From the IMG/VR virus record IMGVR_UViG_3300029314_000002, positions 5,460 to 69,459 of that record: a stretch of 64,000 bases of DNA. One strand, 5' to 3'. Origin of the DNA: a virus. Below the pieces are notes generated by a model. The model did not search any database. It worked only from the letters and a program-made list of their open reading frames with translations, and had not been told where the DNA came from. Position 1 is the first letter of the stretch, and every line of letters starts with the position of its first letter. This document shows, piece after piece, positions 1-64,000 of the stretch. The position numbers and the translations under genes were made by a program.

Positions 1-190
1 CGAATCCAGGCGTACCGCCGTCCCAACCCACCTGCGCATCTACAACGCTGCCGGCCAAGCCCACCAGGTCACTGCCATCCACGCGCACGATGGCGAGCGC
101 AGGCGCCGTGGCGCAATAGTACCACCGCCCGCAGTTCTGCGTCGTCGAGCGCAGCCGGCGAACAGCCGCAGAATCAATGAAAATTCTCAT
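1..190 (-). CDS. Hypothetical protein, 5' part only (runs off left edge), translationally coupled to vWA gene
   Basis: Minus-strand ATG at 190 overlaps the vWA stop as ATGA; frame MRIFIDSAAVRRLRSTTQNCGRWYY... stays open to position 1; absent from ORF track because truncated. Confidence 0.45.
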   Translation of the reverse strand, partial: MRIFIDSAAVRRLRSTTQNCGRWYYCATAPALAIVRVDGSDLVGLAGSVVDAQVGWDGGTPGF

Positions 191-1323
191 CCTCTCCTCC
201 ACGCCTTCAGCAGCAGTTCCAGCGCCGCCAAGCTGCGCTCGATACTGCCGTCCATGCCCACCACAGCCGGCCACGCGCGTTCCCGCGCGTACGCACCACT
301 CGCCACCTCCACCGCGCGCTTCTGCGCACAGTACTGAATCGAGATCGTCCCCCGGCGCGCGTCCGGGAACTGCGCCAGCCACTCGTCTTCGTAATCGCCC
401 ACGTAGACGATCCCCACGACGTTGGCGACCCGGCACACCTCTCGCCAATCCACCTGCGCCCAGGCATCCCACCCGCCGCCGAGCTTCACTCCCGGCGGGG
501 TCCAATTCTCGCCATCCAGGATAGCGTCAACCTCCTCCATGGGGTTCTTCTCCGTCCCAGCCCCGCGCACTGCCAACGGCATGGGCTCCCCGTTCGGCGC
601 GGCCATTACCAGCAGCCACGGCGCCGCTTCCGCCATCGCCGCGCCGAACGCGCGCAGATTGGTCACCTGCCCGCCGATGCTGCCACTGTTGTCAATCGCC
701 AGCAGCAGCCGCGGCAACCCCTGCTCCTCCCACACGCGCGCGCGGTCCGGCTGGCCCATCCGCCCATAGACCGCCAGCCGGCCAGGTGACCAGCGGATCG
801 GCGCGACCTCGCGCGCGTGCTCGACAGCCTCCTCATACATGGCCGTCAGGATGCGCCGCGCCTTGGCCACGTCCGCCTTCTTCGGCGTCGGGAACGGCCG
901 CCAGATCACCGACTTGCGCTGTCCACGGCTGCCGCCGCCAGGGTTCAGCGACGCCTTGATCTGAACGAGCGGCTTGCCCTCTGGGCCAGGCTTCCCCTTG
1001 CCCGCCTGACCGCCCTGGGCCTGCGCGGTGGGCGCCGCCCCGTCTCCTGGCTTTTTCTCCTCGTCCTCGAACTCAAGCACGAGGTCATGGTCGCGCGTGA
1101 CCAGCGCCTGCAACAGCCGATAGCCAAGATCGCGGCCGGCCAGATCGGGGAAATCGAGCTGACGATCAGCCAGCGGCAACGTAGCCGGCCGGTAGCCAGG
1201 TTTACCACTCCCTGAGTAGCTCAACCACATGCGCCCCCACTGGCGCAGCGCCGAAACGCCGCCAGAATCAGGCAGATGCACCCGGCGCCCGTCTTCCGTC
1301 TGCCGCTTGACGATCAGTTTCAT
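187..1323 (-). CDS. von Willebrand factor A (vWA) domain protein, partner of MoxR-like ATPase
   Basis: ORF 187..1359; MIDAS-like DxSxS motif (LLLAIDNSGSIGG); likely start MKLIVKRQ at 1323 whose ATG overlaps the ATPase stop (ATGA). Confidence 0.8.
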   Translation of the reverse strand: MKLIVKRQTEDGRRVHLPDSGGVSALRQWGRMWLSYSGSGKPGYRPATLPLADRQLDFPDLAGRDLGYRLLQALVTRDHDLVLEFEDEEKKPGDGAAPTAQAQGGQAGKGKPGPEGKPLVQIKASLNPGGGSRGQRKSVIWRPFPTPKKADVAKARRILTAMYEEAVEHAREVAPIRWSPGRLAVYGRMGQPDRARVWEEQGLPRLLLAIDNSGSIGGQVTNLRAFGAAMAEAAPWLLVMAAPNGEPMPLAVRGAGTEKNPMEEVDAILDGENWTPPGVKLGGGWDAWAQVDWREVCRVANVVGIVYVGDYEDEWLAQFPDARRGTISIQYCAQKRAVEVASGAYARERAWPAVVGMDGSIERSLAALELLLKAWRRG

Positions 1324-2135
1324 GTCGCCGCCTTCCGATCCCGACACGCCGCCGCCCACAAGTCAGCACCCTCGCCGCCGGTCAAACCAAAGCCGGCCAG
1401 CAAAAACCGGCAGGCGTCCACACTGGACAGCCCGCCAACGATGCCGCCCGCCCGCAGCAGGTCGGGCAGCGTCAGCATCGTGCTGCCATGCACCTGGTCA
1501 CGCAGCGCGGCCAGGTAGGTCGCCACATGCTGGCCTGTGCCGGCCTGGCGCAGCAGGGCGACGAGGGTTTGCTTGTCGAGCGGGTTCAATCGCTGGCGCA
1601 GGACCCGCCGCAGCAACGCCGGGTGCAACTCCCGGCTGGCGTTCGACGTGACCCAGAAGATCACGTTGTCACCAATGGTGCCCAGTTGCCGGCCGGCCGC
1701 GTCCACGACAACCCGCTCCTCCAGCGCCGCCAGCATCAGCCCGTCCGCCACCGGCCTCGTCTTGTCCCACTCATCGAGCAGGACGAAGACCTGCGCGCGC
1801 GGCGTCTCCGCGCTCAGCCTGGCCGCCGTCATCAAAAGCCCCGGGGCATAGACCCGGTCTGGGTCGTTTTCCACGAACCCCGCCAGATCTATGCCCCGGA
1901 TGAGGAACTCATCGCTTGCCCAGGCGTTCGCCTGCGCAAAAACAAAGTGCCCGCCCTGGTTGACGGCCTGGGCGCCCAACGCGCGCCCCAAGGCCGTCTT
2001 CCCCGTGCCCGGCTCGCCTTCGAGTAGGAAGGCCCTTACACCGGTGTCCAGGGCGACCTGGACGACTTCGATTTGGGACAGTGGGAACACAAGCGCCGCG
2101 CTGCCGGCGGCCTTGCGAACATTCAGATTAGACAC
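1320..2135 (-). CDS. MoxR/CbbQ-like single-module AAA+ ATPase
   Basis: Walker A GEPGTGKT, Walker B VFVLLDEWDK; GTG start preceded by AAGGAG. Confidence 0.85.
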   Translation of the reverse strand: MSNLNVRKAAGSAALVFPLSQIEVVQVALDTGVRAFLLEGEPGTGKTALGRALGAQAVNQGGHFVFAQANAWASDEFLIRGIDLAGFVENDPDRVYAPGLLMTAARLSAETPRAQVFVLLDEWDKTRPVADGLMLAALEERVVVDAAGRQLGTIGDNVIFWVTSNASRELHPALLRRVLRQRLNPLDKQTLVALLRQAGTGQHVATYLAALRDQVHGSTMLTLPDLLRAGGIVGGLSSVDACRFLLAGFGLTGGEGADLWAAACRDRKAAT

Positions 2136-2270
2136 TGCAATCTCCTTTTGCGGGGTTTGCCCCCGTCACTGTGGCGGCGACCCGAAGGCCGGCGCCGGTG
2201 TGAATTTTTTCCCGGTCAGGGGAGGGGATGCGGCGACTGGAGAGCCGGCGCAGATGACGGGAAATCCGCA

Positions 2271-2299
2271 TTTATACAGGCGGCGTATGGGCCGTGCAA
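2271..2299 (-). promoter_or_regulatory. Sigma70-like promoter for ATPase-vWA operon
   Basis: Minus strand TTGCAC-N17-TATAAA about 135 nt upstream of the GTG start. Confidence 0.5.
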
Positions 2300-2404
2300 C
2301 CTCCTCGCGGAGGGAGCTTGCTCGCCGAGCCGTTGCCAGGTTTGCTTCGGGGATGGCGCCCCTCATGCGATCAAAAATGACACCCCCTGGTTTCCTTCCT
2401 TCCC

Positions 2405-2845
2405 TCAGCGCGCCTTCCGCGCGAGGTTGCGCACGGCCTGCAAGTTGATGATCTCCGCCACCTCGAAGCGTGGTGGGGTGCTGCCGGCCACCGGGCGCAA
2501 GCGCAGCATGGCCGGGAAATGTCCAATGCGGCCGTGCAACTCAGCCAGCAACACCGCCGTGCTACCGGATAGCGCCGGCAAATTGACCAGCAACGGCGTG
2601 ATTTGCCACGCCTCCGGCGTCAAGCCGGCTGCGTCCGCCATCGCCGCCACCTGCGGCGCCAACGGCACCCCAACCTCCACCTGGCTGGGGCACACAATCA
2701 CCTGCACCTCATTGTCCCCCGTCAGCGTGCGGATGGCCGCCAGGTGGGTATCCGTCAGGGGGTGCGCAAAGTTTATTACAACCACAATAATGATCTCCTT
2801 TATTGTTTCAATCGCCCATGGCGCAGAGCCGGCATAGCGGTCCAT
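2405..2845 (-). CDS. Small alpha/beta protein, Csx15-like (TIGR02620-like) by recalled motif only
   Basis: VVINFAHPLTDTHLAAIRTLTG ... LPALSGSTAVLLAELHGRIGHFPAMLRLRP resembles small CRISPR-associated Csx15 proteins from memory; true start uncertain. Confidence 0.45.
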   Translation of the reverse strand: MDRYAGSAPWAIETIKEIIIVVVINFAHPLTDTHLAAIRTLTGDNEVQVIVCPSQVEVGVPLAPQVAAMADAAGLTPEAWQITPLLVNLPALSGSTAVLLAELHGRIGHFPAMLRLRPVAGSTPPRFEVAEIINLQAVRNLARKAR

Positions 2846-3125
2846 GCAGGCCGATCTCTCCGCCTTGATCCATCACGCCGACCCAGGTGCCGTCATTCCC
2901 AACGGGAAGATGGCACTCAACGCAGGTCAGCGCAGCAGCGTCTATGTCTCCCCCCAGATCGAGCTTCACATAGCCCAGGACGCGCGCTGGGGTGCGCGTC
3001 CTGGCCGCATACGCCATGATCGCCGCCTCGACCACGGCGGTCATGGAGCGCCGTTCGCTCGCGGCAAGCGCGGCGAGCGCCTCAAAAACGGAAGCATCAA
3101 TGTTCAACGACGTGCGGCGGCTCAT
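2808..3125 (-). CDS. Ribbon-helix-helix (CopG/Arc-like) protein with C-terminal Cys4 zinc ribbon
   Basis: SLNIDASVFEALAALAASERRSMTAVVEAAI (strand-helix-helix); CVECH...CRLC pairs; ATGA overlap with upstream gene. Confidence 0.6.
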   Translation of the reverse strand: MSRRTSLNIDASVFEALAALAASERRSMTAVVEAAIMAYAARTRTPARVLGYVKLDLGGDIDAAALTCVECHLPVGNDGTWVGVMDQGGEIGLHGPLCRLCAMGD

Positions 3126-3499
3126 TTTATTTCCACCTTTACCCCCCTGTCTCGCAACATTCTGACCACCTTTTCGGCGGGGATATGGCCCCGCCCATAC
3201 ACGGTGTTCGCGTAATCGTAAAAGCGAATCTCTGCTTTCACAATCTGAAAGGAATCAATGAACGCCTCGCAGGCATCCAACGAACGACCGTTGGATCGCC
3301 TCACCCACGTCGGGTCGCACTCGACGTGGAGGATAACCGTCCCCTCAGCCATCCGCTGCTTCAGCGATGGGTCAACCGACTCAGTCGCCTGGGCGTTGGC
3401 ATAGCGCATGGACTTGTTCTTTTTGTCTGTAACCCACATCGTGGGTTTCGACAAATTTTCTACCAATCTACTGACCGACCCGCCGTTGTATGCTATCAT
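3122..3499 (-). CDS. Hypothetical protein (lower-GC gene)
   Basis: ORF 3122..3535; start moved to MIAYNGG (3499) because the promoter at 3526..3554 places the TSS downstream of 3535; purine-rich RBS. Confidence 0.6.
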   Translation of the reverse strand: MIAYNGGSVSRLVENLSKPTMWVTDKKNKSMRYANAQATESVDPSLKQRMAEGTVILHVECDPTWVRRSNGRSLDACEAFIDSFQIVKAEIRFYDYANTVYGRGHIPAEKVVRMLRDRGVKVEIK

Positions 3500-3525
3500 T
3501 TTCCCTTTCCTTCCCAACTTCCTGT

Positions 3526-3554
3526 AGTATAGCATACGTCTACAGATTTGTCAA
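3526..3554 (-). promoter_or_regulatory. Consensus promoter TTGACA-N17-TATACT
   Basis: Minus strand cTTGACAAATCtgtagacgtatgcTATACT; shares the TTGACAAATC -35 block with promoters at 13069 and 25611. Confidence 0.65.
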
Positions 3555-3604
3555 GTTGCCCCTTGCGCCTACGCGCGTCGCCCGCGCACCGCGCCAAATT
3601 GCCT

Positions 3605-4585
3605 TCAGCCGAAGGCGGCGCGGAAGGCGGTGATGGGGGCGTCGTTGGCGAGGGCTGCGTAGACGCGCGTGGTGACGGGGGAGGCGTGACCGAGCATGTC
3701 TTGGGTGACGCTGAGGTCGTGGGTGATGCGGTAGACGCGCGTGGCGAAGTAGTGGCGCATGGAGTGGGGGGTGATGCCGGCATCGGTCAAGCCGGCGGCG
3801 GCGACGATGGCCTTGATTGTGTCTTCGAGGGCGCGCACGCTGAGGGGGACGATGCGCTTGCCGATGCGGCGGTCGTGGCGGGCGAAGACGGGCATTTCGC
3901 CCAGGGGCCGGCCGGTGGTGGCGTCGCTGGCCTGGCGGCCGGCCAGGTAGGTTTGGATGGCGGTCCAGGACGGTTCGTCGAAGAAGACCTGGCGCTCTTT
4001 GCGGCCCTTGCCGATGACCCAGGCGGAGCGGATGCCGTCCTCCTGGCGCAGTTGTTTGCGGCGCAGGCTGACGATTTCGGCTGCGCGCAGGCCGGTGCAG
4101 CGCAGGGTTTCGATGAGGGCGATGTCGCGCAGGCGGATGATACGGTCGCGATCATCGTCGGTGGTGACGGCGCGCGCGGCGGCAATGAGCTTGTCTACCT
4201 GGGTGTCAGTGGGGGGGTGGGGCCGGCCGCGCGTGGGGTGCTGAACGCGGCGGATTTGGTGCAGGCCGGCGGTGAAGGCGATGGCTTCCGGGCCCGTGAA
4301 GGTGTGCCGGCCGGTGACTTGCAGCCACTTCACATAACCAGAAAGGGCGGCCAGGTAGAGCATGAGCGTGCGCGCGGCGATGTGGCGCACGTCGAGCAGC
4401 CAGGTGGCCCAGGCGAGCAGGATCGGCACGGTGAGGACGCCAATGTCGGCTTCGGCGATGGCGATATCGCGCGTAGCCAGGTAGCCGGCCAGGCTGGCCA
4501 AGGCCGCGCGGTACGTGGCGCGCGTGCGCTCGGCGCCGGTCATGGCATCGGCGGTGAATTGGTCAATCGTGGTCTGGATGGTCAT
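3605..4585 (-). CDS. Tyrosine recombinase (XerC/D-type integrase or resolvase)
   Basis: LRCTGLRAAE (Arg), HSMRHYFAT (HxxR), LGHASPVTTRVYA (His, Tyr nucleophile). Confidence 0.9.
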   Translation of the reverse strand: MTIQTTIDQFTADAMTGAERTRATYRAALASLAGYLATRDIAIAEADIGVLTVPILLAWATWLLDVRHIAARTLMLYLAALSGYVKWLQVTGRHTFTGPEAIAFTAGLHQIRRVQHPTRGRPHPPTDTQVDKLIAAARAVTTDDDRDRIIRLRDIALIETLRCTGLRAAEIVSLRRKQLRQEDGIRSAWVIGKGRKERQVFFDEPSWTAIQTYLAGRQASDATTGRPLGEMPVFARHDRRIGKRIVPLSVRALEDTIKAIVAAAGLTDAGITPHSMRHYFATRVYRITHDLSVTQDMLGHASPVTTRVYAALANDAPITAFRAAFG

Positions 4586-4619
4586 TGGAACGCTCCTTTT
4601 GGGGGTTTTGACTTTGGTG

Positions 4620-4639
4620 CGCTAAATACATGTTTAGCG
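4620..4639. promoter_or_regulatory. Inverted repeat just upstream of recombinase start (possible operator)
   Basis: CGCTAAA-tacatg-TTTAGCG, about 35 nt upstream of ATG 4585. Confidence 0.3.
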
Positions 4640-4700
4640 AAGTGAAAACAATAGGCGCCAGGGGACAGGCCCTCGACGCCAAGGGCGCATCATCGCCCCA

Positions 4701-4946
4701 CTACACCCGCTTCCACGCGCTGTTCACCTTGTGGTAGCAGCGGATTTGATAGTGCGCGTGCTTTTTCCTGATGATCTCGATCATGGCCGCGGCCTGCTCA
4801 TCGCCACAGGCAAACGGCAACGCCACGCCGTCGAATTGATCGTTGGCAACGTTGACTTCCTCTTTGCCCATCAGCGGAGGCAAGATCATCCGCATGATCG
4901 GGTCACGATGGAGCACGAGCAGGTCGGCGAGCTGGATGGCGTACAT
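4701..4946 (-). CDS. Hypothetical protein
   Basis: 81-aa ORF co-oriented and tightly spaced with neighbours. Confidence 0.5.
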   Translation of the reverse strand: MYAIQLADLLVLHRDPIMRMILPPLMGKEEVNVANDQFDGVALPFACGDEQAAAMIEIIRKKHAHYQIRCYHKVNSAWKRV

Positions 4947-4950
4947 GTCC

Positions 4951-5400
4951 CTACCCCACTAACCACGCCTTCATCATTGCCAGGCGCTGGCCCATGCTGC
5001 CGGCGGCCTCGGCGTAGGGAATGTCATGACGCCGGCAATAGTCGCCCAGGCCGGCCAGCGTCGGCGCGTAGTCACGACCGACGTTGACGAACACGCCGTC
5101 ACAGATCGGGTGCTGCCGAAACCAGGTGTACAGGTCAAGCGATACCGACGGCGCCAACACTGCCGCCCGCTTCGGGTTCATGCGCTGGTCATAGTCACGA
5201 ATCCATGCCCCCATCGCACTGATCAGGCCGTGCTTGGCCGACACGAGGCGAATGTGTGTGTCGGGTCCGATCACGCCATCGGTCAACGCCTTGCGCAGCA
5301 CTCTGAACGCGGGGCCGTCATAGCGCTCGATGGCCGGCATGGGGCCATGGGCGTGCTGTTTGGCGGAGGAGCAACTGAGAATCAAAAGCCGGTTTGTCAT
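4951..5400 (-). CDS. Hypothetical protein, DUF6884-like N-terminus (recalled, unverified)
   Basis: LLILSCSSAKQ...PAIERYDGPAFRVLRK pattern. Confidence 0.6.
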   Translation of the reverse strand: MTNRLLILSCSSAKQHAHGPMPAIERYDGPAFRVLRKALTDGVIGPDTHIRLVSAKHGLISAMGAWIRDYDQRMNPKRAAVLAPSVSLDLYTWFRQHPICDGVFVNVGRDYAPTLAGLGDYCRRHDIPYAEAAGSMGQRLAMMKAWLVG

Positions 5401-5415
5401 TATTATGTCACCTTT

Positions 5416-5691
5416 CTAAAACCACGATGCGTCAAACTGGTTGATAAGCCCGCGCGTACCAACCGGCATAACCAGCGCCTGTATCATGCGATCAGCCAAT
5501 GCGAGCCGGCCGGCCATGTCGAAATAGGCTTCGGGTACTTCCTCGTCGCCAGGGCACCAGCCGTTGAGCGCGATGTAGCTGCACTCCGCCAGTGTTACGG
5601 GATTGATTTGGCCGTCCCGTTGGCGGAAATACTCAAGCACGCCCATCATATGCCGGCGAATTCTGATTACCCCATCATGCGCCATTGTCAT
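5416..5691 (-). CDS. Hypothetical protein
   Basis: 91-aa ORF in operon register. Confidence 0.5.
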   Translation of the reverse strand: MTMAHDGVIRIRRHMMGVLEYFRQRDGQINPVTLAECSYIALNGWCPGDEEVPEAYFDMAGRLALADRMIQALVMPVGTRGLINQFDASWF

Positions 5692-5754
5692 CCCTCGCTA
5701 ACTGCCGCACCGACCGGCGAGACACGATCTCGCGCTGGCCGCCGGCAAACTCGA

Positions 5755-5970
5755 TCATGCGGGCACGGCAGAAGTCGTTTTCAGATGGACGACTACTACA
5801 ACGCCATGGGCTGCTGAGCATGTATCGCACAAATACCAATTGCCATGATCCGCGGTGGCGACCACGGTAGCGCGCAACGGGCAGCCCACCCGCTCGCATT
5901 GCTTAGGAGGCATTCGATAACCGGGAGATTTGTATCCGAAATAATTGGAGCTCAGCGTGCTATACGTCAT
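5755..5970 (-). CDS. Small Cys-rich hypothetical protein
   Basis: Internal start MTYSTLSS at 5970 forms ATGA overlap with Lar stop; CERVGC...CDTC. Confidence 0.45.
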   Translation of the reverse strand: MTYSTLSSNYFGYKSPGYRMPPKQCERVGCPLRATVVATADHGNWYLCDTCSAAHGVVVVVHLKTTSAVPA

Positions 5971-6263
5971 TCTACTACCTGGCGAGGTAGCCCCCCCGCC
6001 ATCCGCATATTCCACCACAGGGCCGCACCAGTTTCTGTTTTCGCCCATCCGCCCTGGGCAGCGCACGAGCGGCAAACGACATAGTGCGCCCATGCGTCAG
6101 AATCATCTCTGAAATCTTCGTACCCATCCCGCAGAACCCTGTGGCGGATTGGATCGCCGCCGCAGAATGGGCACGGCAGCAGCACAACGCCCACAGCGGC
6201 AGGTTGTGTTGGTGTTATGTGAACTTGTGGCGACGCCCCTTCCCTATTCGGATGCGTGTTCAT
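5967..6263 (-). CDS. lar: Lar-family restriction alleviation protein
   Basis: CPFCGG ... CRSCAAQG and AALWWNMR tail; start MNTHPN at 6263 has GGAGGG RBS. Confidence 0.65.
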   Translation of the reverse strand: MNTHPNREGASPQVHITPTQPAAVGVVLLPCPFCGGDPIRHRVLRDGYEDFRDDSDAWAHYVVCRSCAAQGGWAKTETGAALWWNMRMAGGLPRQVVE

Positions 6264-6573
6264 TTTCCCTCCATATTTCCAGTTGCCCGTGTGCGCGGCG
6301 GTTTCGCCGCCTGGTTTCTGCGGCGTGGGCCATGTGCAGGGCATGGTCATACGCCAGATGACAACGCTGACACAATGCGCGTAGGTTCTCCCGCACGCAG
6401 TTTTGCGGGTCGTGGTCGAGATGCGCTACTGTCAGGACGACCTGCGATTCTGTCACGGGGTGCGGTGCGTGGTTGACTGCGCCACAGAATTCACACTGGT
6501 CGCCGGCCTCTTCACGCACGCGCGCGCTGATTGCCGGCCAGTTGTGCGGGTAACGATCACGCTGAAACGGCAT
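6244..6573 (-). CDS. HNH endonuclease
   Basis: CEFCG ... VAHLDHDPQNC ... LCQRCHLAYDH; start MPFQRD at 6573. Confidence 0.85.
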   Translation of the reverse strand: MPFQRDRYPHNWPAISARVREEAGDQCEFCGAVNHAPHPVTESQVVLTVAHLDHDPQNCVRENLRALCQRCHLAYDHALHMAHAAETRRRNRRAHGQLEIWRENEHASE

Positions 6574-7267
6574 TTTTTGTGATTGCTCCCGGCAATGCGA
6601 GTTGCAGGCGCTGTGCCTGGTGGCGTATGGATCGTCGGTTGATTCTGGCTGCCTGCTGGACGGCGGCGTTTTGATGTGCGGTGAGTGGGGGTAGGCGGAT
6701 GCGCCAGGTTTCGATGCCACGGTCGTTGATGCTGTAGCGTTCGAAGCCGGCGGCGGCGTAGATGGCGCCGCGATGCAGGCGGGTGTCGCAGTAGGAGAGG
6801 AGCCATTCGATCTGGTATGGCTCGTCGAGAAAACAGGGGGGACGGTGGAGGAGGTAGTCGGCGCCGATGAGGTTGACGGCGCTGCGCAGGCTGCTGCTGG
6901 CGAGGGTGGAGCGGAAACGGCCGCGGCGGTCGGTGTAGCCGGGGACGATGGCGGGGGTGCAGTGGGCGCCACCGTGCTGGTACTGGGGGGAGAGCCAGAC
7001 ACGGGCGAGGTTGAGAACCTGCCAGCGGGTGACGTGGCAGCGCCCGGTGCGAGCGTCTTCGACGCTTCCGTACCAGTCGCGGCAGCGGGTGGCTTCGGGG
7101 CGACCGAAGACGAGGTAGCCGGCGGGTTCGCCGGCGATGCGGATGGCGTAAGTTTCAATGCTGGCGCGCGGATCGGGGAATTTGTGAAGGTAATGCTGCT
7201 GCTCGATGGTTTGTTTGGCGCGCGGCCAGAGGGGTGATGTTTTGGGGATGCGGGTGAGATGGATCAT
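6557..7267 (-). CDS. GNAT-fold-like protein (Mom/DUF4338-like guess), possible DNA-modification or acyltransferase
   Basis: Start MIHLTRIP at 7267; AKQTIEQQHYLHKFP...YLVFGRP pattern; the N-terminal extension of ORF 6557..7462 is just translated repeats. Confidence 0.55.
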   Translation of the reverse strand: MIHLTRIPKTSPLWPRAKQTIEQQHYLHKFPDPRASIETYAIRIAGEPAGYLVFGRPEATRCRDWYGSVEDARTGRCHVTRWQVLNLARVWLSPQYQHGGAHCTPAIVPGYTDRRGRFRSTLASSSLRSAVNLIGADYLLHRPPCFLDEPYQIEWLLSYCDTRLHRGAIYAAAGFERYSINDRGIETWRIRLPPLTAHQNAAVQQAARINRRSIRHQAQRLQLALPGAITKNAVSA

Positions 7268-7384
7268 GTGCAATTCTCCGTTCGGTTGCCAGCTCAGGGC
7301 GGGCTGTGCGGGGGTTTTGGGTCGGGGGCATATCCTACTACCCCTACTATCGTCCTGGCCCGTCCTGGTTCGTGCGTTGTGTCC

Positions 7385-7451
7385 ATTGACGGGCACAACG
7401 ACGGGCACAACGACGGGCACAACGACGGGCACAACGATAGTGCCCGTCAAT
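7385..7451. repeat. Centromere-like iteron array (parS/parH-type candidate)
   Basis: ACGGGCACAACG x4 in tandem, closed by an inverted copy (ATTGACGGGCA ... TGCCCGTCAAT), immediately downstream of the parA/RHH operon. Confidence 0.6.
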
Positions 7452-7458
7452 TGGGCCA

Positions 7459-7821
7459 TCACTTGAGTTTTTTTTCAATCTCCGGGGGAATCTCCAGAAC
7501 GTACTGGAAGCGCAATGTGCGTGCGCCGAGCGTGGACGCTTCTAGGAGGGCGCGGAGGGCGGGGTTGCCGCTGCGCAGTTCGGCCAGCGCCCAGGCGAGG
7601 AGGAAGCTGGCGATCTGGCTTTCTCCGGTGGATCGGTTGGCGGCCTCGCGTTCGACGGCGGCTTTGACGACCGGGGGGACATCGAGGCGGACGCGCGTGC
7701 GCGCGGTGTCGCGGCGTTCTTTGGCGGTGTGGGTGGAGCGGTTGGCGGCGGCGCCGTGCTGCCACTCGGCTACGGCGGGGTCAATGCGGAGGCCGCCCTG
7801 TCGCGTTGGTTTAGGCGCCAT
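7459..7821 (-). CDS. ParG-like ribbon-helix-helix partition adaptor
   Basis: RVRLDVPPVVKAAVEREAANRSTGESQIASFLLAWAL (RHH); overlaps the parA 3' end. Confidence 0.6.
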   Translation of the reverse strand: MAPKPTRQGGLRIDPAVAEWQHGAAANRSTHTAKERRDTARTRVRLDVPPVVKAAVEREAANRSTGESQIASFLLAWALAELRSGNPALRALLEASTLGARTLRFQYVLEIPPEIEKKLK

Positions 7822-8581
7822 GGGTGGTCTCCAGGTTTTCGAGGAGACGTGCGCCGACGCGCGTGAAGGCGGCGGTGACGGTGTCGGCGGGGGCGTGGCG
7901 GAAGACGGTGGTGCCGAAGCTGCACGCTTCGGTGACGCGGATGCTGAGGGGGACGGGGGGCCAGACGGTGGGGCCGAATGTGTCTACGAGTTGCCGCATC
8001 TGGTCTTGATGCTCGTTGACGCCCCTGCGGGCCATGTTGGGGATGATGCCGAGGAGGCGCGGGCCGTGGCCGTGCTGTTGGGCCATTTCGCGGCATGTCT
8101 GGGACATGAAGGCGACGCCCTCCAGGCTGAGGCGTTCGACCTGGGTGGGGGCCAGGACCCAGTCGGCGGCGTAGAGGAGTTCACGGAAGCCGGCGTTGCG
8201 GGAGGGGGGAACGTCTATGAAGACGAGGTCGGCTTCGCGGGTGAGGGGGCGGAGCATGTCGGCGAGCATGCCGAACGGTTTTGCTGTGGCGGCGAGGAAT
8301 GTGAATGCTTCGCCGGTGCGGTAGTTGCCGGGGAGGAGGCGCAGCGGCCAGCCAGGGACTTGACGCACCTGGCTGGCCGCCGGCCGGCCGACTACGAGCA
8401 TCTGGAATAATCCATCTTGCGTTGTGTCGCCATCGAGCAGCCATGACGAGGCGTTGCCTTGGGGGTCGGCGTCCACCAGGGTGACGCTGCGGCCGTGTTC
8501 GGCGGCGTAGACGGCGAGGTGGACGGCGAGGGTGGTTTTGCCCACGCCGCCCTTTTGATTTGCGACTGCGATGATTGTCAT
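7811..8581 (-). CDS. parA: ParA/Soj-family partition ATPase
   Basis: Deviant Walker A VANQKGGVGKTT; DADPQGN. Confidence 0.9.
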   Translation of the reverse strand: MTIIAVANQKGGVGKTTLAVHLAVYAAEHGRSVTLVDADPQGNASSWLLDGDTTQDGLFQMLVVGRPAASQVRQVPGWPLRLLPGNYRTGEAFTFLAATAKPFGMLADMLRPLTREADLVFIDVPPSRNAGFRELLYAADWVLAPTQVERLSLEGVAFMSQTCREMAQQHGHGPRLLGIIPNMARRGVNEHQDQMRQLVDTFGPTVWPPVPLSIRVTEACSFGTTVFRHAPADTVTAAFTRVGARLLENLETTHGA

Positions 8582-8702
8582 TACCGGTTTCCTTTTTTCT
8601 TTCGAGTTATTATTTCAGGTTTCAGGGGTTCAGGGTTGCCCCTGTGGGGTTGGTTGTCGCCCAGGCGGCCAGGTGGGCCAGGGGCGACCAGGTGATCCAG
8701 GG

Positions 8703-10094
8703 TCAGCCAGGCGGCTGTGGGGGGTCAATTTGCGCCAGTTGGAGCAGGGCGGGGGTGACGCGGCGGGCGTCGGTGGCGTGGCGGGGAACGGTGAGGAGTG
8801 CGAGCCGTTCCCACTTTTTAGCCAGTTGTTTGACCTGGTAGCCTGTCCAGCCTTCGACGGCTGCGGCCAGGCGGTTGCTGATGAATTGGCCGTCCAGGTT
8901 CTGGACGGCGTAGGCGACCAGGGCGCGCTCGCCTGGTGTGAGGCTGCCGGCGATGGCGTCGTCACCGGCTGCTTGGTGGCGCAGGGCCTGGGCGACGGCG
9001 AGGAGTTGGTCATCACCGAGGTGGTAGCTCTGCACGGGCTGGGGGGGGCCGTCGAGGCGGGCGAGGTAGCGGCCGGGCCGCGAGGCGGCGATGGCCTGGG
9101 CGCCTGGGCAGCCGGCGAGGCGGGCGGCGGCTTCGTCGGCGACGCGGAAGACGAGGCGGGTGGCGAGGTTGACGTTGACGGCGCGGGGGAGGAGGTCGAA
9201 GCGGGCATGTTGGCTGGCGACCCAGACGATGATGCCGGCGGAGCGGCCTTTGACGGCCAACCGGGTCAGCCCACGTGCGAGCGGCGATTTCTCGCCGGCG
9301 GTGAGGAGGAGGTCGAGGACTTCGTCAATGACGAGCCAGATGACGGGGAGGGGGGCGGTGGCGCGGCGGTTGTAGCCGGCCAGGTCGCGGGCGAGGGCGC
9401 GGGCAAGAAGATCGCCGCGCGCGTCCATCTGTGCGACGAGTTCTTCGATGAGGGCGGCGGCGCTCTCTTCGTCGTGGGCGACGGGTGCGAGGAGGTGGGG
9501 GGCGCCATCCCAGACGGAGAATTCACTGCGTTTGGGGTCTACGAGGGCCACCTGGACGGCGCGCGGGGTGGAGGTGGTGAGCACGCTGGCCAGGGCGGCG
9601 TGCAGGAGGGTGGATTTGCCGGAGCCGCTGGCGCCGGCTACGAGGGTGTGGCCCAGGGCGGGCAGGGTGCGCCACAGGGGGCCTTCGGCGGTGACGCCGA
9701 GGGGGACGATCAGCGGCTGCGGCGGCGCGGCGTCCAGGTCCAATGGGACGCGGCTCGGCAGGCGGGCGGGTGCGGGCGGCGGGGCGAGGTTGACGAAGTA
9801 GGAGATGCCGCTGCTGTTGATGCAGCGGATGGGGTGGCCGATGACGGTGCCGAGGTGGTGGATGAGGGTGGGGGATGTGAGGGCGCCGGCGGTGACTTTG
9901 CGCGGCAGGCGATGAACGTCTACCTGGAAGGACGCCCAGGGGCCGATGATTTCGGCGGTGCTGAAGCGGACTTCGACGAGGCTGCCGTCGTGGGCCTGCC
10001 AGCAGTGACCGAGGTCGCTGAGGCATTTGAGGATGAGTTCGCCGCAGCGTTGGGCTTCGGCGAGTGGGCTGTTAGTGGTTATGATCGTAGTCAT
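8703..10094 (-). CDS. FtsK/SpoIIIE-family DNA translocase
   Basis: Walker A GASGSGKST, Walker B VIWLVIDEV. Confidence 0.9.
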   Translation of the reverse strand: MTTIITTNSPLAEAQRCGELILKCLSDLGHCWQAHDGSLVEVRFSTAEIIGPWASFQVDVHRLPRKVTAGALTSPTLIHHLGTVIGHPIRCINSSGISYFVNLAPPPAPARLPSRVPLDLDAAPPQPLIVPLGVTAEGPLWRTLPALGHTLVAGASGSGKSTLLHAALASVLTTSTPRAVQVALVDPKRSEFSVWDGAPHLLAPVAHDEESAAALIEELVAQMDARGDLLARALARDLAGYNRRATAPLPVIWLVIDEVLDLLLTAGEKSPLARGLTRLAVKGRSAGIIVWVASQHARFDLLPRAVNVNLATRLVFRVADEAAARLAGCPGAQAIAASRPGRYLARLDGPPQPVQSYHLGDDQLLAVAQALRHQAAGDDAIAGSLTPGERALVAYAVQNLDGQFISNRLAAAVEGWTGYQVKQLAKKWERLALLTVPRHATDARRVTPALLQLAQIDPPQPPG

Positions 10095-10791
10095 CGTCCA
10101 CCTCTGTTCCGGCGAGGAGCCGGGTTAGGTTGTTTTCTCGTTGGGGGTCGGCGACGATCCGAACGTCGGGCATTCGGGGTAGGCTGCTGCTGCTGCGAAA
10201 GGCGTTTTGGCTGATGGTTTCGGCGATTTCGCGCGTGGCGGCGGGGGTGTTTGCTGTGCCGCGCGTGCCGGCGATGAGGAGCTGGTGGGCCTGGGCCTGG
10301 GTGGTGATTTGGGCCTGGGCGGCGCTGTCGGCGGTGACGGGGGCGGTGACGGTGCGCGGGGTGGCGTTGGCGGGGGAGATGAGGAGGGTGGGGTTGACGG
10401 CGCGGTTGGCGTCGTGGATGATGATTTCGCCGGCGCGCGTGCGTTCGATGAGGAGGGGGTACTGGCCGGCTTCGTTGGGGAAGACGGAGGCGGCGCGGCG
10501 GTGGAGCCAGGCGCCGATGGCGAGGCTGCCGGTGATGGAGAGGATGAGCGCGGCCAGGCCGAGGCCGACGCCGGCCAGTGTGTTGCGGGCGGCGATGGCG
10601 GGGAGGGAGGCTGCGGCTTCGGCGCTGTCGGCGGCGCGCGCTACGGCGGCGGCGGCGGCGCGATCTGCTGACTCCTGGCGGATGCGGTCGGCTTCTGCGT
10701 AGTCTTGGGGGCGCGGCTGGCCGCAGGCGCCGGCGATGATGGCGGCGATGACCAGGGCGATGATGAGGGGGATGGTTTTGTTGGCGATCAT
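10072..10791 (-). CDS. Membrane lipoprotein-like protein
   Basis: Start MIANKTIPLIIALVIAAIIAGAC (lipobox-like) at 10791, GGAGA RBS; second TM segment; overlaps the FtsK start. Confidence 0.6.
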   Translation of the reverse strand: MIANKTIPLIIALVIAAIIAGACGQPRPQDYAEADRIRQESADRAAAAAVARAADSAEAAASLPAIAARNTLAGVGLGLAALILSITGSLAIGAWLHRRAASVFPNEAGQYPLLIERTRAGEIIIHDANRAVNPTLLISPANATPRTVTAPVTADSAAQAQITTQAQAHQLLIAGTRGTANTPAATREIAETISQNAFRSSSSLPRMPDVRIVADPQRENNLTRLLAGTEVDDDYDHNH

Positions 10792-10819
10792 GTCGGTCTC
10801 CGGTTTTGCTGCTGTGCGC

Positions 10820-10851
10820 AAAAAACGCCGTGTTGTGATTTGCACGGCGTT
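10820..10851 (-). terminator. Rho-independent terminator (minus strand)
   Basis: AACGCCGTG / CACGGCGTT 9-bp stem, followed on the minus strand by TTTTTT. Confidence 0.6.
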
Positions 10852-10868
10852 TGGGGAGAGGGTAGAAT
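10840..10868 (+). promoter_or_regulatory. Plus-strand promoter TTGCAC-N17-TAGAAT
   Basis: Hexamers read directly; points away from the flanking minus-strand genes. Confidence 0.45.
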
Positions 10869-10874
10869 GATGCC

Positions 10875-10932
10875 GCCGTGCTTCGGTACCGGTGTCACTG
10901 CTTGTGGTAGGGTGTGTGACGCCGGTTTTTGT
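10875..10932 (+). ncRNA. Candidate ~60-nt small RNA
   Basis: Bounded by the promoter at 10840..10868 and a 10-bp hairpin (CCGGTGTCAC/GTGACGCCGG) followed by TTTTTGTTTGTATTTT; no ORF. Confidence 0.35.
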
Positions 10933-11158
10933 TTGTATTTTGTAACTGCTCACCCTGCAGGTAGATTTGGACAGGATGAACAGGATGTACAGGATTCTTG
11001 TAGTTGAGCCGCTGCGCCGCCGTAGTCGGTGTACTCACCGTTACTCTCCCTTTTCAGGGTGTTGGAGAGTGGCAGCTAACCGACAACTGCCAGCCCCCTA
11101 CCACGGTTCGCACACAGTGAAACTGCCCGTCGCGTGCGCAGTAGCTCAACCCAGATCG

Positions 11159-11500
11159 TCAGCCGCCGGATGGGCGCTCAACTGGTTCGAAGTTCGAAAA
11201 TTCGACGCACCCATGGCAATACTCTGATTCTGGATTATTACATAATGCGCAAGGCACCATATCTACTACATCTTCGTTTTCTGGCATATCGCCCTTCGGC
11301 CCGGATTCTCTCTGGCCGGCTGCACTGACGGGGAAACTACTCCGTATCAGGCAGCCGAAAACTTCGGCGTCCGTCGCCAGGTAGAAGCACACCACGCACT
11401 GCGGCCGGGCTGCCCCATTCGAGTACAGCACGAACTCAGGTCCGCACCTCGGACACGTGAGCGGCGTCTCCCGCCATTCGCTCTCGATCACTGCGATCAC
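11159..11500 (-). CDS. Zinc-ribbon hypothetical protein
   Basis: CPRCG, CVVC, CALC, CHGC pairs. Confidence 0.4.
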   Translation of the reverse strand: MIAVIESEWRETPLTCPRCGPEFVLYSNGAARPQCVVCFYLATDAEVFGCLIRSSFPVSAAGQRESGPKGDMPENEDVVDMVPCALCNNPESEYCHGCVEFSNFEPVERPSGG

Positions 11501-11810
11501 ACCCCACCTCCTCGGTCGCCTTCGCTCGGCGGAACATTATCCAGACATACGTTGATGCTGGAAATTGCTCCGTTTGGCGCTGCCAGTATTCTACGTCCAT
11601 GCAATCCATGTCGAGCCACTTGTCATCCATAGACCCACCTATCAGTGGGCCGGCGATCATCAGGTCTTTTGCCAGCAGGTGCGCTATTGCTATTTCAGCA
11701 ATGCGCTCTGCCACGCCACGCGCCTGATGCCACACCAATGGCTGCAGGCCTTCCAGGGTATGCAGGTATTCTGATATTTCAGCGGCTAATAAAAGTTTTT
11801 CGGTTTCCAT
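11436..11810 (-). CDS. Hypothetical protein
   Basis: 124-aa ORF; 65-nt overlap with the next ORF leaves its 3' end or the neighbour's start uncertain. Confidence 0.45.
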   Translation of the reverse strand: METEKLLLAAEISEYLHTLEGLQPLVWHQARGVAERIAEIAIAHLLAKDLMIAGPLIGGSMDDKWLDMDCMDVEYWQRQTEQFPASTYVWIMFRRAKATEEVGCDRSDRERMAGDAAHVSEVRT

Positions 11811-11848
11811 TTAGCACCTAACGGTCAGGGTGTCATCCATAGCGGGCA

Positions 11849-12100
11849 TTACCCGAACAATCCTGCTTGCTGCGGGGGGACGCTTTTGTGACGAGCCACT
11901 ACGATGCGCTGCAGCACGTAAAACGGCCACGGCTGCGGCGTGTTGGAGATGGTGTAGTAGCTGTTCCATGCGGCGCAGATGTCTTTGGCGACCGCCATAT
12001 CTGCGAATACTGCGTAGTTGAACGCATCTACGTAGACCACCTTCGGGTAATCCGGGTGGTCTGTCACGATGGCGTAAACTGTCTGTCCTTCATGAAACAT
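11849..12100 (-). CDS. Hypothetical protein
   Basis: 83-aa ORF with non-repetitive composition. Confidence 0.5.
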   Translation of the reverse strand: MFHEGQTVYAIVTDHPDYPKVVYVDAFNYAVFADMAVAKDICAAWNSYYTISNTPQPWPFYVLQRIVVARHKSVPPQQAGLFG

Positions 12101-12442
12101 TGTTACCTCTGAATGATTTGTTAGCCCGCTCCACTGCCGCCAGTGACCAGTGCCGAACCTGGTGTCGTCTGGTCTGCATTGCTGCAGGTCTCAGTTTCGC
12201 TCCAGCGTCGCGTGAAGAGGAGCGGGCTAACGGCTATGTTCGGCCGCCGCGTCGACTGTGGGCGGTCGGCGGCTTGCCAGAACCAGGACATGGGGTGCGG
12301 ACACCCGACGCACTGGGAATACTCCACACGCCGTACCTGACGGCGTGTGGCTTGACGTTGCCGCTTTCGTCCAAGTCTGTTGTGTCGCAAGTCTCTTTGC
12401 ACCATGAACATTCCATCTATCACCTCCGCCCAACGGATATGT

Positions 12443-12646
12443 TCAGCCGCTCGCCGGTTGCGCCGTGACACTCGCCGCGGCTGACGTTGGCGAGTCGGCT
12501 GAAAGTGGGGCTAGATGGCCTGGGCATTCTTGCCACTTATCATGTAGGCGTTGGGCGTATGCCAGCGCAGCGCCAAAATAGTACCCGTTGCAAAGCTGGC
12601 ATTTGCTGTCTACCCACTCATCCTTTGGTCCTCTGACTATATCCAC
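12443..12646 (-). CDS. Small hypothetical protein
   Basis: 67-aa ORF preceded by the 23-bp repeat at 12655..12677. Confidence 0.35.
   Translation of the reverse strand: MDIVRGPKDEWVDSKCQLCNGYYFGAALAYAQRLHDKWQECPGHLAPLSADSPTSAAASVTAQPASG
12481..12503. repeat. 23-bp direct repeat, copy 1
   Basis: CTGACGTTGGCGAGTCGGCTGAA, near-identical to 12655..12677. Confidence 0.7.
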
Positions 12647-12654
12647 GGTGTCCC

Positions 12655-12677
12655 CTGACGTTGGCGAGTCGGCTGGA
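12655..12677. repeat. 23-bp direct repeat, copy 2
   Basis: CTGACGTTGGCGAGTCGGCTGGA, located just 5' of the minus-strand start at 12646. Confidence 0.7.
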
Positions 12678-12685
12678 AACCGTTG

Positions 12686-12898
12686 TTAGACGGACGCAAA
12701 CAGGCGAGCGACCCGCTCGTCCATCGTTGGCTCGCGCAGCGCACGCTGCGTTGATCGGCGTTCCGGTGCGACCTCGAATCCCTGCGGACAATCCTCCGCT
12801 CCGTAGTTGCCGCATTCAGCGCAGCGTGGAGGCTTGCGCTGTTCCAGGCATTCAGAGATCAGGCGGTAACGACCTGCCGTGGTTAATGTGCTCGTCAT
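12686..12898 (-). CDS. Small Cys-containing hypothetical protein
   Basis: 70-aa ORF; first gene after the promoter at 13069, with a ~160-nt leader. Confidence 0.4.
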   Translation of the reverse strand: MTSTLTTAGRYRLISECLEQRKPPRCAECGNYGAEDCPQGFEVAPERRSTQRALREPTMDERVARLFASV

Positions 12899-13068
12899 GG
12901 TATTTCTCCTTCACAAAACATCAGACGGGATGGCGCTCCATTTCGTGCTGGCCTTGTCTGTCGCCTACCCTAGACCATGTCTTCTGATCCCGCCTACTTG
13001 TTCAGTCTCAAAATTGAGACGTTTGTCTGAAAGCTATTTTTTGTCCGCTTCATGTCGTACTATGTCGT

Positions 13069-13097
13069 ACTATATCATACTATGAGCGATTTGTCAA
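13069..13097 (-). promoter_or_regulatory. Consensus promoter TTGACA-N17-TATAGT
   Basis: Minus strand TTGACAAATCgctcatagtatgaTATAGT followed by phased ATAGTA repeats. Confidence 0.65.
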
Positions 13098-13130
13098 AGT
13101 CGGAAGCCGCCAAAAGTGGAAGCGATGTTT

Positions 13131-13436
13131 CTAGTTGATCCGCCAGTTGTTTTCGCGGGTGGCGGCGGAGGCGCCGTGGGCGGGGGTGGTGCGTTTGAGT
13201 TGGGCGAGTTGTTGGTTGGCGTCGGTGAGGGCACGCTGCATGGCGGTCAGGGTGTCCTGTTGGGCGCGCGCCAGGCTCTGCAGGTCGTTGTACTGGGCGT
13301 ACATTTGTTCGGCGGTGGTGATGGCGTCATGGGCGAGTTTGCGCCAGGCGGCGATTTCGCGCGGGACGATGATTTTGAGGGTGACGATGGCGAAGACAAG
13401 GGCGATGATGATGGCGATGGCGCCGGCGGTTGTCAT
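13131..13436 (-). CDS. Single-pass membrane protein with coiled-coil tail
   Basis: MTTAGAIAIIIALVFAIVTL... ; ATGA-type overlap with the upstream gene. Confidence 0.55.
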   Translation of the reverse strand: MTTAGAIAIIIALVFAIVTLKIIVPREIAAWRKLAHDAITTAEQMYAQYNDLQSLARAQQDTLTAMQRALTDANQQLAQLKRTTPAHGASAATRENNWRIN

Positions 13437-13717
13437 GGTTGTGTGTCCTCTGTTTCTTCGGTTTCGGGTTGGCAGTTGCACCAGCCGGTGCCGGCGCCAT
13501 CGCAGGTGGTGGTGGGGGGCTGTTGGGCGTCGAGCCAGACCTGGGCGCTGGCGATGTGGGCGCGCAGGTGGTGGAGGATGCCCGTGGCACGACGGGGAGC
13601 GAGGGGATGCCCGTGGAAGGTGGCTTTTTTGATGTGTTCGGTGTAGCTGCCGGCGGCGGCGGCCATGGCGAGGGCATGGCTGGCCTGGACGATGGCGATG
13701 ATGCGGGAGTGTGTCAT
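13433..13717 (-). CDS. Hypothetical protein
   Basis: Start MTHSRIIAIVQ at 13717; 4-nt overlaps on both sides. Confidence 0.5.
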   Translation of the reverse strand: MTHSRIIAIVQASHALAMAAAAGSYTEHIKKATFHGHPLAPRRATGILHHLRAHIASAQVWLDAQQPPTTTCDGAGTGWCNCQPETEETEDTQP

Positions 13718-13917
13718 GGGCGGGCCTCGTGGAGGGGGCAGGCGGGGCTGATGGGGGATTTCCAGAGGGCGCGGCGGTCGCAGAAGGGGGCGTGGAGGTA
13801 GGTGGTGTGGTAACGGCAGTTGCCGCACGTGTTGGGCCGGCGCAGGGCGCGGCCGATGAGGGCGCCGAGGGTGAATAGGGCGATGCTGAGGCCGATGATG
13901 GCAAGGGCGGTGTTCAT
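13714..13917 (-). CDS. Small membrane protein with Cys motif
   Basis: MNTALAIIGLSIALFTLGALIG TM; CGNC...C. Confidence 0.5.
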   Translation of the reverse strand: MNTALAIIGLSIALFTLGALIGRALRRPNTCGNCRYHTTYLHAPFCDRRALWKSPISPACPLHEARP

Positions 13918-14018
13918 GGTTGCTCCGTTTCTTCGGCCTGGCTGATGGTGCTGCTGAGGATGGAGGCGGCCAGGCCGATGATGGCAAGGGTGATGATGCT
14001 GACGATGAGTATGGTCAT
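13914..14018 (-). CDS. 34-aa membrane peptide
   Basis: MTILIVSIITLAIIGLAASIL; GAGGAAA RBS; 4-nt overlap. Confidence 0.4.
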   Translation of the reverse strand: MTILIVSIITLAIIGLAASILSSTISQAEETEQP

Positions 14019-14028
14019 GGTTTCCTCG

Positions 14029-14517
14029 TTAGAGTAGGCGCCGGGAGAAGTTCCAGGCGGGGGTGATGAGGTCGGTGGGGGTGGCGCCGGCAAGGCGGGT
14101 GAGTTTTTTCCAGTCGTCGCGGGGGACGATGACTTCGAAGGGGATGATGGTTTGGGCGGTTGTGAGCATGGCGAGGCCGCGGCCGTCCGTGGGACGGTGG
14201 GAAGTGAGGAGGAGGAGGGGGCCGCGGCCATCAACGGTGAGTAGGAGCATGTTGCAGATGGCCTTTTTGAGGGTGTCGGTGCGTTGAAGGCCGGGACGGT
14301 TGCGAAAGGAGCCTTTGCATTCGATGTAGAAGATAACGCCGGCGGGGTTGATGGCGATGAGGTCTACATCTACGCCGCAGTTGGGGTAGGGGATTTCGCG
14401 GCCGGTGATGGTGAAGCCAGCGCGGGTGAGGGCGCGGGTGCATTCGGCGACGAATTCACGCCCTTGGGCGGTGGCGAGGGATTGGAAGTTGGGGAAGGTG
14501 GGCGCGGATATGCTCAT
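14029..14517 (-). CDS. PD-(D/E)xK-fold nuclease-like protein
   Basis: VDVDLIAINPAGVIFYIECKG fits a D-x(n)-E-x-K core. Confidence 0.6.
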   Translation of the reverse strand: MSISAPTFPNFQSLATAQGREFVAECTRALTRAGFTITGREIPYPNCGVDVDLIAINPAGVIFYIECKGSFRNRPGLQRTDTLKKAICNMLLLTVDGRGPLLLLTSHRPTDGRGLAMLTTAQTIIPFEVIVPRDDWKKLTRLAGATPTDLITPAWNFSRRLL

Positions 14518-14765
14518 TGGGCTGCTCGTTGTTCTGCTCGTTGGGCGCCCGCGATGCGGCGGGCATAGTACACGATGGCGCGGGTGAGCGCGTAGGGGGA
14601 CATGTCGCGCGTGTCGTAGTCTTCGGGGTGTTTGATCTGGCGGCGCAAAATTGCGCCGCAGCCGCGCGAGCAGGTCTTGGCGGTGTCGGAGGTGTAGGTT
14701 TCGCCACAGACGATGCAGATTTTCGATTGGTTTTCGGGAGCTTGGAGAGAGTTCTTCCTTTTCAT
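14514..14765 (-). CDS. Zinc-ribbon small protein
   Basis: CIVCG ... CSRGC; 4-nt overlap with the nuclease gene. Confidence 0.55.
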   Translation of the reverse strand: MKRKNSLQAPENQSKICIVCGETYTSDTAKTCSRGCGAILRRQIKHPEDYDTRDMSPYALTRAIVYYARRIAGAQRAEQRAAQ

Positions 14766-14767
14766 TG

Positions 14768-14812
14768 TTGGTCTCCTGTGGTCTCCTATGATCTCTTATG
14801 GTCTCCTATTGT
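14768..14812 (-). repeat. GGAGACC-type short tandem array immediately 5' of start 14765
   Basis: Minus strand ataGGAGACCataaGAGATCataGGAGACCacaGGAGACCaacaATG. Confidence 0.7.
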
Positions 14813-14889
14813 CTTCGGCGCAGCAGGCCGAAGGCGGTGAGTATGCCGGCGACGATGAACCAAAATGCGTTTTCGGTTGAGAAGATCAT
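14806..14889 (-). CDS. Possible 27-aa membrane peptide
   Basis: MIFSTENAFWFIVAGILTAFGLLRRRQ; ATG overlaps the methylase stop as ATGA. Confidence 0.3.
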   Translation of the reverse strand: MIFSTENAFWFIVAGILTAFGLLRRRQ

Positions 14890-17090
14890 GATGCGATGCC
14901 TTTCAGTTCGGGTTGGGCGGCGCGCTGGGCGATGCGGTCGGTGGCGAGTTGGCAGTAGGTGGGGGATTGTTCGATGAGGGTGATACGGCACTGGTCGCCC
15001 TGGGGGAGGGAGAGGGCGGCGACGGCGGTTGTGCCGCTGCCGGCGAATGGGTCCAGGATGTGGCAGCCGGGCCAGCCGTAGAGACGAATGAGGTTTTCGG
15101 CGAGTTTGAGGGGGAAGGGGGCGGGGTGGCCGATGCGGGTGGCGGATTCGGGGGCGATCTGCCAGTGATCCTGGGTGAGCTGCATGAAGATGCCTTCGGT
15201 TTGCAGCCAGGGGCTGACGAGGGCGCCGGGGTTGTTGGTGGCGGGGACGAGGATGCTGCGCGGCATGGGGGGTTCGCCGGCACGGCTTGCGATGATGATG
15301 GCTTCGCAGGTGTCGCGCAGGACGGGGTTGGTGGGGCGGCCCCACGATCCCCAGGCGGTGGAGTTGCCGGATGTGCCTTTGTCCCAGATGATCTGGCCTT
15401 CGATTTGGAGGCCGGCGGAGTAGAGTTGGGCGTAGATGCGGGGGGTGACGGGTACCCAGGGGGAGCGGCCCATGCCGAAGGGGACGTTGACGCAGATGCG
15501 GCCGCCGGGGGCGAGGATGGCGATGCAGGCGGCCCAGACGGTTTCGAGGAGTTGGTCGTAGTCGAATTGGTCGAGGGCGTCGTTGTGACCGTCGTAGGCG
15601 ATGACGCCGGTGTTGTAGGGTGGGGAGGTGATGACTAAATTGACGGGGGAGGTGATGCCGGCGATGGCTGTGCGCGCGTCGGCGCAGATGATGTTGATGT
15701 TGTGGGCGGATACGGGCGTCTGGAGATCGGGAACCTGGGGGGTGGCGGCCTGCAGTTCTTGCAGGAGGGCCTGGACGGCGAGCAGGCGCTCGGTGGCGGT
15801 GGATTGGGGGATGAAGCGGCTGGCGCTGAGGGCGCCGAAGTCCCGGATTTGGGCGGGGGTGTTGCGCGCGATGATCCCCTGCAGCAGTTGGATGGGGTTG
15901 CCGCCGCTGTAGGTGAAGGAGAAGTGGAGCCAGTTCTTGACGGCGCTGATGAGTTGGGCGAGCCGTTCTGGCGTCGGTGCGGTGGGTTCTGTGAGTGCTG
16001 TGCGCGCTTGGCGGGAGACTTCGGCTTGGTTGTCTATGAATGATTGGACGGCTTCGGCGGCCTGTTCCGGGGAGATGCGCAGGTTGCGGGTTTTGCCGGC
16101 GCTGATGAGGTAGTCGCGCATCCAGGCACGCTCGGTGGATGCGATGTCGGCGGTTTGGTTGATGTGTTCGAGGAGGGCGCGGAGGGCGGTTGGGGTGGCG
16201 TCGTGCAGTTCTTGGTCTGGTTCAGAGGTTGTAGCCCGGGTGTGGCCGATGTGTTCCGATTGCACCGCCTGGCCGATGGCGGCCGTGTTCATGGTGGCAA
16301 CGGCGCCGGACTTGGTGATATAAGTGCGCTCGTCAGAATTCTCACTGGCAACGTTGCCAGTGAGATCGCTGCGGACCCTGCTGACAAACGTATGTGAGAC
16401 GGCGCAACGTTGGGAAATCTCCCGATCTGACCACTTCACCCACTCAGGATCCCTCAGGATGCGCTCGACCGCCCGCCGCTTATCGGCGTTGGTGCGCCGG
16501 AGGCCGTGCCTGGCATTGGCGCCGGCAGAGTAGAGGATCGCCTCCCGCTGCGTGCCGGCGATCACGGTTGCGTTGATTTGTGTGCGGCCGGCGGTGAGCG
16601 CCGCGTTGACCCGATGGAAGCCATCCACCAGCCAGTAGTCGTGCCCGTCGTAGAACACCTCCACGGCCGGGAATTTTGCGCCGGCCGCCATCGCCTCGGC
16701 GTACTCGGCCAACGTTTCGTTGTCGAGGGCGGCGCGGGGTTGGGTGCCGCCGTCGCGGCGGATGAGCTTGAGGGGGAGTTTTTCTTCATGGGGGGAGGCG
16801 GGAGTTGCCGCGGTCGTGGCGTTGATGAGGGCGGCGAGGCCGTTGTCGGGAGTGGTCTGGCGGCCGTTTTGTTTTCCGTTTGGCGCGATTGGGGTTGGGG
16901 TTTGGGTGACCAGGTCGCGGGTGCTGAGGATGAGGGTTGTGCCGTCAATGTGCCAGCACGGCTCGGTGAATGGGTCGTCGGGGCTGATTTCGTAGATGTC
17001 TATGTTTGCGCGCGCGACGGTGTGGCCGGCGGTTGTCCAGCGCCGTCGCGCGCTTTCGATCTGGTCGAAGGGAATGGGGGTGTAGCTCAT
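14886..17090 (-). CDS. ParB/Srx-like domain fused to beta-class N6A/N4C DNA methyltransferase
   Basis: Start MSYTPIPF (17090, ATGA with upstream stop); ParB-like LIRRDGGTQPRA...YWLVDGFHR; motif IV SPPYN then motif I LDPFAGSGTT. Confidence 0.9.
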   Translation of the reverse strand: MSYTPIPFDQIESARRRWTTAGHTVARANIDIYEISPDDPFTEPCWHIDGTTLILSTRDLVTQTPTPIAPNGKQNGRQTTPDNGLAALINATTAATPASPHEEKLPLKLIRRDGGTQPRAALDNETLAEYAEAMAAGAKFPAVEVFYDGHDYWLVDGFHRVNAALTAGRTQINATVIAGTQREAILYSAGANARHGLRRTNADKRRAVERILRDPEWVKWSDREISQRCAVSHTFVSRVRSDLTGNVASENSDERTYITKSGAVATMNTAAIGQAVQSEHIGHTRATTSEPDQELHDATPTALRALLEHINQTADIASTERAWMRDYLISAGKTRNLRISPEQAAEAVQSFIDNQAEVSRQARTALTEPTAPTPERLAQLISAVKNWLHFSFTYSGGNPIQLLQGIIARNTPAQIRDFGALSASRFIPQSTATERLLAVQALLQELQAATPQVPDLQTPVSAHNINIICADARTAIAGITSPVNLVITSPPYNTGVIAYDGHNDALDQFDYDQLLETVWAACIAILAPGGRICVNVPFGMGRSPWVPVTPRIYAQLYSAGLQIEGQIIWDKGTSGNSTAWGSWGRPTNPVLRDTCEAIIIASRAGEPPMPRSILVPATNNPGALVSPWLQTEGIFMQLTQDHWQIAPESATRIGHPAPFPLKLAENLIRLYGWPGCHILDPFAGSGTTAVAALSLPQGDQCRITLIEQSPTYCQLATDRIAQRAAQPELKGIAS
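16340..16365. repeat. Perfect palindrome CTCACTGGCAACGTTGCCAGTGAG, copy 1 (inside the ParB-methylase gene)
   Basis: 24-bp core identical to 40379..40402; flanking T/A extends it to 26 bp here. Confidence 0.9.
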
Positions 17091-17302
17091 GGGAGTGCTC
17101 CGATGCCAGCGAGGACGACGGCGAGGAGGATGACGGCGATGATGATAGCGAGAATCCAGCGCGCTGAGGGGCGGATGTCGGCGTCGTCGAGGCCGGCGCG
17201 GTAGCCGGAGTTCCATTCCTGGGTGGGGGGGGATTCGATCCGGGGAGTGGTGGTGTCTTGGGTGGCGGCGCGGTAGCCGGAGTTCCAGTCTTGTGTTGCC
17301 AT
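17087..17302 (-). CDS. Small C-terminally anchored membrane protein with internal WNSGYRA repeat
   Basis: Start MATQDWNSGYRA (AAGGAG RBS); TM WILAIIIAVILLAVVLAGIG. Confidence 0.5.
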   Translation of the reverse strand: MATQDWNSGYRAATQDTTTPRIESPPTQEWNSGYRAGLDDADIRPSARWILAIIIAVILLAVVLAGIGALP

Positions 17303-17306
17303 GATG

Positions 17307-17747
17307 TCAATCTCCTTCGGTTTCGCCGGCGGCTTGGGCGGCGAGTTCAATGAGTTCGCGCGTGGTGATGTATTCGATGCGGCTTTTGGGGGTGCGTCGA
17401 ATGGCCCATGCGATGATGGTGTGGGGGTCGGTGACGGTGAGGGATGCGGCGGCGCCCTTCACGCGCTTGACGGAGATGCGGCGGAGGGCAAGGATTTGTT
17501 GGGCGCGTGCGATGTTGTGGGGGGTGATGGGGGGCGCAGGCGCAGCCGGGGGTTTACTTGAGCTATCGCCGCTGCGCTGAGGCAGAGGGCGATGAGGAGG
17601 GGACAGAAGATCATCCAGGGGTCGAGCAGGAAGATGTTGGCCATGGCGATGCTCCTCCGCTGGGGGTGCAACGATTGGGTCTTCCAGGCGTCGCAGGTAG
17701 AGGGCGACGGCTGCGATGATGAGGAAAAAACCGACGCTGGTTGTCAT
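17307..17747 (-). CDS. Hypothetical protein (N-terminal TM, low-complexity middle); may be more than one gene
   Basis: 146-aa ORF; the alternative-frame ORF 17459..17671 also begins with a TM-like segment. Confidence 0.35.
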   Translation of the reverse strand: MTTSVGFFLIIAAVALYLRRLEDPIVAPPAEEHRHGQHLPARPLDDLLSPPHRPLPQRSGDSSSKPPAAPAPPITPHNIARAQQILALRRISVKRVKGAAASLTVTDPHTIIAWAIRRTPKSRIEYITTRELIELAAQAAGETEGD

Positions 17748-18133
17748 GGTTGTGTGTCCTCCACGACGGGAAAGGGGCCGACCCAGGCAGGCCAGGGGAC
17801 GGGCCAGGGGGCGCCCCAGCGGGCGTACATGATGGCGATGGCACGCAGTTGGGCGGCGTAGTCCTCGCTGTCATCCTGGGGGACGTGTGGGGGGGTATCG
17901 GGAACGGGTTGGCGGCTGTGGGGCGTGGTGATGGCGATCCACGCGTTGATGGAGCTGCGGGAGATGATGTACCGGCAGCCGCGCCCACGGCTGTTTTTGA
18001 TGGCGCGGGCGTGAACGAGCCGGCGGTAGATCCAGTACCTGACGGCGTCGCTGCTGATGTTGTAGTGATGGGCAACGTCGGCGACAGGCCACCATTCCGG
18101 ACCGTCCGGGAGGGGAGCGAGGTCGTATTTCAT
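17744..18133 (-). CDS. Excisionase/MerR-type helix-turn-helix DNA-binding protein
   Basis: WWPVADVAHHYNISSDAVRYWIYRRL. Confidence 0.6.
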   Translation of the reverse strand: MKYDLAPLPDGPEWWPVADVAHHYNISSDAVRYWIYRRLVHARAIKNSRGRGCRYIISRSSINAWIAITTPHSRQPVPDTPPHVPQDDSEDYAAQLRAIAIMYARWGAPWPVPWPAWVGPFPVVEDTQP

Positions 18134-19215
18134 GAGGTTGCTCCTTTTCCGCTCTGGACGATGATGGCGGTTGGGCGCGTGCCGGTGGCTTGCTCCCAGG
18201 CGAAGGAGATTCGTCTCCCCATGCGATTTTGCACCCAGGCAGAGCGGTCACTGTCTGGTTCGTTGAGGGATACTACGAGGGTATCCCCGCGTAGTTCGGC
18301 CGTGGAACGTTGCATAAGGCTGTCGCCGTCGCTTCCGGCGTCCAGCCATTGGAGGGCTTTTGCCCATAGGGGGTCCTTCGGTGCGTGGGCTGGCTCCGGG
18401 TTCGCTTGGGTGAAGATTGCAGTCGCCAGTTCAGGCGGCAGGGGGGGCGGCAGGGATAGGCGGGGTGGGCCTTGTAAGGCACGGCGCCGGCAGACGCCGG
18501 CGATGTAGTGGAGGTCGTCTTTGCGGGTGCGGTTGGATGCAACTCGCTGCGCTTCGAGCACTTCGGCGTCGCCGTAGAGGTTGCGTAACTCGTCCCAAGT
18601 TTGTGGGTGTTTCTGCGAGCGCTGCGCGTCATCGTTATGTGTAGGAGGATTCTGTATATGATGAGTATCTATATCTACATATCTATGTAGTGTCGGTTTT
18701 TCCGACCGGTTCGGGGCAAACCGGTCGGTTTTTCCGACTGGTGCGGTCGGTTTTTCCGACTGGTCGGTTTTTCCGACCGGTTGGTTTTTCCGACCGGTGT
18801 GGTCGGTTTTTCCGACCGGTGTGGTCGGTTTTTCCGACCGGTTTGGGGCGGGGCGGGCGGAGGGACGGGGGGCGCGGGGGATGTCTGGGTCTGGGAGTCC
18901 AACGTTGAGGACGCGGTAGGAGCTGGCGCGCCCGCGGGCGCGGAAGACGGCGATGAGTTTGACTTCTTCGAGTCGTTGGATGGCGGCGATGACCGCCTCT
19001 TTGCTGTCAAGGCCGGCCAGGGTGGCGATGGTGGGGATGTCGGCGTGGAATTCGGGGCGGCCGCGCGCGAGGAGGACGAGCGCGGTGTAGACGGCGAGGC
19101 CGGCTGCTTTGATTTGTTGTGCGTGGTCTGTGTTGACGCTGTTGTCAATCCAGTACCAGGCTGGCTGTCTGCCATCGCTGATGACGATGGTTTCCTCTTG
19201 GGTTTCGCGGGTCAT
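18130..19215 (-). CDS. Replication initiator-like winged-helix protein carrying the iteron array
   Basis: AVYTALVLLARG...IATLAGLDSKEAVIAAIQRLEEVKLI; start MTRETQEE (19215) chosen over 19278; EKPT.PVGKTD repeats are translated iterons. Confidence 0.6.
   Translation of the reverse strand: MTRETQEETIVISDGRQPAWYWIDNSVNTDHAQQIKAAGLAVYTALVLLARGRPEFHADIPTIATLAGLDSKEAVIAAIQRLEEVKLIAVFRARGRASSYRVLNVGLPDPDIPRAPRPSARPAPNRSEKPTTPVGKTDHTGRKNQPVGKTDQSEKPTAPVGKTDRFAPNRSEKPTLHRYVDIDTHHIQNPPTHNDDAQRSQKHPQTWDELRNLYGDAEVLEAQRVASNRTRKDDLHYIAGVCRRRALQGPPRLSLPPPLPPELATAIFTQANPEPAHAPKDPLWAKALQWLDAGSDGDSLMQRSTAELRGDTLVVSLNEPDSDRSAWVQNRMGRRISFAWEQATGTRPTAIIVQSGKGATS
18692..18842. repeat. Seven ~19-22-bp iterons (candidate ori)
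   Basis: GGTCGGTTTTTCCGACCGG units, each itself an inverted repeat (CGGTCGG-TTTTT-CCGACCG); AT-rich tract 18661..18690 alongside. Confidence 0.8.
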
Positions 19216-19240
19216 ACCACACCCTGTTCTGCTTAGGCAT

Positions 19241-19435
19241 TCAATTTCGATGGACGCTTGGTGGTGTGGGGGTGTCATTGTCTGTAGGACGGCCGGTAAG
19301 CTGGAGCCATTCGCGCAGCAGTTGACTCCATGCTGCGGAAAATGACCTGAATCCTCGTTCTCGTTTGTAGTTGGTGACCACGGCTTCTTCCCAGGCCGTC
19401 ATGCTGACGTTCTTGGTGGTGGGTGTTATGTTCAT
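19241..19435 (-). CDS. Small Cro-position regulator (first gene of the leftward early operon)
   Basis: Start MNITPTT at 19435 with AGGAGA RBS; divergent from the XRE repressor. Confidence 0.5.
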   Translation of the reverse strand: MNITPTTKNVSMTAWEEAVVTNYKRERGFRSFSAAWSQLLREWLQLTGRPTDNDTPTPPSVHRN

Positions 19436-19486
19436 AGTTCTCCTGCTGGAGGTTTCAGGGGGTTTCATTTGCTGCTACCACGTACA

Positions 19487-19515
19487 ATGATAGCCTTTTT
19501 GCTAATTTTTGTCAA
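19487..19515 (-). promoter_or_regulatory. Leftward early promoter TTGACA-N17-TATCAT
   Basis: Read on the minus strand in the divergent intergenic region. Confidence 0.6.
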
Positions 19516-19552
19516 GTTTTGTGTTGAGGGTTGATGCAGATGTAGCTGTGCT

Positions 19553-19581
19553 ATGACATTTGCCGCAAGCGGGTGTAGAAT
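19553..19581 (+). promoter_or_regulatory. Repressor promoter ATGACA-N17-TAGAAT (leaderless transcript predicted)
   Basis: The -10 hexamer ends 6 nt before ATG 19588 and there is no SD. Confidence 0.55.
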
Positions 19582-19587
19582 AGCGGC

Positions 19588-19965
19588 ATGAGCAGTGTTT
19601 TGGGTGAACGGGTGTTGTTGTGCCGACGTGATTTGGGGATGAATCAGTCGGAGTTGGCGCGGTTGTCTGGCGTGAGTCGGGCGCATATTTCACGTATGGA
19701 GACTGGGTACGTGACGAGTGTTTCGACGGATGTGTTGTTAGGGTTGGCGAAGGTGTTGAGGACGCGTGCGTCCTATTTGTTGGGTATATCGGATGATGGT
19801 GTGGGTGATGAGGATAGTATGGTGCAGGATAATACTGTGGTCTACGAGGTGGACACGCCTGATGAGCGGCGATTTATGGAGTCGTTGATGGCGGTGGTGA
19901 AAGATTTGAGTCGGGAGGATCGGGCTTTTCTTTTGTTGATGGCGGAGAAGCTGCGAAAGAGGTAG
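19588..19965 (+). CDS. XRE-family (CI-like) repressor
   Basis: LGMNQSELARLSGVSRAHISRMETG HTH. Confidence 0.9.
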   Translation: MSSVLGERVLLCRRDLGMNQSELARLSGVSRAHISRMETGYVTSVSTDVLLGLAKVLRTRASYLLGISDDGVGDEDSMVQDNTVVYEVDTPDERRFMESLMAVVKDLSREDRAFLLLMAEKLRKR

Positions 19966-20033
19966 CCGGTGTCGGGGGCGCGCCTGCATTTATGGGTTGC
20001 TCTGTGCGTCACCGCGGGTTGCCGCGGTGACGT

Positions 20034-20786
20034 TTATTGTGCGGGGTGGAGAAGGTTGTGAAGGAGTGCAGCGCCGCGCGGGGTGCGTCGCATGTGGCGG
20101 GCGGTGGCGTTGAGGGTCCGCTGTGAGAGGTGGGGGACGCCGGCGCGTTGGCCGAGCCGGCCCAGGGTGCTGCTGATTTGGGCGCGGGAGATGGGGTCGT
20201 CTGGGTGTTTTTTGTCGCGCCAGAGTGGGCTGGCTTTCCAGGCTATGAAAATGTGGGTGTCCTGGTCGGCGGGTTTTTTGGTGCGCGCGGCGTAATGTTG
20301 GAGTGCGGTGCGGGCGGCCGGCGGGAGGTTGGGGACGCTGCTCCAGCGCAGGGCGAGGGGGTTGGCGCCGGCGAGGGCGACGAGGATAAGTGCGGATGCG
20401 CGCGCTCCGCTGGCGGTGTGGTGGCCGGCTGTTTGTAGGATGTGGTTGATTTGGTCGAGGGTGATGGTCTGGGGCGGTTTGTGTTTGCTGTGGGGACGGT
20501 TGATGTGTTGGTCGCGCGCGGGGTTGGGGCCTGGGTGGAGTCCGCTGGCGATGGCGTAGTCGAGGAAGCGGGAGATGCGGGAGAGGGAGTTGATGATGGT
20601 CTGGTCGCTGAATCCCTGCCGGCGCAAGGTGTTTTTCCAGTCGAGGACGCTGCCTGGGGTGATGGCGGCGAGGTCTTGGGTGGCGGTCTGTGTGATGAAT
20701 TGGCGGCATGTGGCCCGGTAGGCGGAGGCGGTGGAGGTCGGGCGGGCGTGCAGCCAGTCATCAAGGTGTTGGTTAAGGTCTTGCAT
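20034..20786 (-). CDS. Degenerate tyrosine-recombinase-like protein (SAM-like N-domain retained, catalytic residues not recognisable)
   Basis: AYRATCRQFI...SLSRISRFLDYAI; the C-terminal half lacks a clear HxxR and Tyr. Confidence 0.55.
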   Translation of the reverse strand: MQDLNQHLDDWLHARPTSTASAYRATCRQFITQTATQDLAAITPGSVLDWKNTLRRQGFSDQTIINSLSRISRFLDYAIASGLHPGPNPARDQHINRPHSKHKPPQTITLDQINHILQTAGHHTASGARASALILVALAGANPLALRWSSVPNLPPAARTALQHYAARTKKPADQDTHIFIAWKASPLWRDKKHPDDPISRAQISSTLGRLGQRAGVPHLSQRTLNATARHMRRTPRGAALLHNLLHPAQ

Positions 20787-20815
20787 GGTGATTTTCCTTT
20801 CTGTTTCTTGATTGT

Positions 20816-21544
20816 ATGTCAAAAGGATGGGTGTTAAAAGTGCGGGCAATCTGCGCGTGCGCGGTTGGGCTGATGGCGGTTGTGCTGTTTGGGGGATGCG
20901 GGCGGTTGGCGCTGTTCTCTGCGCCCGCTACGCCGGTGGTGGTGACGCGCGTGGTGGAGGTGACGCGCGTGGTGACGGTGGTGGTGACGCGCGTGGCGGT
21001 GGTGACGCGCGTGGTGACGATGACGCCAACGCCAACGATGAGTCCTACGCGCGCGCCAACGATGACGCCAACGCCAGTGATGGTGATGGCGCCGGCCGGG
21101 TGGGTGACGTATACGCATCCGGCCGGGACGTTCTGGTTGTTGGTGCCTGGTGATGCCAGGGTGAACCGTGAGACGGTGGATACGACGACATTCGAGTTGC
21201 CCGGTCAGGTTGGGGTGGTGGTGGCGCTGGCGGCCGGGTCGGTGATGGTTGGAGATGAGGAGGCGATCTCTGATCTGGTGCGCGGGGTGTTGGGTGTGCA
21301 GAGTTCGCTGGATACGGTGCGGGTGTTGGGCCGTGGGTGGGTAACGGATCCGCTACGGGCGAATTATGTGGATTCTTCGGTCAAGGATTATGCGTCAGAG
21401 GTGGTGAATTATCGGCTCGATTTGGCTGCGCCGTTGACGGGTACGCGGTCGCTGCGCGGGGTTTTGCTGCGCCATGGGCGGGCGGTGACGGAGGCCGACC
21501 GGAGGCTGTTGGGGACGATGTTGGGGACGCTGCGTGTACGATAG
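20816..21544 (+). CDS. Lipoprotein with VVTRVV tandem repeats and PT-rich linker
   Basis: Signal peptide plus lipobox LFGGC. Confidence 0.7.
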   Translation: MSKGWVLKVRAICACAVGLMAVVLFGGCGRLALFSAPATPVVVTRVVEVTRVVTVVVTRVAVVTRVVTMTPTPTMSPTRAPTMTPTPVMVMAPAGWVTYTHPAGTFWLLVPGDARVNRETVDTTTFELPGQVGVVVALAAGSVMVGDEEAISDLVRGVLGVQSSLDTVRVLGRGWVTDPLRANYVDSSVKDYASEVVNYRLDLAAPLTGTRSLRGVLLRHGRAVTEADRRLLGTMLGTLRVR

Positions 21545-21724
21545 GGGTTACGGGGTGTTTTTTGCAAGTTTGTTGTATGTGGATGTATGCGCAGTTAATT
21601 TTGGCATGATGGGGGGGGGGATGAAGGACGCTGGACAGGGTGGTGCATACGGTGCGGTACGGCGGTGGGAGTACGGTTCTGTCCTGGGCACTACCGTAGG
21701 TTGTAGGCTGTTTAGGGGTGGGTG

Positions 21725-21772
<48 letters not shown>

Positions 21773-21795
21773 ACTGGTGTATGTCAGTTCCCTAT

Positions 21796-21830
21796 AAACA
21801 GCCTTTGGATGCTAATCCAGGGGCTGTTTT
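21796..21830 (+). terminator. Rho-independent terminator after the tRNA fragment
   Basis: AAACAGCC..TGGAT-gcta-ATCCA..GGCTGTTTT. Confidence 0.6.
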
Positions 21831-22077
21831 GCGTAGTGGGGACGGGCGATGTATGGCAAAATTCCTATTTTGGGCTGGACGAGGGTTGGGGGATAGGAGG
21901 CAAATGCGCCAATTGGGGGTGTACGGTTGGGGCGGCTGTAGGGGTTAGGGTGAGGCGCAGGCGCCCGAAGATCGGTCGGCAATGGGGCCGAGGGCCGCAA
22001 GTGGGGCTTTCGATCAGGCGGTCTGTGGATGTTTGATGCGCAGCGGCTGCTGGGGCTGCTGTGGAAGGAGCGATGGT

Positions 22078-23037
22078 ATGCGATTGCCCGATGCGGTTGA
22101 TTGGTATTGGACGGCAAAGGTTGATTTGTCGCCGGCGACGCGACGCGATTATGCGCTGACGTTTCGTCGGTTGGTGGAGTTTGTTGGGCAGGATAAGCAG
22201 ATTGAGCAGATGACGGCGATTGATTTGCAGCGGTTTTTGTCTCATCTGCGGGATACGCTGGTTGGGCGGCGGAAGGGGCCGGTCAGCAAGAAAACGCTGT
22301 GCAATGCGTGGGTGGCACTTTCTAGTTTGTGGGAGTGGGCGCATAAGCAGATCGGGATTGCTCATGTGGTGCGCGAGCATGTGCCGTGTCCGCGCTATTT
22401 TCGGCCAGAGATCGAGCCGTTTTCGGTGGCAGATGTTGAGGCGATGCTGAAGGCGTGCGAGTCGTATGAGCAGGATAATCGTTTGGCAGGGCAGCGGATG
22501 CAGGTGGCGCTGCCGGTGCTGCTGGTGGTGCGTAATCGAGCGATTATCAGGACGCTGTTGGACACGGGGATGCGCCGCGAGGAGTTGGTTAAGCTGAGGG
22601 TGGAAGATTATAACCGCCGCACGGGACATGTTGCGATTCGCCACGGGAAGGGCGATAAGGCGCGCACGGTGTATTTGGGAAAGCGGACAATGAAAAGTCT
22701 GGCAGAGTACCTGATGATGCGGAAGAAGTTGGAGCCACAGATGCCGCTGTTTCATAGTGAATCTGGAGACGATGAGGGGCGGTTTATGTTGGGCAGCAGT
22801 TTGCAGAAGTTGATTGCGCGGTTGGGGAAACGCGCACATGTGGATCGGGCGTTTCCGCATCGGTTCCGACATACGTTTGCGGTGCTGTTTTTGCGCAGCG
22901 GCGGGTCTGAGCTGGCGCTGCAGCGGCTGTTGGGACATGAGAGTTTGGAGACGGTGCTGATCTACGCGCGGTTGGCGCAGACGGATGTGGAGAATCAACA
23001 TAAGCTCGCCAGTCCGGTAGATCGGTTCAGGGTATGA
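22078..23037 (+). CDS. int: Tyrosine integrase
   Basis: Start MRLPDAV (GGAAGGAG RBS); LLDTGMRREE, HRFRHTFA, LLGHESLETVLIYA. Confidence 0.9.
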   Translation: MRLPDAVDWYWTAKVDLSPATRRDYALTFRRLVEFVGQDKQIEQMTAIDLQRFLSHLRDTLVGRRKGPVSKKTLCNAWVALSSLWEWAHKQIGIAHVVREHVPCPRYFRPEIEPFSVADVEAMLKACESYEQDNRLAGQRMQVALPVLLVVRNRAIIRTLLDTGMRREELVKLRVEDYNRRTGHVAIRHGKGDKARTVYLGKRTMKSLAEYLMMRKKLEPQMPLFHSESGDDEGRFMLGSSLQKLIARLGKRAHVDRAFPHRFRHTFAVLFLRSGGSELALQRLLGHESLETVLIYARLAQTDVENQHKLASPVDRFRV

Positions 23038-23040
23038 GGA

Positions 23041-23074
23041 AGGGCCTATCTGGGAGTACCAGATAGGCCCTTTT
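23041..23074 (+). terminator. Rho-independent terminator
   Basis: AGGGCCTATCTGG-gagta-CCAGATAGGCCCT + TTTT. Confidence 0.85.
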
Positions 23075-23113
23075 GCATGTACTGCGTTAAAAAATCAGCG
23101 GGTCTGGGGTCGG

Positions 23114-24046
23114 TTAGAAGGACGGCGGCGGTTTTGTGGCGCCAGCCGCTGGAACGTCTGCCACCGCTTTGCGCGCGGTGACATCGGCAATCCAGAGGCT
23201 CCACATTTCGTGGGCGGTTTGGGGTTGATGATCGGATTTGAGCCGATCATAGGCGTTGCGCGCGTGGACGAGCGCTTCGAAGCAGCCTTGCTCGAAACCC
23301 CAGGCGATGGCTTGTTCTGGCCCAACGAAGCTGGCTGGGGTGGTTTTTTCGATGGCGTCTTGCTCGGTCGGGCTGAGGCCGCCATAGACGGCCTGCTCGA
23401 TTTTTTCGGGCATTCCAGCCCAGCAGTCGCTGTCGTCCCAGATTTCGATGCCGCTGCGCCCGCGGCGCGCCCAGTCAATACGGACTCCTCGCCGGCCGTT
23501 TTGGAGGACGGTCAGCTTGAGGTTGAGCGAGCGGTACAGGCGCGCGATTTCGGTGCGGCTGACCGTTTCTGTGATGATTTCGGCGGCTTTGGCGTCGCGG
23601 CCGGTCTGCAGGTGCCAGGTGTAGAGCACGTCGGTGCCCCACATGTTGACAGCATCCTGCAGCAACCGCATGGCGAGCGCCTTGTCCTTCCAGGCCGCCA
23701 TGCGATTCTTGTTACGCTCGGCATCGTTCTGCAGGATCGCCTGCGACACGATGGGCGCCATGATGGCCGTCAGAGAGTCCACCACGATGGTGCGCACATC
23801 GCTGCCCGGCATCCCCTCGTGCAGGCGCTGCACGATCTGCTCCACGACGACGTTGTCGGCAGGGGTGTCAGACAGTTCGTAGGCGCCGGCTGCGGCCAGC
23901 CTGGCTACTTCGTTGAAACGCTGGTCGGCGTCAATGGCGAGAATGGGGCCGCGCATTTGGGCGGCGAAGGTGGATTTTCCGGATCCGGGAAAGCCGACTA
24001 ACGCCCAGAGGCGACGCGGGAGAGCTTGCTTGAATGGCTTGAACAT
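23114..24046 (-). CDS. RecA-fold/AAA_24-like phage ATPase (Sak4-type guess)
   Basis: Walker A GFPGSGKST, Walker B TIVVDSLT. Confidence 0.7.
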   Translation of the reverse strand: MFKPFKQALPRRLWALVGFPGSGKSTFAAQMRGPILAIDADQRFNEVARLAAAGAYELSDTPADNVVVEQIVQRLHEGMPGSDVRTIVVDSLTAIMAPIVSQAILQNDAERNKNRMAAWKDKALAMRLLQDAVNMWGTDVLYTWHLQTGRDAKAAEIITETVSRTEIARLYRSLNLKLTVLQNGRRGVRIDWARRGRSGIEIWDDSDCWAGMPEKIEQAVYGGLSPTEQDAIEKTTPASFVGPEQAIAWGFEQGCFEALVHARNAYDRLKSDHQPQTAHEMWSLWIADVTARKAVADVPAAGATKPPPSF

Positions 24047-24058
24047 GTTTGTTTTCCT

Positions 24059-24553
24059 CTACTCGAAACGGGGGATGTGGATGAAGGGGATGCCAGCAGC
24101 AGCGGCTGCTTGGCGATCTTCGGGGCTGTCTCCGGCATAAGTGGTGGCATCGGCTGCTTTGAGCATGAAGGGGCCGGGCTTGCGGCTTGCAGCGCCGATG
24201 TAGACATGCATGGAGGCGCCGGTGATGCGCAGGGGGATGATTTTGCGCAGCGCTATGGCGGTGTCTGTGATGCTGCCGGGGGACGCTTTGGGGTGATAGA
24301 CGCTGAGGTGAATGGCGACCAGGGGGTAGCCGGCTTTGGCGAGGACGCTGGCGGCGAAGGCCAGGCGTTCGGCAACCCGTTGGGGAGACGGGTATTTGGC
24401 CGGATCGGCCTGGCTGAAAACGACGCCGCCCTGGTTGCTGATGATGACGACCGGCTGCGGGGGAGGTAGCAGGTCGAACAGCGCGCGGTTGGGGCGGAGT
24501 TGGGTGTGATCCCCGTAGTTGAGGATCGTTCCGTCTAAGTCTAGTCCTAGCAT
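24059..24553 (-). CDS. HAD-IIIA-type phosphatase
   Basis: DLDGT, ISNQGG, C-terminal GDSPED. Confidence 0.75.
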   Translation of the reverse strand: MLGLDLDGTILNYGDHTQLRPNRALFDLLPPPQPVVIISNQGGVVFSQADPAKYPSPQRVAERLAFAASVLAKAGYPLVAIHLSVYHPKASPGSITDTAIALRKIIPLRITGASMHVYIGAASRKPGPFMLKAADATTYAGDSPEDRQAAAAAGIPFIHIPRFE

Positions 24554-24604
24554 TGTTCTCCTTTCGGCAAGGGAACGGTCCCAGACCGTTCCCTTGCTGT
24601 CGTT

Positions 24605-25534
24605 TCAGGCGGTCGGGGCCGAGGCGTAGATGATCCAGGCTTGGCCGATCTGGTCGCCGCCCATGCGCGTTCGCCAGCGGGCGGGGAGGAGGGAGCGGCG
24701 CAGCTCGTAATTGACGGCGGGGGTGGTCTGGCGACAATGGTCAACCATGCCGCCGGCACGAGCTTCGATCCAGGCGGCGGCCTGTGCGAGCCGGTCGGGG
24801 CCGGCAACGATGTAGAGGCATTTGGGGGGTTTGCGGCCGTTGGCAACCATGATTTTGATGCCGGCCGTGTGGCTGGTCTCAAGGTAGTAGGCGATCACGG
24901 GCTGCGTGGCGATCGCCAGGGGTTGTGCGGCAATTTGCGACGCCACTTTCGGCGAGACCAAGCTGGTGAGCAGTTGCCCCATGGCTGCAGCGTCAATTTT
25001 ACCCCAGTGGGCGCCCCACTGAGCGACGAAGAGTGCATCTTCGCGCCAGTCGCCGCAGATGAGGTAAATCTCGTGGGCCTTGGGGTCTTCGGTGGCCTGT
25101 ACGATCTGGGCATAGCCATGCCCGCCGATGTGGGTGGGCTGCAGGACGTAGGGGACGCCGTTGACGATGGTTGCGGCCTGCATGATCTGGGCGAGGGTCA
25201 TGGCCTGGGCGGTGGGCGGTTGGGCGGCGAGGCGGGCGGCTTTGAGGGCGATCCAGCCGGCGACCTGGTGGGCGCAGGCTTTGCGTCCGTTGACCAGGGG
25301 GGCGTCAAACCTGGCGTCGTTGCAGTCGCAGCCGCTGCCGGTGATGTGATAGCGGCCGGCGACGGTGATTGCGCCATCTGGTGCGACCACGACTGCATCA
25401 GCCCGCACGAGATCAACGGCGGTGGCGTACCGGTTGCCAACCTTGGCTTCGATAGCCCTGCTGGCGAGAATCGCCTGTTGGACGGCGGGAGAGTTGCTTC
25501 GCTGCACGGCTTGGGGTATAATTTGGGTGCTCAT
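24605..25534 (-). CDS. SWIM zinc-finger protein
   Basis: CDCNDARFDAPLVNGRKACAH. Confidence 0.6.
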   Translation of the reverse strand: MSTQIIPQAVQRSNSPAVQQAILASRAIEAKVGNRYATAVDLVRADAVVVAPDGAITVAGRYHITGSGCDCNDARFDAPLVNGRKACAHQVAGWIALKAARLAAQPPTAQAMTLAQIMQAATIVNGVPYVLQPTHIGGHGYAQIVQATEDPKAHEIYLICGDWREDALFVAQWGAHWGKIDAAAMGQLLTSLVSPKVASQIAAQPLAIATQPVIAYYLETSHTAGIKIMVANGRKPPKCLYIVAGPDRLAQAAAWIEARAGGMVDHCRQTTPAVNYELRRSLLPARWRTRMGGDQIGQAWIIYASAPTA

Positions 25535-25610
25535 GGAACGCTCCTTCCTGAGTATCTGGCCGGCGGATGGTGAGACATCTGCCGGCTGTTTTTTGTTCGT
25601 TCTATGTCAT

Positions 25611-25639
25611 ACTATATCATACTATAGGCGATTTGTCAA
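25611..25639 (-). promoter_or_regulatory. Consensus promoter TTGACA-N17-TATAGT
   Basis: Minus strand TTGACAAATCgcctatagtatgaTATAGT; ~45-bp block shared with 13055..13100. Confidence 0.65.
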
Positions 25640-25688
25640 TCTCCGAAGCTGACGAAATACTGACAAGTTATTGGATGTCATACGCCCG

Positions 25689-25717
25689 ATTGACAGGGGT
25701 GCGACGTTATGATATAG
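25689..25717 (+). promoter_or_regulatory. Consensus promoter TTGACA-N17-TATAGT
   Basis: TTGACAggggtgcgacgttatgaTATAGT upstream of the RHH gene. Confidence 0.65.
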
Positions 25718-25735
25718 TTGGGGAAAGGGGGCAAC

Positions 25736-25969
25736 ATGTACAATAAGCGAGAGGATAGTTTTCTGTTTCAGGTCAGGGTGAAGTATGACCTGCACGAGGC
25801 GGTGATGGCGCTGGTGAAGGAGACAGGGATCCCCGCGGCGGCGGTGATGCGCCGTGCGCTGGAGAATTGGGCGGCGACGGGCGGAGTATTGCCGGTGCGG
25901 GTTGTGAGACCTGAGACCGGAGACCTGAGACCGGAAGAACTCCCTTCTTCCACGAAACCCGATCTCTGA
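25736..25969 (+). CDS. Ribbon-helix-helix regulator
   Basis: FLFQVRVKYDLHEAVMALVKETGIPAAAVMRRALENW; the C-terminus runs into GAGACC repeats. Confidence 0.6.
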   Translation: MYNKREDSFLFQVRVKYDLHEAVMALVKETGIPAAAVMRRALENWAATGGVLPVRVVRPETGDLRPEELPSSTKPDL

Positions 25970-25999
25970 TCTCTGATCCATGATCTCTGATCTTTGACC
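25906..25999. repeat. GAGACCK heptamer run and inverted GATCTCT run
   Basis: gagacctgagaccggagacctgagaccgg ... gatctctgatctctgatccatgatctctgatcttt. Confidence 0.75.
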
Positions 26000-26013
26000 G
26001 GAGACCTGTGAGA

Positions 26014-26047
26014 GAGGCTGGACGCTCGCATCGTCCAGCCTCTTTTT
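26014..26047 (+). terminator. Terminator between convergent RHH and radC genes
   Basis: GAGGCTGGACG-ctcgcat-CGTCCAGCCTC + TTTTTGTTTT. Confidence 0.8.
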
Positions 26048-26063
26048 GTTTTGCGTTTGGACA

Positions 26064-26735
26064 TTAGAAGCCAAGTCCGCGCTCTTTGAGGGAGACCCAT
26101 CCGGGGTTGCCGATGATGATGTGATCGAGCACGTCTATGTCGAGCAGTTTGCCGGCTTCGACGATGGCGCGGGTGACGTTTACGTCTTCTGGGGAGGGCG
26201 AGGGGTCGCCAGAGGGGTGGTTGTGGGCGACGATGATGCAGGCGGCGTTGCGGCGGATGGCTGGGCGGAAGACTTCGGCAATGCGCACCCCCGCTGAGTT
26301 GACGCTGCCGATGGAGATGGTTTCGGTGCCGATGTGGCCGTTGCGGGTGTTGAGCAGGATGACGACGAGGTGCTCCTTTTCGTAGGTGCGCATGTAGAGG
26401 AGATGGTTGGCGGCATCCGCAGGGCTGAGAAGGGAGTCGCTGCGGTTGGGGGAGGTGAGGACGGCTCGCCGACCAAGCTCCAGGGCGGCTTTGATGCGCG
26501 CGGCGCGCGTGGGGCCGATGTCGGGGATGGCGGTGAGTTCTTCGAGGGTCATGTTGATGAGACCGGATAGGTGCCCGGCTCGGGCGATGAGGGCGCTGCT
26601 GGTGTCGAGGGTGGCACAGCCCAGGATGATTTGGAGTAATTCGCCGGCGTTGAGGGCGCCAGTGCCGAATGTTTCGGCGCGGTAGATGGGCCTTTCGGTG
26701 GCTGGCAGGTCACGCACACAGAGCTTGGCGGTCAT
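26064..26735 (-). CDS. radC: RadC-like JAB/MPN domain protein
   Basis: HNHPSGDPSPSPED JAMM motif; N-terminal helix-hairpin-helix region. Confidence 0.9.
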   Translation of the reverse strand: MTAKLCVRDLPATERPIYRAETFGTGALNAGELLQIILGCATLDTSSALIARAGHLSGLINMTLEELTAIPDIGPTRAARIKAALELGRRAVLTSPNRSDSLLSPADAANHLLYMRTYEKEHLVVILLNTRNGHIGTETISIGSVNSAGVRIAEVFRPAIRRNAACIIVAHNHPSGDPSPSPEDVNVTRAIVEAGKLLDIDVLDHIIIGNPGWVSLKERGLGF

Positions 26736-26780
26736 GAGAGTGATTCCTTTCTGACTGGGTTCGATTGAACTGACGGTCTC

Positions 26781-26809
26781 ACTCTCTCACAGGCAGATGG
26801 GGGTGTCAA
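26781..26809 (-). promoter_or_regulatory. Cassette promoter A: TTGACA-N17(TGa)-GAGAGT with conserved leader
   Basis: One of four near-identical promoter/leader units (see 28284, 30464, 31612). Confidence 0.5.
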
Positions 26810-26822
26810 TCTCTTGACGATT

Positions 26823-27098
26823 CGAGTTTATCCCTGAGTTTTGGAAGGTTGACGGGAGTGGGTTTGGGATACGGCAGAGGTGGGGCGCCGATGTGGCGCG
26901 CGGATGCGCGAAAGAATGCTTGCCCAGGAACTGCTGAGAGGCGCTATGAGCGTCTGCGGCATAGGACGGTATGGTGTGAGGGCGATGATGCCTGGGAGCG
27001 CCCAGGAGGTAGCCGGTTGGCGGAGGAATGACGATGGGGTGAAGGTGAGAGGTTTCAGTGAACGCGGGCAGATGCGCCTGGGGGCATCTGTCGGGGAA
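26823..27098. repeat. ~270-nt conserved non-coding element, copy A
   Basis: Alignable to 30506..30765 at roughly three quarters identity by eye, with a 1-nt indel that breaks every frame. Confidence 0.75.
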
Positions 27099-27100
27099 GA

Positions 27101-27134
27101 CACAGGCGGCGACATGCAGATGTCGCCGCCTGTG
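27101..27134. terminator. Hairpin ACAGGCGGCGACAT-N-ATGTCGCCGCCTGT (copy A)
   Basis: 15-bp stem; the T-rich run (TTGTTT) lies on the plus strand; near-identical to 30890..30922. Confidence 0.6.
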
Positions 27135-27158
27135 TTGTTTGGGTAGAGAGGGGCAGGT

Positions 27159-27782
27159 TCAATCGAAAAGGGTGGGGTTTTCGGGGAATTCAGGGAACAA
27201 TTCGGGGGACGCGGCAGATTTGGATGTGCGCTTGCCCCAGGTGATTTCGATGAAGTCGTTCTGCCAGTAGTGGGCTGCGCGATCGGTGTAGGGATCGGGG
27301 GTTTCGGAGGGCGGGTTGAGTTGACAACCGATTTCGAGCCAGTGCTGGACGCCACGGGCCATTGAACGGCCGCGGCCGGTGTGTTTGTCCAGGGCGTAGT
27401 CGGGGACTTCAAGGCGCTTGCCGTGCAGCCGGTCCTGGTGAACGGCGCATTGGAAGTGGTCGGCCAGCCTGGATTTGGGGGATCGGCACATGACGAGGAT
27501 GGTGTTGGCGAGGATGAGCCGGGCGCTGGAGTCTTTGCCCTCGCTGCGCATCTCGAAGTAGAGGGTGCGCTGGTTGGGGACAAGGGCGAGCAGGCCGGGG
27601 TTGGCGATGCCGATGTCTTCGTTGGCGATGATGATGAGCCGGCGCCAAAGGTACGTTTCGAACTTGGGGATGAGTTCGAGCGACCAGTACATGGCAGCTT
27701 CTTCGTTGGCACGGCGAATCTCTTTTTGCAGGGACGAGATTACGTCGAACAGGTTGTAGTGGTTTTGGGTGACGATGTTCAT
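27159..27782 (-). CDS. Stand-alone MgsA_C/RarA-lid-like helical protein (no AAA+ core)
   Basis: YNLFDVISSLQKEIRRANEEAAMYWSLEL...RRLIIIANEDIGIANP. Confidence 0.65.
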   Translation of the reverse strand: MNIVTQNHYNLFDVISSLQKEIRRANEEAAMYWSLELIPKFETYLWRRLIIIANEDIGIANPGLLALVPNQRTLYFEMRSEGKDSSARLILANTILVMCRSPKSRLADHFQCAVHQDRLHGKRLEVPDYALDKHTGRGRSMARGVQHWLEIGCQLNPPSETPDPYTDRAAHYWQNDFIEITWGKRTSKSAASPELFPEFPENPTLFD

Positions 27783-27804
27783 GTGTGATCTCCTTTGGTG
27801 CGAA

Positions 27805-27833
27805 AGTTTCGCACGCCTGTTCTAATATGTCAA
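27805..27833 (-). promoter_or_regulatory. Promoter TTGACA-N17(TGc)-GAAACT
   Basis: The -35 hexamer overlaps the stop of the upstream gene; palindrome GTGCGAAAgTTTCGCAC in the leader. Confidence 0.45.
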
Positions 27834-28237
27834 TCCTGATCCGGGAGCATGAGGGTGATGACGGGTTCGGCGTTGTCGCCGGGGCCAACGACGAGCTTGA
27901 AGGTGAAGATTTCACGGTCTTCGATGCCGGTGATTTTGACCTGGAATAGCACTGTGGCGGGATCGGGGCGGGCGATGATGTAGCGCAGGCTCATCCACAT
28001 GATGTCGTTCCAAATGCCGGTCAAGTCGTTGTGGAGAAGCGGGTTGTCTGCGGCTTGCTCGATGATGAAGAAGACTTCGGCGGTCATGGCGATGGGGTAT
28101 TTGTAGGTTTGCCGGCTGATCTGTCCGAGTGGGCCGGTGGAGGCATCTACGAGAACGCCGTCGGCGATGGCTTGTGCTCTGCTGTAGCTGAAGATGAGAT
28201 CGGCGTCTGTCCAGGGGGCGGTGGGCGGGATGTTCAT
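27830..28237 (-). CDS. Hypothetical protein of a plasmid/ICE-associated family (name not recalled)
   Basis: Start MNIPPTAPW; IFSYSRAQAIADGVLVD ... GPGDNAEPVITLMLPDQD. Confidence 0.6.
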   Translation of the reverse strand: MNIPPTAPWTDADLIFSYSRAQAIADGVLVDASTGPLGQISRQTYKYPIAMTAEVFFIIEQAADNPLLHNDLTGIWNDIMWMSLRYIIARPDPATVLFQVKITGIEDREIFTFKLVVGPGDNAEPVITLMLPDQD

Positions 28238-28283
28238 GATTTTGCTGTCCTTTCTGGCTAGATTTGATTGAACTGACAGGTTG

Positions 28284-28312
28284 ACTCTCGCACGAGAGGC
28301 ATGAGAAGTCAA
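28284..28312 (-). promoter_or_regulatory. Cassette promoter D: TTGACT-N17(TGc)-GAGAGT with leader
   Basis: Shares AGAGATTGAC, GAGAGT, GTCAGTTCAATC and CAGAAAGGA blocks. Confidence 0.5.
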
Positions 28313-28405
28313 TCTCTTTGGTGGGCGAGTTTTCACGCAGGTTTCCACCAGTTTTTGTCGCCGACCGGCCCTGGCTGGGGGCAGGGCCGGCCGCGTTGGA
28401 ATGGG

Positions 28406-29416
28406 TCAGGGGCGGAGTTGGCTGCCGGAGCGGAGGGGGCTGGGGCCGTGCGGCGGGTAGGCAAAGCCGGCTTCGAGTATGGCCTGGTAGAAGCTGCCGA
28501 TGATAGGGGCGATGGCCTGCAGGTGCGGGTCAGGGTTGGTGAGCAGCTCATGGATGTAGGTTTCGATGCTGAGGCCGATTGAGCCTACGCGGCGCATTTT
28601 GGGGATGGCGCCATCCACGGGGAAAACGGGCTGCTGCCAGGCGGTGCGGCTGGCGGCATGGTCGTCGAGGGTTTGGGTGATGAAGAAGTCAAGGTTGAAC
28701 ATTGTGTCCTGGGCTTGTTCGGCGCGCAGGCGGTTGCAGATGGCGCGGAATTCGCGCAGGAGGGGGCGCTCGGAGGTGTTCAGGTAACGGAAGGCGATGA
28801 ATTGGCGGTTGCGGTCGAGATCGGCCATGCACTCGCCGAATTGGACGCCGACGATGTTCTGTTGGACAAGGCGTTGTACGTCGGGGATGAGGTGCAAGAG
28901 GCTGAGGCGGGCCTGGATGCGTTTGGGGGTGACTTTGGCGGTGCGGGCGAGATGGGCGATTGTCCAGTCGAATTGGTCGAGGCGCTTTTGGTAGGCGCGG
29001 GCTTCGTCAATAGGGTCTATGTCAACGCGATGGACGTTTTCGATGAGCATGATGGCGCTGGCTTGCTGATCGGTGAGGTCGCGGATGATGGCGGGGACGG
29101 TGGGCCAGGCGAGCAGGCCGATGGCGCGCCAGCGGCGTTCGCCGGCGACGATCTGGTAGACGGCGGGCCAGGTGGCGCCGGCGCAGTCGCAGTATTCGGT
29201 GGGGCGGTCGCCTGTGCAGGTGATTTGGCGGCAGCGTGGGCAGTGGTAGAGGGGGCGGACGGTGATGGGTTGGATGAGGCCTTCGGCTGCGATGCTGTCG
29301 GCGAGGGTCTGGAGGTCTTCGGGGCGGAAGACGGTGCGGTCGTTGTCGCCAGTGCTGATCTGGTGGTAGGGGATGGGGGTGATGGTCGGCTGGACTGTGT
29401 GCGAATCGGCAGGCAT
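28406..29416 (-). CDS. ParB/Srx-family protein with zinc-ribbon insert
   Basis: GLIQPITVRP ... IVAGERRWRA ... MLIENVHR; CPRCRQITC...CDC. Confidence 0.85.
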   Translation of the reverse strand: MPADSHTVQPTITPIPYHQISTGDNDRTVFRPEDLQTLADSIAAEGLIQPITVRPLYHCPRCRQITCTGDRPTEYCDCAGATWPAVYQIVAGERRWRAIGLLAWPTVPAIIRDLTDQQASAIMLIENVHRVDIDPIDEARAYQKRLDQFDWTIAHLARTAKVTPKRIQARLSLLHLIPDVQRLVQQNIVGVQFGECMADLDRNRQFIAFRYLNTSERPLLREFRAICNRLRAEQAQDTMFNLDFFITQTLDDHAASRTAWQQPVFPVDGAIPKMRRVGSIGLSIETYIHELLTNPDPHLQAIAPIIGSFYQAILEAGFAYPPHGPSPLRSGSQLRP

Positions 29417-29488
29417 GGTCAGGTCCTTTCATGGTGAACGATGGGGCCAGCAGCGGGGGGCTGCTGGCGACTGAGAATGAATCGGGGA

Positions 29489-30418
29489 TCAATGCGGACG
29501 ATTGGCGAACACGCTGATGCAGCGTTGCTGGAGTTCGGTAACTTTTTCGCCGTAGGCGATCCAGGTTGCTTTGGGCCAGCCGTAGGGGATTCGGGCGCTG
29601 CCCGGTTTTCGCTGCGTCTGGCCGAGGGCTTGTAGAAGCTCGTCGCCGGCCTCTTGCCATTCTGGGCAGCACAGCTGAAAATCGAATTTGGGTGATTGGG
29701 GAACCTGGGCGGCACGGTGGCAGAGGCCGAGGGCGGTGGTGATGTAGCCGATGGCTTTGATGCTGTTCAGGGTGGCGGCGAAGATGCGAAACTCGATTGT
29801 CTGTTTGCTGTTGAACAGGTTGCACAAGTTGAGCGTGTGGTAGCGATCTTCGATTTTGCGCTCTTTGACCAGGTCAAGATCGTCGGTTGTGGCGATGAGC
29901 ATGTTTTCGTCACGGGTTTTGACGGTTTTGCAGTAGTCGTTACGCATGCGCTCAGGAGAGTTGATGGTGGCGTAGATGCCGAATTCGTGATGGCTGACCA
30001 GGTTGAGGATGCGATGAAGGAAACGCACCATGACCGGCGATGTTTCCGGGGATTCGCCCAGCAGGGAGGCGATGCCTACGTGTACGTGGAAGCCGCAGGT
30101 GCTGTTGATTTTGGCTTCTGCGGCGTTGAGCAAGTCGAAGATTTGGACGATTTCTGAGATGCCCTGACTGCCGTGCAACACCGGGGAGACGATTTCGAGC
30201 GGCGTGTAGCCGGCGGGACAGTTGCGCAGGGAACTATCGGCCTGGGTTTCCCACAGCGGCGGGAAGGGGGCGGGAAGGGCGTACCCGTGATGGTAGCGAC
30301 CAATGCGGATGGCGTTCTCCCACAGATAGGAGTTGGGGAGGAAACACTCGATCTCTACGCCGAAGGTGATTTGCTCGGCGTCAACGGTGATGAAGCGGGA
30401 CTTGTTATTGGCGGCCAT
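29489..30418 (-). CDS. Amidoligase_2-type (GS-like carboxylate-amine ligase) enzyme
   Basis: FGVEIE, LEIVSP, CGFHVHVG, TIEFRIF; start MAANNK (30418) fits the cassette RBS spacing. Confidence 0.75.
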   Translation of the reverse strand: MAANNKSRFITVDAEQITFGVEIECFLPNSYLWENAIRIGRYHHGYALPAPFPPLWETQADSSLRNCPAGYTPLEIVSPVLHGSQGISEIVQIFDLLNAAEAKINSTCGFHVHVGIASLLGESPETSPVMVRFLHRILNLVSHHEFGIYATINSPERMRNDYCKTVKTRDENMLIATTDDLDLVKERKIEDRYHTLNLCNLFNSKQTIEFRIFAATLNSIKAIGYITTALGLCHRAAQVPQSPKFDFQLCCPEWQEAGDELLQALGQTQRKPGSARIPYGWPKATWIAYGEKVTELQQRCISVFANRPH

Positions 30419-30463
30419 GGGTGACATTCCTTTCTGACTGGGTTCGATTGAACTGACGGTCTC

Positions 30464-30492
30464 ACTCTCTCACCGACAAATCGGGGGGTCAA
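30464..30492 (-). promoter_or_regulatory. Cassette promoter B: TTGACC-N17(TGa)-GAGAGT with leader
   Basis: Leader identical to copy A over about 45 nt. Confidence 0.5.
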
Positions 30493-30505
30493 TCTCTGTG
30501 CGGCA

Positions 30506-30765
30506 CGAGTTTATCCCTGAGTTTTGGAAGGTTGGCGAGGTTGATTTTGGGATACGGCAGAGGTGGGGCGCCGATGTGGCGCGCGGGCGCTCTGAAAGTG
30601 CTCACCCAGGAACTGCCGGAAGGCGCCATGCGCGTGCTGGGCATAGGACAGTATGGCGTGAGGGCGATGGCACTTGAGAGCACCCATGAGCCGCCGGTTG
30701 GCGTTGGGGATGAAGGGAGATGTGCTTGGTGAACGCGTGTGGATGCACCTGGGGGCATTTGTGAG
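30506..30765. repeat. ~270-nt conserved non-coding element, copy B
   Basis: See 26823..27098. Confidence 0.75.
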
Positions 30766-30829
30766 GGCGTTGCGGTGAATTGGTTTGGGGGTTTGGTGGC
30801 TTAGATGTATAATTGGCGGGAGCCTTCTT

Positions 30830-30870
30830 GTCCTTTCTGGCTGTGATTGAACTGACATTCTCCATGACTA
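30830..30870 (-). repeat. Orphan leader remnant (copy E) without ORF
   Basis: GTCAGTTCAATCacagcCAGAAAGGAca, followed by no start codon. Confidence 0.6.
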
Positions 30871-30889
30871 GGGACGATGATAAGAGGCG

Positions 30890-30927
30890 ACAGGCGGCGA
30901 CATGTCACATGTCGCCGCCTGTTTTTG
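30890..30927. terminator. Hairpin ACAGGCGGCGACAT-N-ATGTCGCCGCCTGT (copy B)
   Basis: 14-bp stem followed on the plus strand by TTTTTGTTT. Confidence 0.65.
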
Positions 30928-30933
30928 TTTGGT

Positions 30934-31563
30934 TCAGGAAAGGGCGAGGAAGGAGGCGAAAAGGGCGGTGGATGTCGGGGACTGCAAGATTTCAGGGTGC
31001 CATTGTACTGAGATGACGGGCAGGCGGGGGTGTTCGATGGATTCGACGATGCCGCCGGCTGTGGCGGCGATGCGCCAGCCGGCGGGGACATCGGCGACGG
31101 CCTGGTGGTGCAATGAGTTGACCTGACAGGTGCGCGTCTTGAGGATGCGGCTGAGCCGGCTGCGAGAGACGATGACGATGTCGTGGATGTTCGAGCGATG
31201 TTCGATGCCAGTATCCTGCCAGATGTCCTGGTGGAGGGTGCCGCCGGCGACGGCGCAAATCATCTGGTGCCCGCGACAGATGCCCATGATTGGTTTGGCG
31301 TCAGCCAGGGCAAGGGTGGCGAGGCCGTATTCGAGCGGATCGCGGCGGGATGCGACGGGGTGGGCGAAGCGCACGCGGGTATTGTAGTAGGATGGGTGAA
31401 TGTCGGCGCCGCCGGGGAGGAGGATGTGCGAGGCCTTTTCGTACATTTTGTACGGGTTTTCGTTGGGGGCGAGGATGTGGACGCTGGCGCCGAGGGTGCT
31501 GAGTCTCCAGCAGATGTGGTCCGTGAAGGAGCCTGGGGTGACGAGGACATGCGGTTTGACCAT
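30934..31563 (-). CDS. Class-I glutamine amidotransferase (peptidase C26 / PuuD-like)
   Basis: GICRGHQ nucleophile elbow; VQWHPE. Confidence 0.85.
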   Translation of the reverse strand: MVKPHVLVTPGSFTDHICWRLSTLGASVHILAPNENPYKMYEKASHILLPGGADIHPSYYNTRVRFAHPVASRRDPLEYGLATLALADAKPIMGICRGHQMICAVAGGTLHQDIWQDTGIEHRSNIHDIVIVSRSRLSRILKTRTCQVNSLHHQAVADVPAGWRIAATAGGIVESIEHPRLPVISVQWHPEILQSPTSTALFASFLALS

Positions 31564-31611
31564 GAGAATGATTCCTTTCTGATCTGTGAATTCGGTTGAA
31601 CTGACGGTCTC

Positions 31612-31640
31612 ACTCTCTCACAGGCCAATCGAGGTGTCAA
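31612..31640 (-). promoter_or_regulatory. Cassette promoter C: TTGACA-N17(TGa)-GAGAGT with leader
   Basis: Same architecture as copies A and B. Confidence 0.5.
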
Positions 31641-31724
31641 TCTCTGGGCGGTACGAGTTTATCCCTGAGTTTTTTGGGACTGATTTGGGATACGGGAAAC
31701 GAGTTTGGTCGACGCGCGTGCGCG

Positions 31725-31772
31725 AAAAAACCAGAAGCCTCGTGAATCGGTGTTCACGAGGCTTCTGGTTTT
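31725..31772. terminator. Bidirectional terminator
   Basis: AAAAAA-CCAGAAGCCTCGTGAA-tcggtg-TTCACGAGGCTTCTGG-TTTT. Confidence 0.8.
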
Positions 31773-31795
31773 GTGGGGGGGCGATGGGCGCCCGT

Positions 31796-32338
31796 TTATG
31801 CGGCGCTGGGCGCTGCAAGGATGGTGTTGTTGGGGCCAACGCTAAGGCCGGCCGGGGTGAGCAGGATGTCGAGCAGGGTCTGGTGATCTTGGGTGGACGT
31901 TCCGATCTGCTCTGCTATGCCCTGGCCGATCATTTGGTAGGATGTGACGGCGCCCCCTCGGGCCAGTTCGATGAGGACGTTTTGTCCGGTATATGTGGTG
32001 TACATGACGTTTCTCCTTATTTTTCTTCTTGTCTTGCCACCTGACCGCCCAGGTGGGCAATCGCCGCTAGCAGGCAGGCCAGCCGGCGTTGATTCAATTC
32101 TGTGCCCACGAAGGGCTTGCCTGCCCGGTAGGCTGCCAGCCCTACCAGGCCGCGGCCCATGCAGCGGCGCCGGGCTGGGCGTGATTTCAACCGCCAGCAT
32201 GGCCGCGATGCGATCCATCACGTCCATGCGGACGGCGATCTGCGCCAGGGCCACGTCGAGCGGGACGCCCAGGCGGCGAGCCAGGTTGTCGAGCCGGGTG
32301 GCCGTATCTGCGGATAGGGTGAGCGTGCGGTCGTTCAT
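31796..32338 (-). CDS. RHH-type N-terminus + P/G/R-rich linker + 69-aa C-terminal module (which may also be made separately from ATG 32005)
   Basis: RTLTLSADTATRLDNLARRLGVPLDVALAQIAV; in-frame internal AAGGAG-N6-ATG at 32005. Confidence 0.5.
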   Translation of the reverse strand: MNDRTLTLSADTATRLDNLARRLGVPLDVALAQIAVRMDVMDRIAAMLAVEITPSPAPLHGPRPGRAGSLPGRQALRGHRIESTPAGLPASGDCPPGRSGGKTRRKIRRNVMYTTYTGQNVLIELARGGAVTSYQMIGQGIAEQIGTSTQDHQTLLDILLTPAGLSVGPNNTILAAPSAA

Positions 32339-32346
32339 CTGGGCCT

Positions 32347-33345
32347 CTATAGCGGAATCTCTGCCATCATCTGGTCGCGGGCTTTGCCGAAGTTGAGGGT
32401 GGTCTCCGGGATGCCGGCGAGGAGTTCCTGCGCCTGCTGGATCAGCAGGGACAGCTCGGCGCGCGGCGTTTCTCGAAACGGAATGCGCTTGCTGTATTGG
32501 TAGTTGATGTGCATGTCGAAGATATGAATGTCTAGCGTCGTCTGCCCGGCCAACTTGCGTAACAGGGCCAGATCGTGCGCCTGGTCTGGGTTCGCCTGGC
32601 TTGGATTGAGAAAAGTCTCGAACTTGAGCGGATGGCCCGGCTGATCCCTGATCTCCAGCGCCAGGCGGATCACGGCGCCGGCGTCAGGGTAGAGGCCAAG
32701 CATGGTCTGGAACGCCACCGGCACGCCGGGGCGATGTGCGCTTTGTGCGTCTTTCCGTTCGCACTTGACGATGATGGCGACCTGGTCGTTCACCTCCATC
32801 GCTACGGCGGTCGCCTCCGGCCACATGCGCAGCACCTGCGCCACATTCACTGGTAATGAGACTGACATAGGTTCCTCTCCTTCGATGAGTCTGTAGATGC
32901 CGGCCGACCGATTGCCGGCGCCAGTCGTTTCGGCACGCCGCCATAGACGTGACGGCAATGTGATGTTGTGCTGCTCGACGCGATCGCCGGGTTGCACGGG
33001 CGGGCGGCCGGCCATCGTGCCGCGCACGCCGCCAGGGCGGTCGGAGCGCGGGGCGCGGTCAACGACGGTCGAGAGGGGGGTCGCAACGCCTATGTCATGA
33101 ATTGGCACATCAAGGAGCAGATCAATCGTGAGTTTGGTGTGCCGCTTCCCTTCGTCCCCGGAGAGGACGTGAGCGTTGTCGCCATCGTCCCAGCCGATGA
33201 GGGCCTTCCAGTATTGTCCGGGACGCGCAGACTCCAGATGGGAGCCGTTGCGCGCGACGATGAGCAGCCGGCGCGGCGGGTTGGCTGCGTAGTAGTAACG
33301 GCGGGCGCCATCTATGGTCTGCTCGCCAGTCTTGATGACACGCAA
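32347..33345 (-). CDS. Hypothetical protein; in-frame internal start at 32868 (173-aa product) has a strong RBS
   Basis: AAGGAGAGG-N5-ATG precedes MSVSLPVNVAQ. Confidence 0.5.
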   Translation of the reverse strand: MRVIKTGEQTIDGARRYYYAANPPRRLLIVARNGSHLESARPGQYWKALIGWDDGDNAHVLSGDEGKRHTKLTIDLLLDVPIHDIGVATPLSTVVDRAPRSDRPGGVRGTMAGRPPVQPGDRVEQHNITLPSRLWRRAETTGAGNRSAGIYRLIEGEEPMSVSLPVNVAQVLRMWPEATAVAMEVNDQVAIIVKCERKDAQSAHRPGVPVAFQTMLGLYPDAGAVIRLALEIRDQPGHPLKFETFLNPSQANPDQAHDLALLRKLAGQTTLDIHIFDMHINYQYSKRIPFRETPRAELSLLIQQAQELLAGIPETTLNFGKARDQMMAEIPL

Positions 33346-33415
33346 CTCGCCGGCCGGCTGGCCATAAAAGTATTATAGCTGTCAAATTGATTGAGTGCGT
33401 GTGAGCGTTGGTGGT

Positions 33416-33448
33416 TTGCAAATTATAGAACATGTGTTCTATAATTTG
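33416..33448 (+). promoter_or_regulatory. Promoter TTGCAA-N18-TATAAT overlapped by a 30-bp perfect palindromic operator
   Basis: CAAATTATAGAACA-TG-TGTTCTATAATTTG. Confidence 0.65.
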
Positions 33449-33495
33449 GCATTGACGAATGCTTGTTACGTAGTTGTATGAGATCAGGAGGGTGT

Positions 33496-34209
33496 ATGTC
33501 GGTTGATTTTGGGGGTATGCGCGTGGTGAAGGCGAATGATCTGCTGCCGGATGAGCATAATGCAAATCTGGGGACGGATCGGGGGCGCGGGATGTTGGAT
33601 AAGTCGCTGCGCGATTTGCGGGCAGGGCGTTCGATCCTGGTGGATCGGAATGGGAAGGTGATTGCCGGCAATAAGACGCTGCAGAGCGCAGCCGGGGTGG
33701 GGATTGAGGAGATCATCATTGTGCCAACGGACGGGAGCCGGCTGGTGGCTGTGCAGCGCACCGACCTGGATTTGGACACAGACGCCGATGCTCGCGCCCT
33801 GGCCTATGCCGATAATCGCGTGGCCGAGCTTGATCTGGTGTGGGACATCGAGCAGTTGATGCGCGACATCGAGAGCGGCGTGCAGCTCGATGGCTACTTC
33901 TACGATGATGAGGTGGCCCGGCTTATCGAGGGCATCATCGAGGACGAGAAGGGGGATAAAGCCAAAAAGGCGGGCGGTGACGCGGCGCCGGCGATGGCGT
34001 TGCAGCCGTTCGAGCATTACGACTATGTGATGCTGGTGTTCAGGAATCAGATGGACTGGACGAAGGCCGTGTCGTTCCTGGGCATTGACCGGGCGGCGTT
34101 CGATATTGGGAAGGGCCGGCGCAAGGTTGGGATGTGCCGGGTGATTGATGGCGCGAGGGCGATAGATAAATGGGAATCAGGGTCGTCATTCCAAGTAAGA
34201 GCCGAGTAG
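33496..34209 (+). CDS. ParB-like nuclease-domain protein
   Basis: Start MSVDFGG (GGAGGG RBS); LLPDEHNANLGTDRGRGMLDKSLRDLRAGRSILVDRNGKVIAGNKTLQSA. Confidence 0.7.
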   Translation: MSVDFGGMRVVKANDLLPDEHNANLGTDRGRGMLDKSLRDLRAGRSILVDRNGKVIAGNKTLQSAAGVGIEEIIIVPTDGSRLVAVQRTDLDLDTDADARALAYADNRVAELDLVWDIEQLMRDIESGVQLDGYFYDDEVARLIEGIIEDEKGDKAKKAGGDAAPAMALQPFEHYDYVMLVFRNQMDWTKAVSFLGIDRAAFDIGKGRRKVGMCRVIDGARAIDKWESGSSFQVRAE

Positions 34210-34901
34210 GGGATTGCCGCACCGCGCTTGCGCTGTTTCCTGGGGCCACGGTTGTGGTCAATGAGGAGCAGGCGCAGCAGTATGAGGTGCTGGGGGCGCC
34301 GCTGCTGGCGCACCCCAAAGACTTGTGGGGGATTGGGCCGCTCAAGAATTGGATTCTGGATCATGTGGATGATGAGTGTGTGTTCATCGTGGACGATGAT
34401 GTGTACCAGGTGCGCTCGCCGGTTGGTTCTCCGACCAGGTCACATGTGATTCGTGATCCAGAGGCGATTCGGCAGTTTGTGGAGAATACGGCGGAGATTG
34501 CGCGGGGGATTGGGGCGCCTGTGTTTGGTTTCGATCAGACGGGCGGGGATACGCGTAAGTTCAGGCCGCAGGACCCGATGAGGTTTTGCGGGTGGGTGGG
34601 TGCGGCGATGGGGATCGTTGGGCGGGAGATTCGTTTCGATCCTGAGTTGCGGATTCGGGCGGATATTGATTTTTGTCTGACGGCGCAGTTGCGCCGGCGG
34701 GTGATTGTGATGGACGGGCGATTTTCGTTCATTCACAGGAAGCGGTGGAGTTATCCGGGAGGAAATAGCCTGAGCCGCAGCGGGAAGCGGAATCAGGCGG
34801 AGTTGGCTTATCTGCAGCGAAAGTGGGGGGAATGGATTACGGTGCAGAATTCGGCGACGACGACGCTGATTGTGGTGAATGTGGAAAGGAGATGGCGATG
34901 A
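34170..34901 (+). CDS. GT-A-like glycosyltransferase candidate
   Basis: VVIPSKSR ... ECVFIVDDDV (DxD-like); family not verified. Confidence 0.5.
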   Translation: MGIRVVIPSKSRVGDCRTALALFPGATVVVNEEQAQQYEVLGAPLLAHPKDLWGIGPLKNWILDHVDDECVFIVDDDVYQVRSPVGSPTRSHVIRDPEAIRQFVENTAEIARGIGAPVFGFDQTGGDTRKFRPQDPMRFCGWVGAAMGIVGREIRFDPELRIRADIDFCLTAQLRRRVIVMDGRFSFIHRKRWSYPGGNSLSRSGKRNQAELAYLQRKWGEWITVQNSATTTLIVVNVERRWR

Positions 34902-36166
34902 CGCGCGTGTGCGTGATTGGGCTTGGGTATGTGGGGACGGTGGTGGCGGGGTGTCTGGCGGCAATAGGACATCGGGTGATGGGGGTGGAGAAGGATCGGC
35001 AGCGAGCGGATGATTTGCGGGAGGGCCGGCTGGCGGCGGCAGAACCGGGGTTGGGTGATTTGTGGGCGAGGGCGCTGGCGGGCGGGGCGCTGACGGTGGA
35101 GGATTCAATTGGGTATGCGGTGGAGCGGTGTGATGTGGTGATGTTGTGTGTGGGGACGCCTGCGGTGGCGGGCGGTGGGTTCGATTATGGGGATCTGCGG
35201 GCGGGATGCGAGGAGGTTGGGAGGGCGTTGGCGAATCAGGCGGAACGGCGCTTGGTGGTGGTGCGGAGTACGGTGACGCCGGGAACAACGCGCGGGGTGG
35301 TGGTGCCGGCAGTCGAGCGGGCTGCAGGGAAACGCGCGGGCGATGGGTTTGGGGTGATTTATAATCCTGAGTTTCTGCGTGAAGGGTATGCGGTGGGGGA
35401 TTTTATGCGGCCTCCGTTCGTGGTGATTGGGGGGGACGATGCGCAGGATCGGGCACAGTTGCGGGAGTTGTATGTTGGGGTTGATGGGCCGCTGGTGGAG
35501 ACGGCGGTGGAGACGGCGGAGCTGGTGAAGTTGGTGAGTAATGTGTGGCACGCGTTGAAGGTGACTTTTGCGAATGAGATGGGGCGGATGAGTCGCTCGC
35601 TGGGGGTGAACGGGCAGGAGTTGATGGAGATTTTTTGCCGTGATGAGCGGTTGAATATCAGTGCTGCATACCTGCGCCCTGGTTTTGCGTTTGGGGGGCC
35701 GTGTTTGCCGAAGGATGTGCGGGCGTTGATGGGGTTGGGGGCGCAGCGCGGGCTGATGTTGCCATTGTTGGAGGCGGTGCTGCCGAGTAACGATGTGCAT
35801 GTGGAGCGCGCGGCGCAGGTGGTGAAGCAGACGCGCGCGGAGCGGATTGGGGTGATTGGTTTGGCGCACAATCAGCATACGGGTGATCTGCGGGATAGTC
35901 CGGCGCTGCGGTTGATTGGGTGCTTGACGAATGGGGAGCTGCGCCGGCGGGTGCGGGCGTTCGATGAGTCGGTGCCGGTGGCGCCGGTGAGAGACGAGGC
36001 GCAGGTGGAGGTTGTGGGGTGTATAGAGGATGTGGTGCGGTGGTGCGAGGTTTTGGTGGTGACGACGAAGGTTGATTATGGGCAATTGCGGTTGCGGCCT
36101 GGGCTGTTGGTGGTTGATTTGACGCGCGGTGATGAGGGTGCGTTTTTACAAATGGGGGTAGCGTAG
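34898..36166 (+). CDS. ugd: UDP-glucose/GDP-mannose 6-dehydrogenase family enzyme
   Basis: VCVIGLGYVGTVVAGCLA Rossmann; GFAFGGPCLPKD catalytic Cys; ATGA overlap with the upstream stop. Confidence 0.9.
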   Translation: MTRVCVIGLGYVGTVVAGCLAAIGHRVMGVEKDRQRADDLREGRLAAAEPGLGDLWARALAGGALTVEDSIGYAVERCDVVMLCVGTPAVAGGGFDYGDLRAGCEEVGRALANQAERRLVVVRSTVTPGTTRGVVVPAVERAAGKRAGDGFGVIYNPEFLREGYAVGDFMRPPFVVIGGDDAQDRAQLRELYVGVDGPLVETAVETAELVKLVSNVWHALKVTFANEMGRMSRSLGVNGQELMEIFCRDERLNISAAYLRPGFAFGGPCLPKDVRALMGLGAQRGLMLPLLEAVLPSNDVHVERAAQVVKQTRAERIGVIGLAHNQHTGDLRDSPALRLIGCLTNGELRRRVRAFDESVPVAPVRDEAQVEVVGCIEDVVRWCEVLVVTTKVDYGQLRLRPGLLVVDLTRGDEGAFLQMGVA

Positions 36167-36211
36167 TATGATTTGCGTATGGGAATAGGCCGGGAGGGTG
36201 ATTTTGGGGTG

Positions 36212-36231
36212 AAAAGGCGTTAAAAGGCGTT
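36212..36231. repeat. Tandem AAAAGGCGTT x2 in the lower-GC gap before the terminase genes (cos/terminase-binding candidate)
   Basis: Read directly. Confidence 0.3.
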
Positions 36232-36277
36232 CTGGGGCGTCATTTTATTTGGCTCTTTGTGTATAGGTTTGGGGCAG

Positions 36278-36988
36278 ATGGACGACGCCAACGCGTGGGA
36301 TCGGTTGGATGGGGAGTCGAGTTTGTGGTTCGTGCGGTTCGACGCGTACCGGTTGTTGGGGCCGCGGCGAACGCTGCAGCGGGCGGTGCGCGCGGAGCGG
36401 GCGCAGGAGAAGGAGAGTTCGCGCGCGCGGCGCGTGCCCGGCTCCTGGGGACGTGCGGCGCAGCAGTGGCGATGGGAGGAGCGGGCGCAGGCGTGGGACG
36501 AGGAGGTGCGCCGGCGGGATGAGGAGCGATGGGAGTTGCGGCGCCGACGGTTGCGCGAGAGGGAGTGGAAGTCGGCGCAGGATTTGGTGGGTAGGGCGAA
36601 GCAGATGTTGGCGTGGCCGTTGGCGCGCCAGGAAAAGAAAGATGAGGATGGCCGTCAAACGACGGTGGTGATGCCGGCGCGCTGGACGATGCGCGATGCG
36701 GCATCTTTTTTTGAGACGGGGTCAAAGCTGGCGCGGCTGGCGGCCGACATGGCGACCAGTAAGGAGAAACACGAGGTCGGCGGGTCAATTGAGATAAAGC
36801 GGCCCTTCGATCTGGAGAAACTGAGCGATGACGAGCTTGCTGCCCTCCTTGCCAACCTCCGGGCGGTTGCAGATGGCGCTGGCGGCGCAGGCGCACCTGG
36901 TGCAGCGCCGGCGGGCGACCGGGGGCGACGATCTGCTGACGTGGACGATGAAGTACCGGATCATGCTGTCGCCGAAGACGCCGTTTGA
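36278..36988 (+). CDS. Terminase small subunit candidate
   Basis: Position upstream of and overlapping terL; WFVRFDAYRLLGPRRTLQRA HTH-like; charged coiled region. Confidence 0.5.
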   Translation: MDDANAWDRLDGESSLWFVRFDAYRLLGPRRTLQRAVRAERAQEKESSRARRVPGSWGRAAQQWRWEERAQAWDEEVRRRDEERWELRRRRLREREWKSAQDLVGRAKQMLAWPLARQEKKDEDGRQTTVVMPARWTMRDAASFFETGSKLARLAADMATSKEKHEVGGSIEIKRPFDLEKLSDDELAALLANLRAVADGAGGAGAPGAAPAGDRGRRSADVDDEVPDHAVAEDAV

Positions 36989-38534
36989 CCTGACCAATCA
37001 CGCGTATCTGCAGGGTCTGTATGAATGCGACGCCCGGCAGATGGTGGTGAAGAAGGCCGGCCAGGTGGGCGCCAGCGAGTACCTGGTGAGTTATGCGCTG
37101 CACGCGGCGGACGCGCGGCGCATGGATATTTTGTACGTGATGCCCACAGATGACGATGTGTCGGATTTCAGCCGCACGCGGTTTGGGCCGGCGTTGGAGG
37201 CGAGCACGTACCTGGCGGAGATCGTGGTGGATGGCTCGGCGGATGCGCGGCGCGGCGCGGACCGGGTGACGTTGAAGCGCATTCACAATAGTTGGCTGTA
37301 CTTCCGTGGCGGTCGCGTGAAGCCGGACGGTAACGCGCCGCAGTTGAAGTCGTTGCCGGCCGACGGTATCATCCTCGATGAGTACGATGAGATTGACGTG
37401 CGAGCGCCGGAGCTGGCGCGCAAGCGCCTGGGGCACAGCGCACACAAGGAGGAGCGTGATGTCTCCACGCCAACCTACACGGGCGTGGGGATTGATCTGG
37501 AATGGCGCAATACAGATCAACGCCTGTGGCACCTGCGCTGTGACCACTGCGGGACGTGGCAGACGCTCACGATCCAGCAGGTGGTGATCGAGCAGGATGA
37601 ACTGGGCCGGCCGGTGGACTGGTGGGGCCGCGCGGAGGGACGCGCGTTTGTGGCGTGCCGGCGCTGCCAGCGGGAGATGAACCGCCTGGCGGTCGGGCAG
37701 TGGGTGCCCACCTTCCCAGGGCGTGACGTGGCGGGCTTTCATCTGTCGAAGCTGTTCAGCGCGCAGGCCAACCTGATGAGTACGATCAGGGCGCTACAGA
37801 CAGCCGACGAGTCGAAGCGTAAGGAAGCCTTCAACCAGGACTTGGGGGAGCCATACACGCCGCAGGGGGGCGGGCTGACTGACCAGGTGCTGGATGCGTG
37901 CCGGCGTGAGTATGCGCCAGGAGCGCTGGCTAAGGAGCGCACGGTGATGGGTGTGGACGTGGGGCGGGTGCTGCACTACGTGATTAGAGGGCCGGCGGAT
38001 GCGACCACGGGCGAGCGACCGCTGCGGCGGGCCGGCGAGGCGGTGTCGTTCGATGAGGTGGGGCGGTTGATTCGGGCGTTCAATGTGGGCGTCTGCGTGA
38101 TGGATGCCTTGCCGGAGACGCACGCCGCGCGTAAATTGCAAGGCGAGGTGAACGCAGGGCGGCGGGGCACGGTGTGGCTGGCATACTATTCCAGCTTCGA
38201 GGGCACGCGGCATGAGGACATCGGCCAGTGGAACGACAAAGAGGGCATTGTGACATTGGACAGGACGCGCGCGATGGATGAGATGATGGTGCGGTTCACT
38301 GATGGCAAAAACACGCTGCCGGCGACCATGCGCAGCAGCGTGGACTACTACGAGCATTTGAAGGCGTCAGTACGGGTGACTGAACGCAAACGCGACGGGA
38401 ACCTGGCCGCGCGTTACGTGGAAAGCGGGCCGGATCACTATGCTCATGCGGAGACCTACTGTGCTGCAGCCAGCCTGCGGCCGCGAGCGGTGGGTGTGCT
38501 GGCGCAGGGTACGGCGAAGGGGTGGGGGATTTGA
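36828..38534 (+). CDS. terL: Terminase large subunit, GpA (lambda) family
   Basis: KKAGQVGASE, IILDEYDE, CDHCG...CRRCQ zinc motif; exact start uncertain (36828, 36873 or 36948). Confidence 0.9.
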   Translation: MTSLLPSLPTSGRLQMALAAQAHLVQRRRATGGDDLLTWTMKYRIMLSPKTPFDLTNHAYLQGLYECDARQMVVKKAGQVGASEYLVSYALHAADARRMDILYVMPTDDDVSDFSRTRFGPALEASTYLAEIVVDGSADARRGADRVTLKRIHNSWLYFRGGRVKPDGNAPQLKSLPADGIILDEYDEIDVRAPELARKRLGHSAHKEERDVSTPTYTGVGIDLEWRNTDQRLWHLRCDHCGTWQTLTIQQVVIEQDELGRPVDWWGRAEGRAFVACRRCQREMNRLAVGQWVPTFPGRDVAGFHLSKLFSAQANLMSTIRALQTADESKRKEAFNQDLGEPYTPQGGGLTDQVLDACRREYAPGALAKERTVMGVDVGRVLHYVIRGPADATTGERPLRRAGEAVSFDEVGRLIRAFNVGVCVMDALPETHAARKLQGEVNAGRRGTVWLAYYSSFEGTRHEDIGQWNDKEGIVTLDRTRAMDEMMVRFTDGKNTLPATMRSSVDYYEHLKASVRVTERKRDGNLAARYVESGPDHYAHAETYCAAASLRPRAVGVLAQGTAKGWGI

Positions 38535-38613
38535 GATGTAATAGCATTTACCGACTGATAACGGTTATCAGTCGGTAAATACTGCTACGTTTTCGTGGTT
38601 GAGGAGGTGAGGT

Positions 38614-40029
38614 ATGGCGAGTTGGTTGGGGCGATTGTTGGGTAGAGAGGAAACAAAGACACGGGCAAAGGGCACAGGATCGGTGACGCCGCAAACGCTG
38701 GCCGGCGGGCGGCTGTCGTGGGACGACGCGGGTATTTTTGGGATGGGCGCCAGCGTGATGATGGCGCCGGAATCGCCAGAGACGACCTGGCGCCAACTCA
38801 ATTTGGATGCGCAGACGCTGGATCGCATGTCGCCGGCAGAGCTTATGCGCCTGCTGCCGGATATTTCGCCGGATGTGAGCCGCGCGCTGTGGGACTTCTT
38901 GCGGCTGTGTAACCCAGGTTGGACGGCGCAGACGTTCGAGCCTGGGAGCAGCAATCCAAGCCCGACCGCCCAGTCTGCGCTCGATGCGTTCCTGGCCCAG
39001 ATCACCGGTCCCTATGCCGGCGATAATCCGGTGGGCGCGGATGTGGTGTTTGGAATGCTTTTCATGGGAGCCTTCCTGCGCGGGGCTTTCTTCGCTGAGA
39101 TGGTGCTGGATGCGGCCGGCCGCGCGCCGTTGAATCTGGCTGCCGTGGATCCGATCAGCGCCCGGTTCGAGAAAGTGACTGATCGCGCGCTGGGACAGGT
39201 CTGGAGGTTGGGGCAGATGCAAGGTGGGCGTTTCGTGCGCTTGGCGCGGCCGACCATTCAGTATGTGCCGATTGACCCGTTGCCTGGCAGCCCCTACGGC
39301 CGGCCGCTGGCTGCGTCTGCGCTCAATACGGTGCTATTCTCTCTTGGTCTGATGAACGATCTGCGGCGCGTGGTGCAGCAGCAGGGATGGCCGCGGTTGG
39401 ACCTGGCGATTGATTTCGACAAGTTGGCGAACCTGATGCCAGCCAACACGGAAGATGATCCGACGGCGGTGCAGACCTGGGCGCGCCAGATTATCACGGA
39501 GGTGCAGAACGTGTACGCCAGCCTGGAGCCAGACGACGCGTACATTCACAGCACGGCGATCGTGGTCAACCAGGGTGTGGGGACGGTGAACAGCAACAGC
39601 CTGGGTGCGATTGACCCCATCATTCGCGCGCTGGAACGGACGGTGATCCGGGCGCTGAAGACCATGCCAGTGCTCATGGGTGTGAACGAAGCCACGACCG
39701 AAACCCATGCCGTGCAGCAGTGGGAGATTCACGCGGCCGGCATCAAGAGCTTGCAGCACAGGCTGGAGGCGATGCTGGAACGGCTGCTCGGCCTGGCGTT
39801 GCAGGCGCAGGGCATTCAGGCGACGGTGAAGTTTCGGTTTGCGGAGTTGCGGGCCTCGGAGCTGATGCGGGATGCACAGACGGAGGCGCTGGTGATTGCG
39901 AACGCCGCGCGCAAGCGCGATGAGGGGTGGATTACGCAGGACGAGGCGGCGCAGGCCGTCGTGGGGCATGTGGCGGTTGCGGAGAAGACGATGTCCGCGG
40001 CCATACCAGTGAGTCTGACAGCGGGGTGA
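38614..40029 (+). CDS. Portal protein
   Basis: 471 aa immediately after terL; MSPAELMRLLPDISPDVSRALWDFLRL. Confidence 0.8.
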   Translation: MASWLGRLLGREETKTRAKGTGSVTPQTLAGGRLSWDDAGIFGMGASVMMAPESPETTWRQLNLDAQTLDRMSPAELMRLLPDISPDVSRALWDFLRLCNPGWTAQTFEPGSSNPSPTAQSALDAFLAQITGPYAGDNPVGADVVFGMLFMGAFLRGAFFAEMVLDAAGRAPLNLAAVDPISARFEKVTDRALGQVWRLGQMQGGRFVRLARPTIQYVPIDPLPGSPYGRPLAASALNTVLFSLGLMNDLRRVVQQQGWPRLDLAIDFDKLANLMPANTEDDPTAVQTWARQIITEVQNVYASLEPDDAYIHSTAIVVNQGVGTVNSNSLGAIDPIIRALERTVIRALKTMPVLMGVNEATTETHAVQQWEIHAAGIKSLQHRLEAMLERLLGLALQAQGIQATVKFRFAELRASELMRDAQTEALVIANAARKRDEGWITQDEAAQAVVGHVAVAEKTMSAAIPVSLTAG

Positions 40030-40032
40030 ATC

Positions 40033-40275
40033 ATGGACGTGCAGGTTGTCGTGGTGCGTGGGGCAGAGAAAGAGAAGCCGGTGTCGTATCGGCTGGAGAA
40101 CGGCGTACTGGAAGTGTGGATTGAGGCAGCGGGCACGCCGCCAGCGGCTAAGAAGGCCGAGGCGTTGGAGGGCGATTACTGGCTGTACCTGCATGAGCAG
40201 GGCGGCCGGCATCGCCCACCAGATAGGGATCATCGGATGCAGAGGCCGGCGCGCGGGCGAGTGCAGCCGCTGTAA
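40033..40275 (+). CDS. Small hypothetical protein
   Basis: 80-aa ORF after portal. Confidence 0.35.
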   Translation: MDVQVVVVRGAEKEKPVSYRLENGVLEVWIEAAGTPPAAKKAEALEGDYWLYLHEQGGRHRPPDRDHRMQRPARGRVQPL

Positions 40276-40358
40276 TGATTGGAGCCGGAAGCCTGGCTGG
40301 GGATCGTCTATCTCGTTTGGAGATAGACCTCTTTGAGATAGCTGGTGTCGGGGGTTAC

Positions 40359-40673
40359 ATGGCCGGGACCAACACGTCCTCACTGGCAACGTTGCCAGTG
40401 AGAGAAGAATTCACCACCAATCTACCAGAGGGGACGATGGCGCACGGGGCTTTGCTGGCTTTGCGACGAGCACATTTGAGGGCGCTCACGCAGTTGGCGG
40501 GGTATCTACGCCAGACCCTGTCGCCGGCCGAGCGCGAGCTGTGGCTGCGGATTCGGCAGGCCAGGTTGATCGAACTGGGAGCGGTTGAGGAGTACCTGGC
40601 GTTGCCGAGGACGGTGATGCCGCGGCGTAAGCGGAAGAAGACCGTAGATTGCGGATGGGAAAAAGAACGGTGA
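40359..40673 (+). CDS. Hypothetical protein (contains palindrome copy 2)
   Basis: Start MAGTNTS chosen within ORF 40275..40673. Confidence 0.35.
   Translation: MAGTNTSSLATLPVREEFTTNLPEGTMAHGALLALRRAHLRALTQLAGYLRQTLSPAERELWLRIRQARLIELGAVEEYLALPRTVMPRRKRKKTVDCGWEKER
40379..40402. repeat. Perfect palindrome CTCACTGGCAACGTTGCCAGTGAG, copy 2
   Basis: Identical to 16341..16364. Confidence 0.9.
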
Positions 40674-41989
40674 CTGATGGCGTGATACTACATGTCGGCG
40701 ATTGCCTGGACGTTATGCGGGCAATGGAGCCAAACAGCGTTGACGCCATTGTGACCGATCCTCCCTATGGGCTGGGGTTCATGGGGAAGGATTGGGATCA
40801 CGGGGTGCCGGGCGTGCAGTTCTGGCGTGAGGCGCTGCGAGTTGCCAAGCCTGGGGCGCATCTGCTGGCGTTTGGCGGTACCCGGACATTCCACCGGCTG
40901 GCTGTGACGATTGAGGATGCGGGATGGGAGATTCGGGATACGATCATGTGGGTGTATGGATCGGGTTTCCCGAAATCGCACGATGTGAGCAAGGCGATTG
41001 ACAAGGCGGCAGGTGAAACACGCGAGCGGATCCGGGGCGTGCGCTCCGGTGTCGTGCGAGGAACCTACGCGCAAGACGAATGGTCGAAGGAGTTCAAAGA
41101 TTCCGTGTTGTCGCCCAATCCGATCACTTCCGACGCCGCACGCTGGCAGGGTTGGGGCACGGCGCTGAAACCGGCGTGGGAGCCGATCATTGTGGCCCGG
41201 AAGCCTCTGCAGGGGACGGTGGCCGCCAATGTGCTTGAATGGGGCACGGGAGCGATCAATGTGGATGGGTGTAGGGTGGGGACGGCTGAAGACCTGAATC
41301 CCACAGACTATGACGATTCACGACGCACAGCGCCAAAGTTCAGCGGGAAGTATAACAACGGGAAGGATGGACAATACCGCGCCAGGACTGGCGCGGTACC
41401 ACCGGGAAGATGGCCTGCAAACGTCATTCACGACGGCAGCGATGAGGTGGTGGCGGGGTTTCCAGTGACGGGGAACAGTTACCGCGAGAACCGCGAAAAT
41501 CACAAGCCGGTCGTAAGTGGTATGTTTCACGGTTCCAACGGCGCAACGCCACACAATGACGCCGGCAGTGCTGCGCGCTTCTTCTACTGTGCGAAGGCGA
41601 GCAAGGCGGATCGGGATGAGGGGCTGGATGGGATGGATGAGCGTGATGCAAGTGTGGGCGATAGGCGACCAAGCGGAAGTATGAGCCAGCGCATACATGC
41701 AGACGAAGGTAGACCAGATACCACGGCCCGCAACCATCACCCGACGGTCAAGCCAATCGCCCTCATGTGCTACCTGGTGCGGTTGGTGACACCGCCTGGC
41801 GGGGTGGTGCTCGATCCGTTCATGGGCAGTGGCAGCACGGGCAAGGCGGCAATGTTGGAAGGTTTCCGCTTCATCGGGATCGAGATGGACGCTGATTACC
41901 TGGACATTGCGCGGCGGCGTATTGGGGCGGTGCGGCTTCCGCTGTTGCAGATTGAGCAGGATGGCGCAATGGAGGATGGGAGCAGGTGA
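40649..41989 (+). CDS. Beta-class N6A/N4C DNA methyltransferase
   Basis: IVTDPPYG (motif IV) then VLDPFMGSGSTG (motif I). Confidence 0.9.
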   Translation: MRMGKRTVTDGVILHVGDCLDVMRAMEPNSVDAIVTDPPYGLGFMGKDWDHGVPGVQFWREALRVAKPGAHLLAFGGTRTFHRLAVTIEDAGWEIRDTIMWVYGSGFPKSHDVSKAIDKAAGETRERIRGVRSGVVRGTYAQDEWSKEFKDSVLSPNPITSDAARWQGWGTALKPAWEPIIVARKPLQGTVAANVLEWGTGAINVDGCRVGTAEDLNPTDYDDSRRTAPKFSGKYNNGKDGQYRARTGAVPPGRWPANVIHDGSDEVVAGFPVTGNSYRENRENHKPVVSGMFHGSNGATPHNDAGSAARFFYCAKASKADRDEGLDGMDERDASVGDRRPSGSMSQRIHADEGRPDTTARNHHPTVKPIALMCYLVRLVTPPGGVVLDPFMGSGSTGKAAMLEGFRFIGIEMDADYLDIARRRIGAVRLPLLQIEQDGAMEDGSR

Positions 41990-42033
41990 CACAGGGCCCG
42001 GCGGCGGATTTGGGGTGATGAGCAAAATACGAA

Positions 42034-42062
42034 TTGACAAGATTTTGGGGTTGTGGTAAAGT
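42034..42062 (+). promoter_or_regulatory. Promoter TTGACA-N17-TAAAGT
   Basis: Read directly. Confidence 0.6.
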
Positions 42063-42068
42063 TCCTGG

Positions 42069-42348
42069 CACCAGGATCAGTCTTTTGACCGGCCTGGGAT
42101 GCCCGGTGTTTCGGGGGTGGCCCGCTTATCCCACCCAGTACCACCCAGTACCACCCACACCCCCGGAACACGGGAGGCAAGATGCGCAGTGCTCTGGGAG
42201 ACCGTTGAGCATGCCAAGCCGGTGACTGGCTTCACGCCAGGGGCCGGACGTTGGGGGCGGCGCCCAACATAGTTTTCTTCGCTACCGATTTTTATCAGCG
42301 GCGATGAGTCATGCACGAGAGTGCAGGCTCGTCGCCGCTTTTGTTTTT
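42069..42348 (+). ncRNA. Candidate ~280-nt terminated leader/ncRNA upstream of the head genes
   Basis: Promoter-to-terminator unit without a credible ORF; contains CCACCCAGTA x2.5. Confidence 0.4.
42297..42348 (+). terminator. Strong rho-independent terminator
   Basis: AGCGGCGATGAG...(TGCAC-gaga-GTGCA)...CTCGTCGCCGCT + TTTGTTTTT. Confidence 0.8.
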
Positions 42349-42368
42349 GCGCCGAAAGGGGTGTGTGG

Positions 42369-43625
42369 ATGAGGGTTGATTTGGAGAAGGCGGTTTTTGG
42401 TCATCCGGCGCGCGTGGGGCCGGCCATGATGACGCCGGCGGTTGATTTGATGGCGATTGCGGCACGCCATGCGTTCGACGAGACGATTCTGGCGGAACGG
42501 CCGCCCTTCTTCTGGCTGGCCGAGATTAGCAGCAACCGACTGGACGCGTATTACACTCGGATGGCGCCTACGACGCTGCGCAATTTTGGCGTAGAGGCGG
42601 CGGAGGGTGTCACTTTTCAGAACAGCCATCGCTACGCGGAGCTTGGCCTGGGCCGGTCACTGACAGGGACCTACGAGGAAGCAGGCGACGTGGCGCGCGT
42701 GCTGACCGAGTTTTACACGGTGCCTGGGCTGCGGTTGGGCGGCGTGGGGACGGATGATTTCATTGCGGGTGTGCGGAGCGGTCTGCTGCATGACGTGTCC
42801 GTTGGCTTCTACGGCGGGAAGTTCAGATGCTCGCTGTGTGGACGGGATATGCTGCGCGACTGGGACTGCCTGCATGTGCCGGGTATGTTGTACGACCTGC
42901 GCGATCCGCTGGGCAACGTGACGGGGCAGGAAATGGCGGTTGCGTGGGTCGAAGACGCTCACCTCAGCGAGGTGTCGGCGGTTTATGACGGGGCGACGCC
43001 AGGCGCGGCGATCCTGAAGGCGCAACAGGAGGCGGAAGCGGGCCGGTTGCGCGCGGGCCAGGCGACGTTGTTGGAGGCGCGGTATCGGATTCGGCTGCCG
43101 GCCGCGCGCGTGGTGAGAGCCGGGGTTGAGTTGCAACGGAAAAGGAGTAACACGGAACTGATGGACCCAACGATTGAGGAGTTGACCGTCGAGGTCGAGC
43201 GATTGCGGCCGCTGGCGGGTGAGGTTGAGCGGCTGCGGACACTGGCGGATGAGGTCGAGCGGCTGCGGCCACTGACGGATGAGGTTGAGCGGCTGCGACC
43301 GCTGACCGCCGAGGTCGCGCGATTGCGGCCGCTGGCGGATGAGGTCGAGGGCCTGCGCGCGCTGGCTGCGGACGGGACGGCGTATCGAACCGACCTGGTA
43401 GCGGAGGCGCTGGCGGAAGGGGTGCGGGCCAGTGGGGCGCATTTCCAGGCGGATATGTACCGCAGGTTGCTGGAGGCTGCACCGCTGGCGACGATCAAGC
43501 AGATGCGCGACGATTGGCGCGCGCTGGGAGACCGGATTTTTGCCGGCGGCCGGCTGACGACCGACGATGAGCAGAAGCCGGCACTGAGCGAGAAAACCAC
43601 GATGGCCGGGGCCTATCAGGGCTAG
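42369..43625 (+). CDS. Prohead protease (HK97/S78-like) fused to coiled-coil scaffold
   Basis: GVTFQNSHRYAELGLG; six EVERLRPLxD repeats; start MRVDLEK lies after the terminator. Confidence 0.75.
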   Translation: MRVDLEKAVFGHPARVGPAMMTPAVDLMAIAARHAFDETILAERPPFFWLAEISSNRLDAYYTRMAPTTLRNFGVEAAEGVTFQNSHRYAELGLGRSLTGTYEEAGDVARVLTEFYTVPGLRLGGVGTDDFIAGVRSGLLHDVSVGFYGGKFRCSLCGRDMLRDWDCLHVPGMLYDLRDPLGNVTGQEMAVAWVEDAHLSEVSAVYDGATPGAAILKAQQEAEAGRLRAGQATLLEARYRIRLPAARVVRAGVELQRKRSNTELMDPTIEELTVEVERLRPLAGEVERLRTLADEVERLRPLTDEVERLRPLTAEVARLRPLADEVEGLRALAADGTAYRTDLVAEALAEGVRASGAHFQADMYRRLLEAAPLATIKQMRDDWRALGDRIFAGGRLTTDDEQKPALSEKTTMAGAYQG

Positions 43626-43629
43626 GCAG

Positions 43630-43762
43630 AAGTGCAAAGTGCAAAGCGCAGAGTGCAGAGTGCAGAGTGCAGAGTGCAAAGCGCAAAGTGCAGAGTGCAA
43701 AGTGCAAAGTGCAAAGTGCACAGTGCAAAGTGCACAGTGCAAAGTGCACAGTGCAAAGTGAG
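43630..43762 (+). repeat. Heptamer array AGTGCAR, about 19 units
   Basis: gtgcaaa/gtgcaga/gtgcaca units fill the protease-decoration gap. Confidence 0.9.
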
Positions 43763-43794
43763 AAGCAAGGGAAGAACAACAGGAGGGGACGGTA

Positions 43795-44223
43795 ATGGCT
43801 AATCCACGGGATAGCTTTAGTTGGGAAGGGAGCGGACAGGAGTTCGCGGCGTTTTCGATTGACGACTCCACGATCACCTACGATGGGACCAAGACGAACG
43901 GTTCAGCGCAGGTGGGCTTGGCGGTGACGCTGACCGCATCGAGGACGGTGGGGCTTACCACGGACGGCAGCCGAGTCGTCGGTAAGCTGATCTCGGTGGA
44001 GCAGGACAAGTTGTGTGCGGTGCAGGTCGGGGGATTCGTGACCCTGCCATCCGGCGCCAGCGCGTCGCTGACTCCGGGCAAGGCGATCGTGGGGGACCTG
44101 GACACGTCGGCGAAGGGGTACATTCGTGAGGTGGCTACGGCGACCGCAGCCGAGCTTGGGGTGTGCGGTGGCGTCATCATGGATGCGACAGATACCGCGG
44201 CGGTTTGGGTGCTCTTGGGCTAA
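43795..44223 (+). CDS. Head decoration protein candidate (DUF2190-like)
   Basis: Position before the capsid gene; size and Gly/Val-rich beta pattern. Confidence 0.55.
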   Translation: MANPRDSFSWEGSGQEFAAFSIDDSTITYDGTKTNGSAQVGLAVTLTASRTVGLTTDGSRVVGKLISVEQDKLCAVQVGGFVTLPSGASASLTPGKAIVGDLDTSAKGYIREVATATAAELGVCGGVIMDATDTAAVWVLLG

Positions 44224-44286
44224 CCTGCGCCAAAACGCGCGGGGTTGCACGAGAAATCGGAAGACAGAAAACAGGAGGGCTACGAG

Positions 44287-45492
44287 ATGGCTGTGAGTGA
44301 TGTGCGGGCGAGAGCGCAGGAGATTCTGCCGCAAGTGTCGCCCGATATGTTCCGGGACGCGTACAAGCGCGGGATGACGTTTTCGGCCTGGTTGGAGACG
44401 CAAGACCCCAGCCAGGGGTACAAGGATGGCGTTGACGCCTTCGGCCGGCTGCTGCAGGTGGCGGAAATCCGCACCAACACGATGGAAGACCACGGTGTGT
44501 GGGCAGACAAGTTCGAGAAGTTCGACGCCAACGAGCAGACGCGCGCGCTGGCTGTGGAATGGTTCGCCCGCCAGTGGCGCACGGCGCAGTTGGGCCGGCG
44601 TTTCAACACGCGCGGGCTCTACCTCTCGAATGACGATGTGCTGTCCATCTCGGGGGCAGGCGCGATTGCGTACGCGGCCCAGGTGCGCGCGGCCAGTGTG
44701 GTGGGCGCGGCGATCCCTGTGTCGGAACTGGTGGCGCTGACGACTCCGGTGGACGGTGGGACGTATGAGGCGTTTTACCTGACGCCGGTGCCGGCTGAGG
44801 AGCGTATGCTGCGGGTGCCGGAAGCGACGGACATCCCGCTCTCGAAGTTGACTGGCTCAGAGCATCCGATCAGGCTGAAGAAGTACGGTCGCGGGCTCGA
44901 GCAGAGCTATGAGCAGATTCGGCGCACGCCGATTGACAAGGTGGCGTACTGGATTCAGATGATGGCAGCGCAGACCGAGAATGACAAGGTCGCGGCGATC
45001 ATGGATGTCCTGATCAACGGCGACGGAAACCCGAACACGGCGGCCACCAGCTACAACCTGACCACCCTGGACACGGGCGCGACGGCCGGCACGATCACGC
45101 TGAAGGCGTGGCTGGCGTTCAAGATGAAGATGGCAAGCCCGCTGATTCCGACCACGGTGCTGGCCCAGGAGGCGATGGCGCTGCAGTTGCAGTTGCTCAA
45201 CCTGGGCAGTGCAAACGTGCCGCTGATCTTTGCGCCGTCACTGGGCGGGTTCCGCAACATCAACCGGACGGGAGATAACGTGGCACTGGGTTGGACGAGC
45301 GATGCGCCGGCGAACAAGCTGGTGCTCTTCGACAATCGGATGGCCATCGAGCGGGTGTTCGAGATCGCGGGCAACATCACGGAGATCGAGCGCTACGTGC
45401 GCCGGCAGACACAGGCCATCTACATGACCGAGGTGGAGGCGTTCTGTGTGTTCCAGCCGGGTGCAGCCAAGGTGATGAACGTCGCGGCCTGA
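44287..45492 (+). CDS. Major capsid protein
   Basis: 401 aa, AGGAGGG RBS, canonical position. Confidence 0.8.
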   Translation: MAVSDVRARAQEILPQVSPDMFRDAYKRGMTFSAWLETQDPSQGYKDGVDAFGRLLQVAEIRTNTMEDHGVWADKFEKFDANEQTRALAVEWFARQWRTAQLGRRFNTRGLYLSNDDVLSISGAGAIAYAAQVRAASVVGAAIPVSELVALTTPVDGGTYEAFYLTPVPAEERMLRVPEATDIPLSKLTGSEHPIRLKKYGRGLEQSYEQIRRTPIDKVAYWIQMMAAQTENDKVAAIMDVLINGDGNPNTAATSYNLTTLDTGATAGTITLKAWLAFKMKMASPLIPTTVLAQEAMALQLQLLNLGSANVPLIFAPSLGGFRNINRTGDNVALGWTSDAPANKLVLFDNRMAIERVFEIAGNITEIERYVRRQTQAIYMTEVEAFCVFQPGAAKVMNVAA

Positions 45493-45535
45493 GCGGGCAG
45501 TTAGGACGCGAGGCAGAACAACGGAGGGAACAACG

Positions 45536-46123
45536 ATGAAGTCTCAGAAGTATGTGTTCGCGTTGGTGCTTCTTGTTTTGGTGTTGGCGTTGGGGGGATG
45601 CACGCGACAGGCTGCTACCCCCACGCCGGCGCCGGAGTCCAGGGCACTGACGAATCTGGATAGCCTGGCTATCAACGGGACGCTGGCGACGACCGGGGCG
45701 ACGACTGTGGGCGGTGGGTTTGGATCCACGGGCTGCACGTTTAGCGCGGCCGGCACTCTACAGTGCGACGGCGCCGCAACTTTCGCCAGCACTATGGCAT
45801 TGACCGGGAACGCAACCCTGGCCGGGCAGATTGCCTTTACCGCTCCGACACAGATCACGGTGACAGCCGGTTCCACAATTGCGACCGCCAACTATACGGT
45901 GATTCCGCTGACGGCGGCAGGCACGGTGGGAACCTCAGCGGTGACAGGATGTCAGACCGCCGGCAAACTCACTATCCTCCGAAACATTGCTGCTCAAACT
46001 ATCACAATTACCGACACCAGCACGATCATGCTGGGCGGCAATGCGGCGCTGGCCCAATACGACACCCTGACGCTGTTGGGCGACGGCACGAACTGTCTGC
46101 AAATCAGCAAGGCAGATAACTAA
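45536..46123 (+). CDS. Lipobox-bearing beta-rich protein inside the head-neck module
   Basis: LVLVLALGGC signal/lipobox; T/G/A-rich repeats. Confidence 0.6.
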   Translation: MKSQKYVFALVLLVLVLALGGCTRQAATPTPAPESRALTNLDSLAINGTLATTGATTVGGGFGSTGCTFSAAGTLQCDGAATFASTMALTGNATLAGQIAFTAPTQITVTAGSTIATANYTVIPLTAAGTVGTSAVTGCQTAGKLTILRNIAAQTITITDTSTIMLGGNAALAQYDTLTLLGDGTNCLQISKADN

Positions 46124-46141
46124 CCCGGCCGGAGGGGTGCG

Positions 46142-46450
46142 ATGGATGTGATATGGGTGCGTTCTGGTGGGACTCCCGGCGATGCGGTGGCGCTGTGGGA
46201 GCGCGCGCCTGAGCATCCTGACGGCGAGGTGTTCGTGGCGGGGCCGGCGCCTGTGCGGGTGGCGGTGACGCCGGCGGTGATCGCGCGGCTGCGGGATGGC
46301 CGGCTTGTCTTAGATATGCCGGGGACGCCTGCGCCGGATGCGCCTCATGAGCCTGCTGCCGGGGCCAATTCAGCGGCGGCCAGGGGCGATCATCCTGATA
46401 CAGTAGCTGCAAAGCCGGCTACGCCTCCACGGCGCGGCCGAGGGCGGTAG
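46142..46450 (+). CDS. Hypothetical protein
   Basis: 102-aa ORF in register. Confidence 0.45.
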   Translation: MDVIWVRSGGTPGDAVALWERAPEHPDGEVFVAGPAPVRVAVTPAVIARLRDGRLVLDMPGTPAPDAPHEPAAGANSAAARGDHPDTVAAKPATPPRRGRGR

Positions 46451-46453
46451 GTC

Positions 46454-46879
46454 ATGCCGTTCGAGCTTTCGCAGGCGAGGTATCCAGAGATCCGCGCGGC
46501 GCTATCGCCGCTGCTGGACGCTGAGACGCTGACGGATGCGACGATCGGCTTCGACATCTACGCCGGCCGCGCGTGCGCCTGGGTGATGCAGCGCGATCCG
46601 GCCTGGGCGTCCAGGACGGCTGCGGAGATGGCTCACTTGGTGAGCGCGGCGATCCTGCGCTGTGCAAGCCTGATTGCGCCGGCGATGCCGAACCTGACGA
46701 GCGAGAAGTTTGGCGACGGGTATCAGTATGGCGCGGCGCCGGTGGACTGGGCGGCGAGGTCTGCCCAGTTGGCGGCTGCGGCTGATATGGAGATAACAGC
46801 CGTGTTGACGCCAGCCACGGCCACGACGCCGGCCAGGCCGACGATGTTTGCGGTGGCCCACGGAAACAGGGGGCGATGA
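46454..46879 (+). CDS. Head-tail connector/adaptor candidate
   Basis: Position and size. Confidence 0.5.
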   Translation: MPFELSQARYPEIRAALSPLLDAETLTDATIGFDIYAGRACAWVMQRDPAWASRTAAEMAHLVSAAILRCASLIAPAMPNLTSEKFGDGYQYGAAPVDWAARSAQLAAAADMEITAVLTPATATTPARPTMFAVAHGNRGR

Positions 46880-46882
46880 GCG

Positions 46883-47341
46883 ATGCCAGTTATCCTCAGC
46901 GTGCGCATAGTGCCCACCTCGCCGGCGGTGATCCAGCGGGAGATGCGGGCGACGGTGGAGGATGTGGCGCGCTACGCCAGTGGGCGGGCGCGACTGCTCG
47001 CCCGGCAAAGAACAACGTCGGGTAGTGGGCGCTACGCTGACGGGTTCCAGGCCAGTGAGGCGCGGTCTCACGGCGGCGGATACGGGATGGAGGCGGATGT
47101 GTACAGCGACGTGCCGTATGCTGCCTTCCAGGAGGAGGGCACGGGCATCTACGGGCCGCGCGGGCAGGTGATCCGACCGCGGCGTGCAAAGGCGTTGGCG
47201 TGGAGGTCGGGCGGGAAGATGGTTTTTGCCGCCTGGGTGCGAGGTTCGCCGCCGAAGCATGTTCTGCGTGACGCGCTGGCTGACCAGGATGTGATCGCCT
47301 ATTTCCGGGGACGTGCGCTGCAGATGCTGGTGCGACTGTGA
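46883..47341 (+). CDS. HK97 gp10-like head-tail joining protein
   Basis: SDVPYAAFQEEGTGIYGPRG. Confidence 0.6.
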   Translation: MPVILSVRIVPTSPAVIQREMRATVEDVARYASGRARLLARQRTTSGSGRYADGFQASEARSHGGGYGMEADVYSDVPYAAFQEEGTGIYGPRGQVIRPRRAKALAWRSGGKMVFAAWVRGSPPKHVLRDALADQDVIAYFRGRALQMLVRL

Positions 47342-47769
47342 TGAGCAAACCGCGCGGCCTGCGCGCGTTTTTCGAGAAGGCGTGGGTGCGCAACAGCCGG
47401 CCCAGCCTGACGGTGGTGAACCCGGTTAGCACGTGGGTTCTGCCGGCCGGGTATGCGTATGACGAGGCGACAGACGCGGTTCGGCATGAAACCAGCGGTG
47501 CGGTGCTCACTGGGCAAGAGGTGTATTGGGATACGAGCACCGTGCCGTATGTGGCGCAGCGGGCGAGCGAGGAGTTGCAGGCGCTGATGATCGCCGGCGT
47601 GCTGCCGGCCGGGTCTATCGAGGTGGCTGTACGCGCGGAGAACGCCGCGGCGGTCAGGGCGTCGCACCTGGTGCAGGTGAATGGGAAGCGGTACAACGTG
47701 CGTCAGGCGCCGGGTGGGACGGACGAGACGGAAACCGTGGTGCGGATTCGGTTGGAGCGAAGGGAATAG
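47338..47769 (+). CDS. Neck/tail completion protein candidate
   Basis: ATGA overlap; position. Confidence 0.5.
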   Translation: MMSKPRGLRAFFEKAWVRNSRPSLTVVNPVSTWVLPAGYAYDEATDAVRHETSGAVLTGQEVYWDTSTVPYVAQRASEELQALMIAGVLPAGSIEVAVRAENAAAVRASHLVQVNGKRYNVRQAPGGTDETETVVRIRLERRE

Positions 47770-47772
47770 CCA

Positions 47773-48168
47773 GTGATCACGGCGTTTTTGGATTGGTTGG
47801 CCCAGCAGTTGACGGCGAGCCTGGGCGTGCCAGCCGCGAAGGGGTATCCTGCGTGGGGACGCACCGACGGGCGCACACCGTTGGCAGCGATTGTGTTTGT
47901 CGGCGTGGACAGGGGCCAGGCGATGCGGATGGGCGAGACGGCAAAGCGCAAGGCGTACACTTGGGAGGTAACGATCTTCGGCCGGGACGAGATCAACCTG
48001 GGGACGCTGGTGGATGCGCTGCTGACGTGGCTGGATAGCACGCCGCGCGTGACGATTGGCGGGAAGCCCGTGGCGCTGGCCATGGTGCGCGGCATACGGC
48101 GCACATCGGATGCGGAGACGGTGACGGAACAGTACGGGTTTACCGTGGTGATAGATGCGGCGTGGTGA
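47773..48168 (+). CDS. Tail terminator-like protein candidate
   Basis: Position before the tube gene. Confidence 0.5.
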   Translation: MITAFLDWLAQQLTASLGVPAAKGYPAWGRTDGRTPLAAIVFVGVDRGQAMRMGETAKRKAYTWEVTIFGRDEINLGTLVDALLTWLDSTPRVTIGGKPVALAMVRGIRRTSDAETVTEQYGFTVVIDAAW

Positions 48169-48186
48169 GAACTTTGGAGGTACACG

Positions 48187-48705
48187 ATGGCGAGAGTTGA
48201 TTTCAACGCAGCCCTGCAGGTACGTCAGCAGTACCTGAGTCTGCTGTTTCACAAGACGAATGGTGAGGTGAGCTGGACGCTGCTGGATCAGGGGAAGTCT
48301 TTCCAGACGAGCGTGACGGCTGACACGAAGGATTATAAGCGTTTGGGTGACAAGAACGTGAAGACGGTCGGCGGCTCGACGAAGGTTGAGGTGACGTTGA
48401 CGCTGTACACGGAATCGAACCTGGACGAGGTGGCGCGTGCGCTGGGTGTGATTCGCCCGGGCGGCGGCTGGCTGGGCACTGAGCAGATCACCCTCGACCC
48501 GTCAATTTGCATCGGTGATTTCAAGGAGGAGTCCTACAGCGGGACGGTCGTGGGCGTGGCCACTCCGGTACACATCAAGTACATTGACGACTTCTACGGG
48601 ACCAGTATCACCGATGGGTGGGACTCCGAGGAGGACGCGCGTACGATCGAGATCAAGGGCACGGCGTCGCGTTATTACATGACGCCGGTGGTGGCCGGGT
48701 CATAA
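48187..48705 (+). CDS. Major tail (tube) protein candidate
   Basis: Position and size. Confidence 0.6.
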   Translation: MARVDFNAALQVRQQYLSLLFHKTNGEVSWTLLDQGKSFQTSVTADTKDYKRLGDKNVKTVGGSTKVEVTLTLYTESNLDEVARALGVIRPGGGWLGTEQITLDPSICIGDFKEESYSGTVVGVATPVHIKYIDDFYGTSITDGWDSEEDARTIEIKGTASRYYMTPVVAGS

Positions 48706-48714
48706 GGGGGAAAT

Positions 48715-50343
48715 ATGGCACGGACAATCACAGGAACGATCAAGAAGCCGGGCGGTAATGTGGTGTGGCCCAGCGTCGAGGTACGTTTCACTCTGGTGGA
48801 TGTGTTTTTCGCCACGACGACGGCAACGTATCCGAAAAATGCGCTGGCGGTGACGACGGACGGCAGCGGTGCTTTTTCGGTGACGCTGGCGACGCCGGAC
48901 ACGGGGACGGTGCGCTATCGGTGCGATCTGCCGGACGGCGAGAGCTTCGAGTTCGATTTGGCCACCGGTTCGTCAGAGACTTTGCAGGCGATTATTGCGG
49001 CGGGTGTTTTCCCGCCGGCAACCGCGCCGGCGGTGTATCTGCGCGAGAACGGAGCGGTGGCGGGTGCGACGAGTACGCCGCAGGACTTTGGCACGCACGG
49101 GATCAAGGCGGATGTGATTGCGGAATCGTCGAGCGGTCTGGGCGTGACGATTGACGGGGTGCCGGTGAAGGATGGCCTGGTCGCGCGCACGGGCATTCCC
49201 TGGGGCAAGAATACCCTGGTGGTGGATGCCAAGAGCCAGGGCAGCTACAGTACGCTGAGTGCGGCGCTGGCGGCGATCACCGATGCGAGCGCGTCGAATC
49301 CGTACACGATCATCGTGGTGGGCTACGTGGCCGAGGTGGCGACGGTGACGGCGAAGTCGTATGTGAGTGTCCACGGGTTGGCCGGTGCGCAATTGCGGGT
49401 GACGAACAGCGCGCCGGGGCCGGCTGTGTCGTTCACGAGTGTGGTGGATACCGTGTGGAGCGATCTGAAGGTCAGTAATCTGGGCGCGAATGCGACGGTT
49501 GGGATCAACCTGGTTACGACTGACGACACGGTGGAGTTGAAGGACCTCGTTGCGGAGACGGACGGCGCGTACGATGCGGTCAAGTTGACGAGCGGTACGA
49601 TTACGACGAAGAATGTGACGGCTGTGAAAAGTACGGCTGATGCGGTGGGGAACGATCCGGGGAAATACTTCAACTGGATCGGCGGCGGATACCGCAACAA
49701 GATCGAGGACGGCGGCCAGACGTATGCGGCGGTCATTGTGGGCGGGTACGAGAATGAGATTGACCCGGGGCCGGGCGCGGCGATTGTGGGCGGCATTCAG
49801 AACGTTGTGAGCGCAAGTCATGCTGTGATTCTGGGCGGCTCGAACAGCATTGCCGACGGGGACGGCAGTGTGGTGTTGGGTGGGCAGACGGCAAAAACCA
49901 CGATGCCGGGCGAGGTGGCCCAGGCTTATGGGCGATTCCAGACGGCCGAGACGGGCGGTGCGCAGACTATGTCGGTGGTGATGCACAATACGACTACCAA
50001 CGCCACGCCGGGATACATGTCTATTCTGGGCTACGGTCAGCCGGGTCTGCCTGTGCCGGCAGATACGGTGTGGACGTTTTCGATCAAGGTTTCGGTGCTT
50101 GGACAGGGGGCGGTGGTGGCCGGCGGGTATACGTTCGACGGCTGCATCAAGAACGCCTCTGGTGCGGTGACGTTGGTGAGTACGCCCATCAAGACGGCGT
50201 GGGAGTCCGACGCGGGGCTGGATGCGGATGCGGAGGCCAACGATACGACGAATTGCCTGGACGTGAAGATCACAGGCCTGGCGGCGACAAACTTGCGTTG
50301 GGTGGCGTTTGTGCGTCTGGTGCAGGCGACATTCCCGGCGTAG
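48715..50343 (+). CDS. Beta-helix / YadA-head-like repeat fibre protein
   Basis: VIVGGYENEI..AIVGGIQNVVSASHAVILGGSNSIADGDGSVVLGG. Confidence 0.65.
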   Translation: MARTITGTIKKPGGNVVWPSVEVRFTLVDVFFATTTATYPKNALAVTTDGSGAFSVTLATPDTGTVRYRCDLPDGESFEFDLATGSSETLQAIIAAGVFPPATAPAVYLRENGAVAGATSTPQDFGTHGIKADVIAESSSGLGVTIDGVPVKDGLVARTGIPWGKNTLVVDAKSQGSYSTLSAALAAITDASASNPYTIIVVGYVAEVATVTAKSYVSVHGLAGAQLRVTNSAPGPAVSFTSVVDTVWSDLKVSNLGANATVGINLVTTDDTVELKDLVAETDGAYDAVKLTSGTITTKNVTAVKSTADAVGNDPGKYFNWIGGGYRNKIEDGGQTYAAVIVGGYENEIDPGPGAAIVGGIQNVVSASHAVILGGSNSIADGDGSVVLGGQTAKTTMPGEVAQAYGRFQTAETGGAQTMSVVMHNTTTNATPGYMSILGYGQPGLPVPADTVWTFSIKVSVLGQGAVVAGGYTFDGCIKNASGAVTLVSTPIKTAWESDAGLDADAEANDTTNCLDVKITGLAATNLRWVAFVRLVQATFPA

Positions 50344-50356
50344 GGGGGGGGGCTGC

Positions 50357-51010
50357 ATGACACGTAAGACAGCACAGGAGGCGCCGGCAGTGCTGACGAC
50401 GCCAGTTGAGCCTTCGATGGCGCGTTTGCTGGAGGGGAATGGGCTGCGGTTTGTGGTGAATGGGCAGACGTTTGTGATTCGCCAGCCGTTGCCGGCGGAG
50501 TATGACGAGGCGATGGAGGATCAGCGCATCGCCAAGGTGTGCGCGCTGGCGGATCCACGACTGAAGGGGCTGGATAAAGTGCCGGTGACGCCGGAACGCC
50601 AGGCGATGTACGCAGAACTGATCGAGACGGCCAGGGCCGCGCTGGCGACGGCCGGCGGGCTGGAGAAGAAGGCGCTGCAGGAGCGGATTGCCAGTTATGA
50701 GCGCCAGCGCGACCGGGATCATGCGGCCAACGAGCTATCCGACATTCAGGCTGCGCTGGTGCGAGATCGCAAGCTGACGTTTTTCCTGCTGTGCGACGAG
50801 GAGGGCCGTTCGCTGATGGTGGACGCGGCCCGGCTGGCGAAGGCGCCGCACGCGCGTCCTGACCCGAACGATCCGGGAGATGTGCAGCGCTTCCAGGGGG
50901 TCCCGATTCCGATCCTGGAGGGTGCGCGGGCGACGATCTGGCTGATGCTGCGTTTGGTTGAAAATCTCCCTTTCGACTCGGCTCGGCGGTTCGCACCCAG
51001 TTCAGATTAG
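50357..51010 (+). CDS. Tail assembly chaperone (G-like)
   Basis: Position before the tape measure; start MTRKTAQE. Confidence 0.65.
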   Translation: MTRKTAQEAPAVLTTPVEPSMARLLEGNGLRFVVNGQTFVIRQPLPAEYDEAMEDQRIAKVCALADPRLKGLDKVPVTPERQAMYAELIETARAALATAGGLEKKALQERIASYERQRDRDHAANELSDIQAALVRDRKLTFFLLCDEEGRSLMVDAARLAKAPHARPDPNDPGDVQRFQGVPIPILEGARATIWLMLRLVENLPFDSARRFAPSSD

Positions 51011-51234
51011 CTGAACGGTGGGGGATGTGGCCGTTTGCGGCCGGGCCGGCCGAGCTGACGATCTTCCAGGCGCTGGCGCTGGTGGAGGCGCTGAGCGAAC
51101 AACCGAAGCCGGCGCAGGAATCCACCCCAGCGCCGAGACTGAGCCGGGCTGAGCTGGTCAAGTTGGCCAGGCAACAGGACCCCGGCGTGAAGTTGGCCTG
51201 GGGTGATCCGACTGGCACTGAGGCTGAGAATTGA
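50357..51234 (+). CDS. GT-like frameshift fusion chaperone (-1 shift at 50968..50974)
   Basis: No stop in the -1 frame between the slip site and 51234. Confidence 0.55.
50968..50974 (+). other. -1 programmed frameshift slippery heptamer C CCT TTC
   Basis: X XXY YYZ in the zero frame; the -1 frame is open into ORF 51025..51234. Confidence 0.6.
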
Positions 51235-51237
51235 ACG

Positions 51238-54200
51238 ATGCCACACAATCTGGCCGGACAAATTATCCTTGAAGATATGTTCAGTGCTCCGCTCTCCAGC
51301 CTCGCGCGCTTATCGCAGCAGGCTGAGGCTGCTCTGCGCCAGATGGGTGGCACGGTGGATACCGCAGCCGGCACCGCAGCGAACAAAATCCAAAACCTGG
51401 AAGCCTCGTTAGACGCTCTGAAGCAAAAAGCTCAATCTGGCGGCACCATGTCGGTGCTGGATGTGAATCAATTCCGCACGATGAGTGCGGAATTGACGCG
51501 TCTACAGAAGACCATGGAAGCGGCCACGACGGTGAAGGTGGACGTGGCCCAGGTGACTTCGGCGCGGGAGCGGGTGAGGGAGCTGGAGCAGCAGATTGAT
51601 GCCCTGCGTGCGAAAGGGCAGACGGGCGCGGGGCTGAGCGTGGCGGACGTGGGCCAGTTCCGCACGATGAGTGCGGAGTTGGAGCGGCTGAAGAAGAGTC
51701 TGGAAGCGGCCACGACGGTCAAGGTGGACACGGCCCAGGTCACGTCGGCGCGGCAGCGGTTGAAAGAGCTGGAACAGCAGCTGGATGTGTTGCGTAAGAA
51801 GGCGCTGAGCGGTGCGGGGTTGAGTGTGGCGGATGTGAGTCAGTTCCGCAAGTTGACCGGCGAGGCGAAGAATTTGAAGGCCGGCCTTGATGAGGCGGCT
51901 GGCGCCAGTGAGAATTTGGTGCAACGGTTGGCGGAGGCGGCAGGCATCAATCTGGGCCCGTTGGCCGGTGGGTTGACGGCGGCGGCGGCGGCTTTTGCGG
52001 CGATGAAGGTCGCGCAGGAGGCTGTTGAGCTGTACAAGCTGGGTGCGCAGGCTGCACGCATGGAAACATCGTTTCGCACGATGGCGACTAGTGTGGGGGC
52101 GTCAGCCGATGGAATGTTGACGGCGCTGCGGCGGGCGTCGCACGGTACGATTTCGGATATGGAGCTGATGCTGGCAGCGAACCGGACGATGATGCTGGGG
52201 GTGACGACGGATGCGACTACGATGGCGCGGTTGTTGGAGGTGGCGATTGCGCGCGGCCAGGCGGTGGGGCGTTCACCGTTGGAGGCGTTCAACGATATTG
52301 CGTTGGGCATCGGTCGCGTGTCAGGGCCAATTCTGGACAATCTCGGCATTATGACGGGTGGCGAGCGGGCTTTTGCGGTGTATGCGGAGAGTATTGGGAA
52401 GACGGCGGCCGAGCTGACGGACGTGGAGAAGCGCCAGTTCCTGGTGAATAAGGTGTTGGCGGATACGACGCCATTGGTCGAGGATGCGCAGATGCGGGTC
52501 GAACGCCTGGGTACGGCGTGGGGGACGTTGCGGGAGGCGATGGGCAAAAGCTTGGTGGCATCGTTCGAGATGCCGGATGTGTCGCGGTTTATGAGTAATG
52601 CGGCTGAGGTGATCAATGCGACCACGCGCATTGATGAGGCGCTGAAGGCGTTGGATGCGCGCGCCAGTGTGCCGTTGCCATTTTCACCTGGGTTGGACGG
52701 TGCCAGTGGGTTGACGGCCTATGCGCAGTACCGATCGGCGGTGGAAAGTCTGCCCGCCGGGACGAAAGACCTGATTCGGGAGAAGATGCGGCTGGATGAG
52801 CAATTTAGCCAGACGGGCGATCTGGAGGTTTACAGCCGGGGTATCCAGAATCTGGAGGTGCTGATCGGCATTCTGCAAAGGCAGATGGCCGGGGGGTTGG
52901 ATGTTGGTGCGCAGGCGGGTGCGGCGGATTTGTCGGCGTTCAGCGAGTTGGAGGCGCAGGCGGCGACGCAGGCGCTTAGGCTGGCGGCTGGAGTTGACCA
53001 GGTGGCGCAGGCGATTCAGGTGCTGGAACCCAGTTTGGCGGGCAGTCAATTGCAGACGAGGCTGACGGCCATCGGCACGGCGGTGGAAACGGCAGTGGCG
53101 CAGGTGCGGTCGGCGCTGATGGGGGCGGCCGGCGGTTTGGGTGGGGAGCAGGCGGCGGCCCTGTTCGATCAGCAGGAGCAGGCGGTCAGGCGTTATGCGG
53201 CGGGGCTGGAGCAGGCGGGGATTAGTGGGAATACGGCGGCGTTTTTGCTGGCGGCGTTTACGCAGAAGTTAATTGAGGGCAACCGTGAGATGCGCGATGG
53301 GAAGGCGGTTGCGGATGATTTGGCGCTGGCGCTGGCTGGGATTGGGAATGCGGCGCGGGGAGCGGCAAAAGCGAGTGCGCTGAACCTGGTGGGGGTGCTG
53401 GGGGACGCGGGGGCGTTGAAGGCTTTCCGGGATCGCGCGGCAGCGATTGAAAATTATGTGCGCCTGGCTCATACGATGGGTAAGAGCAATGAGCAGATTG
53501 AGTTTGGGTTGCGCCAGTTGGAGGATTCCTGGAGGGCGTATGACGGGGGGATTCAGAAGGCGGCAACGGCGGACGAGCGGAAGATTGCGTCGACGCGCGC
53601 GCTAGGAAACGCGCTGACGGGTCTGGACAGTAAGATTCGGACGGCGTTGTCGTTTGGGCTGGAGGTGACTCCGGGCGATATGTTTGCCACGAACGCCGGC
53701 GCGTATCAGGATAGTGCGTTGGAATCGGCGCGACGGTTGAACGCGATTGCTGAGCGCGGATTCTCAGAGCTTGGGATTCACCCGGACTGGGCCGGCCTAT
53801 TGAAAATTCCGCCGGAGGTGCTGAGTGGGTCGGAAGAGCAACTGCGGGCCTGGGCGTCCAGCACATCCGCCTCGGTGCAGGACCTGTCACGGCCCGATCT
53901 GATCAACTGGGATGCGTTCATTGCCAACTTCCAATCCCAGTTGGATAAGGAGCAGGCGCAGAAGTTGACGCTGGATATTGCGGTCAACAAGCTGGATGAG
54001 GCGGGCTTGCTGGCGGGTTTGGGTGGGGATGAGCAGGGGCGGCGCGACAAGGTGGCGGAGGCGTTGGGGTTGAAGGCGCCGAAGATCACGATGGAGGCCC
54101 TGCTCGAAGCGGATAAGAACGCGGGGGCGAATTTCCTAAGTGAGGTGTATCCGCCCAGCGGGGTGGCGATGGTGCCGGCGACGTTGACGCCGGCAAGTGC

Positions 54201-54531
54201 GACGTTGACGCCGGTGCCGTTGACGGCGCCGGGGACGACGATGGCGGGGGGGGCGCTGGCGGGGTCACTGTATGCAGGGTTTACGGAGACGCTGGCAGGG
54301 CAGGATGTGGGGATGGCGGTGGTTACGGCGTGGAGTACGAGCCTGACGGCGAAGAAGAGCCTGGAGGGTTTTGGGACGATTGGGACGACGCTGGGGACGA
54401 CGGTGGCGGGGGCGTTTGTGCTTGCGATGAAGGACGGGGTAGGCAATGTGCGCCGGGACATTGCATCCATCATTGCGCCTGAGGTGGCGAAGATCCTGGC
54501 CAGCCAGCAGCCGAGGACGAATCTACCATGA
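51238..54531 (+). CDS. Tape measure protein
   Basis: 1097 aa, helical A/L/E-rich, internal ~57-aa repeats. Confidence 0.9.
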   Translation: MPHNLAGQIILEDMFSAPLSSLARLSQQAEAALRQMGGTVDTAAGTAANKIQNLEASLDALKQKAQSGGTMSVLDVNQFRTMSAELTRLQKTMEAATTVKVDVAQVTSARERVRELEQQIDALRAKGQTGAGLSVADVGQFRTMSAELERLKKSLEAATTVKVDTAQVTSARQRLKELEQQLDVLRKKALSGAGLSVADVSQFRKLTGEAKNLKAGLDEAAGASENLVQRLAEAAGINLGPLAGGLTAAAAAFAAMKVAQEAVELYKLGAQAARMETSFRTMATSVGASADGMLTALRRASHGTISDMELMLAANRTMMLGVTTDATTMARLLEVAIARGQAVGRSPLEAFNDIALGIGRVSGPILDNLGIMTGGERAFAVYAESIGKTAAELTDVEKRQFLVNKVLADTTPLVEDAQMRVERLGTAWGTLREAMGKSLVASFEMPDVSRFMSNAAEVINATTRIDEALKALDARASVPLPFSPGLDGASGLTAYAQYRSAVESLPAGTKDLIREKMRLDEQFSQTGDLEVYSRGIQNLEVLIGILQRQMAGGLDVGAQAGAADLSAFSELEAQAATQALRLAAGVDQVAQAIQVLEPSLAGSQLQTRLTAIGTAVETAVAQVRSALMGAAGGLGGEQAAALFDQQEQAVRRYAAGLEQAGISGNTAAFLLAAFTQKLIEGNREMRDGKAVADDLALALAGIGNAARGAAKASALNLVGVLGDAGALKAFRDRAAAIENYVRLAHTMGKSNEQIEFGLRQLEDSWRAYDGGIQKAATADERKIASTRALGNALTGLDSKIRTALSFGLEVTPGDMFATNAGAYQDSALESARRLNAIAERGFSELGIHPDWAGLLKIPPEVLSGSEEQLRAWASSTSASVQDLSRPDLINWDAFIANFQSQLDKEQAQKLTLDIAVNKLDEAGLLAGLGGDEQGRRDKVAEALGLKAPKITMEALLEADKNAGANFLSEVYPPSGVAMVPATLTPASATLTPVPLTAPGTTMAGGALAGSLYAGFTETLAGQDVGMAVVTAWSTSLTAKKSLEGFGTIGTTLGTTVAGAFVLAMKDGVGNVRRDIASIIAPEVAKILASQQPRTNLP

Positions 54532-54884
54532 CGACGGAGCTGCGCTGGGGAGACCTGCTGCTACCATTGCCGGACAAGGACGGGATCAAGGTGACGCGTG
54601 CGGTCATTGGCAGCAAGCGGCGTAAGAAAGATGGCGCGCTCGTCGGCAATTACGTCGGCATGAAGCGAACCACGTCGGTGACGTGGACGGCGCTGTCGGC
54701 GGGCGAGCGCACGCTGCTCTATGATGCGCTCGACCACAATGGCACGGCGGTCTGCCGGCTGGATTTGCCGGACGGGCAGACGCTGATGGCGGCGAGCAAT
54801 CTGGACGACATCGAGGAAGATCAGTGGTTCGATGTGAACGATGCTCCGTATTACGATGTGACGGTGGTGTGGGAGGAAGCGTAG
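54528..54884 (+). CDS. Minor/distal tail protein candidate
   Basis: ATGA overlap with the TMP stop. Confidence 0.55.
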   Translation: MTTELRWGDLLLPLPDKDGIKVTRAVIGSKRRKKDGALVGNYVGMKRTTSVTWTALSAGERTLLYDALDHNGTAVCRLDLPDGQTLMAASNLDDIEEDQWFDVNDAPYYDVTVVWEEA

Positions 54885-54887
54885 AGT

Positions 54888-54965
54888 TAGTGCAAAGTGC
54901 AGAGTGCAGAGTGCAAAGGGCAAAGGGCAGAGTGCAGAGTACAGAGTGCAAAGGGCAAAGTGCAT
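54888..54965 (+). repeat. Heptamer array AGTGCAR/AGGGCAA, about 11 units
   Basis: Same family as 43630..43762. Confidence 0.9.
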
Positions 54966-54994
54966 CTGGGGGTGCGATTGCGGAAAGGAGTGAG

Positions 54995-55201
54995 ATGCGT
55001 GAGGTGTTGGCGAGGTGGACGGTGAGGCGGGCGATCAGGCTGCTGGTGTGGGCGCTGAAGGCGTTCGATTATGAGTTGGGCGAGATGCGCGCGGCGGATG
55101 ATTTGAGGTTGGCTGTGCGGATTCTGGAGAAGGCGCTGAAACGACCTATGCTGATCGGGCAGCGGCGGGCCATTGAGAGTGCAATCGGTTCAGGGGAATA
55201 G
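54995..55201 (+). CDS. Small hypothetical protein
   Basis: AAAGGAG RBS; MREVLARW. Confidence 0.4.
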   Translation: MREVLARWTVRRAIRLLVWALKAFDYELGEMRAADDLRLAVRILEKALKRPMLIGQRRAIESAIGSGE

Positions 55202-55202
55202 C

Positions 55203-55338
55203 GGGAGTGGGCTGCGGGTCTCGCTGTGGATTTGTGCGGTGACGAGTGTCCAGTCGGTAGGGGCAAGGGCGGGAATGGGCTGCGGGTCTCGCTGTGGATT
55301 TGTGCGGTGACGAGTGTCCAGTCGGTAGGGGCAAGGGC
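55203..55338 (+). repeat. Near-perfect 68-bp tandem duplication
   Basis: tgggctgcgggtctcgctgtggatttgtgcggtgacgagtgtccagtcggtaggggcaagggcg x2, ending 3 nt before ATG 55342. Confidence 0.9.
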
Positions 55339-55341
55339 GAT

Positions 55342-56847
55342 ATGCAGACGGTGAGCCAGGGATTTACAGATGCGTGCCGGGCGGCGGTGCGCACGCCGGC
55401 GGTGAAACTTGAGGTGCGGTGGGATGGCGCGACCTGGGTGGATGAGTCGGTGAATCTTGAATTGTTCGAGGTGCGCATGAAGATCAACGCGCCATCGGTA
55501 GAGCTGGTGCCTCCGGGCGAGGTGGGCCAGGCGACGGTGAAGCTGGACAATGGCAGCGGTCGCTACAGTGTGCGGCGGGTGGATAGCCCGCTGTATGCGC
55601 TGATCGGCGGGGCCGGCCAGATGACGGGAATTGCGGCCAGGATCGCCGCCGGGTTTGTGGTGGACGGCCAGGCCGAGCTTGTGACGATCTTCAGCGGCGT
55701 GATCTACAAGCACGCGCCAGACACGACGGCCAGGCAGGTGACGCTTGATATGCGTGACTGGGGATGGGCGTATGGGCAGGGGAAAAGCTCGACCACGCTG
55801 GCGACCGATATTTTTGTGGATGAGTGGATTCGCCAAAACGCCATTGACGCCGGGATCGCTGAGGAAGACCTGGTGCTCGACCCCTCGGCGACGCTGCTGC
55901 GCTATGCCTGGCGGTTCGACGAAGATGTGATGAGCGAGATTTGGGATGCGGCCAGCGGTGCGGCCGGCCGCGTGTATTGGGACGGCCAGGGCAAGCTGCA
56001 CTACGAGGAGCCAACGCACTGGGCGCTGCCGGCGCACCAGGTCGTGGTGTGGGATGTGAGCGAATCCCGCTACGATAACGATGAGCCTGACGCCTCACCG
56101 GATGACCTGGCAACGAAGATCAAGGTGGAATGGGCCGGCCGCGCGGCTGAGCCGGTTGATGTGATCTACGACCTGAAGGCGCGCAAGGTGGTGATGCCGG
56201 GGAGGACGATTGAGTTCGAGGCGACGTTCGACGATCCGGTGCTGAGCCTGGTGGAGCCGGTGAAGAAGACGGACTACGAAGCGTTTTCGGCGGGCGGTGA
56301 TCGGTTGACCGATAGTGTGCTGGTGTCGCTGCCAGTGCTGAAGAAGATGGCACAGAAGGCAACGGTGCGCATCACCAACAACCACACGACAAAGGCGGCC
56401 GTAATCGAGTTTTTGCAACTGCGCGGGATGCCAGTGCGTGGCCGCCCACAGGAGCACGTGTTGGTGGACGTATTGCCGGCGCCGCTGGCCTTCGAGCGCA
56501 TCCGCACGGCGCCCAGATCGGTGTACTACCAGGAGGAGGCGCAGGCGCTGGGGGTGGCCCAGGCGCTGGCAATCAAGTGCCGGCAACTACGCAGCACGTG
56601 GACGCTGACTGGGGTGGAAGGTGTGCCGCATCTGGAACTAGGCGATCTCATCACGTGGCAGGATCGGCACGAGGTGACAGGCGAGACGGTGGCCGGGTTC
56701 CTGATCGGGTCCAAGCTGACGTGGGATCCAAGCGCCGGCTTCTTGCAGGAGTTGACGGCGGTCGAGTCGGCGAACTGGTTTGAGTACAGTGATTGGTATG
56801 TGATTGGGGAGACGGCGCTGGGGGGACATGGGCGGATGTGGTGGTAG
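55342..56847 (+). CDS. Tail/baseplate protein
   Basis: 501 aa after the TMP region. Confidence 0.65.
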   Translation: MQTVSQGFTDACRAAVRTPAVKLEVRWDGATWVDESVNLELFEVRMKINAPSVELVPPGEVGQATVKLDNGSGRYSVRRVDSPLYALIGGAGQMTGIAARIAAGFVVDGQAELVTIFSGVIYKHAPDTTARQVTLDMRDWGWAYGQGKSSTTLATDIFVDEWIRQNAIDAGIAEEDLVLDPSATLLRYAWRFDEDVMSEIWDAASGAAGRVYWDGQGKLHYEEPTHWALPAHQVVVWDVSESRYDNDEPDASPDDLATKIKVEWAGRAAEPVDVIYDLKARKVVMPGRTIEFEATFDDPVLSLVEPVKKTDYEAFSAGGDRLTDSVLVSLPVLKKMAQKATVRITNNHTTKAAVIEFLQLRGMPVRGRPQEHVLVDVLPAPLAFERIRTAPRSVYYQEEAQALGVAQALAIKCRQLRSTWTLTGVEGVPHLELGDLITWQDRHEVTGETVAGFLIGSKLTWDPSAGFLQELTAVESANWFEYSDWYVIGETALGGHGRMWW

Positions 56848-56993
56848 TGAGGAAGTGAGGAAGTGCAAAGTGCAAAGTGCATAGTACAAAGCAATCGGTG
56901 CAGGCTCCTGATTTAATGCCGCTACTGGTTGCCCATGCAGGCGCAACGCACCCTCAGATACATTTTGTACTTTGTACTTTGCGTTTTGCACTA
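56847..56993. repeat. Inverted pair of GTGCAAA-family arrays around a ~70-nt spacer
   Basis: gaagtgcaaagtgcaaagtgcatagtacaaag ... ttttgtactttgtactttgcgttttgcac. Confidence 0.8.
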
Positions 56994-57007
56994 ACAGCGA
57001 GGTCTGA

Positions 57008-58432
57008 TTGAGCTACTTCGAGGGTGTGCCGAGGTTTGTGCAGGGGCAGGTGATGAGTGCGGGCGGGCATTTGAGCCGGCTGGCGCGACAGTTGCAGTTG
57101 CTGTTCGATGACCGCACGGGCTTGCAGCGCACGTTCACCGGCAACGCCTGGATGGACAACCGCACTTGGTCATACGAGTGGACGGGAATGATCCGGCACA
57201 GCGGGAACGAGCTGGCCTGGGAGATCGAACTGTGGAACGGGGACTGCCAGATCAAGATCAACGACCAGGTGGTGCCCGATACGCTGTGTACGAACGCAAC
57301 CTCCACGCCGCAAGCGTTCAGTGGGGTGGCGAACGTGGGAAGCCTGGGGCTGACGGAAGGGCAGTTTTACGCAGTCAGGGTCTATTCGCCGGGCGGCAAC
57401 GGGCGGATGCGCACCTGGCTGCTGCGAGAGGAAGGGACGCCCTTTGGCGCGGCGCTGGCGACGTTCGAGGACGAAACGACGCCGGCGGTGGAGGACTGGG
57501 AGGCGCTGACTGACCTGGTGACGATGCTGCAGGAGCAGGCGACGCACGCGCGGGGTCTGGTGACGGGGAGCGGCACAGGGCCGCAGCCAGGCGCCGCGGT
57601 GACGGACCCGGACGGATACGAGCTATCGCCCTATGCCTGGAACGGATCGTTCTGGTACGTGGGCAGCGGGCTGCTGTACTACCGGGTGAAGGTGATTGCC
57701 CCGTACAACCGGCGGGATCCGGATGACCTGGGGGACAATCCAACCAACCGCTGGACGCACGCCGACATCTACGTGGGCGACGTGGGGGATGCGGACACCC
57801 CGCTGCTGCGACTGCGGTCGGGGAGCACGATCACGCCGGTGCCAGGGGGCTGGCCGCCGACGGTGCAGCACAACGGCGGGCGGGCCGGGTTGGATCACGT
57901 CTTCACGGGCACGATTGACCTGGCCGGCCTGGGGCTGACGGCGTACACCGATGTGCGCATCCGGGTGCGAGTGACCACGAGCACGTACTGGGATGACTTA
58001 CACGATGCGCTGGCGGAGCAGTTTTCAGTGCTGCCGGCCGCCACGCCGACATTGCCTGATTGGGTGGGCCTGTCGGAGTTCGTTTACCCGAACTTTGTTC
58101 GAGGCGACAGCGGAACGGCGAAGGTGAAGACGCTGCGGGATGATGCGCTTGTGCTGGTGGCCGCGGGGCAGCGGTTGAACTATCCATGTGCGACGGGCCG
58201 GCTGGGTAGCGGACAGTGGGCGCTGCGGAGGGCGCGCTACTTGCACTATCGCAACGAGGAGGGGAAGACGCCGAAGATCAAGTACACGACCAACGGCGCA
58301 CAGGAGACCACCCTGACCGATGCGAAAGACGGGAAAAAGGTGCATGACCTGGGAACGATCCGCAACCTGTGGCCGGGGATGGAATACGAATTGACCGATG
58401 CGCTGTGGGGCATAGAGGATGAGGAGCCGTAG
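57008..58432 (+). CDS. Tail protein (hypothetical)
   Basis: 474-aa ORF, TTG start in track; an internal ATG start is possible. Confidence 0.6.
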   Translation: MSYFEGVPRFVQGQVMSAGGHLSRLARQLQLLFDDRTGLQRTFTGNAWMDNRTWSYEWTGMIRHSGNELAWEIELWNGDCQIKINDQVVPDTLCTNATSTPQAFSGVANVGSLGLTEGQFYAVRVYSPGGNGRMRTWLLREEGTPFGAALATFEDETTPAVEDWEALTDLVTMLQEQATHARGLVTGSGTGPQPGAAVTDPDGYELSPYAWNGSFWYVGSGLLYYRVKVIAPYNRRDPDDLGDNPTNRWTHADIYVGDVGDADTPLLRLRSGSTITPVPGGWPPTVQHNGGRAGLDHVFTGTIDLAGLGLTAYTDVRIRVRVTTSTYWDDLHDALAEQFSVLPAATPTLPDWVGLSEFVYPNFVRGDSGTAKVKTLRDDALVLVAAGQRLNYPCATGRLGSGQWALRRARYLHYRNEEGKTPKIKYTTNGAQETTLTDAKDGKKVHDLGTIRNLWPGMEYELTDALWGIEDEEP

Positions 58433-58435
58433 GCT

Positions 58436-59152
58436 GTGGCGGATCGAACCGACGGGAAGTACAGGACGGTGCTGCGAATCTATCAGCAGCACGGCGGGGA
58501 TAGCAGGACGGACACGGGGCGGACGGCTTACGGGACGTTCGGGGAGCCGCTGAACTCTCCGCCATACGCTGAGCGAACGGTGCAGGTGCTGGCGCTGCAT
58601 GGGCTGGTCGGCGGTGGGAGCCTGGAGACGGACATCTGGCTGTCGTTGAACACCCCGGGAACGGTGTCGGCGGTCAGCCAGAACAACAGTTACCAGAACC
58701 ACACGCACGCGGTGGAAGCAAGTAGCAACCCAGGCGATGCGGAGGCGCTGCTAAAGACTGATGAGAGCGGGCATCTGCGACTGAGCCGGCTGTATGTGCA
58801 GCACGGTGGGGCCAATGCGCAACTGCGGCTGCAGGCGGAGGCGCCGTATGAGGTGAGCCTGTGGGCCAGGAGCGGGGACGACACGGCATGGAAAGACCTG
58901 GGGGTCTATGCCAACCAGTTCATCGTGAACATTGGGTCAGGGGGCGGTGCGGATTGCAAGATGAAGATTGGGCCGCTACGCACGGAGATCAAGACAGGAT
59001 GGATGAGCTGGCATGTGGGGACGGCGGCGCCGGCGGGTGGGGACCTGGGGAACGGAGAGATGGCGGTGTGGATGGACGAGGGGGCCGGCAGGTTTGTGCT
59101 GGTGGGGAAGGATAGCGGAGGGACGGTACGCAGCGCCGTGGTGGCGTGGTAG
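58436..59152 (+). CDS. Tail fibre-like protein sharing a C-terminal module with 59992..62121
   Basis: EMAVWMDEGAGRFVLVGKDSGGTVRS vs VVAWVDEGASKLMFKVKNSAGVVKS. Confidence 0.6.
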   Translation: MADRTDGKYRTVLRIYQQHGGDSRTDTGRTAYGTFGEPLNSPPYAERTVQVLALHGLVGGGSLETDIWLSLNTPGTVSAVSQNNSYQNHTHAVEASSNPGDAEALLKTDESGHLRLSRLYVQHGGANAQLRLQAEAPYEVSLWARSGDDTAWKDLGVYANQFIVNIGSGGGADCKMKIGPLRTEIKTGWMSWHVGTAAPAGGDLGNGEMAVWMDEGAGRFVLVGKDSGGTVRSAVVAW

Positions 59153-59185
59153 CGACAGACAACTCAACAGATAGGGGACTGAACG

Positions 59186-59659
59186 ATGACAAAGACGAAT
59201 TTTGATGATCTGGACGTTGCGGCAGGGAGTATTACGGCGGTTGAAATTGGCAGCGGGAATGCTCCTGCGGGCCAGGTGCTGACGGCGGATGGGGCGGGCG
59301 GCGCAGCGTGGGATGGGCCAGGATATTTGGAGTATGTGGCCCTGTTGACGCAGAGCGGCACAAGCGCACCAGTGGCGACAGTGCTGAAAAACACGCTGGG
59401 CGGAACGGTGGTGTGGTCATATGTCTCCCAAGGGAACTATATGGCAACGCTCACGGGCGCCTTTCCTGAAACAAAGACGTGGGTTCAAGCAACCCTGTCT
59501 TTCACAGGACAGGGGAATGGCGGCTTAGTTGAAGTGGTGTGGAATGATGTTAATAGCCTTGCGGTAGCCACCAAAACAGTCGATTTGGTCAACGGCGAAA
59601 TTGCTTTTTTGGATTATATGATGGCTAAGACGCCAGTCGAAATTCGAGTCTACCCATAA
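59186..59659 (+). CDS. Receptor-binding/fibre-tip-like protein
   Basis: AGSITAVEIGSGNAPAGQVLTADGAGGAAW; 3' part visibly lower in GC. Confidence 0.6.
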   Translation: MTKTNFDDLDVAAGSITAVEIGSGNAPAGQVLTADGAGGAAWDGPGYLEYVALLTQSGTSAPVATVLKNTLGGTVVWSYVSQGNYMATLTGAFPETKTWVQATLSFTGQGNGGLVEVVWNDVNSLAVATKTVDLVNGEIAFLDYMMAKTPVEIRVYP

Positions 59660-59867
59660 GCCGCGTGCTAAGAGGGGATTAGGGCGCAGCGTTGGTACGT
59701 TGCTGTCGGCCATTCCGTGCAGCCGATCGGGGAGAGGCAGGGGTTTATAGATTCCTGTTAGGTCGCAGGTGCGGCCACAGGCATCGGCGTGGCCTGGGAT
59801 TCTGGGCAAACACGCGGATAAATATGCAGGGCAAGAGGTTTGGTAGGGGCGCGGGGTCGGGGGGAGT

Positions 59868-59945
59868 GGGTGGACGAGGTGGACGCAGTGGACGGCCCCC
59901 TGGCCCCCAAGTATGGGGGAAGCGGGTGGACGAGGTGGACGGCGG
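59868..59945 (+). repeat. GTGGACG-family short arrays
   Basis: gggtggacgaggtggacgcagtggacgg ... gcgggtggacgaggtggacgg. Confidence 0.8.
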
Positions 59946-59991
59946 CGGCGTTGGTACGCTGGTACGTTGCGCCATGTAGGAGAGGGACAAT

Positions 59992-62121
59992 ATGACTGTT
60001 GCATTGCCGGCGGTGGTGGACGTGGAGTTCTACCGGGGAGACGGTGGGGCGCCGAATGCGGAGGTTGACTTCGGGCACGATTTCACTTGGGGGAATGTGA
60101 CCGAGGCGAAGTTCTATGTGCGCAAGGCGCCGGGCGGTGATCTGCTGGTGGCGATTGCGAAGACGTTGCATCCTAGTCGGTGGGTGGACAACGGGGATGG
60201 GACGGCGTATGTGCGCCTGATGGCTTCGGATACCGATGGGAAGCCGGACGGGCTGTGGTGGTATGACATTGAGCTGACGAGCAGCCAGCGCACGCAGACG
60301 GTGCAGCGCGGGCGGTTTCACCTGTTGGGTGATATTGCGGGCAACACGGGGAGCATAATCACGCTGCCGGGGCAGTATGCGGTGCCCGGGTATGTCTACG
60401 ACGCCCTGGTCAATGCGCAGAGTCCGAGTTTCGGCAATGTGTTCGTCACGCAGTCTGCACTGACCGCCCAGTTGGCGCCACTACTCGCCGGCGGCACCTA
60501 CTTCGGACAGAACGTGTGGCCTGAAGTCAGGGTGGCGACGACCGGCAACATTACGCTGTCTGGATTGCAGACGGTTGACGGGATCAGCCTGGGAGGCGGA
60601 GACCGGGTGCTGGTGAAAAATCAGACCACCGGATCGGCCAATGGCATCTATGTCGCGGCCAGCGGTGCGTGGAACCGGGCAAGCGATGCGGACGAGGCCG
60701 GGGAATTCATCGCCGGCAAGTATGTCTTCGTCCAGGCGGGCACGGCGAACGCCAACAAGGGTTTCGTGCTGGGCAACACTGGCGCGATCAACCTGGGCAG
60801 CACGGCGCTGACGTTCGCGCAGTTCAACGGAGGAACGGGTGGGTCGCAGCAGTTCTCGAACCTGGCCGTTGGCACGGTGGGTGCAGCGAGCGCCATCCGG
60901 CTGCTGATCAACACGCCACTGGATCGCACAGTGGCGGGCATCAAGGTGCGTGGCGGAGGGGCCAGCGGGGATGGGTTTGGCTATGCGGCGGGCAATCAAA
61001 ACGCTCTGTCGGTGACGCACGAGAACCATGATCCGCCAGGCGGAACGGGCCTCTACGATGGGGCTTCGTTCTACACGAGCTACTGGGGCAACCTGAGCAA
61101 CGCCGCCGGCACACTGGAGGGGGTCCAGATCGTGACCGCCCTGCATGGGGTGACCCATGCGCCGACGCAGCACATCCACGGGATGGAAGTGGCGGCGGGG
61201 CCTGGCGGCGGCGGGATGAGTGGGATTGTGTGGCCGGCGATCACGGGCATCTACGGTGATGTCAACAGCCCGGATGCGAACTGCGGGACGATCACGACCG
61301 CCGCCGCCATCAAGGCGGTGTTCCCCAGTATGACCAACGCCGGCGGGAATGCCATCGGCACGGCCATCGGGATCTACTCGTCGGCCGCTCAGTCGGTAAC
61401 GCCGTCCGTGGCGCCGACCTACGCTTACGGGTTGTACGTGGACGAGCCGGCCGTGGGTGCGAACCGATGGGCGGCGATGTTCACGGGGAAGGTGGAGATC
61501 AAAAAGCCTGGGTACGCCGGCATCAAGCTGATTCCGCAGGCGAGCTACTTCTCCTGGCAGGCCCGGGCGGACGGCGATGGCGCGTTCGAGGTGATGTCGG
61601 TCCTGGCCGAGGAGCTGGTGATCGAGACGGGACTGGCGACGACGGTCGAGCGAGTGCGTATCAACAACGCCGGCCTGAAGCTGTCTTACGATGGCAGCAA
61701 CTACATGCAGATGGCGGTGAGCAGCGCCGGCCATCTGACGATGACGACCACGGGTACGAATGTGGTTTTCGATCATGCGACTAACGCGCAGTTCCAGGTG
61801 AAGCTGGCTGATCCGGCGTACCTGGTGCTGGCGGCGCGGACGACGAACGATGGGGCGTATGTGGATACGATCTATCGCGCCAGCGCTTTTGTGGTGGAGT
61901 TGGGGACGGGCGGGGCGACGACGGAGAGGTTCCGGGTCGCCGATACTTATGCGAACCTGACGACCAGGTTGCAGTATGCGGTGCCGGCCTCGGCGCCGGC
62001 GGATGTGGTGCTGGGGAACGGGCAGGTGGTGGCGTGGGTGGATGAGGGGGCGAGTAAGCTGATGTTCAAGGTGAAGAATTCGGCCGGCGTGGTGAAGTCG
62101 GGCGAGGTGGGGTTGGTGTGA
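59992..62121 (+). CDS. Tail fibre/tailspike protein
   Basis: 709 aa, G/A/T-rich beta-type repeats. Confidence 0.8.
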   Translation: MTVALPAVVDVEFYRGDGGAPNAEVDFGHDFTWGNVTEAKFYVRKAPGGDLLVAIAKTLHPSRWVDNGDGTAYVRLMASDTDGKPDGLWWYDIELTSSQRTQTVQRGRFHLLGDIAGNTGSIITLPGQYAVPGYVYDALVNAQSPSFGNVFVTQSALTAQLAPLLAGGTYFGQNVWPEVRVATTGNITLSGLQTVDGISLGGGDRVLVKNQTTGSANGIYVAASGAWNRASDADEAGEFIAGKYVFVQAGTANANKGFVLGNTGAINLGSTALTFAQFNGGTGGSQQFSNLAVGTVGAASAIRLLINTPLDRTVAGIKVRGGGASGDGFGYAAGNQNALSVTHENHDPPGGTGLYDGASFYTSYWGNLSNAAGTLEGVQIVTALHGVTHAPTQHIHGMEVAAGPGGGGMSGIVWPAITGIYGDVNSPDANCGTITTAAAIKAVFPSMTNAGGNAIGTAIGIYSSAAQSVTPSVAPTYAYGLYVDEPAVGANRWAAMFTGKVEIKKPGYAGIKLIPQASYFSWQARADGDGAFEVMSVLAEELVIETGLATTVERVRINNAGLKLSYDGSNYMQMAVSSAGHLTMTTTGTNVVFDHATNAQFQVKLADPAYLVLAARTTNDGAYVDTIYRASAFVVELGTGGATTERFRVADTYANLTTRLQYAVPASAPADVVLGNGQVVAWVDEGASKLMFKVKNSAGVVKSGEVGLV

Positions 62122-62130
62122 GAGAGGGGA

Positions 62131-62365
62131 TTGGAGACCGGAGATTGGAGATTGGGGATTAGGGGGGGGGACGAGGACGGACACGGACGGACACCTGGGC
62201 ACCAAGTACGGGGGAAGGGTGGACGAGGTGGACGAGGAGTGGACGGGGAGTGGACACGGACGAGCACGGACGAGCACGGACGGACATGGACGAGGAGTGG
62301 ACGGGGAAGGGGTTGGTGAGGGGGTTGGTGCTGGTGCTGGTGCTGGTGCTGGTGGTGGTGCTGGG
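62131..62365 (+). repeat. Composite microsatellite block: GGAGAYY, GGACGRR/GTGGACG, GGTGCT hexamers
   Basis: Read directly; the last part encodes the LVLVLV signal-peptide core of the next gene. Confidence 0.85.
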
Positions 62366-63281
62366 TGGGTGTGCGGCGCCGATGCCTGTGCCGCGGCGGG
62401 TGGGGGTGCGGGAGGTGGTTTACCTGCCGGTGGCGCCGGTGGGGGGGTATCGGTGGGCGGCGAGGGGGTTTGGACATCCGCCGGAGGCGTGGGCGGTGAG
62501 CCATGAGGAGCTGATCGGGGAGCGGCCGACGTGGTTTCATGATTGGTGGTGGGACTGTGGGCGGTGGGCGCTGGATGGGGCGGTGTATGTGCCGAGTGTG
62601 GCGCGGGCGTGGTACCCGGAGGTGTTGCGGTGTGATGACGGGCGGCCGTTGTTGGTTTTGAATGAGCCGGAGGACCCGAACCAGGCGAATTTGTCGCCGA
62701 CGCGGGCGGCTGAGTTGTTGCACACGGCCTCGCTGGCGTGGCGGCGTGGGGAGGTTTGGTGCTGCGGGACGCAGGTGCAGCACTTGGGGTACGCGCAGCA
62801 GTTGCTGGCGGCGTACCGGGCGGCGTATGGGGAGGAGTGGCCGGCGGCGGGATGGCATGTGCATGTGTACAGTCAACGCGCGGGCAGGACGTACAATGCG
62901 ACGGCGGTCACGGATGTGATGGAGGGGTTGGCGGCGCTGGACGCGTTTGTGGCGTGGGCGGCAGGCGAGGGGGTTCTGGGGCGGGGTGTGGTCATCAGCG
63001 AATATGGGGTGCTGAGCGGGCGGGTTGTGGAGCCGGTGCTGATGGAGACGTTCGAGAGGGAATTGGATGCCAGGCCGGTGGTGCGCAGCCGGGCGTGGTT
63101 TAGTGTGAGGTACGCGCCGTGGACGGCGTCGGATTTGGTTGAGGAGGACGGGAGGCTGACGGCGTTGGGGAGGATGTGGGAGGGGAGCGGAGAGCGGAGA
63201 TTGGAGACCGGAGATTGGAGAGCGGAGATTGGAGACCGGAGATTAGAGACCGGAGACCGGAGATTAGAGACCGGAGATTAG
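62286..63281 (+). CDS. Lipoprotein glycoside hydrolase (Glyco_hydro_cc-like), lysis or depolymerase candidate
   Basis: LVVVLGGC lipobox; LLVLNEPEDPNQANLSP...; C-terminus is translated GGAGAYY repeats. Confidence 0.65.
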   Translation: MDEEWTGKGLVRGLVLVLVLVLVVVLGGCAAPMPVPRRVGVREVVYLPVAPVGGYRWAARGFGHPPEAWAVSHEELIGERPTWFHDWWWDCGRWALDGAVYVPSVARAWYPEVLRCDDGRPLLVLNEPEDPNQANLSPTRAAELLHTASLAWRRGEVWCCGTQVQHLGYAQQLLAAYRAAYGEEWPAAGWHVHVYSQRAGRTYNATAVTDVMEGLAALDAFVAWAAGEGVLGRGVVISEYGVLSGRVVEPVLMETFERELDARPVVRSRAWFSVRYAPWTASDLVEEDGRLTALGRMWEGSGERRLETGDWRAEIGDRRLETGDRRLETGD

Positions 63282-63352
63282 AGACCGGAGACCGGAGATT
63301 AGAGAGCGGAGACCGGAGATCGGAGATCGGAGATTAGAGAGCGGAGATCGGA
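63186..63352 (+). repeat. Heptamer array GGAGAYY/AGAGACC, about 23 units
   Basis: Runs from the end of the hydrolase ORF to 14 nt before ATG 63366. Confidence 0.9.
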
Positions 63353-63365
63353 GTGAGGAGGGGGT

Positions 63366-63575
63366 ATGGTGCCGTTGGCGATAACGATTGTGGTTGACCG
63401 GGCGACGGGTAGTCTGGGGATGGTGAGTACGGTGGGGGCGAACGGGGATGTGGCTGGCGATCTGGATACGGTTCTGATGGTGTTACCGCAGGTGCAGGCG
63501 TCGTTGATGCAGAATCGGCTGCGGGCGGAGCGGGAACTGGTGCAGGCCGGCGCGGGTGATAAGGTTGGGGAGTAG
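63366..63575 (+). CDS. Small hypothetical protein
   Basis: 69-aa ORF, GAGGAGGGGG RBS. Confidence 0.4.
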   Translation: MVPLAITIVVDRATGSLGMVSTVGANGDVAGDLDTVLMVLPQVQASLMQNRLRAERELVQAGAGDKVGE

Positions 63576-63582
63576 GCGGCGG

Positions 63583-63765
63583 GGTGGACGCGAGGTGGAC
63601 GAGGAGTGGACGGGGTGGACAGGGAGTGGACAGGGTGTGGACGGGGTGGACAGGGAGTGGACAAGATGGACAGGATGGACAGGATGGACAGGATGGACAG
63701 GATGGACAAGATGGACAGGATGGACAGGATGGACAGGATGGACAGGATGGACAGGATGGACAGGG
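63583..63765 (+). repeat. GTGGACR units grading into about 12 copies of nonamer GGATGGACA
   Basis: Read directly. Confidence 0.9.
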
Positions 63766-63822
63766 TTTTTGCTCTGTGATGGACGGAATTAGCGGTGCGG
63801 AGGATGGAAGAGGATGGGGGCG

Positions 63823-64000
63823 ATGGATGAGGGGTTGAGTTTGAGGCTGCCGTTTGTGGGGGTGGAGGGGTTGAGTGTGTCGCAGTTTTTTGGGTCGCGG
63901 CCGGCGGCGTATAAGGCCTATGGGCTGGCGGGGCACGAGGGGATTGATTATGCCTGCGCGGTGGGAACGACGGTGGTGGCGGCGGCGGAGGGGGTGGTGT
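63823..64000 (+). CDS. M23/LytM-family peptidase, 5' part (runs off right edge)
   Basis: Manual translation MDEGLSLRLPFVGV...YGLAGHEGIDYACAVGTTVVAAAEGVV (HxGxD motif). Confidence 0.65.
   Translation, partial: MDEGLSLRLPFVGVEGLSVSQFFGSRPAAYKAYGLAGHEGIDYACAVGTTVVAAAEGVV

Follow-up and report, generated by a model that had tools for sequence, protein, structure and literature searches.

The segment at 26064-32338 of the window (the whole stretch of 64,000 nucleotides that we analysed) is a real island, yet it is half of a recurrent phage gene module and not a set of loose cassettes. Our overall reading, to which we give a probability of about 0.45, is that the segment may be the inverted half of a co-regulated, pre-terminase DNA glycosylation/hypermodification module common to related phages. 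The gene identities, the synteny, the shared promoter motif and the position of the module are established. Comparison of loci predicts an invariant core made up of a TAGT-family glycosyltransferase (GT), a ParB-like protein without a helix-turn-helix (ParB-N-only) and a stand-alone RarA/MgsA lid and C-terminal domain (MgsA_C-only). To this core are recurrently added RadC with a full ParB, an amidoligase with a GATase (or a GGCT-like protein), a UDP-glucose dehydrogenase (UGDH) and DUF6573.

The window derives from a temperate, tailed wastewater phage. It encodes TerL, portal, major capsid protein and integrase, carries in addition ParA, FtsK/SpoIIIE and a second integrase, and has its closest protein relatives in Chloroflexota/Anaerolineae MAGs. 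The clade bearing the module probably infects Chloroflexota/Anaerolineae; the module core is also present in Microbacterium cluster EC phages. The island segment is accessory, and is so called because it is missing from the closest terminase relatives, L004 (77% TerL identity) and L006. Its minus-strand block is inverted with respect to the ParB-like, TAGT and UGDH genes on the plus strand at 33463-36166. The core partner ParB-N-only lies outside the span to which the sequence-only reading had drawn attention.

Six minus-strand genes at 26064-31563 were identified using Pfam, with PHROGs and NCBIfam searched too (Table 1). The sequence-only reading had named a RadC/JAB protein, a RarA-lid protein without an ATPase core, a ParB-like protein with a zinc ribbon, an amidoligase, a GATase and a protein whose C-terminal ending pointed to a family from ICE/plasmid anti-restriction neighbourhoods, and these identifications all held. 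RadC exceeds the NCBIfam RadC equivalog cut-off (196.6 against 180 bits) and its JAMM motif, HNHPSGDPSPSPED, is intact. The full ParB contains a Cys4 insert (CPRC...CDC), which was seen in the window and L016 only, and an intact GERRWRA box; it scores above the NCBIfam cut-off for parB_part and below it for PRTRC_parB (6e-28), and no ParA lies next to it. The GATase shows a GICRGHQ nucleophile motif and a WHPE motif. The protein with that ending, ...GPGDNAEPVITLMLPDQD, belongs to DUF6573; its AF2 model (pLDDT 88.6) gave no significant fold match. DUF6573 was found on 193 plasmids, of which 136 are conjugative, where it sits among series of small genes without assigned function; a Thermobacillus plasmid has radC some 3 kb away from it. 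In small phages (L183) it immediately follows an ArdC-like gene, in line with the neighbourhood proposed for it. It also adjoins MgsA_C homologues in L171 and L047/L069, and in the window the two genes are probably co-transcribed.

Table 1. Features of the island, its repeats and leaders, and the neighbouring plus-strand genes.
Feature	Position	Strand	Evidence or remark
RadC family protein (HhH N-domain + JAB/JAMM)	26064..26735	-	PF04002 4e-40; UPF0758_N/HhH
Long direct repeat A, intergenic, ~350 nt, includes promoter copy 1	26745..27091		81% identical to repeat B
Promoter/leader copy 1, upstream of RadC	26761..26842	-	-35 TTGACA 26804-26809; TGn+GAGAGT 26781-26786
MgsA_C-only (RarA/MgsA lid + C-terminal helical domain, no AAA+ core)	27159..27782	-	PF12002 1.3e-13
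DUF6573 protein	27830..28243	-	PF20213 7.6e-21
Promoter/leader copy 2, upstream of DUF6573	28264..28344	-	most diverged copy
Full ParB (N-terminal CTPase-type domain + HTH) with Cys4 insert	28406..29416	-	ParB_N 3.3e-21; HTH_ParB 3.6e-9
Amidoligase_2 (glutamine-synthetase-like COOH-NH2 ligase)	29489..30427	-	Pfam 1.1e-21
Long direct repeat B, intergenic	30428..30762		81% identical to repeat A
Promoter/leader copy 3, upstream of amidoligase	30444..30525	-	
Class-I GATase/Peptidase_C26 (gamma-glutamyl hydrolase type)	30934..31563	-	Peptidase_C26 5.9e-38; GATase 1.2e-20
Promoter/leader copy 4, upstream of GATase	31593..31673	-	
180-aa ORF (formerly read as RHH)	31796..32338	-	no match in any library
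ParB-N-only (nucleotide-binding-type N-domain + conserved non-HTH C-domain)	33463..34209	+	PHROG ParB-like
TAGT-family (PF20691) glycosyltransferase, module core	34170..34901	+	Pfam 8.8e-11, 42.5 bits against a cut-off of 27.5
UDP-glucose/GDP-mannose dehydrogenase (UGDH)	34823..36166	+	three-domain Pfam match

The MgsA_C-only protein has 207 aa and no P-loop. Its AF2 model (pLDDT 92) has RarA/MgsA C-terminal fragments as top Foldseek matches (2r9g, 3bge, 3pvs and 8g28; E 4e-7 to 1e-4). It is thus homologous in sequence and fold to the lid and C-terminal helical region of RarA/MgsA/WRNIP1, whereas the whole AAA+ ATPase core of those proteins is absent; therefore it cannot be a RarA enzyme. We found 246 homologues of about 200 aa. 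Stand-alone MgsA_C proteins on plasmids lie in unrelated contexts, and 17 metagenome loci have a DUF5131 radical-SAM-like gene as neighbour in place of TAGT. A literature search returned no paper linking an MgsA_C-only protein to phage DNA modification.

We fetched 145 loci around MgsA_C-only homologues and searched them by tblastn with the module proteins. TAGT was present in 63 and ParB-N-only in 43, followed by full ParB (18), RadC (15, mostly paired with the ParB gene), amidoligase (10, beside a GATase in L016 or a GGCT-like gene in L046-L074) and UGDH (9). When only the 46 loci with at least 5 kb on both sides were considered, TAGT lay within 5 kb of the MgsA_C-only gene in 35. The reverse search from TAGT found MgsA_C in 19-20 of 25 loci, and ParB-N-only adjoined TAGT in 23 of the 25. 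This synteny extends over phages at 25-59% identity, 56 cultured Microbacterium phages included. Strings of the form ParBl2-TAGT-MgsAC or MgsAC-ParBl2-TAGT adjoin TerS/TerL/portal, and the add-ons recur just upstream of terminase; in the window, UGDH directly precedes TerS/TerL. In one phage, L016, a nearly full set is colinear on one strand (amidoligase-GATase-ParB-...-RadC-ParBl2-TAGT-MgsAC-...-UGDH-TerS-TerL), and its GATase homologue, 52% identical, overlaps the amidoligase stop codon. Genes gp82-86 of Microbacterium phage Shotgun encode, in order, a ParB-like protein, a hypothetical protein, a GT, a UGDH (gp85) and an MgsA_C-only protein, of which the ParB-like, GT, UGDH and MgsA_C-only proteins are homologous to those of the window (E 5e-15, 6e-28, 4e-14 and 9e-17, respectively). 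Among GenBank phages the GT matches 57 records and MgsA_C-only 84, with 56 Microbacterium records in each; among the records listed, those in both searches are all cluster EC phages. The recurrence of amidoligase, GATase, ParB and RadC in the same module as MgsA_C-only and TAGT argues against independent cassettes; of the proposed accessory island, the accessory character stands and the independence of its parts does not. Epimerase-like and sulfotransferase-like sugar-tailoring genes (NAD-epimerase-like in the former case), both assigned by eye only, are further recurrent add-ons. Clustering just upstream of terminase might in part be due to a common accessory niche and not to a common pathway, above all for RadC, ParB, amidoligase and DUF6573, each of which occurs in only 3-25% of loci.

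The core resembles known DNA hypermodification loci. The clusters described by the Saleh laboratory combine a 5mYOX/TET-JBP enzyme, a ParB activator and a GT, with or without GATase, kinase and AADT (PMC8256090, PMC13229309, bioRxiv 10.1101/2023.12.21.572611). Phage T-dioxygenases are activated by ParB-like proteins without a DNA-binding domain, and in phage hypermodification loci the most frequent neighbouring genes are those for GTs, ParBs, terminases and GATases (PMC13229309). Our module shares with these clusters a TAGT-family GT, an adjacent ParB-like N-domain protein without HTH (whose profile matches only the ParB/Spo0J/Noc N-domain in the PDB, E 8e-10), the terminase-adjacent position, and a GATase with sugar-nucleotide enzymes alongside. 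It differs in that MgsA_C-only is a constant third partner, in that RadC, full ParB, Amidoligase_2 and DUF6573 ride along, and in that the window yielded no homologue of 5mYOX, C5-methyltransferase or thymidylate synthase. PF20691 includes the T2/T6 beta-glucosyl-HMC alpha-glucosyltransferase (PMC13216743, PMC13390438), its founding member; the window GT belongs to the same family, above the gathering score, but is too distant for tblastn retrieval at 1e-3. T-even phages make 5hmC pre-replicatively, and such a pathway was not found in the window. Phage and MGE amidoligase systems (annotated in LUZ24-like, tf, Pseudoalteromonas and gut phages; PMC3890496, PMC3517423) have the same pair, Amidoligase_2 with a GATase or gamma-glutamyl cyclotransferase, and in Christensenellales phage NatCom_6392 the pair sits beside a ParB-like gene and terminase, as in the present module; unlike in those systems, the pair in the window is embedded in a TAGT/MgsA_C module under a shared promoter.

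We infer DNA as the substrate, and likewise the chemistry, the roles of the accessory proteins and the timing of expression. The module would decorate phage DNA with sugar: UDP-glucuronate would come from UGDH, transfer of the sugar would fall to the TAGT enzyme, the ParB-like and MgsA_C-only proteins might serve as its DNA-/replisome-targeting or activating partners, and the amidoligase and GATase/C26 hydrolase may add or trim amide-linked groups. The glycosylated genome would then escape host nucleases. If true, DNA glycosylation/hypermodification would be counter-defence through self-modification. Counting against this reading, no enzyme for making the usual acceptor base (TET_JBP/5mYOX or thymidylate-synthase-type hydroxymethylase) was found among the annotated genes and 131 further ORFs of at least 100 aa; this search covered the window, and the source contig has about 5.4 kb more.

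An element of about 85 nt, a predicted promoter and leader, occurs in four copies in the window, against none expected by chance, and RadC, DUF6573, amidoligase and GATase are each preceded by one at a distance of 17-30 nt. Two AAACTCGTG-like boxes abut a TTGACA -35; after a 17-nt spacer with TGn at its end come GAGAGTGAG, a leader of 25-45 nt and a Shine-Dalgarno sequence. The promoter looks activator-dependent. The same motif was found in relatives (5 copies in L016, 4 in L027, 6 in L092, 3 each in L026 and L134), always in gene orientation and directly upstream of amidoligase, ParB, RadC or MgsA_C homologues; no copy precedes the terminase genes. The units had been described as individually promoted and, in several cases, individually terminated. 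As a sequence feature the former stands for the four genes with a leader, but neither ParB nor MgsA_C is preceded by a copy, and each probably shares a transcript with the gene upstream of it. Likewise, five stable hairpins follow units (-23 to -42 kcal/mol; z-scores of -4.7 to -9.5 for four and -2.6 for that after ParB), but a sense-strand U-tract is found only after 31796-32338 (-42.1 kcal/mol), the only canonical terminator of the block; in three hairpins the T-run is on the opposite strand.

The leaders and the long repeats could instead be recombination linkers, or remnants of a small mobile element, that shuffle cassettes. The 81%-identical repeats bracket the 3.3-kb amidoligase-ParB-DUF6573-MgsA_C block, there is a decayed leader fragment at 30829-30857, and, as the sequence-only reading had anticipated in proposing cassette turnover at conserved leaders, gene order and content past the shared element vary between relatives. 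We regard this origin as improbable: the consensus -35, the TGn-extended -10-like box at a fixed 17-nt spacing and the SD/ATG at a fixed distance are those of a promoter, the element is always in gene orientation, and its conserved core in phages with diverged flanks is exactly the -35 to +1 region. The two roles are, moreover, not mutually exclusive. Glycosylation of virion proteins, of a host envelope polymer or of some further non-DNA target is unlikely though more credible than linkers; in that case the island genes would belong to an unrelated DNA-maintenance/recombination set, with ParB, RadC and the RarA lid merely sharing a genomic niche and regulon with TAGT/UGDH. Actinobacteriophage virions are glycosylated by phage-encoded GTs, which counts for such a target, and the ParA, FtsK/SpoIIIE and second integrase indicate that plasmid-like maintenance functions are present in the window. 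The missing base-hydroxylating enzyme fits as well: about 65% of phage GT-containing contigs have no 5mYOX/thymidylate-synthase-type neighbours, and the authors saw DNA as a less likely substrate of such GTs (bioRxiv 10.1101/2023.12.21.572611). Against this, the GT is nearly always flanked by ParB-N-only (23 of 25 loci), a type of protein known to partner DNA-modifying enzymes (PMC13229309), the characterised PF20691 enzymes all act on DNA, and the island ParB has no adjacent ParA.

The sequence-only reading had itself favoured early-expressed counter-defence or host-takeover effectors in the style of plasmid/ICE leading regions. On such a view the genes would be independent, each directly inhibiting a host factor: for example, MgsA_C-only would titrate or poison RarA, DUF6573 would be anti-restriction, and RadC and ParB would protect or process incoming DNA. 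We find this doubtful, if somewhat better placed than a non-DNA target. E. coli MgsA oligomerises through its C-domain, so that a dominant-negative effect of MgsA_C-only, whose matches include 3pvs, is conceivable. The predominance of conjugative plasmids among DUF6573 carriers, its ArdC-like neighbour, the patchy distribution of the add-ons among relatives and the putative promoter of each unit point the same way. Leading-region islands likewise contain runs of small accessory genes and are enriched in ParB-family regulators and orphan methyltransferases (PMC11541004); ParB regulators are among their largest families (supplement of PMC11541004), in agreement with what had been said of ParB in early-entering regions. 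Yet the present block has no ssDNA (Frpo-type) promoters, no SSB, PsiB, ArdA or Acr genes and no oriT or transfer context, and its genes, enzymes among them, keep a conserved synteny and do not make up a hot spot of unrelated inhibitors. The reciprocal linkage of MgsA_C-only to TAGT and ParB-N-only is tight and persists across widely diverged sequences, so that a RarA mimic acting on its own is a less simple explanation. As enzymes, amidoligase and GATase need a substrate pathway, no island member matched a known defence-related family in PADLOC, and the genes of relatives form one operon-like string running into the terminase genes. The poor -10 and upstream repeat boxes do not suggest immediate-early, factor-independent expression. 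Recognisable anti-restriction genes of the window (Lar, Mom) lie at 5967-7462, away from the island.

The ORF at 31796-32338, formerly taken for an RHH regulator, had no Pfam, PHROG, NCBIfam, PADLOC or PDB match, no BLASTP similarity to the bona fide RHH_1 ORF of the window and no homologue in 170 related loci; the RHH identity was not confirmed. The ORF contains an internal ATG at about 32004 with a strong SD, and overlies an out-of-frame remnant resembling a methyltransferase C-terminus (weak match).

The island genes and the glycosyltransferase genes on the opposite strand belong, with a probability of about 0.85, to a conserved, co-regulated module whose core consists of a TAGT glycosyltransferase (GT), a ParB-N-only protein (ParBl2) and the MgsA_C-only protein, and to which RadC, a full ParB, an amidoligase, a GATase or GGCT-like protein, a UDP-glucose dehydrogenase (UGDH) and DUF6573 are added. 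The sequence-only reading had described loose cassettes. Since the nearest terminase relatives lack the block entirely, it is indeed accessory, yet its synteny in other relatives is not that of a random assortment. Searching GenBank phages by tblastn for the MgsA_C-only protein brought up Microbacterium phage Shotgun, in which gp82-86 encode, in this order, a ParB-like protein, a hypothetical protein, a glycosyltransferase, a UDP-glucose dehydrogenase and an 'AAA-ATPase'; all of these but the hypothetical protein are homologues of the window's ParB-N-only, TAGT, UGDH and MgsA_C-only proteins. We then searched 145 loci fetched around MgsA_C-only homologues (65 from IMG/VR and 80 from metagenomes) with the window proteins. 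TAGT was present in 63 loci, ParB-N-only in 43, full ParB in 18, RadC in 15, the amidoligase in 10, UGDH in 9 and DUF6573 in 4, and TAGT lay within 5 kb of the MgsA_C-only gene in 35 of the 46 loci having at least 5 kb on both sides. De novo clustering of ORFs reproduced the same ranking of neighbours, and gave further recurrent ones that were assigned by eye (GGCT-like beside the amidoligase, NAD-epimerase-like and sulfotransferase-like). The core occurs in stereotyped strings (ParBl2-TAGT-MgsAC, MgsAC-ParBl2-TAGT, or the convergent MgsAC>...<TAGT-ParBl2), always just ahead of TerS, TerL and portal.

The reverse search, starting from TAGT, recovered MgsA_C-only in 19-20 and ParB-N-only in 23 of 25 loci, as well as a DUF6573-MgsA_C adjacency in another phage. 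Among GenBank phages the GT subfamily was found in 57 records, 56 of which are Microbacterium phages; the MgsA_C-only search likewise yielded 56 Microbacterium records, and the records listed overlap with those of the GT. One related locus (L016, IMG/VR 3300037504_000618) carries nearly the full window set on one strand, in the order amidoligase-GATase-ParB-small ORFs-RadC-ParBl2-TAGT-MgsAC-three lysis-like ORFs-UGDH-TerS-TerL, with the stop and start of the amidoligase and GATase genes overlapping. Compared to this locus, the window has its block in inverted orientation, with the genes in a shuffled order and with DUF6573 and two ORFs of its own as additions.

Four copies of an ~85-nt element are confined to the block, always in gene orientation, where none is expected by chance. 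Each copy consists of TTGAC(A/C/T), 17 nt of spacer with TGn at its end, an invariant GAGAGTGAG-type box and a 40-45-nt leader; a Shine-Dalgarno sequence (AAAGGA) and the start codon (ATG) of RadC, DUF6573, the amidoligase or the GATase come next. As a sequence feature, the individual promotion claimed for each unit applies to these four genes but not to ParB and MgsA_C-only; since the latter trail their upstream genes by 72 and 47 nt, respectively, with no promoter copy of their own, the likely transcription units are GATase, amidoligase-ParB, DUF6573-MgsA_C and RadC. Individual termination held in part: stable hairpins close every unit and the upstream 180-aa ORF, but only the hairpin of the 180-aa ORF has a U-tract on the sense strand. 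Because the T-run of three others is on the opposite strand, these may act bidirectionally or block antisense transcription.

Leader patterns, exact or degenerate, gave no matches in collections of IMG/VR, metagenome and genome sequences. Exact patterns proved too stringent, since an iterated nhmmer profile built from the four window copies afterwards recovered the motif in relatives: six copies in L092, five in L016, four in L027, three each in L026 and L134, and single copies in L017, L018, L021 and L081. These copies are in gene orientation, 17-60 nt upstream of amidoligase, ParB, RadC, MgsA_C or small ORFs, and none was found upstream of terminase genes in the relatives searched. The finding of the same promoter across relatives backs the earlier proposal of conserved leaders with different downstream genes, and points to a single regulon, not to independent cassettes. 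In the cross-phage consensus, AAACTCGTG-N~12-AAnTCGTG(a/c)TTGACA-N17(TGn)-GAGAGTGAG, two direct boxes abut the -35 and the -10 is weak, which suggests that the promoter needs a DNA-binding factor. ParB-family regulators such as KorB exist, and by analogy the island HTH-ParB is one candidate. Two direct repeats of ~350 nt flank the amidoligase-to-MgsA_C block. A structured ncRNA within them was rejected, as the terminator hairpin accounts for the folding z-scores (-4.9 and -3.7); the copies, which differ by indels, have no consistent common ORF. There was no sign of an encoded RNA or peptide, and no homologue of these repeats was found in related loci past the promoter core.

The description of the MgsA_C-only protein as a RarA lid devoid of an ATPase core was upheld by structure prediction. 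The PF12002 match covers positions 4-119 only and the 207-aa protein begins at the lid. Its AF2 model (30 homologues, pLDDT 92) has an all-alpha fold, and the sole structures that it aligns to are C-terminal fragments of RarA/MgsA (2r9g, 3bge, 3pvs, 8g28 and 3ctd), with a Foldseek probability of 1.00 for the first four, consistent with a lid/C-terminal helical bundle. Unlike the RarA/MgsA AAA+ ATPases, the predicted protein has no Walker A/B AAA+ core. In 17 metagenome loci lacking TAGT, the MgsA_C-only gene directly follows a Pfam-identified DUF5131 gene, which suggests that a RarA-lid protein can pair with a second kind of enzyme; the DUF5131 proteins of these loci (which include L110, L115, L133, L136, L139, L144, L145, L150 and L158) are three-Cys, radical-SAM-like and of the 'Gp37/Gp68' type. 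With this module, stand-alone RarA-lid proteins gain a first functional context; 'AAA-ATPase' and 'RarA' are the names under which they are routinely mis-annotated.

Six of the seven gene identities first proposed for the island were correct, with scores above curated thresholds (Pfam, PHROGs and NCBIfam). RadC has the JAB/JAMM HxHx7Sx2D motif, readable in the translation as HNHPSGDPSPSPED, and an N-terminal UPF0758/HhH domain. The C-terminal motif GPGD..EPVIT.MLP of DUF6573 is invariant or nearly so in a 35-sequence alignment. The full ParB has the GxxRxxA CTP-binding box and HTH of partition-type ParB/Spo0J proteins; neither an adjacent ParA nor parS was identified. Its supposed zinc ribbon exists as a four-Cys insert (CPRC...CDC), but only in the window and the closest relative. 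GICRGHQ and WHPE are seen in the GATase translation, in keeping with the Cys-His-Glu triad of a class-I amidotransferase, and both members of the amidoligase-GATase pair score above cut-off; a locus search with the amidoligase as single query gave no relatives. The exception was the supposed RHH regulator, the 180-aa ORF: it had no match at E ≤ 0.05 in Pfam, none in PHROGs, NCBIfam, PADLOC or PDB, and no BLASTP alignment with the window's own RHH_1 ORF. The beta-alpha-alpha pattern at residues ~5-45 is a visual impression. In an alternative frame within this ORF, a 57-aa stretch resembles the motif region FxGxG/...FIG.E at the C-terminus of N6/N4 DNA methyltransferases (E 0.003 in a comparison with the methyltransferase of the window itself). 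It may be what is left of a decayed methyltransferase, in which case the 180-aa ORF would be partly spurious. The 332-aa protein upstream of the island matches no Pfam family, and a single-protein locus search yielded no relatives; its two domains are separate proteins (~190 and ~166 aa) in most of its 168 homologues, and the C-domain occurs 14 times in one 5505-aa protein. PADLOC 2.0 found no family match among the island proteins beyond a weak generic JAB for RadC (2.5e-4); the ParB-N-only protein matches its MTase_II N-terminal model.

Coordinates of the module genes, regulatory elements and other features of the window
Feature	Position	Strand	Remarks
AAA ATPase	1320-2135		left end
RHH_1	2808-3125		left end
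Second tyrosine integrase	3605-4585		left end
DUF6884	4951-5400	minus	just under cut-off
Restriction-alleviation protein Lar	5967-6350	minus	39 bits > 28.6
Mom-family protein	6557-7462	minus	29.1 > 27.1
ParA	7811-8581		left end
FtsK/SpoIIIE-type ATPase	8703-10094		left end
Non-structural genes	~33.3 kb down to 13 kb	minus	region also has Sak4-like AAA_24 gene, CI/Cro-like pair, ParB-methyltransferase fusion; tyrosine integrase on + strand
309-aa protein	24605-25534	minus	downstream of putative switch
Putative promoter switch	25611-25969 (divergent promoters 25611-25718)	both	near-consensus sigma-70, back-to-back, TTGACA-17-TATAGT with TG
RadC	26064-26735	minus	PF04002 136.9 bits; NCBIfam equivalog NF000642 196.6 > 180
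MgsA_C-only	27159-27782	minus	PF12002 51.7 bits > 27
DUF6573	27830-28243	minus	PF20213 75 bits > 27
Full ParB	28406-29416	minus	ParB_N, HTH_ParB and TIGR00180 above cut-off; GERRWRA present
Amidoligase_2	29489-30427	minus	78.3 > 22 (Pfam)
GATase/Peptidase_C26	30934-31563	minus	131.3 > 20.5 (Pfam)
180-aa ORF	31796-32338	minus
57-aa frame	32017-32190	minus	within 180-aa ORF
332-aa protein	32347-33345	minus	two domains; upstream of island
Promoter/leader copies	26761-26842, 28264-28344, 30444-30525, 31593-31673	minus	repeated ~85-nt element
Long direct repeats	26745-27091 and 30428-30762		81% identical
ParB-like, TAGT, UGDH, TerS, TerL, portal, N6/N4 methyltransferase, major head protein, tail genes	from 33.4 kb	+
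ParB-N-only	33463-34209	+	N-domain plus conserved non-HTH C-domain
TAGT glycosyltransferase	34170-34901	+	PF20691 42.5 > 27.5
UGDH	34823-36166	+	homologous to Shotgun UDP-glucose dehydrogenase
Tandem-repeat arrays	25906-25935, 43630-43760, 54889-54964, 56847-56902, 62119-62169, 63189-63353, 63596-63764

As for the function of the module, we tentatively favour DNA sugar hypermodification (DNA glycosylation), at somewhat short of even odds, because of the GT family, the architecture of the ParB-N-only protein, UGDH and the amidoligase/GATase pair. The GT scores above the cut-off for PF20691, which includes the T2/T6 enzyme responsible for the second glucose on glucosyl-hmC (PMC13216743, PMC13390438); the TAGT profile matched no PDB sequence. 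Phage ParB-like proteins with N- and C-domains and no obvious DNA-binding domain activate thymine dioxygenases, and in the same hypermodification survey GTs, ParBs and terminases were the commonest neighbours and GATases were counted as hypermodification machinery (PMC13229309). By its profile, the ParB-N-only protein appears to have the architecture of these 5mYOX-associated activators; those adjoin a 5mYOX gene, however, whereas none was found in the window or module. UGDH would supply UDP-glucuronate, and the GS-like amidoligase and the C26 gamma-glutamyl hydrolase-type amidotransferase resemble ligate-and-trim pairs, of which PuuA/PuuD is an example. The MgsA_C-only protein would be a constant accessory subunit of such a module. 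No acceptor-generating enzyme was found: a 5mYOX or thymidylate-synthase-like enzyme was absent from the annotated genes and from 131 further ORFs of at least 100 aa, the window covering all but ~5.4 kb of the 69.4-kb contig, and the searches lent no support to a 5mYOX hidden among ORFs without annotation. The locus thus falls among the ~65% of phage GT loci that have no recognisable base-modifying partner (bioRxiv 10.1101/2023.12.21.572611). An unlikely reading is that ParB-N-only, the TAGT-like GT and MgsA_C-only form an undescribed, self-contained modification system with no 5mYOX or thymidylate-synthase step. The GT acceptor would then be new, on DNA or another replication-associated macromolecule, and the RarA-lid protein might tether the GT at replication forks or on ssDNA/SSB, or activate it there, in the way that the T4 alpha-GT cooperates with the replisome. 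In such a system, the amidoligase with a GATase or GGCT-like partner, UGDH and the sulfotransferase-like protein would be interchangeable tailoring enzymes yielding lineage-specific sugar-acid or amide decorations.

The sequence-only reading had instead likened the island to plasmid leading regions and proposed counter-defence or host takeover. Leading-region islands lie beside oriT on the first-entering strand of plasmids, with ssDNA promoters and known anti-defence genes, whereas this island lies on a tailed phage and contains none of the ArdA, KlcA, PsiB, SSB and Acr families (Pfam, PHROGs, PADLOC, NCBIfam); the likeness was not sustained. ParB regulators are a top leading-region family, and RadC and amidoligase have a low profile in that data set (PMC11541004 supplement). 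The best candidate for a stand-alone effector in the block is DUF6573, given its conjugative plasmids, its radC and ArdC neighbourhoods and the lack of a known fold relative: it has 391 homologues, 136 of its 193 plasmid records are conjugative, a Thermobacillus plasmid carries it close to radC, small AEP-primase phages encode it immediately behind an ArdC-like gene, and its confident model gave no significant fold match in PDB or BFVD and its sequence none in PDB. Thus, a family frequent on conjugative plasmids also moves in phages, beside ArdC and the GT module. The broad counter-defence theme may hold, since DNA self-modification is itself counter-defence, but the core genes probably do not act as separate cassettes through mimicry or titration.

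Precedents exist for GT/ParB hypermodification loci and amidoligase/GATase pairs in phages, for RadC and ParB on mobile elements, and for phage genomes with repeated promoter motifs. In the literature searched, there was no report of a three-gene core that is constant, includes a RarA-lid-only protein and lacks a dioxygenase, nor of its add-on set or dedicated promoter. The module gives the 'orphan' GT class a recurring three-gene core, along with candidate enzymes for tailoring and a promoter type of its own. Because its carriers include cultured, lytic Microbacterium phages, in which DNA mass spectrometry and gene deletions are feasible, its function is directly testable.

Within the collections searched, an identical MgsA_C-only protein was found on a 69-kb wastewater-metagenome contig (ENA ERZ965188 k127_68809). 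The island DNA has no DNA similarity to GenBank phages, and Rfam and tRNA scans of the window gave no matches. The nearest homologues of the terminase and of the MgsA_C-only protein derive from Chloroflexi/Anaerolineae MAGs, and the host is therefore probably a Chloroflexota bacterium. At the island border, the divergent promoters look like a genetic switch; the plus-strand promoter drives an ORF of 83 aa, which matches RHH_1 weakly (E 0.017) and terminates at a hairpin shared with RadC. The 309-aa protein downstream has a CxC...CxH pattern that by eye resembles a SWIM zinc finger, with no HMM support, and its gene lies ahead of a HAD-like gene and the AAA_24 (Sak4-like) gene. Far from the island, DUF6884, Lar and the Mom-family protein form an anti-restriction/base-modification cluster (4951-7462, minus strand). 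The left end (1320-10094) resembles a separate maintenance/transfer module or second element, and may be the phage's own (phage-plasmid?) or a neighbouring integrated element. GC skew on the plus strand is strongly positive (about 0.2-0.5) nearly throughout the window (1-64000) and AT skew alone flips sign; since the GC skew persists where coding switches from the minus to the plus strand at ~33.4 kb, the bias is strand-wide and not linked to coding direction. Tandem repeats of 7, 9 and 14 nt (AAGTGCA, GGAGACC/GGAGATT, TGGACAGGA) occupy intergenic regions, both among the structural genes and immediately downstream of RadC, with related heptamers at several sites.

Follow-up and report, generated by a model that had tools for sequence, protein, structure and literature searches.

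Repeated candidate regulatory cassettes and a linked non-coding element in the accessory-gene island of a temperate tailed phage

We analyzed 64,000 nucleotides of the virus record IMGVR_UViG_3300029314_000002 (positions 5,460 to 69,459 of that record; this whole stretch is called the window) and found that an island of accessory genes carries four full copies of one composite cassette, each placed directly before a gene, together with an orphan copy of the cassette leader and two copies of a long non-coding element. In the explanation that we favor, and to which we give somewhat better than even chances as a whole, the accessory units of this phage would be headed by regulatory cassettes, and the long element would be a DNA extension of the cassette that precedes the amidoligase gene.

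The window belongs to a tailed, integrase-bearing temperate phage from wastewater, and a plasmid is ruled out. It encodes a terminase large subunit, a portal protein, and a major head protein, as well as an integrase and a Cro/CI-type helix-turn-helix (HTH) protein, and it matches a wastewater metagenome contig of 69 kb. The host is probably a bacterium of the Anaerolineae (Chloroflexota), as hinted by the nearest named relatives of the RadC and amidoligase proteins, which come from Anaerolineae and other Chloroflexota MAGs, and by a related contig with three of the cassettes (L016) that is binned to an Anaerolineae MAG. The island itself, the only part of the window where cassettes were found, is best explained as a plastic accessory-gene region of this phage.

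All cassettes, hairpins, and elements are described here as read on the minus strand. A cassette is ~130 to 170 nt long and contains, in order, a stem-loop, GTATCCCAAA, phased AAACTCG repeats, AGAGATTGAC, a 17-nt spacer, (TGn)GAGAGT, GTCAGTTCAATC, CAGAAAGGA, and the ATG, with the four full copies ending at the start codons of radC, the DUF6573 gene, the amidoligase gene, and the GATase gene (Table 1). The 12-mer GTCAGTTCAAYC occurs in five exact copies in the window, all on the minus strand and all inside the island, while we estimate a chance expectation of ~0.02 per 64 kb for a 12-mer with one two-fold position; the four cassettes and one orphan leader reported in the preliminary description are present, and far beyond chance. 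There are four exact copies of AGAGATTGAC, and three cassettes (A, B, and C) also have the box AAAACTCAGGGATAAACTCG, 8 nt from AGAGATTGAC, and GTATCCCAAA as a further conserved box. Downstream of the conserved 12-mer GTCAGTTCAATC, the leader is A-rich and unstructured (z scores between +0.25 and +1.3 for eight of the nine full-cassette leaders) and is followed by a strong Shine-Dalgarno (SD) sequence.

Table 1. Positions of cassettes, long elements, hairpins, and cargo genes of the island in the window
Feature	Position	Strand	Remarks
RadC-like JAB protein gene (radC)	26064..26735	-	Pfam 4e-40
Cassette A, class I	26736..26872	-	Heads radC; GTATCCCAAA 26863-26872; boxes 26823-26842; AGAGATTGACA 26804-26814; GAGAGT 26781-26786; leader 26763-26774; SD 26745-26753; ATG 26735
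Long element copy A	26873..27100	-	Duplicate of copy B, window sublineage only
Hairpin A	27102-27133	-	Same 14-nt arms as hairpin B; 25 nt past MgsA_C-like stop
MgsA_C-like protein gene	27159-27782	-	Pfam 1.3e-13
DUF6573 cargo gene	27830-28237	-	Pfam 3.5e-21
Cassette D, class II	28238..28345	-	Heads DUF6573 and MgsA_C-like genes; AGAGATTGACT 28307-28317; GAGAGT 28284-28289; leader 28266-28277; SD 28248-28256; ATG 28237
Stem-loop GGCCGGCCCTG..CAGGGCCGG	28365..28392	-	3' of ParB-like gene
ParB_N + HTH_ParB protein gene	28406-29416	-	Pfam 3.3e-21
Amidoligase_2 cargo gene	29489-30418	-	Pfam 1.1e-21
Cassette B, class I	30419..30555	-	Heads amidoligase and ParB-like genes; GTATCCCAAA 30546-30555; boxes 30506-30525; AGAGATTGACC 30487-30497; GAGAGT 30464-30469; leader 30446-30457; SD 30428-30436; ATG 30418
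Long element copy B	30556..30770	-	Constrained core about 30559-30711; tandem 11-nt-phased repeats (CTCATGGGTGC / TCTCAAGTGCC); box CCATACTGTCCTATGCC 30640-30656; GCAGTTCCTGGGTGAGCA 30599-30616
Copy B inverted repeat	30568-30582		GCGCC-N5-GGCGC
Orphan leader GTCAGTTCAATC-ACAG-CCAGAAAGGA	30831-30856	-	No promoter, no SD-spaced start codon
Hairpin B	30890-30922	-	14-nt arms ACAGGCGGCGACAT; 11 nt past GATase stop; T-run on plus strand only
GATase gene (class-I glutamine amidotransferase / Peptidase_C26)	30934..31563	-	Pfam 5.9e-38
Cassette C, class I	31564..31693	-	Heads GATase gene; GTATCCCAAA 31684-31693; AAACTC boxes 31654-31673; AGAGATTGACA 31635-31645; GAGAGT 31612-31617; GTCAGTTCAACC 31594-31605; CAGAAAGGA 31573-31581; ATG 31563
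Bidirectional intrinsic terminator AAAACCAGAAGCCTCGTGAA..TTCACGAGGCTTCTGGTTTTTT	31725..31772	-	3' of 69-aa/180-aa gene, directly upstream of cassette C

Cassettes are present in five related contigs (L107, L006, L007, L008, and L016), where they are better conserved than the genes downstream of them. The amidoligase cassette is 80 to 85% identical between the window and L007/L008, compared to 69 to 70% for the amidoligase coding sequence, in which ~44% of third codon positions have changed; for L107, the values are 99 to 100% for cassettes A and B and 97 to 99% for genes. The promoter core, GATTGACA followed by TGTGAGAGAGTGAG, also extends to a wider phage clade whose amidoligase is 44 to 48% identical, with 3 to 5 copies per locus (L022, L024, L028, L108, L110, L117, and L119). 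One and the same cassette precedes different genes across the related contigs, and the order of modules changes from GATase, amidoligase-ParB, DUF6573-MgsA_C, and RadC in the window to GATase, RadC, and amidoligase in L007 and to MgsA_C, RadC, amidoligase, and a 91-aa gene in L008. In addition, L006, which is 95 to 98% identical to the window elsewhere, has an extra module resembling that of L008 (terminator, cassette, and 91-aa gene). The recurrence of the cassettes, their conservation above that of the genes, and the differences in gene order and content fit a reading in which the units are accessory-gene modules that are transcribed independently, regulated together, and shuffled, and so bear out the earlier proposal of a modular promoter cassette that would let genes be swapped.

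From its sequence, the cassette promoter is predicted to be of the sigma-70 type, with a perfect -35 hexamer (TTGACA), a TGn/TRTG motif in the 17-nt spacer, which ends in TGA or TGC, and a weak -10. This weak -10, GAGAGT, departs strongly from the consensus, of which it keeps A-11 and T-7 alone. Since TGTGAGAGAGTGAG is conserved beyond the needs of a -10, some other factor or holoenzyme may act at this promoter; the ORFs tested included neither a sigma factor nor an RNA polymerase, many ORFs being unannotated. The island protein previously labeled as RHH matches RHH_1 with an E value of 0.18, below the Pfam cut-off, so this label is weak.

Upstream of the promoter, class I cassettes have GTATCCC and GGGATAA, which form an inverted pair, and two or three AAACTCG repeats in helical phase, while class II cassettes are without the pair. 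The two members of the pair occur together in 12 cassettes and are both missing in 6. They are 31 to 32 nt or 21 nt apart, a 10-nt step, with cassette C having the 21-nt spacer and the remaining class I cassettes the longer one, and GGGATAA is invariably 16 nt from GATTGAC. This co-occurrence, the 10-nt step, and the fixed distance to GATTGAC suggest that the upstream boxes behave as DNA-level sites.

The two hairpins had been described as near-identical with a T-run on the plus strand. Their arms are indeed identical, and the plus-strand T-run holds for hairpin B, which scores as a plus-strand terminator, but hairpin A has a weaker plus-strand tail, and in L107, a contig with 97% identity, the loop of hairpin A has the inverse orientation. 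Both lie 3' of genes (hairpin A of the MgsA_C-like gene, hairpin B of the GATase gene) without a T-run in the sense direction, so an insulating role for them is an assumption. L007 has an orthologous orphan leader 3' of its GATase terminator, identical at 24 of 26 bases; the retention of this leader in the window and L007 with neither promoter nor ORF is not explained by a plain promoter-leader model.

We also found that the two long non-coding copies, as had been described, align with each other, in three blocks at 78 to 88% identity. The first block is 88% identical over 179 nt (26725-26903 versus 30408-30586), the others are 78% identical over 92 nt and 82% over 39 nt, and indels of 1 and 10 to 11 nt part them. 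The element is ~200 nt long and has an invariant 17-mer. In element A, the window and L107 share only 80% identity, compared to 97 to 98% in the flanking genes. Copy A of L107 has a closer match, at 90% identity, in copy B of the window, which indicates gene conversion between the two copies.

The element is non-coding DNA. Its substitutions have no period of three (P = 0.3 to 0.98; genes tested likewise gave P = 1e-6 to 1e-12), its indels (1, 10, 11, 23, and 44 nt) are not multiples of three, and it has no similarity to any ORF of the fetched related loci. Contrary to what had been stated, not every frame is broken: copy B contains mechanical minus-strand ORFs of 89 and 115 aa, but these are not conserved. 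The core of the element is constrained, diverging from L007/L008 by 26 to 32%, compared to about 44% at third codon positions; the 5' third cannot be aligned with these contigs. The best reading, in our view, is that the element extends the amidoligase cassette as cis-regulatory DNA and was duplicated before radC.

An RNA-level role was weighed against this reading. The element could be transcribed in the sense direction, by read-through of hairpins with no U-tract in that orientation, and work as a small RNA or as a structured intergenic or 5' leader segment. In support, both copies fold mildly better than their shuffles when read on the sense strand (copy B, z = -2.7; copy A, z = -1.8), and copy B has a long-range stem that is 82% paired over seven copies, with several G-U pairs valid on the sense strand only. 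However, that stem is not retained in independent lineages: in L008, 10 of 20 positions pair, and a deletion removes most of it from L007. RNAalifold gives a covariation term that is near zero or unfavorable, and consensus folds of both strands are weak, with 0 to 2 compensatory pairs. The element is known from three or four independent lineages, which gives this negative result low power. A distant clade has an ORF-less region at the equivalent position, flanked by two sense-direction terminators, but its homology with the element is statistically unsupported. We found no convincing promoter upstream of the element, and the Rfam search gave no match even at E ≤ 1, in agreement with the preliminary statement that it resembles no Rfam family. 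The structured RNA proposed earlier is not supported, and we regard a sense transcript as unlikely, though still worth some weight.

A different cis-acting DNA site, such as an attachment site arm, an iteron origin, or a partition-type site for the ParB-like protein, has a low probability in our estimate. The tandem 11-nt-phased direct repeats and small inverted repeat of the element would suit such a site, as would the ParB_N and HTH gene of the same unit and, in L024, the position of the analogous region directly downstream of the integrase. Against this, a single genome holds two copies, the window integrase is ~4 to 8 kb away from them, the element has no parS-like 16-bp palindrome, and it is absent at the radC position of L008 and L016.

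Antisense transcription, suggested in the preliminary description, would yield a plus-strand non-coding RNA running from near the cassette to the hairpin. In its favor, besides the terminator score of hairpin B, both hairpins have an A-tract at their minus-strand 5' side. No plus-strand promoter was found in or beside either element, the sole candidate being a 9/12 match that adjoins the hairpin. Plus-strand folds are equal to shuffles (z = -0.5 and -0.3), the plus-strand consensus fold has one compensatory pair, and the corresponding terminators in L007, L008, and L016 are sense-oriented or bidirectional, which together leave this reading very doubtful.

We consider it highly improbable that the element is the remnant of a decayed gene and that the cassettes were repeated by recent duplication and mean nothing for regulation. 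The two mechanical ORFs do cover copy B, and copy A, which changes rapidly, may be decaying, but the copy B ORFs are disrupted in L107, the substitution, indel, and protein comparisons given above argue against a former gene, and the cassettes are conserved over lineages whose genes are just 56 to 73% identical at the protein level. Almost no credence is given to a plasmid-type single-strand promoter active on entering single-stranded DNA (ssDNA), as in the Frpo/ssi elements of plasmid leading regions (context in PMC13478746 and PMC12672017): the element shares with these a place among non-coding units between early, anti-defense-like genes, and RadC, the ParB-like protein, and DUF6573 resemble leading-region genes, but the replicon is a tailed double-stranded DNA phage, ssDNA folds of both strands give nothing beyond the 16-bp hairpin of the terminator and some small local stems, with no long promoter-forming hairpin joining -35 and -10 boxes, and the element is not a member of the Frpo/ssi family.

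The closest known analogue of the cassette is the promoter-early stem-loop (PeSL), a mobile regulatory cassette of T4-type phages (Arbiol et al. 2010, PMC2839356; Comeau et al. 2014, PMC4122927). Both are composite stem-loop, promoter, and Shine-Dalgarno units repeated before non-essential genes of a plastic region, related phages have insertions, deletions, and reordering at the units, and the stem-loops are thought to insulate adjacent units. In contrast to the T4-like myovirus phages with about 50 PeSLs, the phage studied here is temperate, probably infects Chloroflexota, and has 4 copies. Its cassette is longer (130 to 170 nt) and has conserved boxes upstream as well as a conserved 12-mer that would be transcribed, its predicted -10 is non-consensus where PeSLs match the sigma-70 consensus, and its stem-loop stands apart from the promoter instead of being interleaved with it.

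Morons are units of promoter, gene, and terminator inserted between conserved genes of temperate phages, and they usually bear unrelated promoters. The modules of the island are likewise predicted to be autonomous units with accessory cargo, such as the 91-aa gene module that L006 and L008 have and the window lacks, but one conserved regulatory sequence is common to all of them. The 12-mer GTCAGTTCAATC and its orphan copy are also reminiscent of the stoperators of Cluster A mycobacteriophages (PMC9283540, PMC6550527), whose conserved sites are short and asymmetric, keep one orientation with respect to transcription, and occur at promoters as well as at promoterless intergenic positions. In addition, the conserved sequence right before the start codons resembles the start-associated sequences of Cluster K phages (PMC3203893). 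The analogy is functional only: the sequences have no similarity, and the putative sites described here are far fewer in number.

In the mechanism that we propose, one cassette copy would head each transcription unit, the stem-loop at its start would terminate the preceding unit and insulate neighbors, and host RNA polymerase would initiate at every cassette. A common putative factor, of the phage or the host, may work through the shared boxes so that the units switch together. The element would serve, as DNA, as the upstream extension of the amidoligase cassette; in the window sublineage, element, hairpin, and cassette would have been duplicated to a place upstream of radC, with the copies still converting each other. 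The shared cassette sequence may also be a site of homologous recombination through which modules are moved, added, and dropped among related phages.

The accessory island carries four copies of one regulatory unit between positions 26400 and 32500 of the window, all on the minus strand. Each of these cassettes combines a predicted promoter, upstream boxes and a leader, and they end at the ATGs of radC, a DUF6573 gene, an Amidoligase_2 gene and a class-I glutamine amidotransferase (GATase) gene. A repeat finder placed them in a four-member family of 83 nt with 63 to 100% identity, and a five-member family also takes in an orphan leader, a leader copy that lacks both promoter and open reading frame (ORF). 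Window-wide, there are exactly five copies of GTCAGTTCAAYC and exactly four of AGAGATTGAC, always in the island and on the minus strand, and GTATCCCAAA and GATAAACTCG are exact in three cassettes and absent from the rest of the window. All four cassettes have the Shine-Dalgarno sequence CAGAAAGGA 9 to 10 nt 5' of the ATG and are preceded by a stem-loop, only one of which is a canonical sense-direction terminator. The preliminary description of these repeats was accurate, with the four cassettes, the orphan leader, two copies of a longer element and the hairpins all lying where it had placed them; to it we add the GTATCCCAAA box and the stem-loop ahead of every cassette.

Coordinates of features in the window and in related contigs (L-numbers)
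Feature	Contig	Position	Strand or detail
radC cassette, end point (ATG)	window	26735	minus
DUF6573 gene cassette, end point (ATG)	window	28237	minus
Amidoligase_2 gene cassette, end point (ATG)	window	30418	minus
GATase gene cassette, end point (ATG)	window	31563	minus
Stem-loop ahead of a cassette	window	31725-31772	
Stem-loop ahead of a cassette	window	30890-30922	
Stem-loop ahead of a cassette	window	28365-28392	
Stem-loop ahead of a cassette (hairpin A)	window	27102-27133	
Hairpin A	L107	9612-9647	
Orphan leader	window	30837-30862	
Extra module, between amidoligase and ParB	L006	968-1576	
Back-to-back consensus promoters	window	25611-25718 and 25718-26046	opposite strands
Terminator after 83-aa ORF	window	26010-26046	plus
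Short tandem repeats	window	about 25900-26000	
Imperfect tandem repeats	window	20927-21082	inside plus-strand ORF 20816-21544
Perfect palindrome	window	33420-33447	core 33427-33440
DNA modification genes	window	33463-36166, 14886-17216, 40649-41989	
Promoter, ORF-less stretch and terminator	L024	14293-14690	
Promoter, ORF-less stretch and terminator	L022	13059-13480	

Relatives of the island were sought in several collections. BLAST of positions 26000-32400 against plasmid and phage records gave no phage match and only short matches in radC, ParB and DUF6573; the leader pattern found two chance matches within unrelated sequence in JGI metagenomes; and IMG/VR scans with four window-lineage patterns returned zero or chance-level matches, none confirmed by profiles. 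Of 13 matches in a scan of GTDB genomes, only that in contig L016 was real: L014 and L020 proved on reading to be unrelated coding sequence, and the other ten were without a second cassette motif. RadC homologues beyond those of contigs L007 and L008 lie in other contexts, with no cassette in L159 or L160. The blastn comparison proposed earlier yielded only short, gene-internal matches in plasmid and phage records, and relatives came instead from protein-guided retrieval, through which we recovered L107 (96.7% identical), L006, L007, L008 and L016, five contigs that belong to the window sublineage.

The cassette is present in all five, and 14 distinct copies align over approximately 150 nt. 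The consensus reads GTATCCCAAA, ~19 nt, AAACyCG, ~6 nt, ctGGGGATAAACTCGTG, 8 nt, rGwGATTGACa, and it continues from there with a 17-nt spacer, GAGAGT, GAGaCC, GTCAGTTCAATC, ~8 nt, CAGAAAGGr, 5 to 10 nt and ATG. Between the window and L007 or L008, the amidoligase cassette is 80 to 85% identical, whereas the amidoligase coding sequence is 69 to 70% identical, and ~44% of its third positions differ. The window and L107 share the radC and amidoligase cassettes (A and B) at 99 to 100% identity and the genes at 97 to 99%. The cassette is better conserved than the genes that it adjoins and, judged by these alignments, is under purifying selection. With a cassette profile, we also found three to five copies per locus of its promoter core, cgTGATTGACA, 17 to 18 nt, TGTGAGAGAGTGAG, in a wider, more distant clade (L022, L024/L027, L028, L108, L110, L117 and L119) whose amidoligase is only 44 to 48% identical. 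A 12-mer at about +1 to +12 of the leader is specific to the window sublineage and is conserved as sequence, not as structure. The leaders have no conserved hairpin and lack structure, 8 of the 9 full-cassette leaders having z of +0.25 to +1.3; together with the strong Shine-Dalgarno sequence, this fits efficient translation. The orphan leader has the same base at 24 of 26 positions in the window and L007 and follows the GATase terminator in both.

Gene order in the island varies among lineages, and every gene or gene pair retains its own cassette. The order is GATase, amidoligase-ParB, DUF6573-MgsA_C, RadC in the window and L107; GATase, RadC, amidoligase in L007; and MgsA_C, RadC, amidoligase, 91-aa gene in L008, while L016 has two further cargo genes. 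L006, which is otherwise 95 to 98% identical to the window, carries an extra L008-like module (terminator, cassette and 91-aa gene) after the amidoligase gene. The 5' end of the L006 ParB gene also differs. The distant clade has its amidoligase, GATase and ParB genes in a tight operon served by one promoter, so the use of one cassette per gene differs from the arrangement there. The earlier suggestion of modular promoter cassettes is supported by this shuffled order, by the cassette retained at each gene or gene pair and by the extra L006 module. The cassettes are a real and conserved regulatory system in a poorly studied phage group, with a promoter activity that is predicted.

The predicted promoter has a perfect TTGACA at -35 and a 17-nt spacer ending in TGn, and its -10, GAGAGT, matches the consensus at 3 of 6 positions but retains A-11 and T-7, the two most critical -10 bases. 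Many copies have a spacer with TGTG-A at its end, as in the "-16" arrangement of Gram-positive bacteria. Transcription is predicted to start ~7 nt past GAGAGT, at 26774, 28277, 30457 and 31605. A simple consensus scan did not call the cassette promoters, and the same scan called canonical TTGACA-17-TATAGT promoters 1 kb away. Since the host polymerase presumably reads consensus promoters, those of the cassettes probably either are weak by themselves or need a factor; among the ORFs tested we found no sigma factor or polymerase. Upstream, AAACTCG(TG) is directly repeated two or three times at intervals of ~11 nt, and 12 of 18 cassettes have an inverted pair, GTATCCC and GGGATAA, whose members are either both present or both absent. 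The pair is spaced by 31 to 32 nt or by 21 nt, one helical turn less, and GGGATAA is always 16 nt from GATTGAC. This co-occurrence and spacing point to the two boxes as candidate protein-binding sites on DNA. The RHH matches of a 180-aa protein (E = 0.18) and of an 83-aa plus-strand ORF (RHH_1, E = 0.017) are weak and below threshold. These two, the ParB-like protein and an HTH_3 repressor at 19588-19965 are the candidate DNA-binding proteins of the phage.

Upstream of the radC and amidoligase cassettes lie copies A and B of the longer element, which share ~200 to 270 nt at 78 to 88% identity with indels of 1 and 10 to 11 nt and each begin at a hairpin with identical 14-nt arms. We aligned seven copies (A and B from both the window and L107, and those of L006, L007 and L008). 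The earlier description had named a decayed gene, seen as codon-periodic substitution and an intact ORF in homologs, as what would refute it. The element is noncoding, because its substitutions have no period of 3 (chi-square P of 0.3 to 0.98, compared with 1e-6 to 1e-12 in neighboring genes), its indels of 1, 10, 11, 23 and 44 nt do not preserve frame, the mechanical ORFs of copy B (89 and 115 aa) are not intact in L107, and no ORF of the fetched loci resembles it. The 5' third could not be aligned with L007 and L008, but a core of ~115 nt and the 3' 50 nt diverge from them by 26 to 32%, less than third codon positions do, and the core is therefore constrained. Its conserved blocks include 11-nt-phased tandem repeats (YTCCWGGGYGC), the 17-mer CCATACTGTCCTATGCC, GCGCCTTCCGGCAGTTCCTGGG and an inverted repeat, GCGCC-N5-GGCGC. 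Its most likely role is that of cis-regulatory DNA.

All lineages that contain the element have it ahead of the amidoligase cassette. Copy A, ahead of radC, is confined to the window, L107 and L006, and no more than the last ~50 nt is present at the radC position in L008 and L016; hairpin, element and cassette therefore seem to have been duplicated to give copy A. Copy A of L107 is 90% identical to copy B of the window, and copy A itself is only 80% identical between the two contigs within surroundings that are ~98% identical, which indicates gene conversion between the copies. By eye, short motifs in the ORF-less region upstream of the distant-clade amidoligase (L022, L024 and L108) resemble the element, but nhmmer profiles did not connect the two in either direction, and this homology is not supported. 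In that region a -10-like box (CCATATAAAC) occurs with a hairpin and a sense terminator, and the region might specify a small RNA, which we offer as an idea only.

The preliminary description had also considered that the element might act as a structured noncoding RNA. Single-sequence folds give z of -2.7 and -1.8 on the minus strand and -0.5 and -0.3 on the plus strand, and the copy B stem behind the -2.7 is 82% paired over the seven copies. However, only 10 of its 20 positions pair in the independent lineage L008, and it is mostly deleted in L007. RNAalifold gave -12 to -18 kcal/mol on both strands with 0 to 2 compensatory pairs and a near-zero contribution from covariation, so structure conserved by compensatory changes was not found, at the low power of 3 to 4 independent lineages. 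Covariance-model searches of Rfam likewise returned no match at gathering scores in the whole window, at E of ≤1 over 25400-32000 or in six related loci. At this low power, a structured RNA is not supported, and a DNA-level regulatory extension of the cassette is the most economical reading. Antisense transcription of the element had been suggested from the hairpin T-runs. These do lie on the plus strand, and hairpin B is called as a plus-strand terminator. The hairpins sit 11 and 25 nt past the stop codons of genes on the minus strand, L007, L008 and L016 have sense-oriented or bidirectional terminators in their place, and a consensus scan found no plus-strand promoter in or beside the element copies; such a transcript is unlikely, and nothing supports it. 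An Frpo/ssi-type single-strand-active element fared no better: DNA folds of both strands of 26736-27140 contain no long hairpin that rebuilds a -35/-10, only the terminator hairpin and short local stems, and the replicon is a phage.

The window matches the 69-kb wastewater metagenome contig k127_68809 of ENA ERZ965188. The genes of the window include those for a large terminase, a portal and a major head protein, as well as for an integrase, a Cro/CI-type HTH protein, two DNA methyltransferases, a TAGT glycosyltransferase and a UDP-glucose dehydrogenase. These genes identify a temperate tailed phage, not a plasmid or ICE, and its DNA is probably modified; the glycosyltransferase, the dehydrogenase, the ParB-fused methyltransferase and the second methyltransferase suggest hypermodification. 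L016, which carries the same cassettes, is binned to an Anaerolineae genome, and the nearest named RadC and amidoligase relatives are in Anaerolineae and other Chloroflexota MAGs, a hint of an Anaerolineae host. GC skew is strongly positive (+0.13 to +0.51) over nearly all of 6000-64000, regardless of gene orientation, which makes the minus-strand island genes C-rich and G-poor and creates many long spurious ORFs.

We also noted several features outside the cassettes. A leftward 332-aa gene and rightward genes diverge from an intergenic region that contains the perfect palindrome AAATTATAGAACACATGTTCTATAATTT; the palindrome core, AGAAC-N4-GTTCT, we take to match the Gram-positive/Chloroflexi-type LexA (SOS) box. 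A similar TAGAACAT..GTTCT adjoins a canonical promoter in L024 and L022, and this suggests SOS-controlled expression. Downstream of radC, two back-to-back consensus promoters (TTGACA-17-TATAGT, each with TG), the plus-strand one followed by the 83-aa ORF and a terminator, and the short tandem repeats GGTCTCAGGTCTCC and GATCAGAGATCA make up what looks like a second regulatory switch. In the distant clade, a canonical promoter (TTGACA..TATAAT) lies downstream of radC, and ~250 nt of conserved sequence without an ORF separates it from a strong terminator; this stretch is 77% identical between L024 and L022, has no Rfam match, is absent from the window and is a candidate new noncoding RNA or long leader. 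Hairpin A has the same 14-nt arms in the window and in L107, which match elsewhere at 97% identity, but its 4-nt loop is inverted (CTGC versus GCAG), a loop flip of a perfect palindrome. A plus-strand ORF contains imperfect tandem repeats of 18, 24 and 42 nt (GGTGGTGACGCGCGTGGTG...).

The closest analogue is the PeSL cassette of T4-type phages, which combines a terminator, an early promoter and a Shine-Dalgarno sequence and mediates modular shuffling in hyperplastic regions (PMC2839356, PMC4122927). The present cassettes share its architecture and evolutionary behavior: a stem-loop stands ahead of each, although only one is a canonical sense terminator; each ends in a Shine-Dalgarno sequence and start codon; and they occupy a plastic region, with order differing among the window, L007, L008 and L016 and the extra module in L006. 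PeSLs contain a sigma-70-like early promoter; the cassettes join a perfect -35, 17-nt spacer and TGn to a nonconsensus -10 that the scan passed over. They differ from PeSLs in this -10 and in copy number, length, the operator-like upstream boxes, the conserved transcribed 12-mer and phage type, PeSLs belonging to T4-like myoviruses with encapsidated mini-circles and the cassettes to a phage with an integrase. The present system belongs to no Rfam family and is not Frpo-like. Stoperators are asymmetric sites to which an immunity repressor binds; they share one orientation and occur both at promoters and between genes where there is no promoter (PMC9283540). The orientation and orphan copy of the 12-mer would fit such sites, and a stoperator-like repressor site is, purely by analogy, one possibility for the orphan leader. 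A broader and, in our estimation, unlikely reading is that the cassettes are the operator set of a dedicated phage regulon, the 12-mer at +1 being stoperator-like and the element a new cis-module, either an enhancer-like array that binds protein or a new small RNA, that controls the amidoligase and radC units. If true, it would be the first regulatory grammar described for Chloroflexota phages and would provide a sequence tag for finding new early or anti-defense cargo genes.

Chloroflexota are filamentous bacteria of activated sludge. To our knowledge, their phages are almost unstudied, and we know of no promoter or operator grammar for them. The general principle seen here is already known and opens no long-standing question, but the cassette supplies a concrete, conserved promoter-operator-leader consensus that is directly testable, and it shows that gene modules are shuffled by a PeSL-type route in phages other than T4-like ones too. 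The cargo seen behind cassettes includes RadC, DUF6573, ParB-like, amidoligase with GATase, MgsA_C-like and small unknown proteins. Used as a search tag, the cassette would mark the genes behind it as candidates for early, anti-defense or DNA modification functions.
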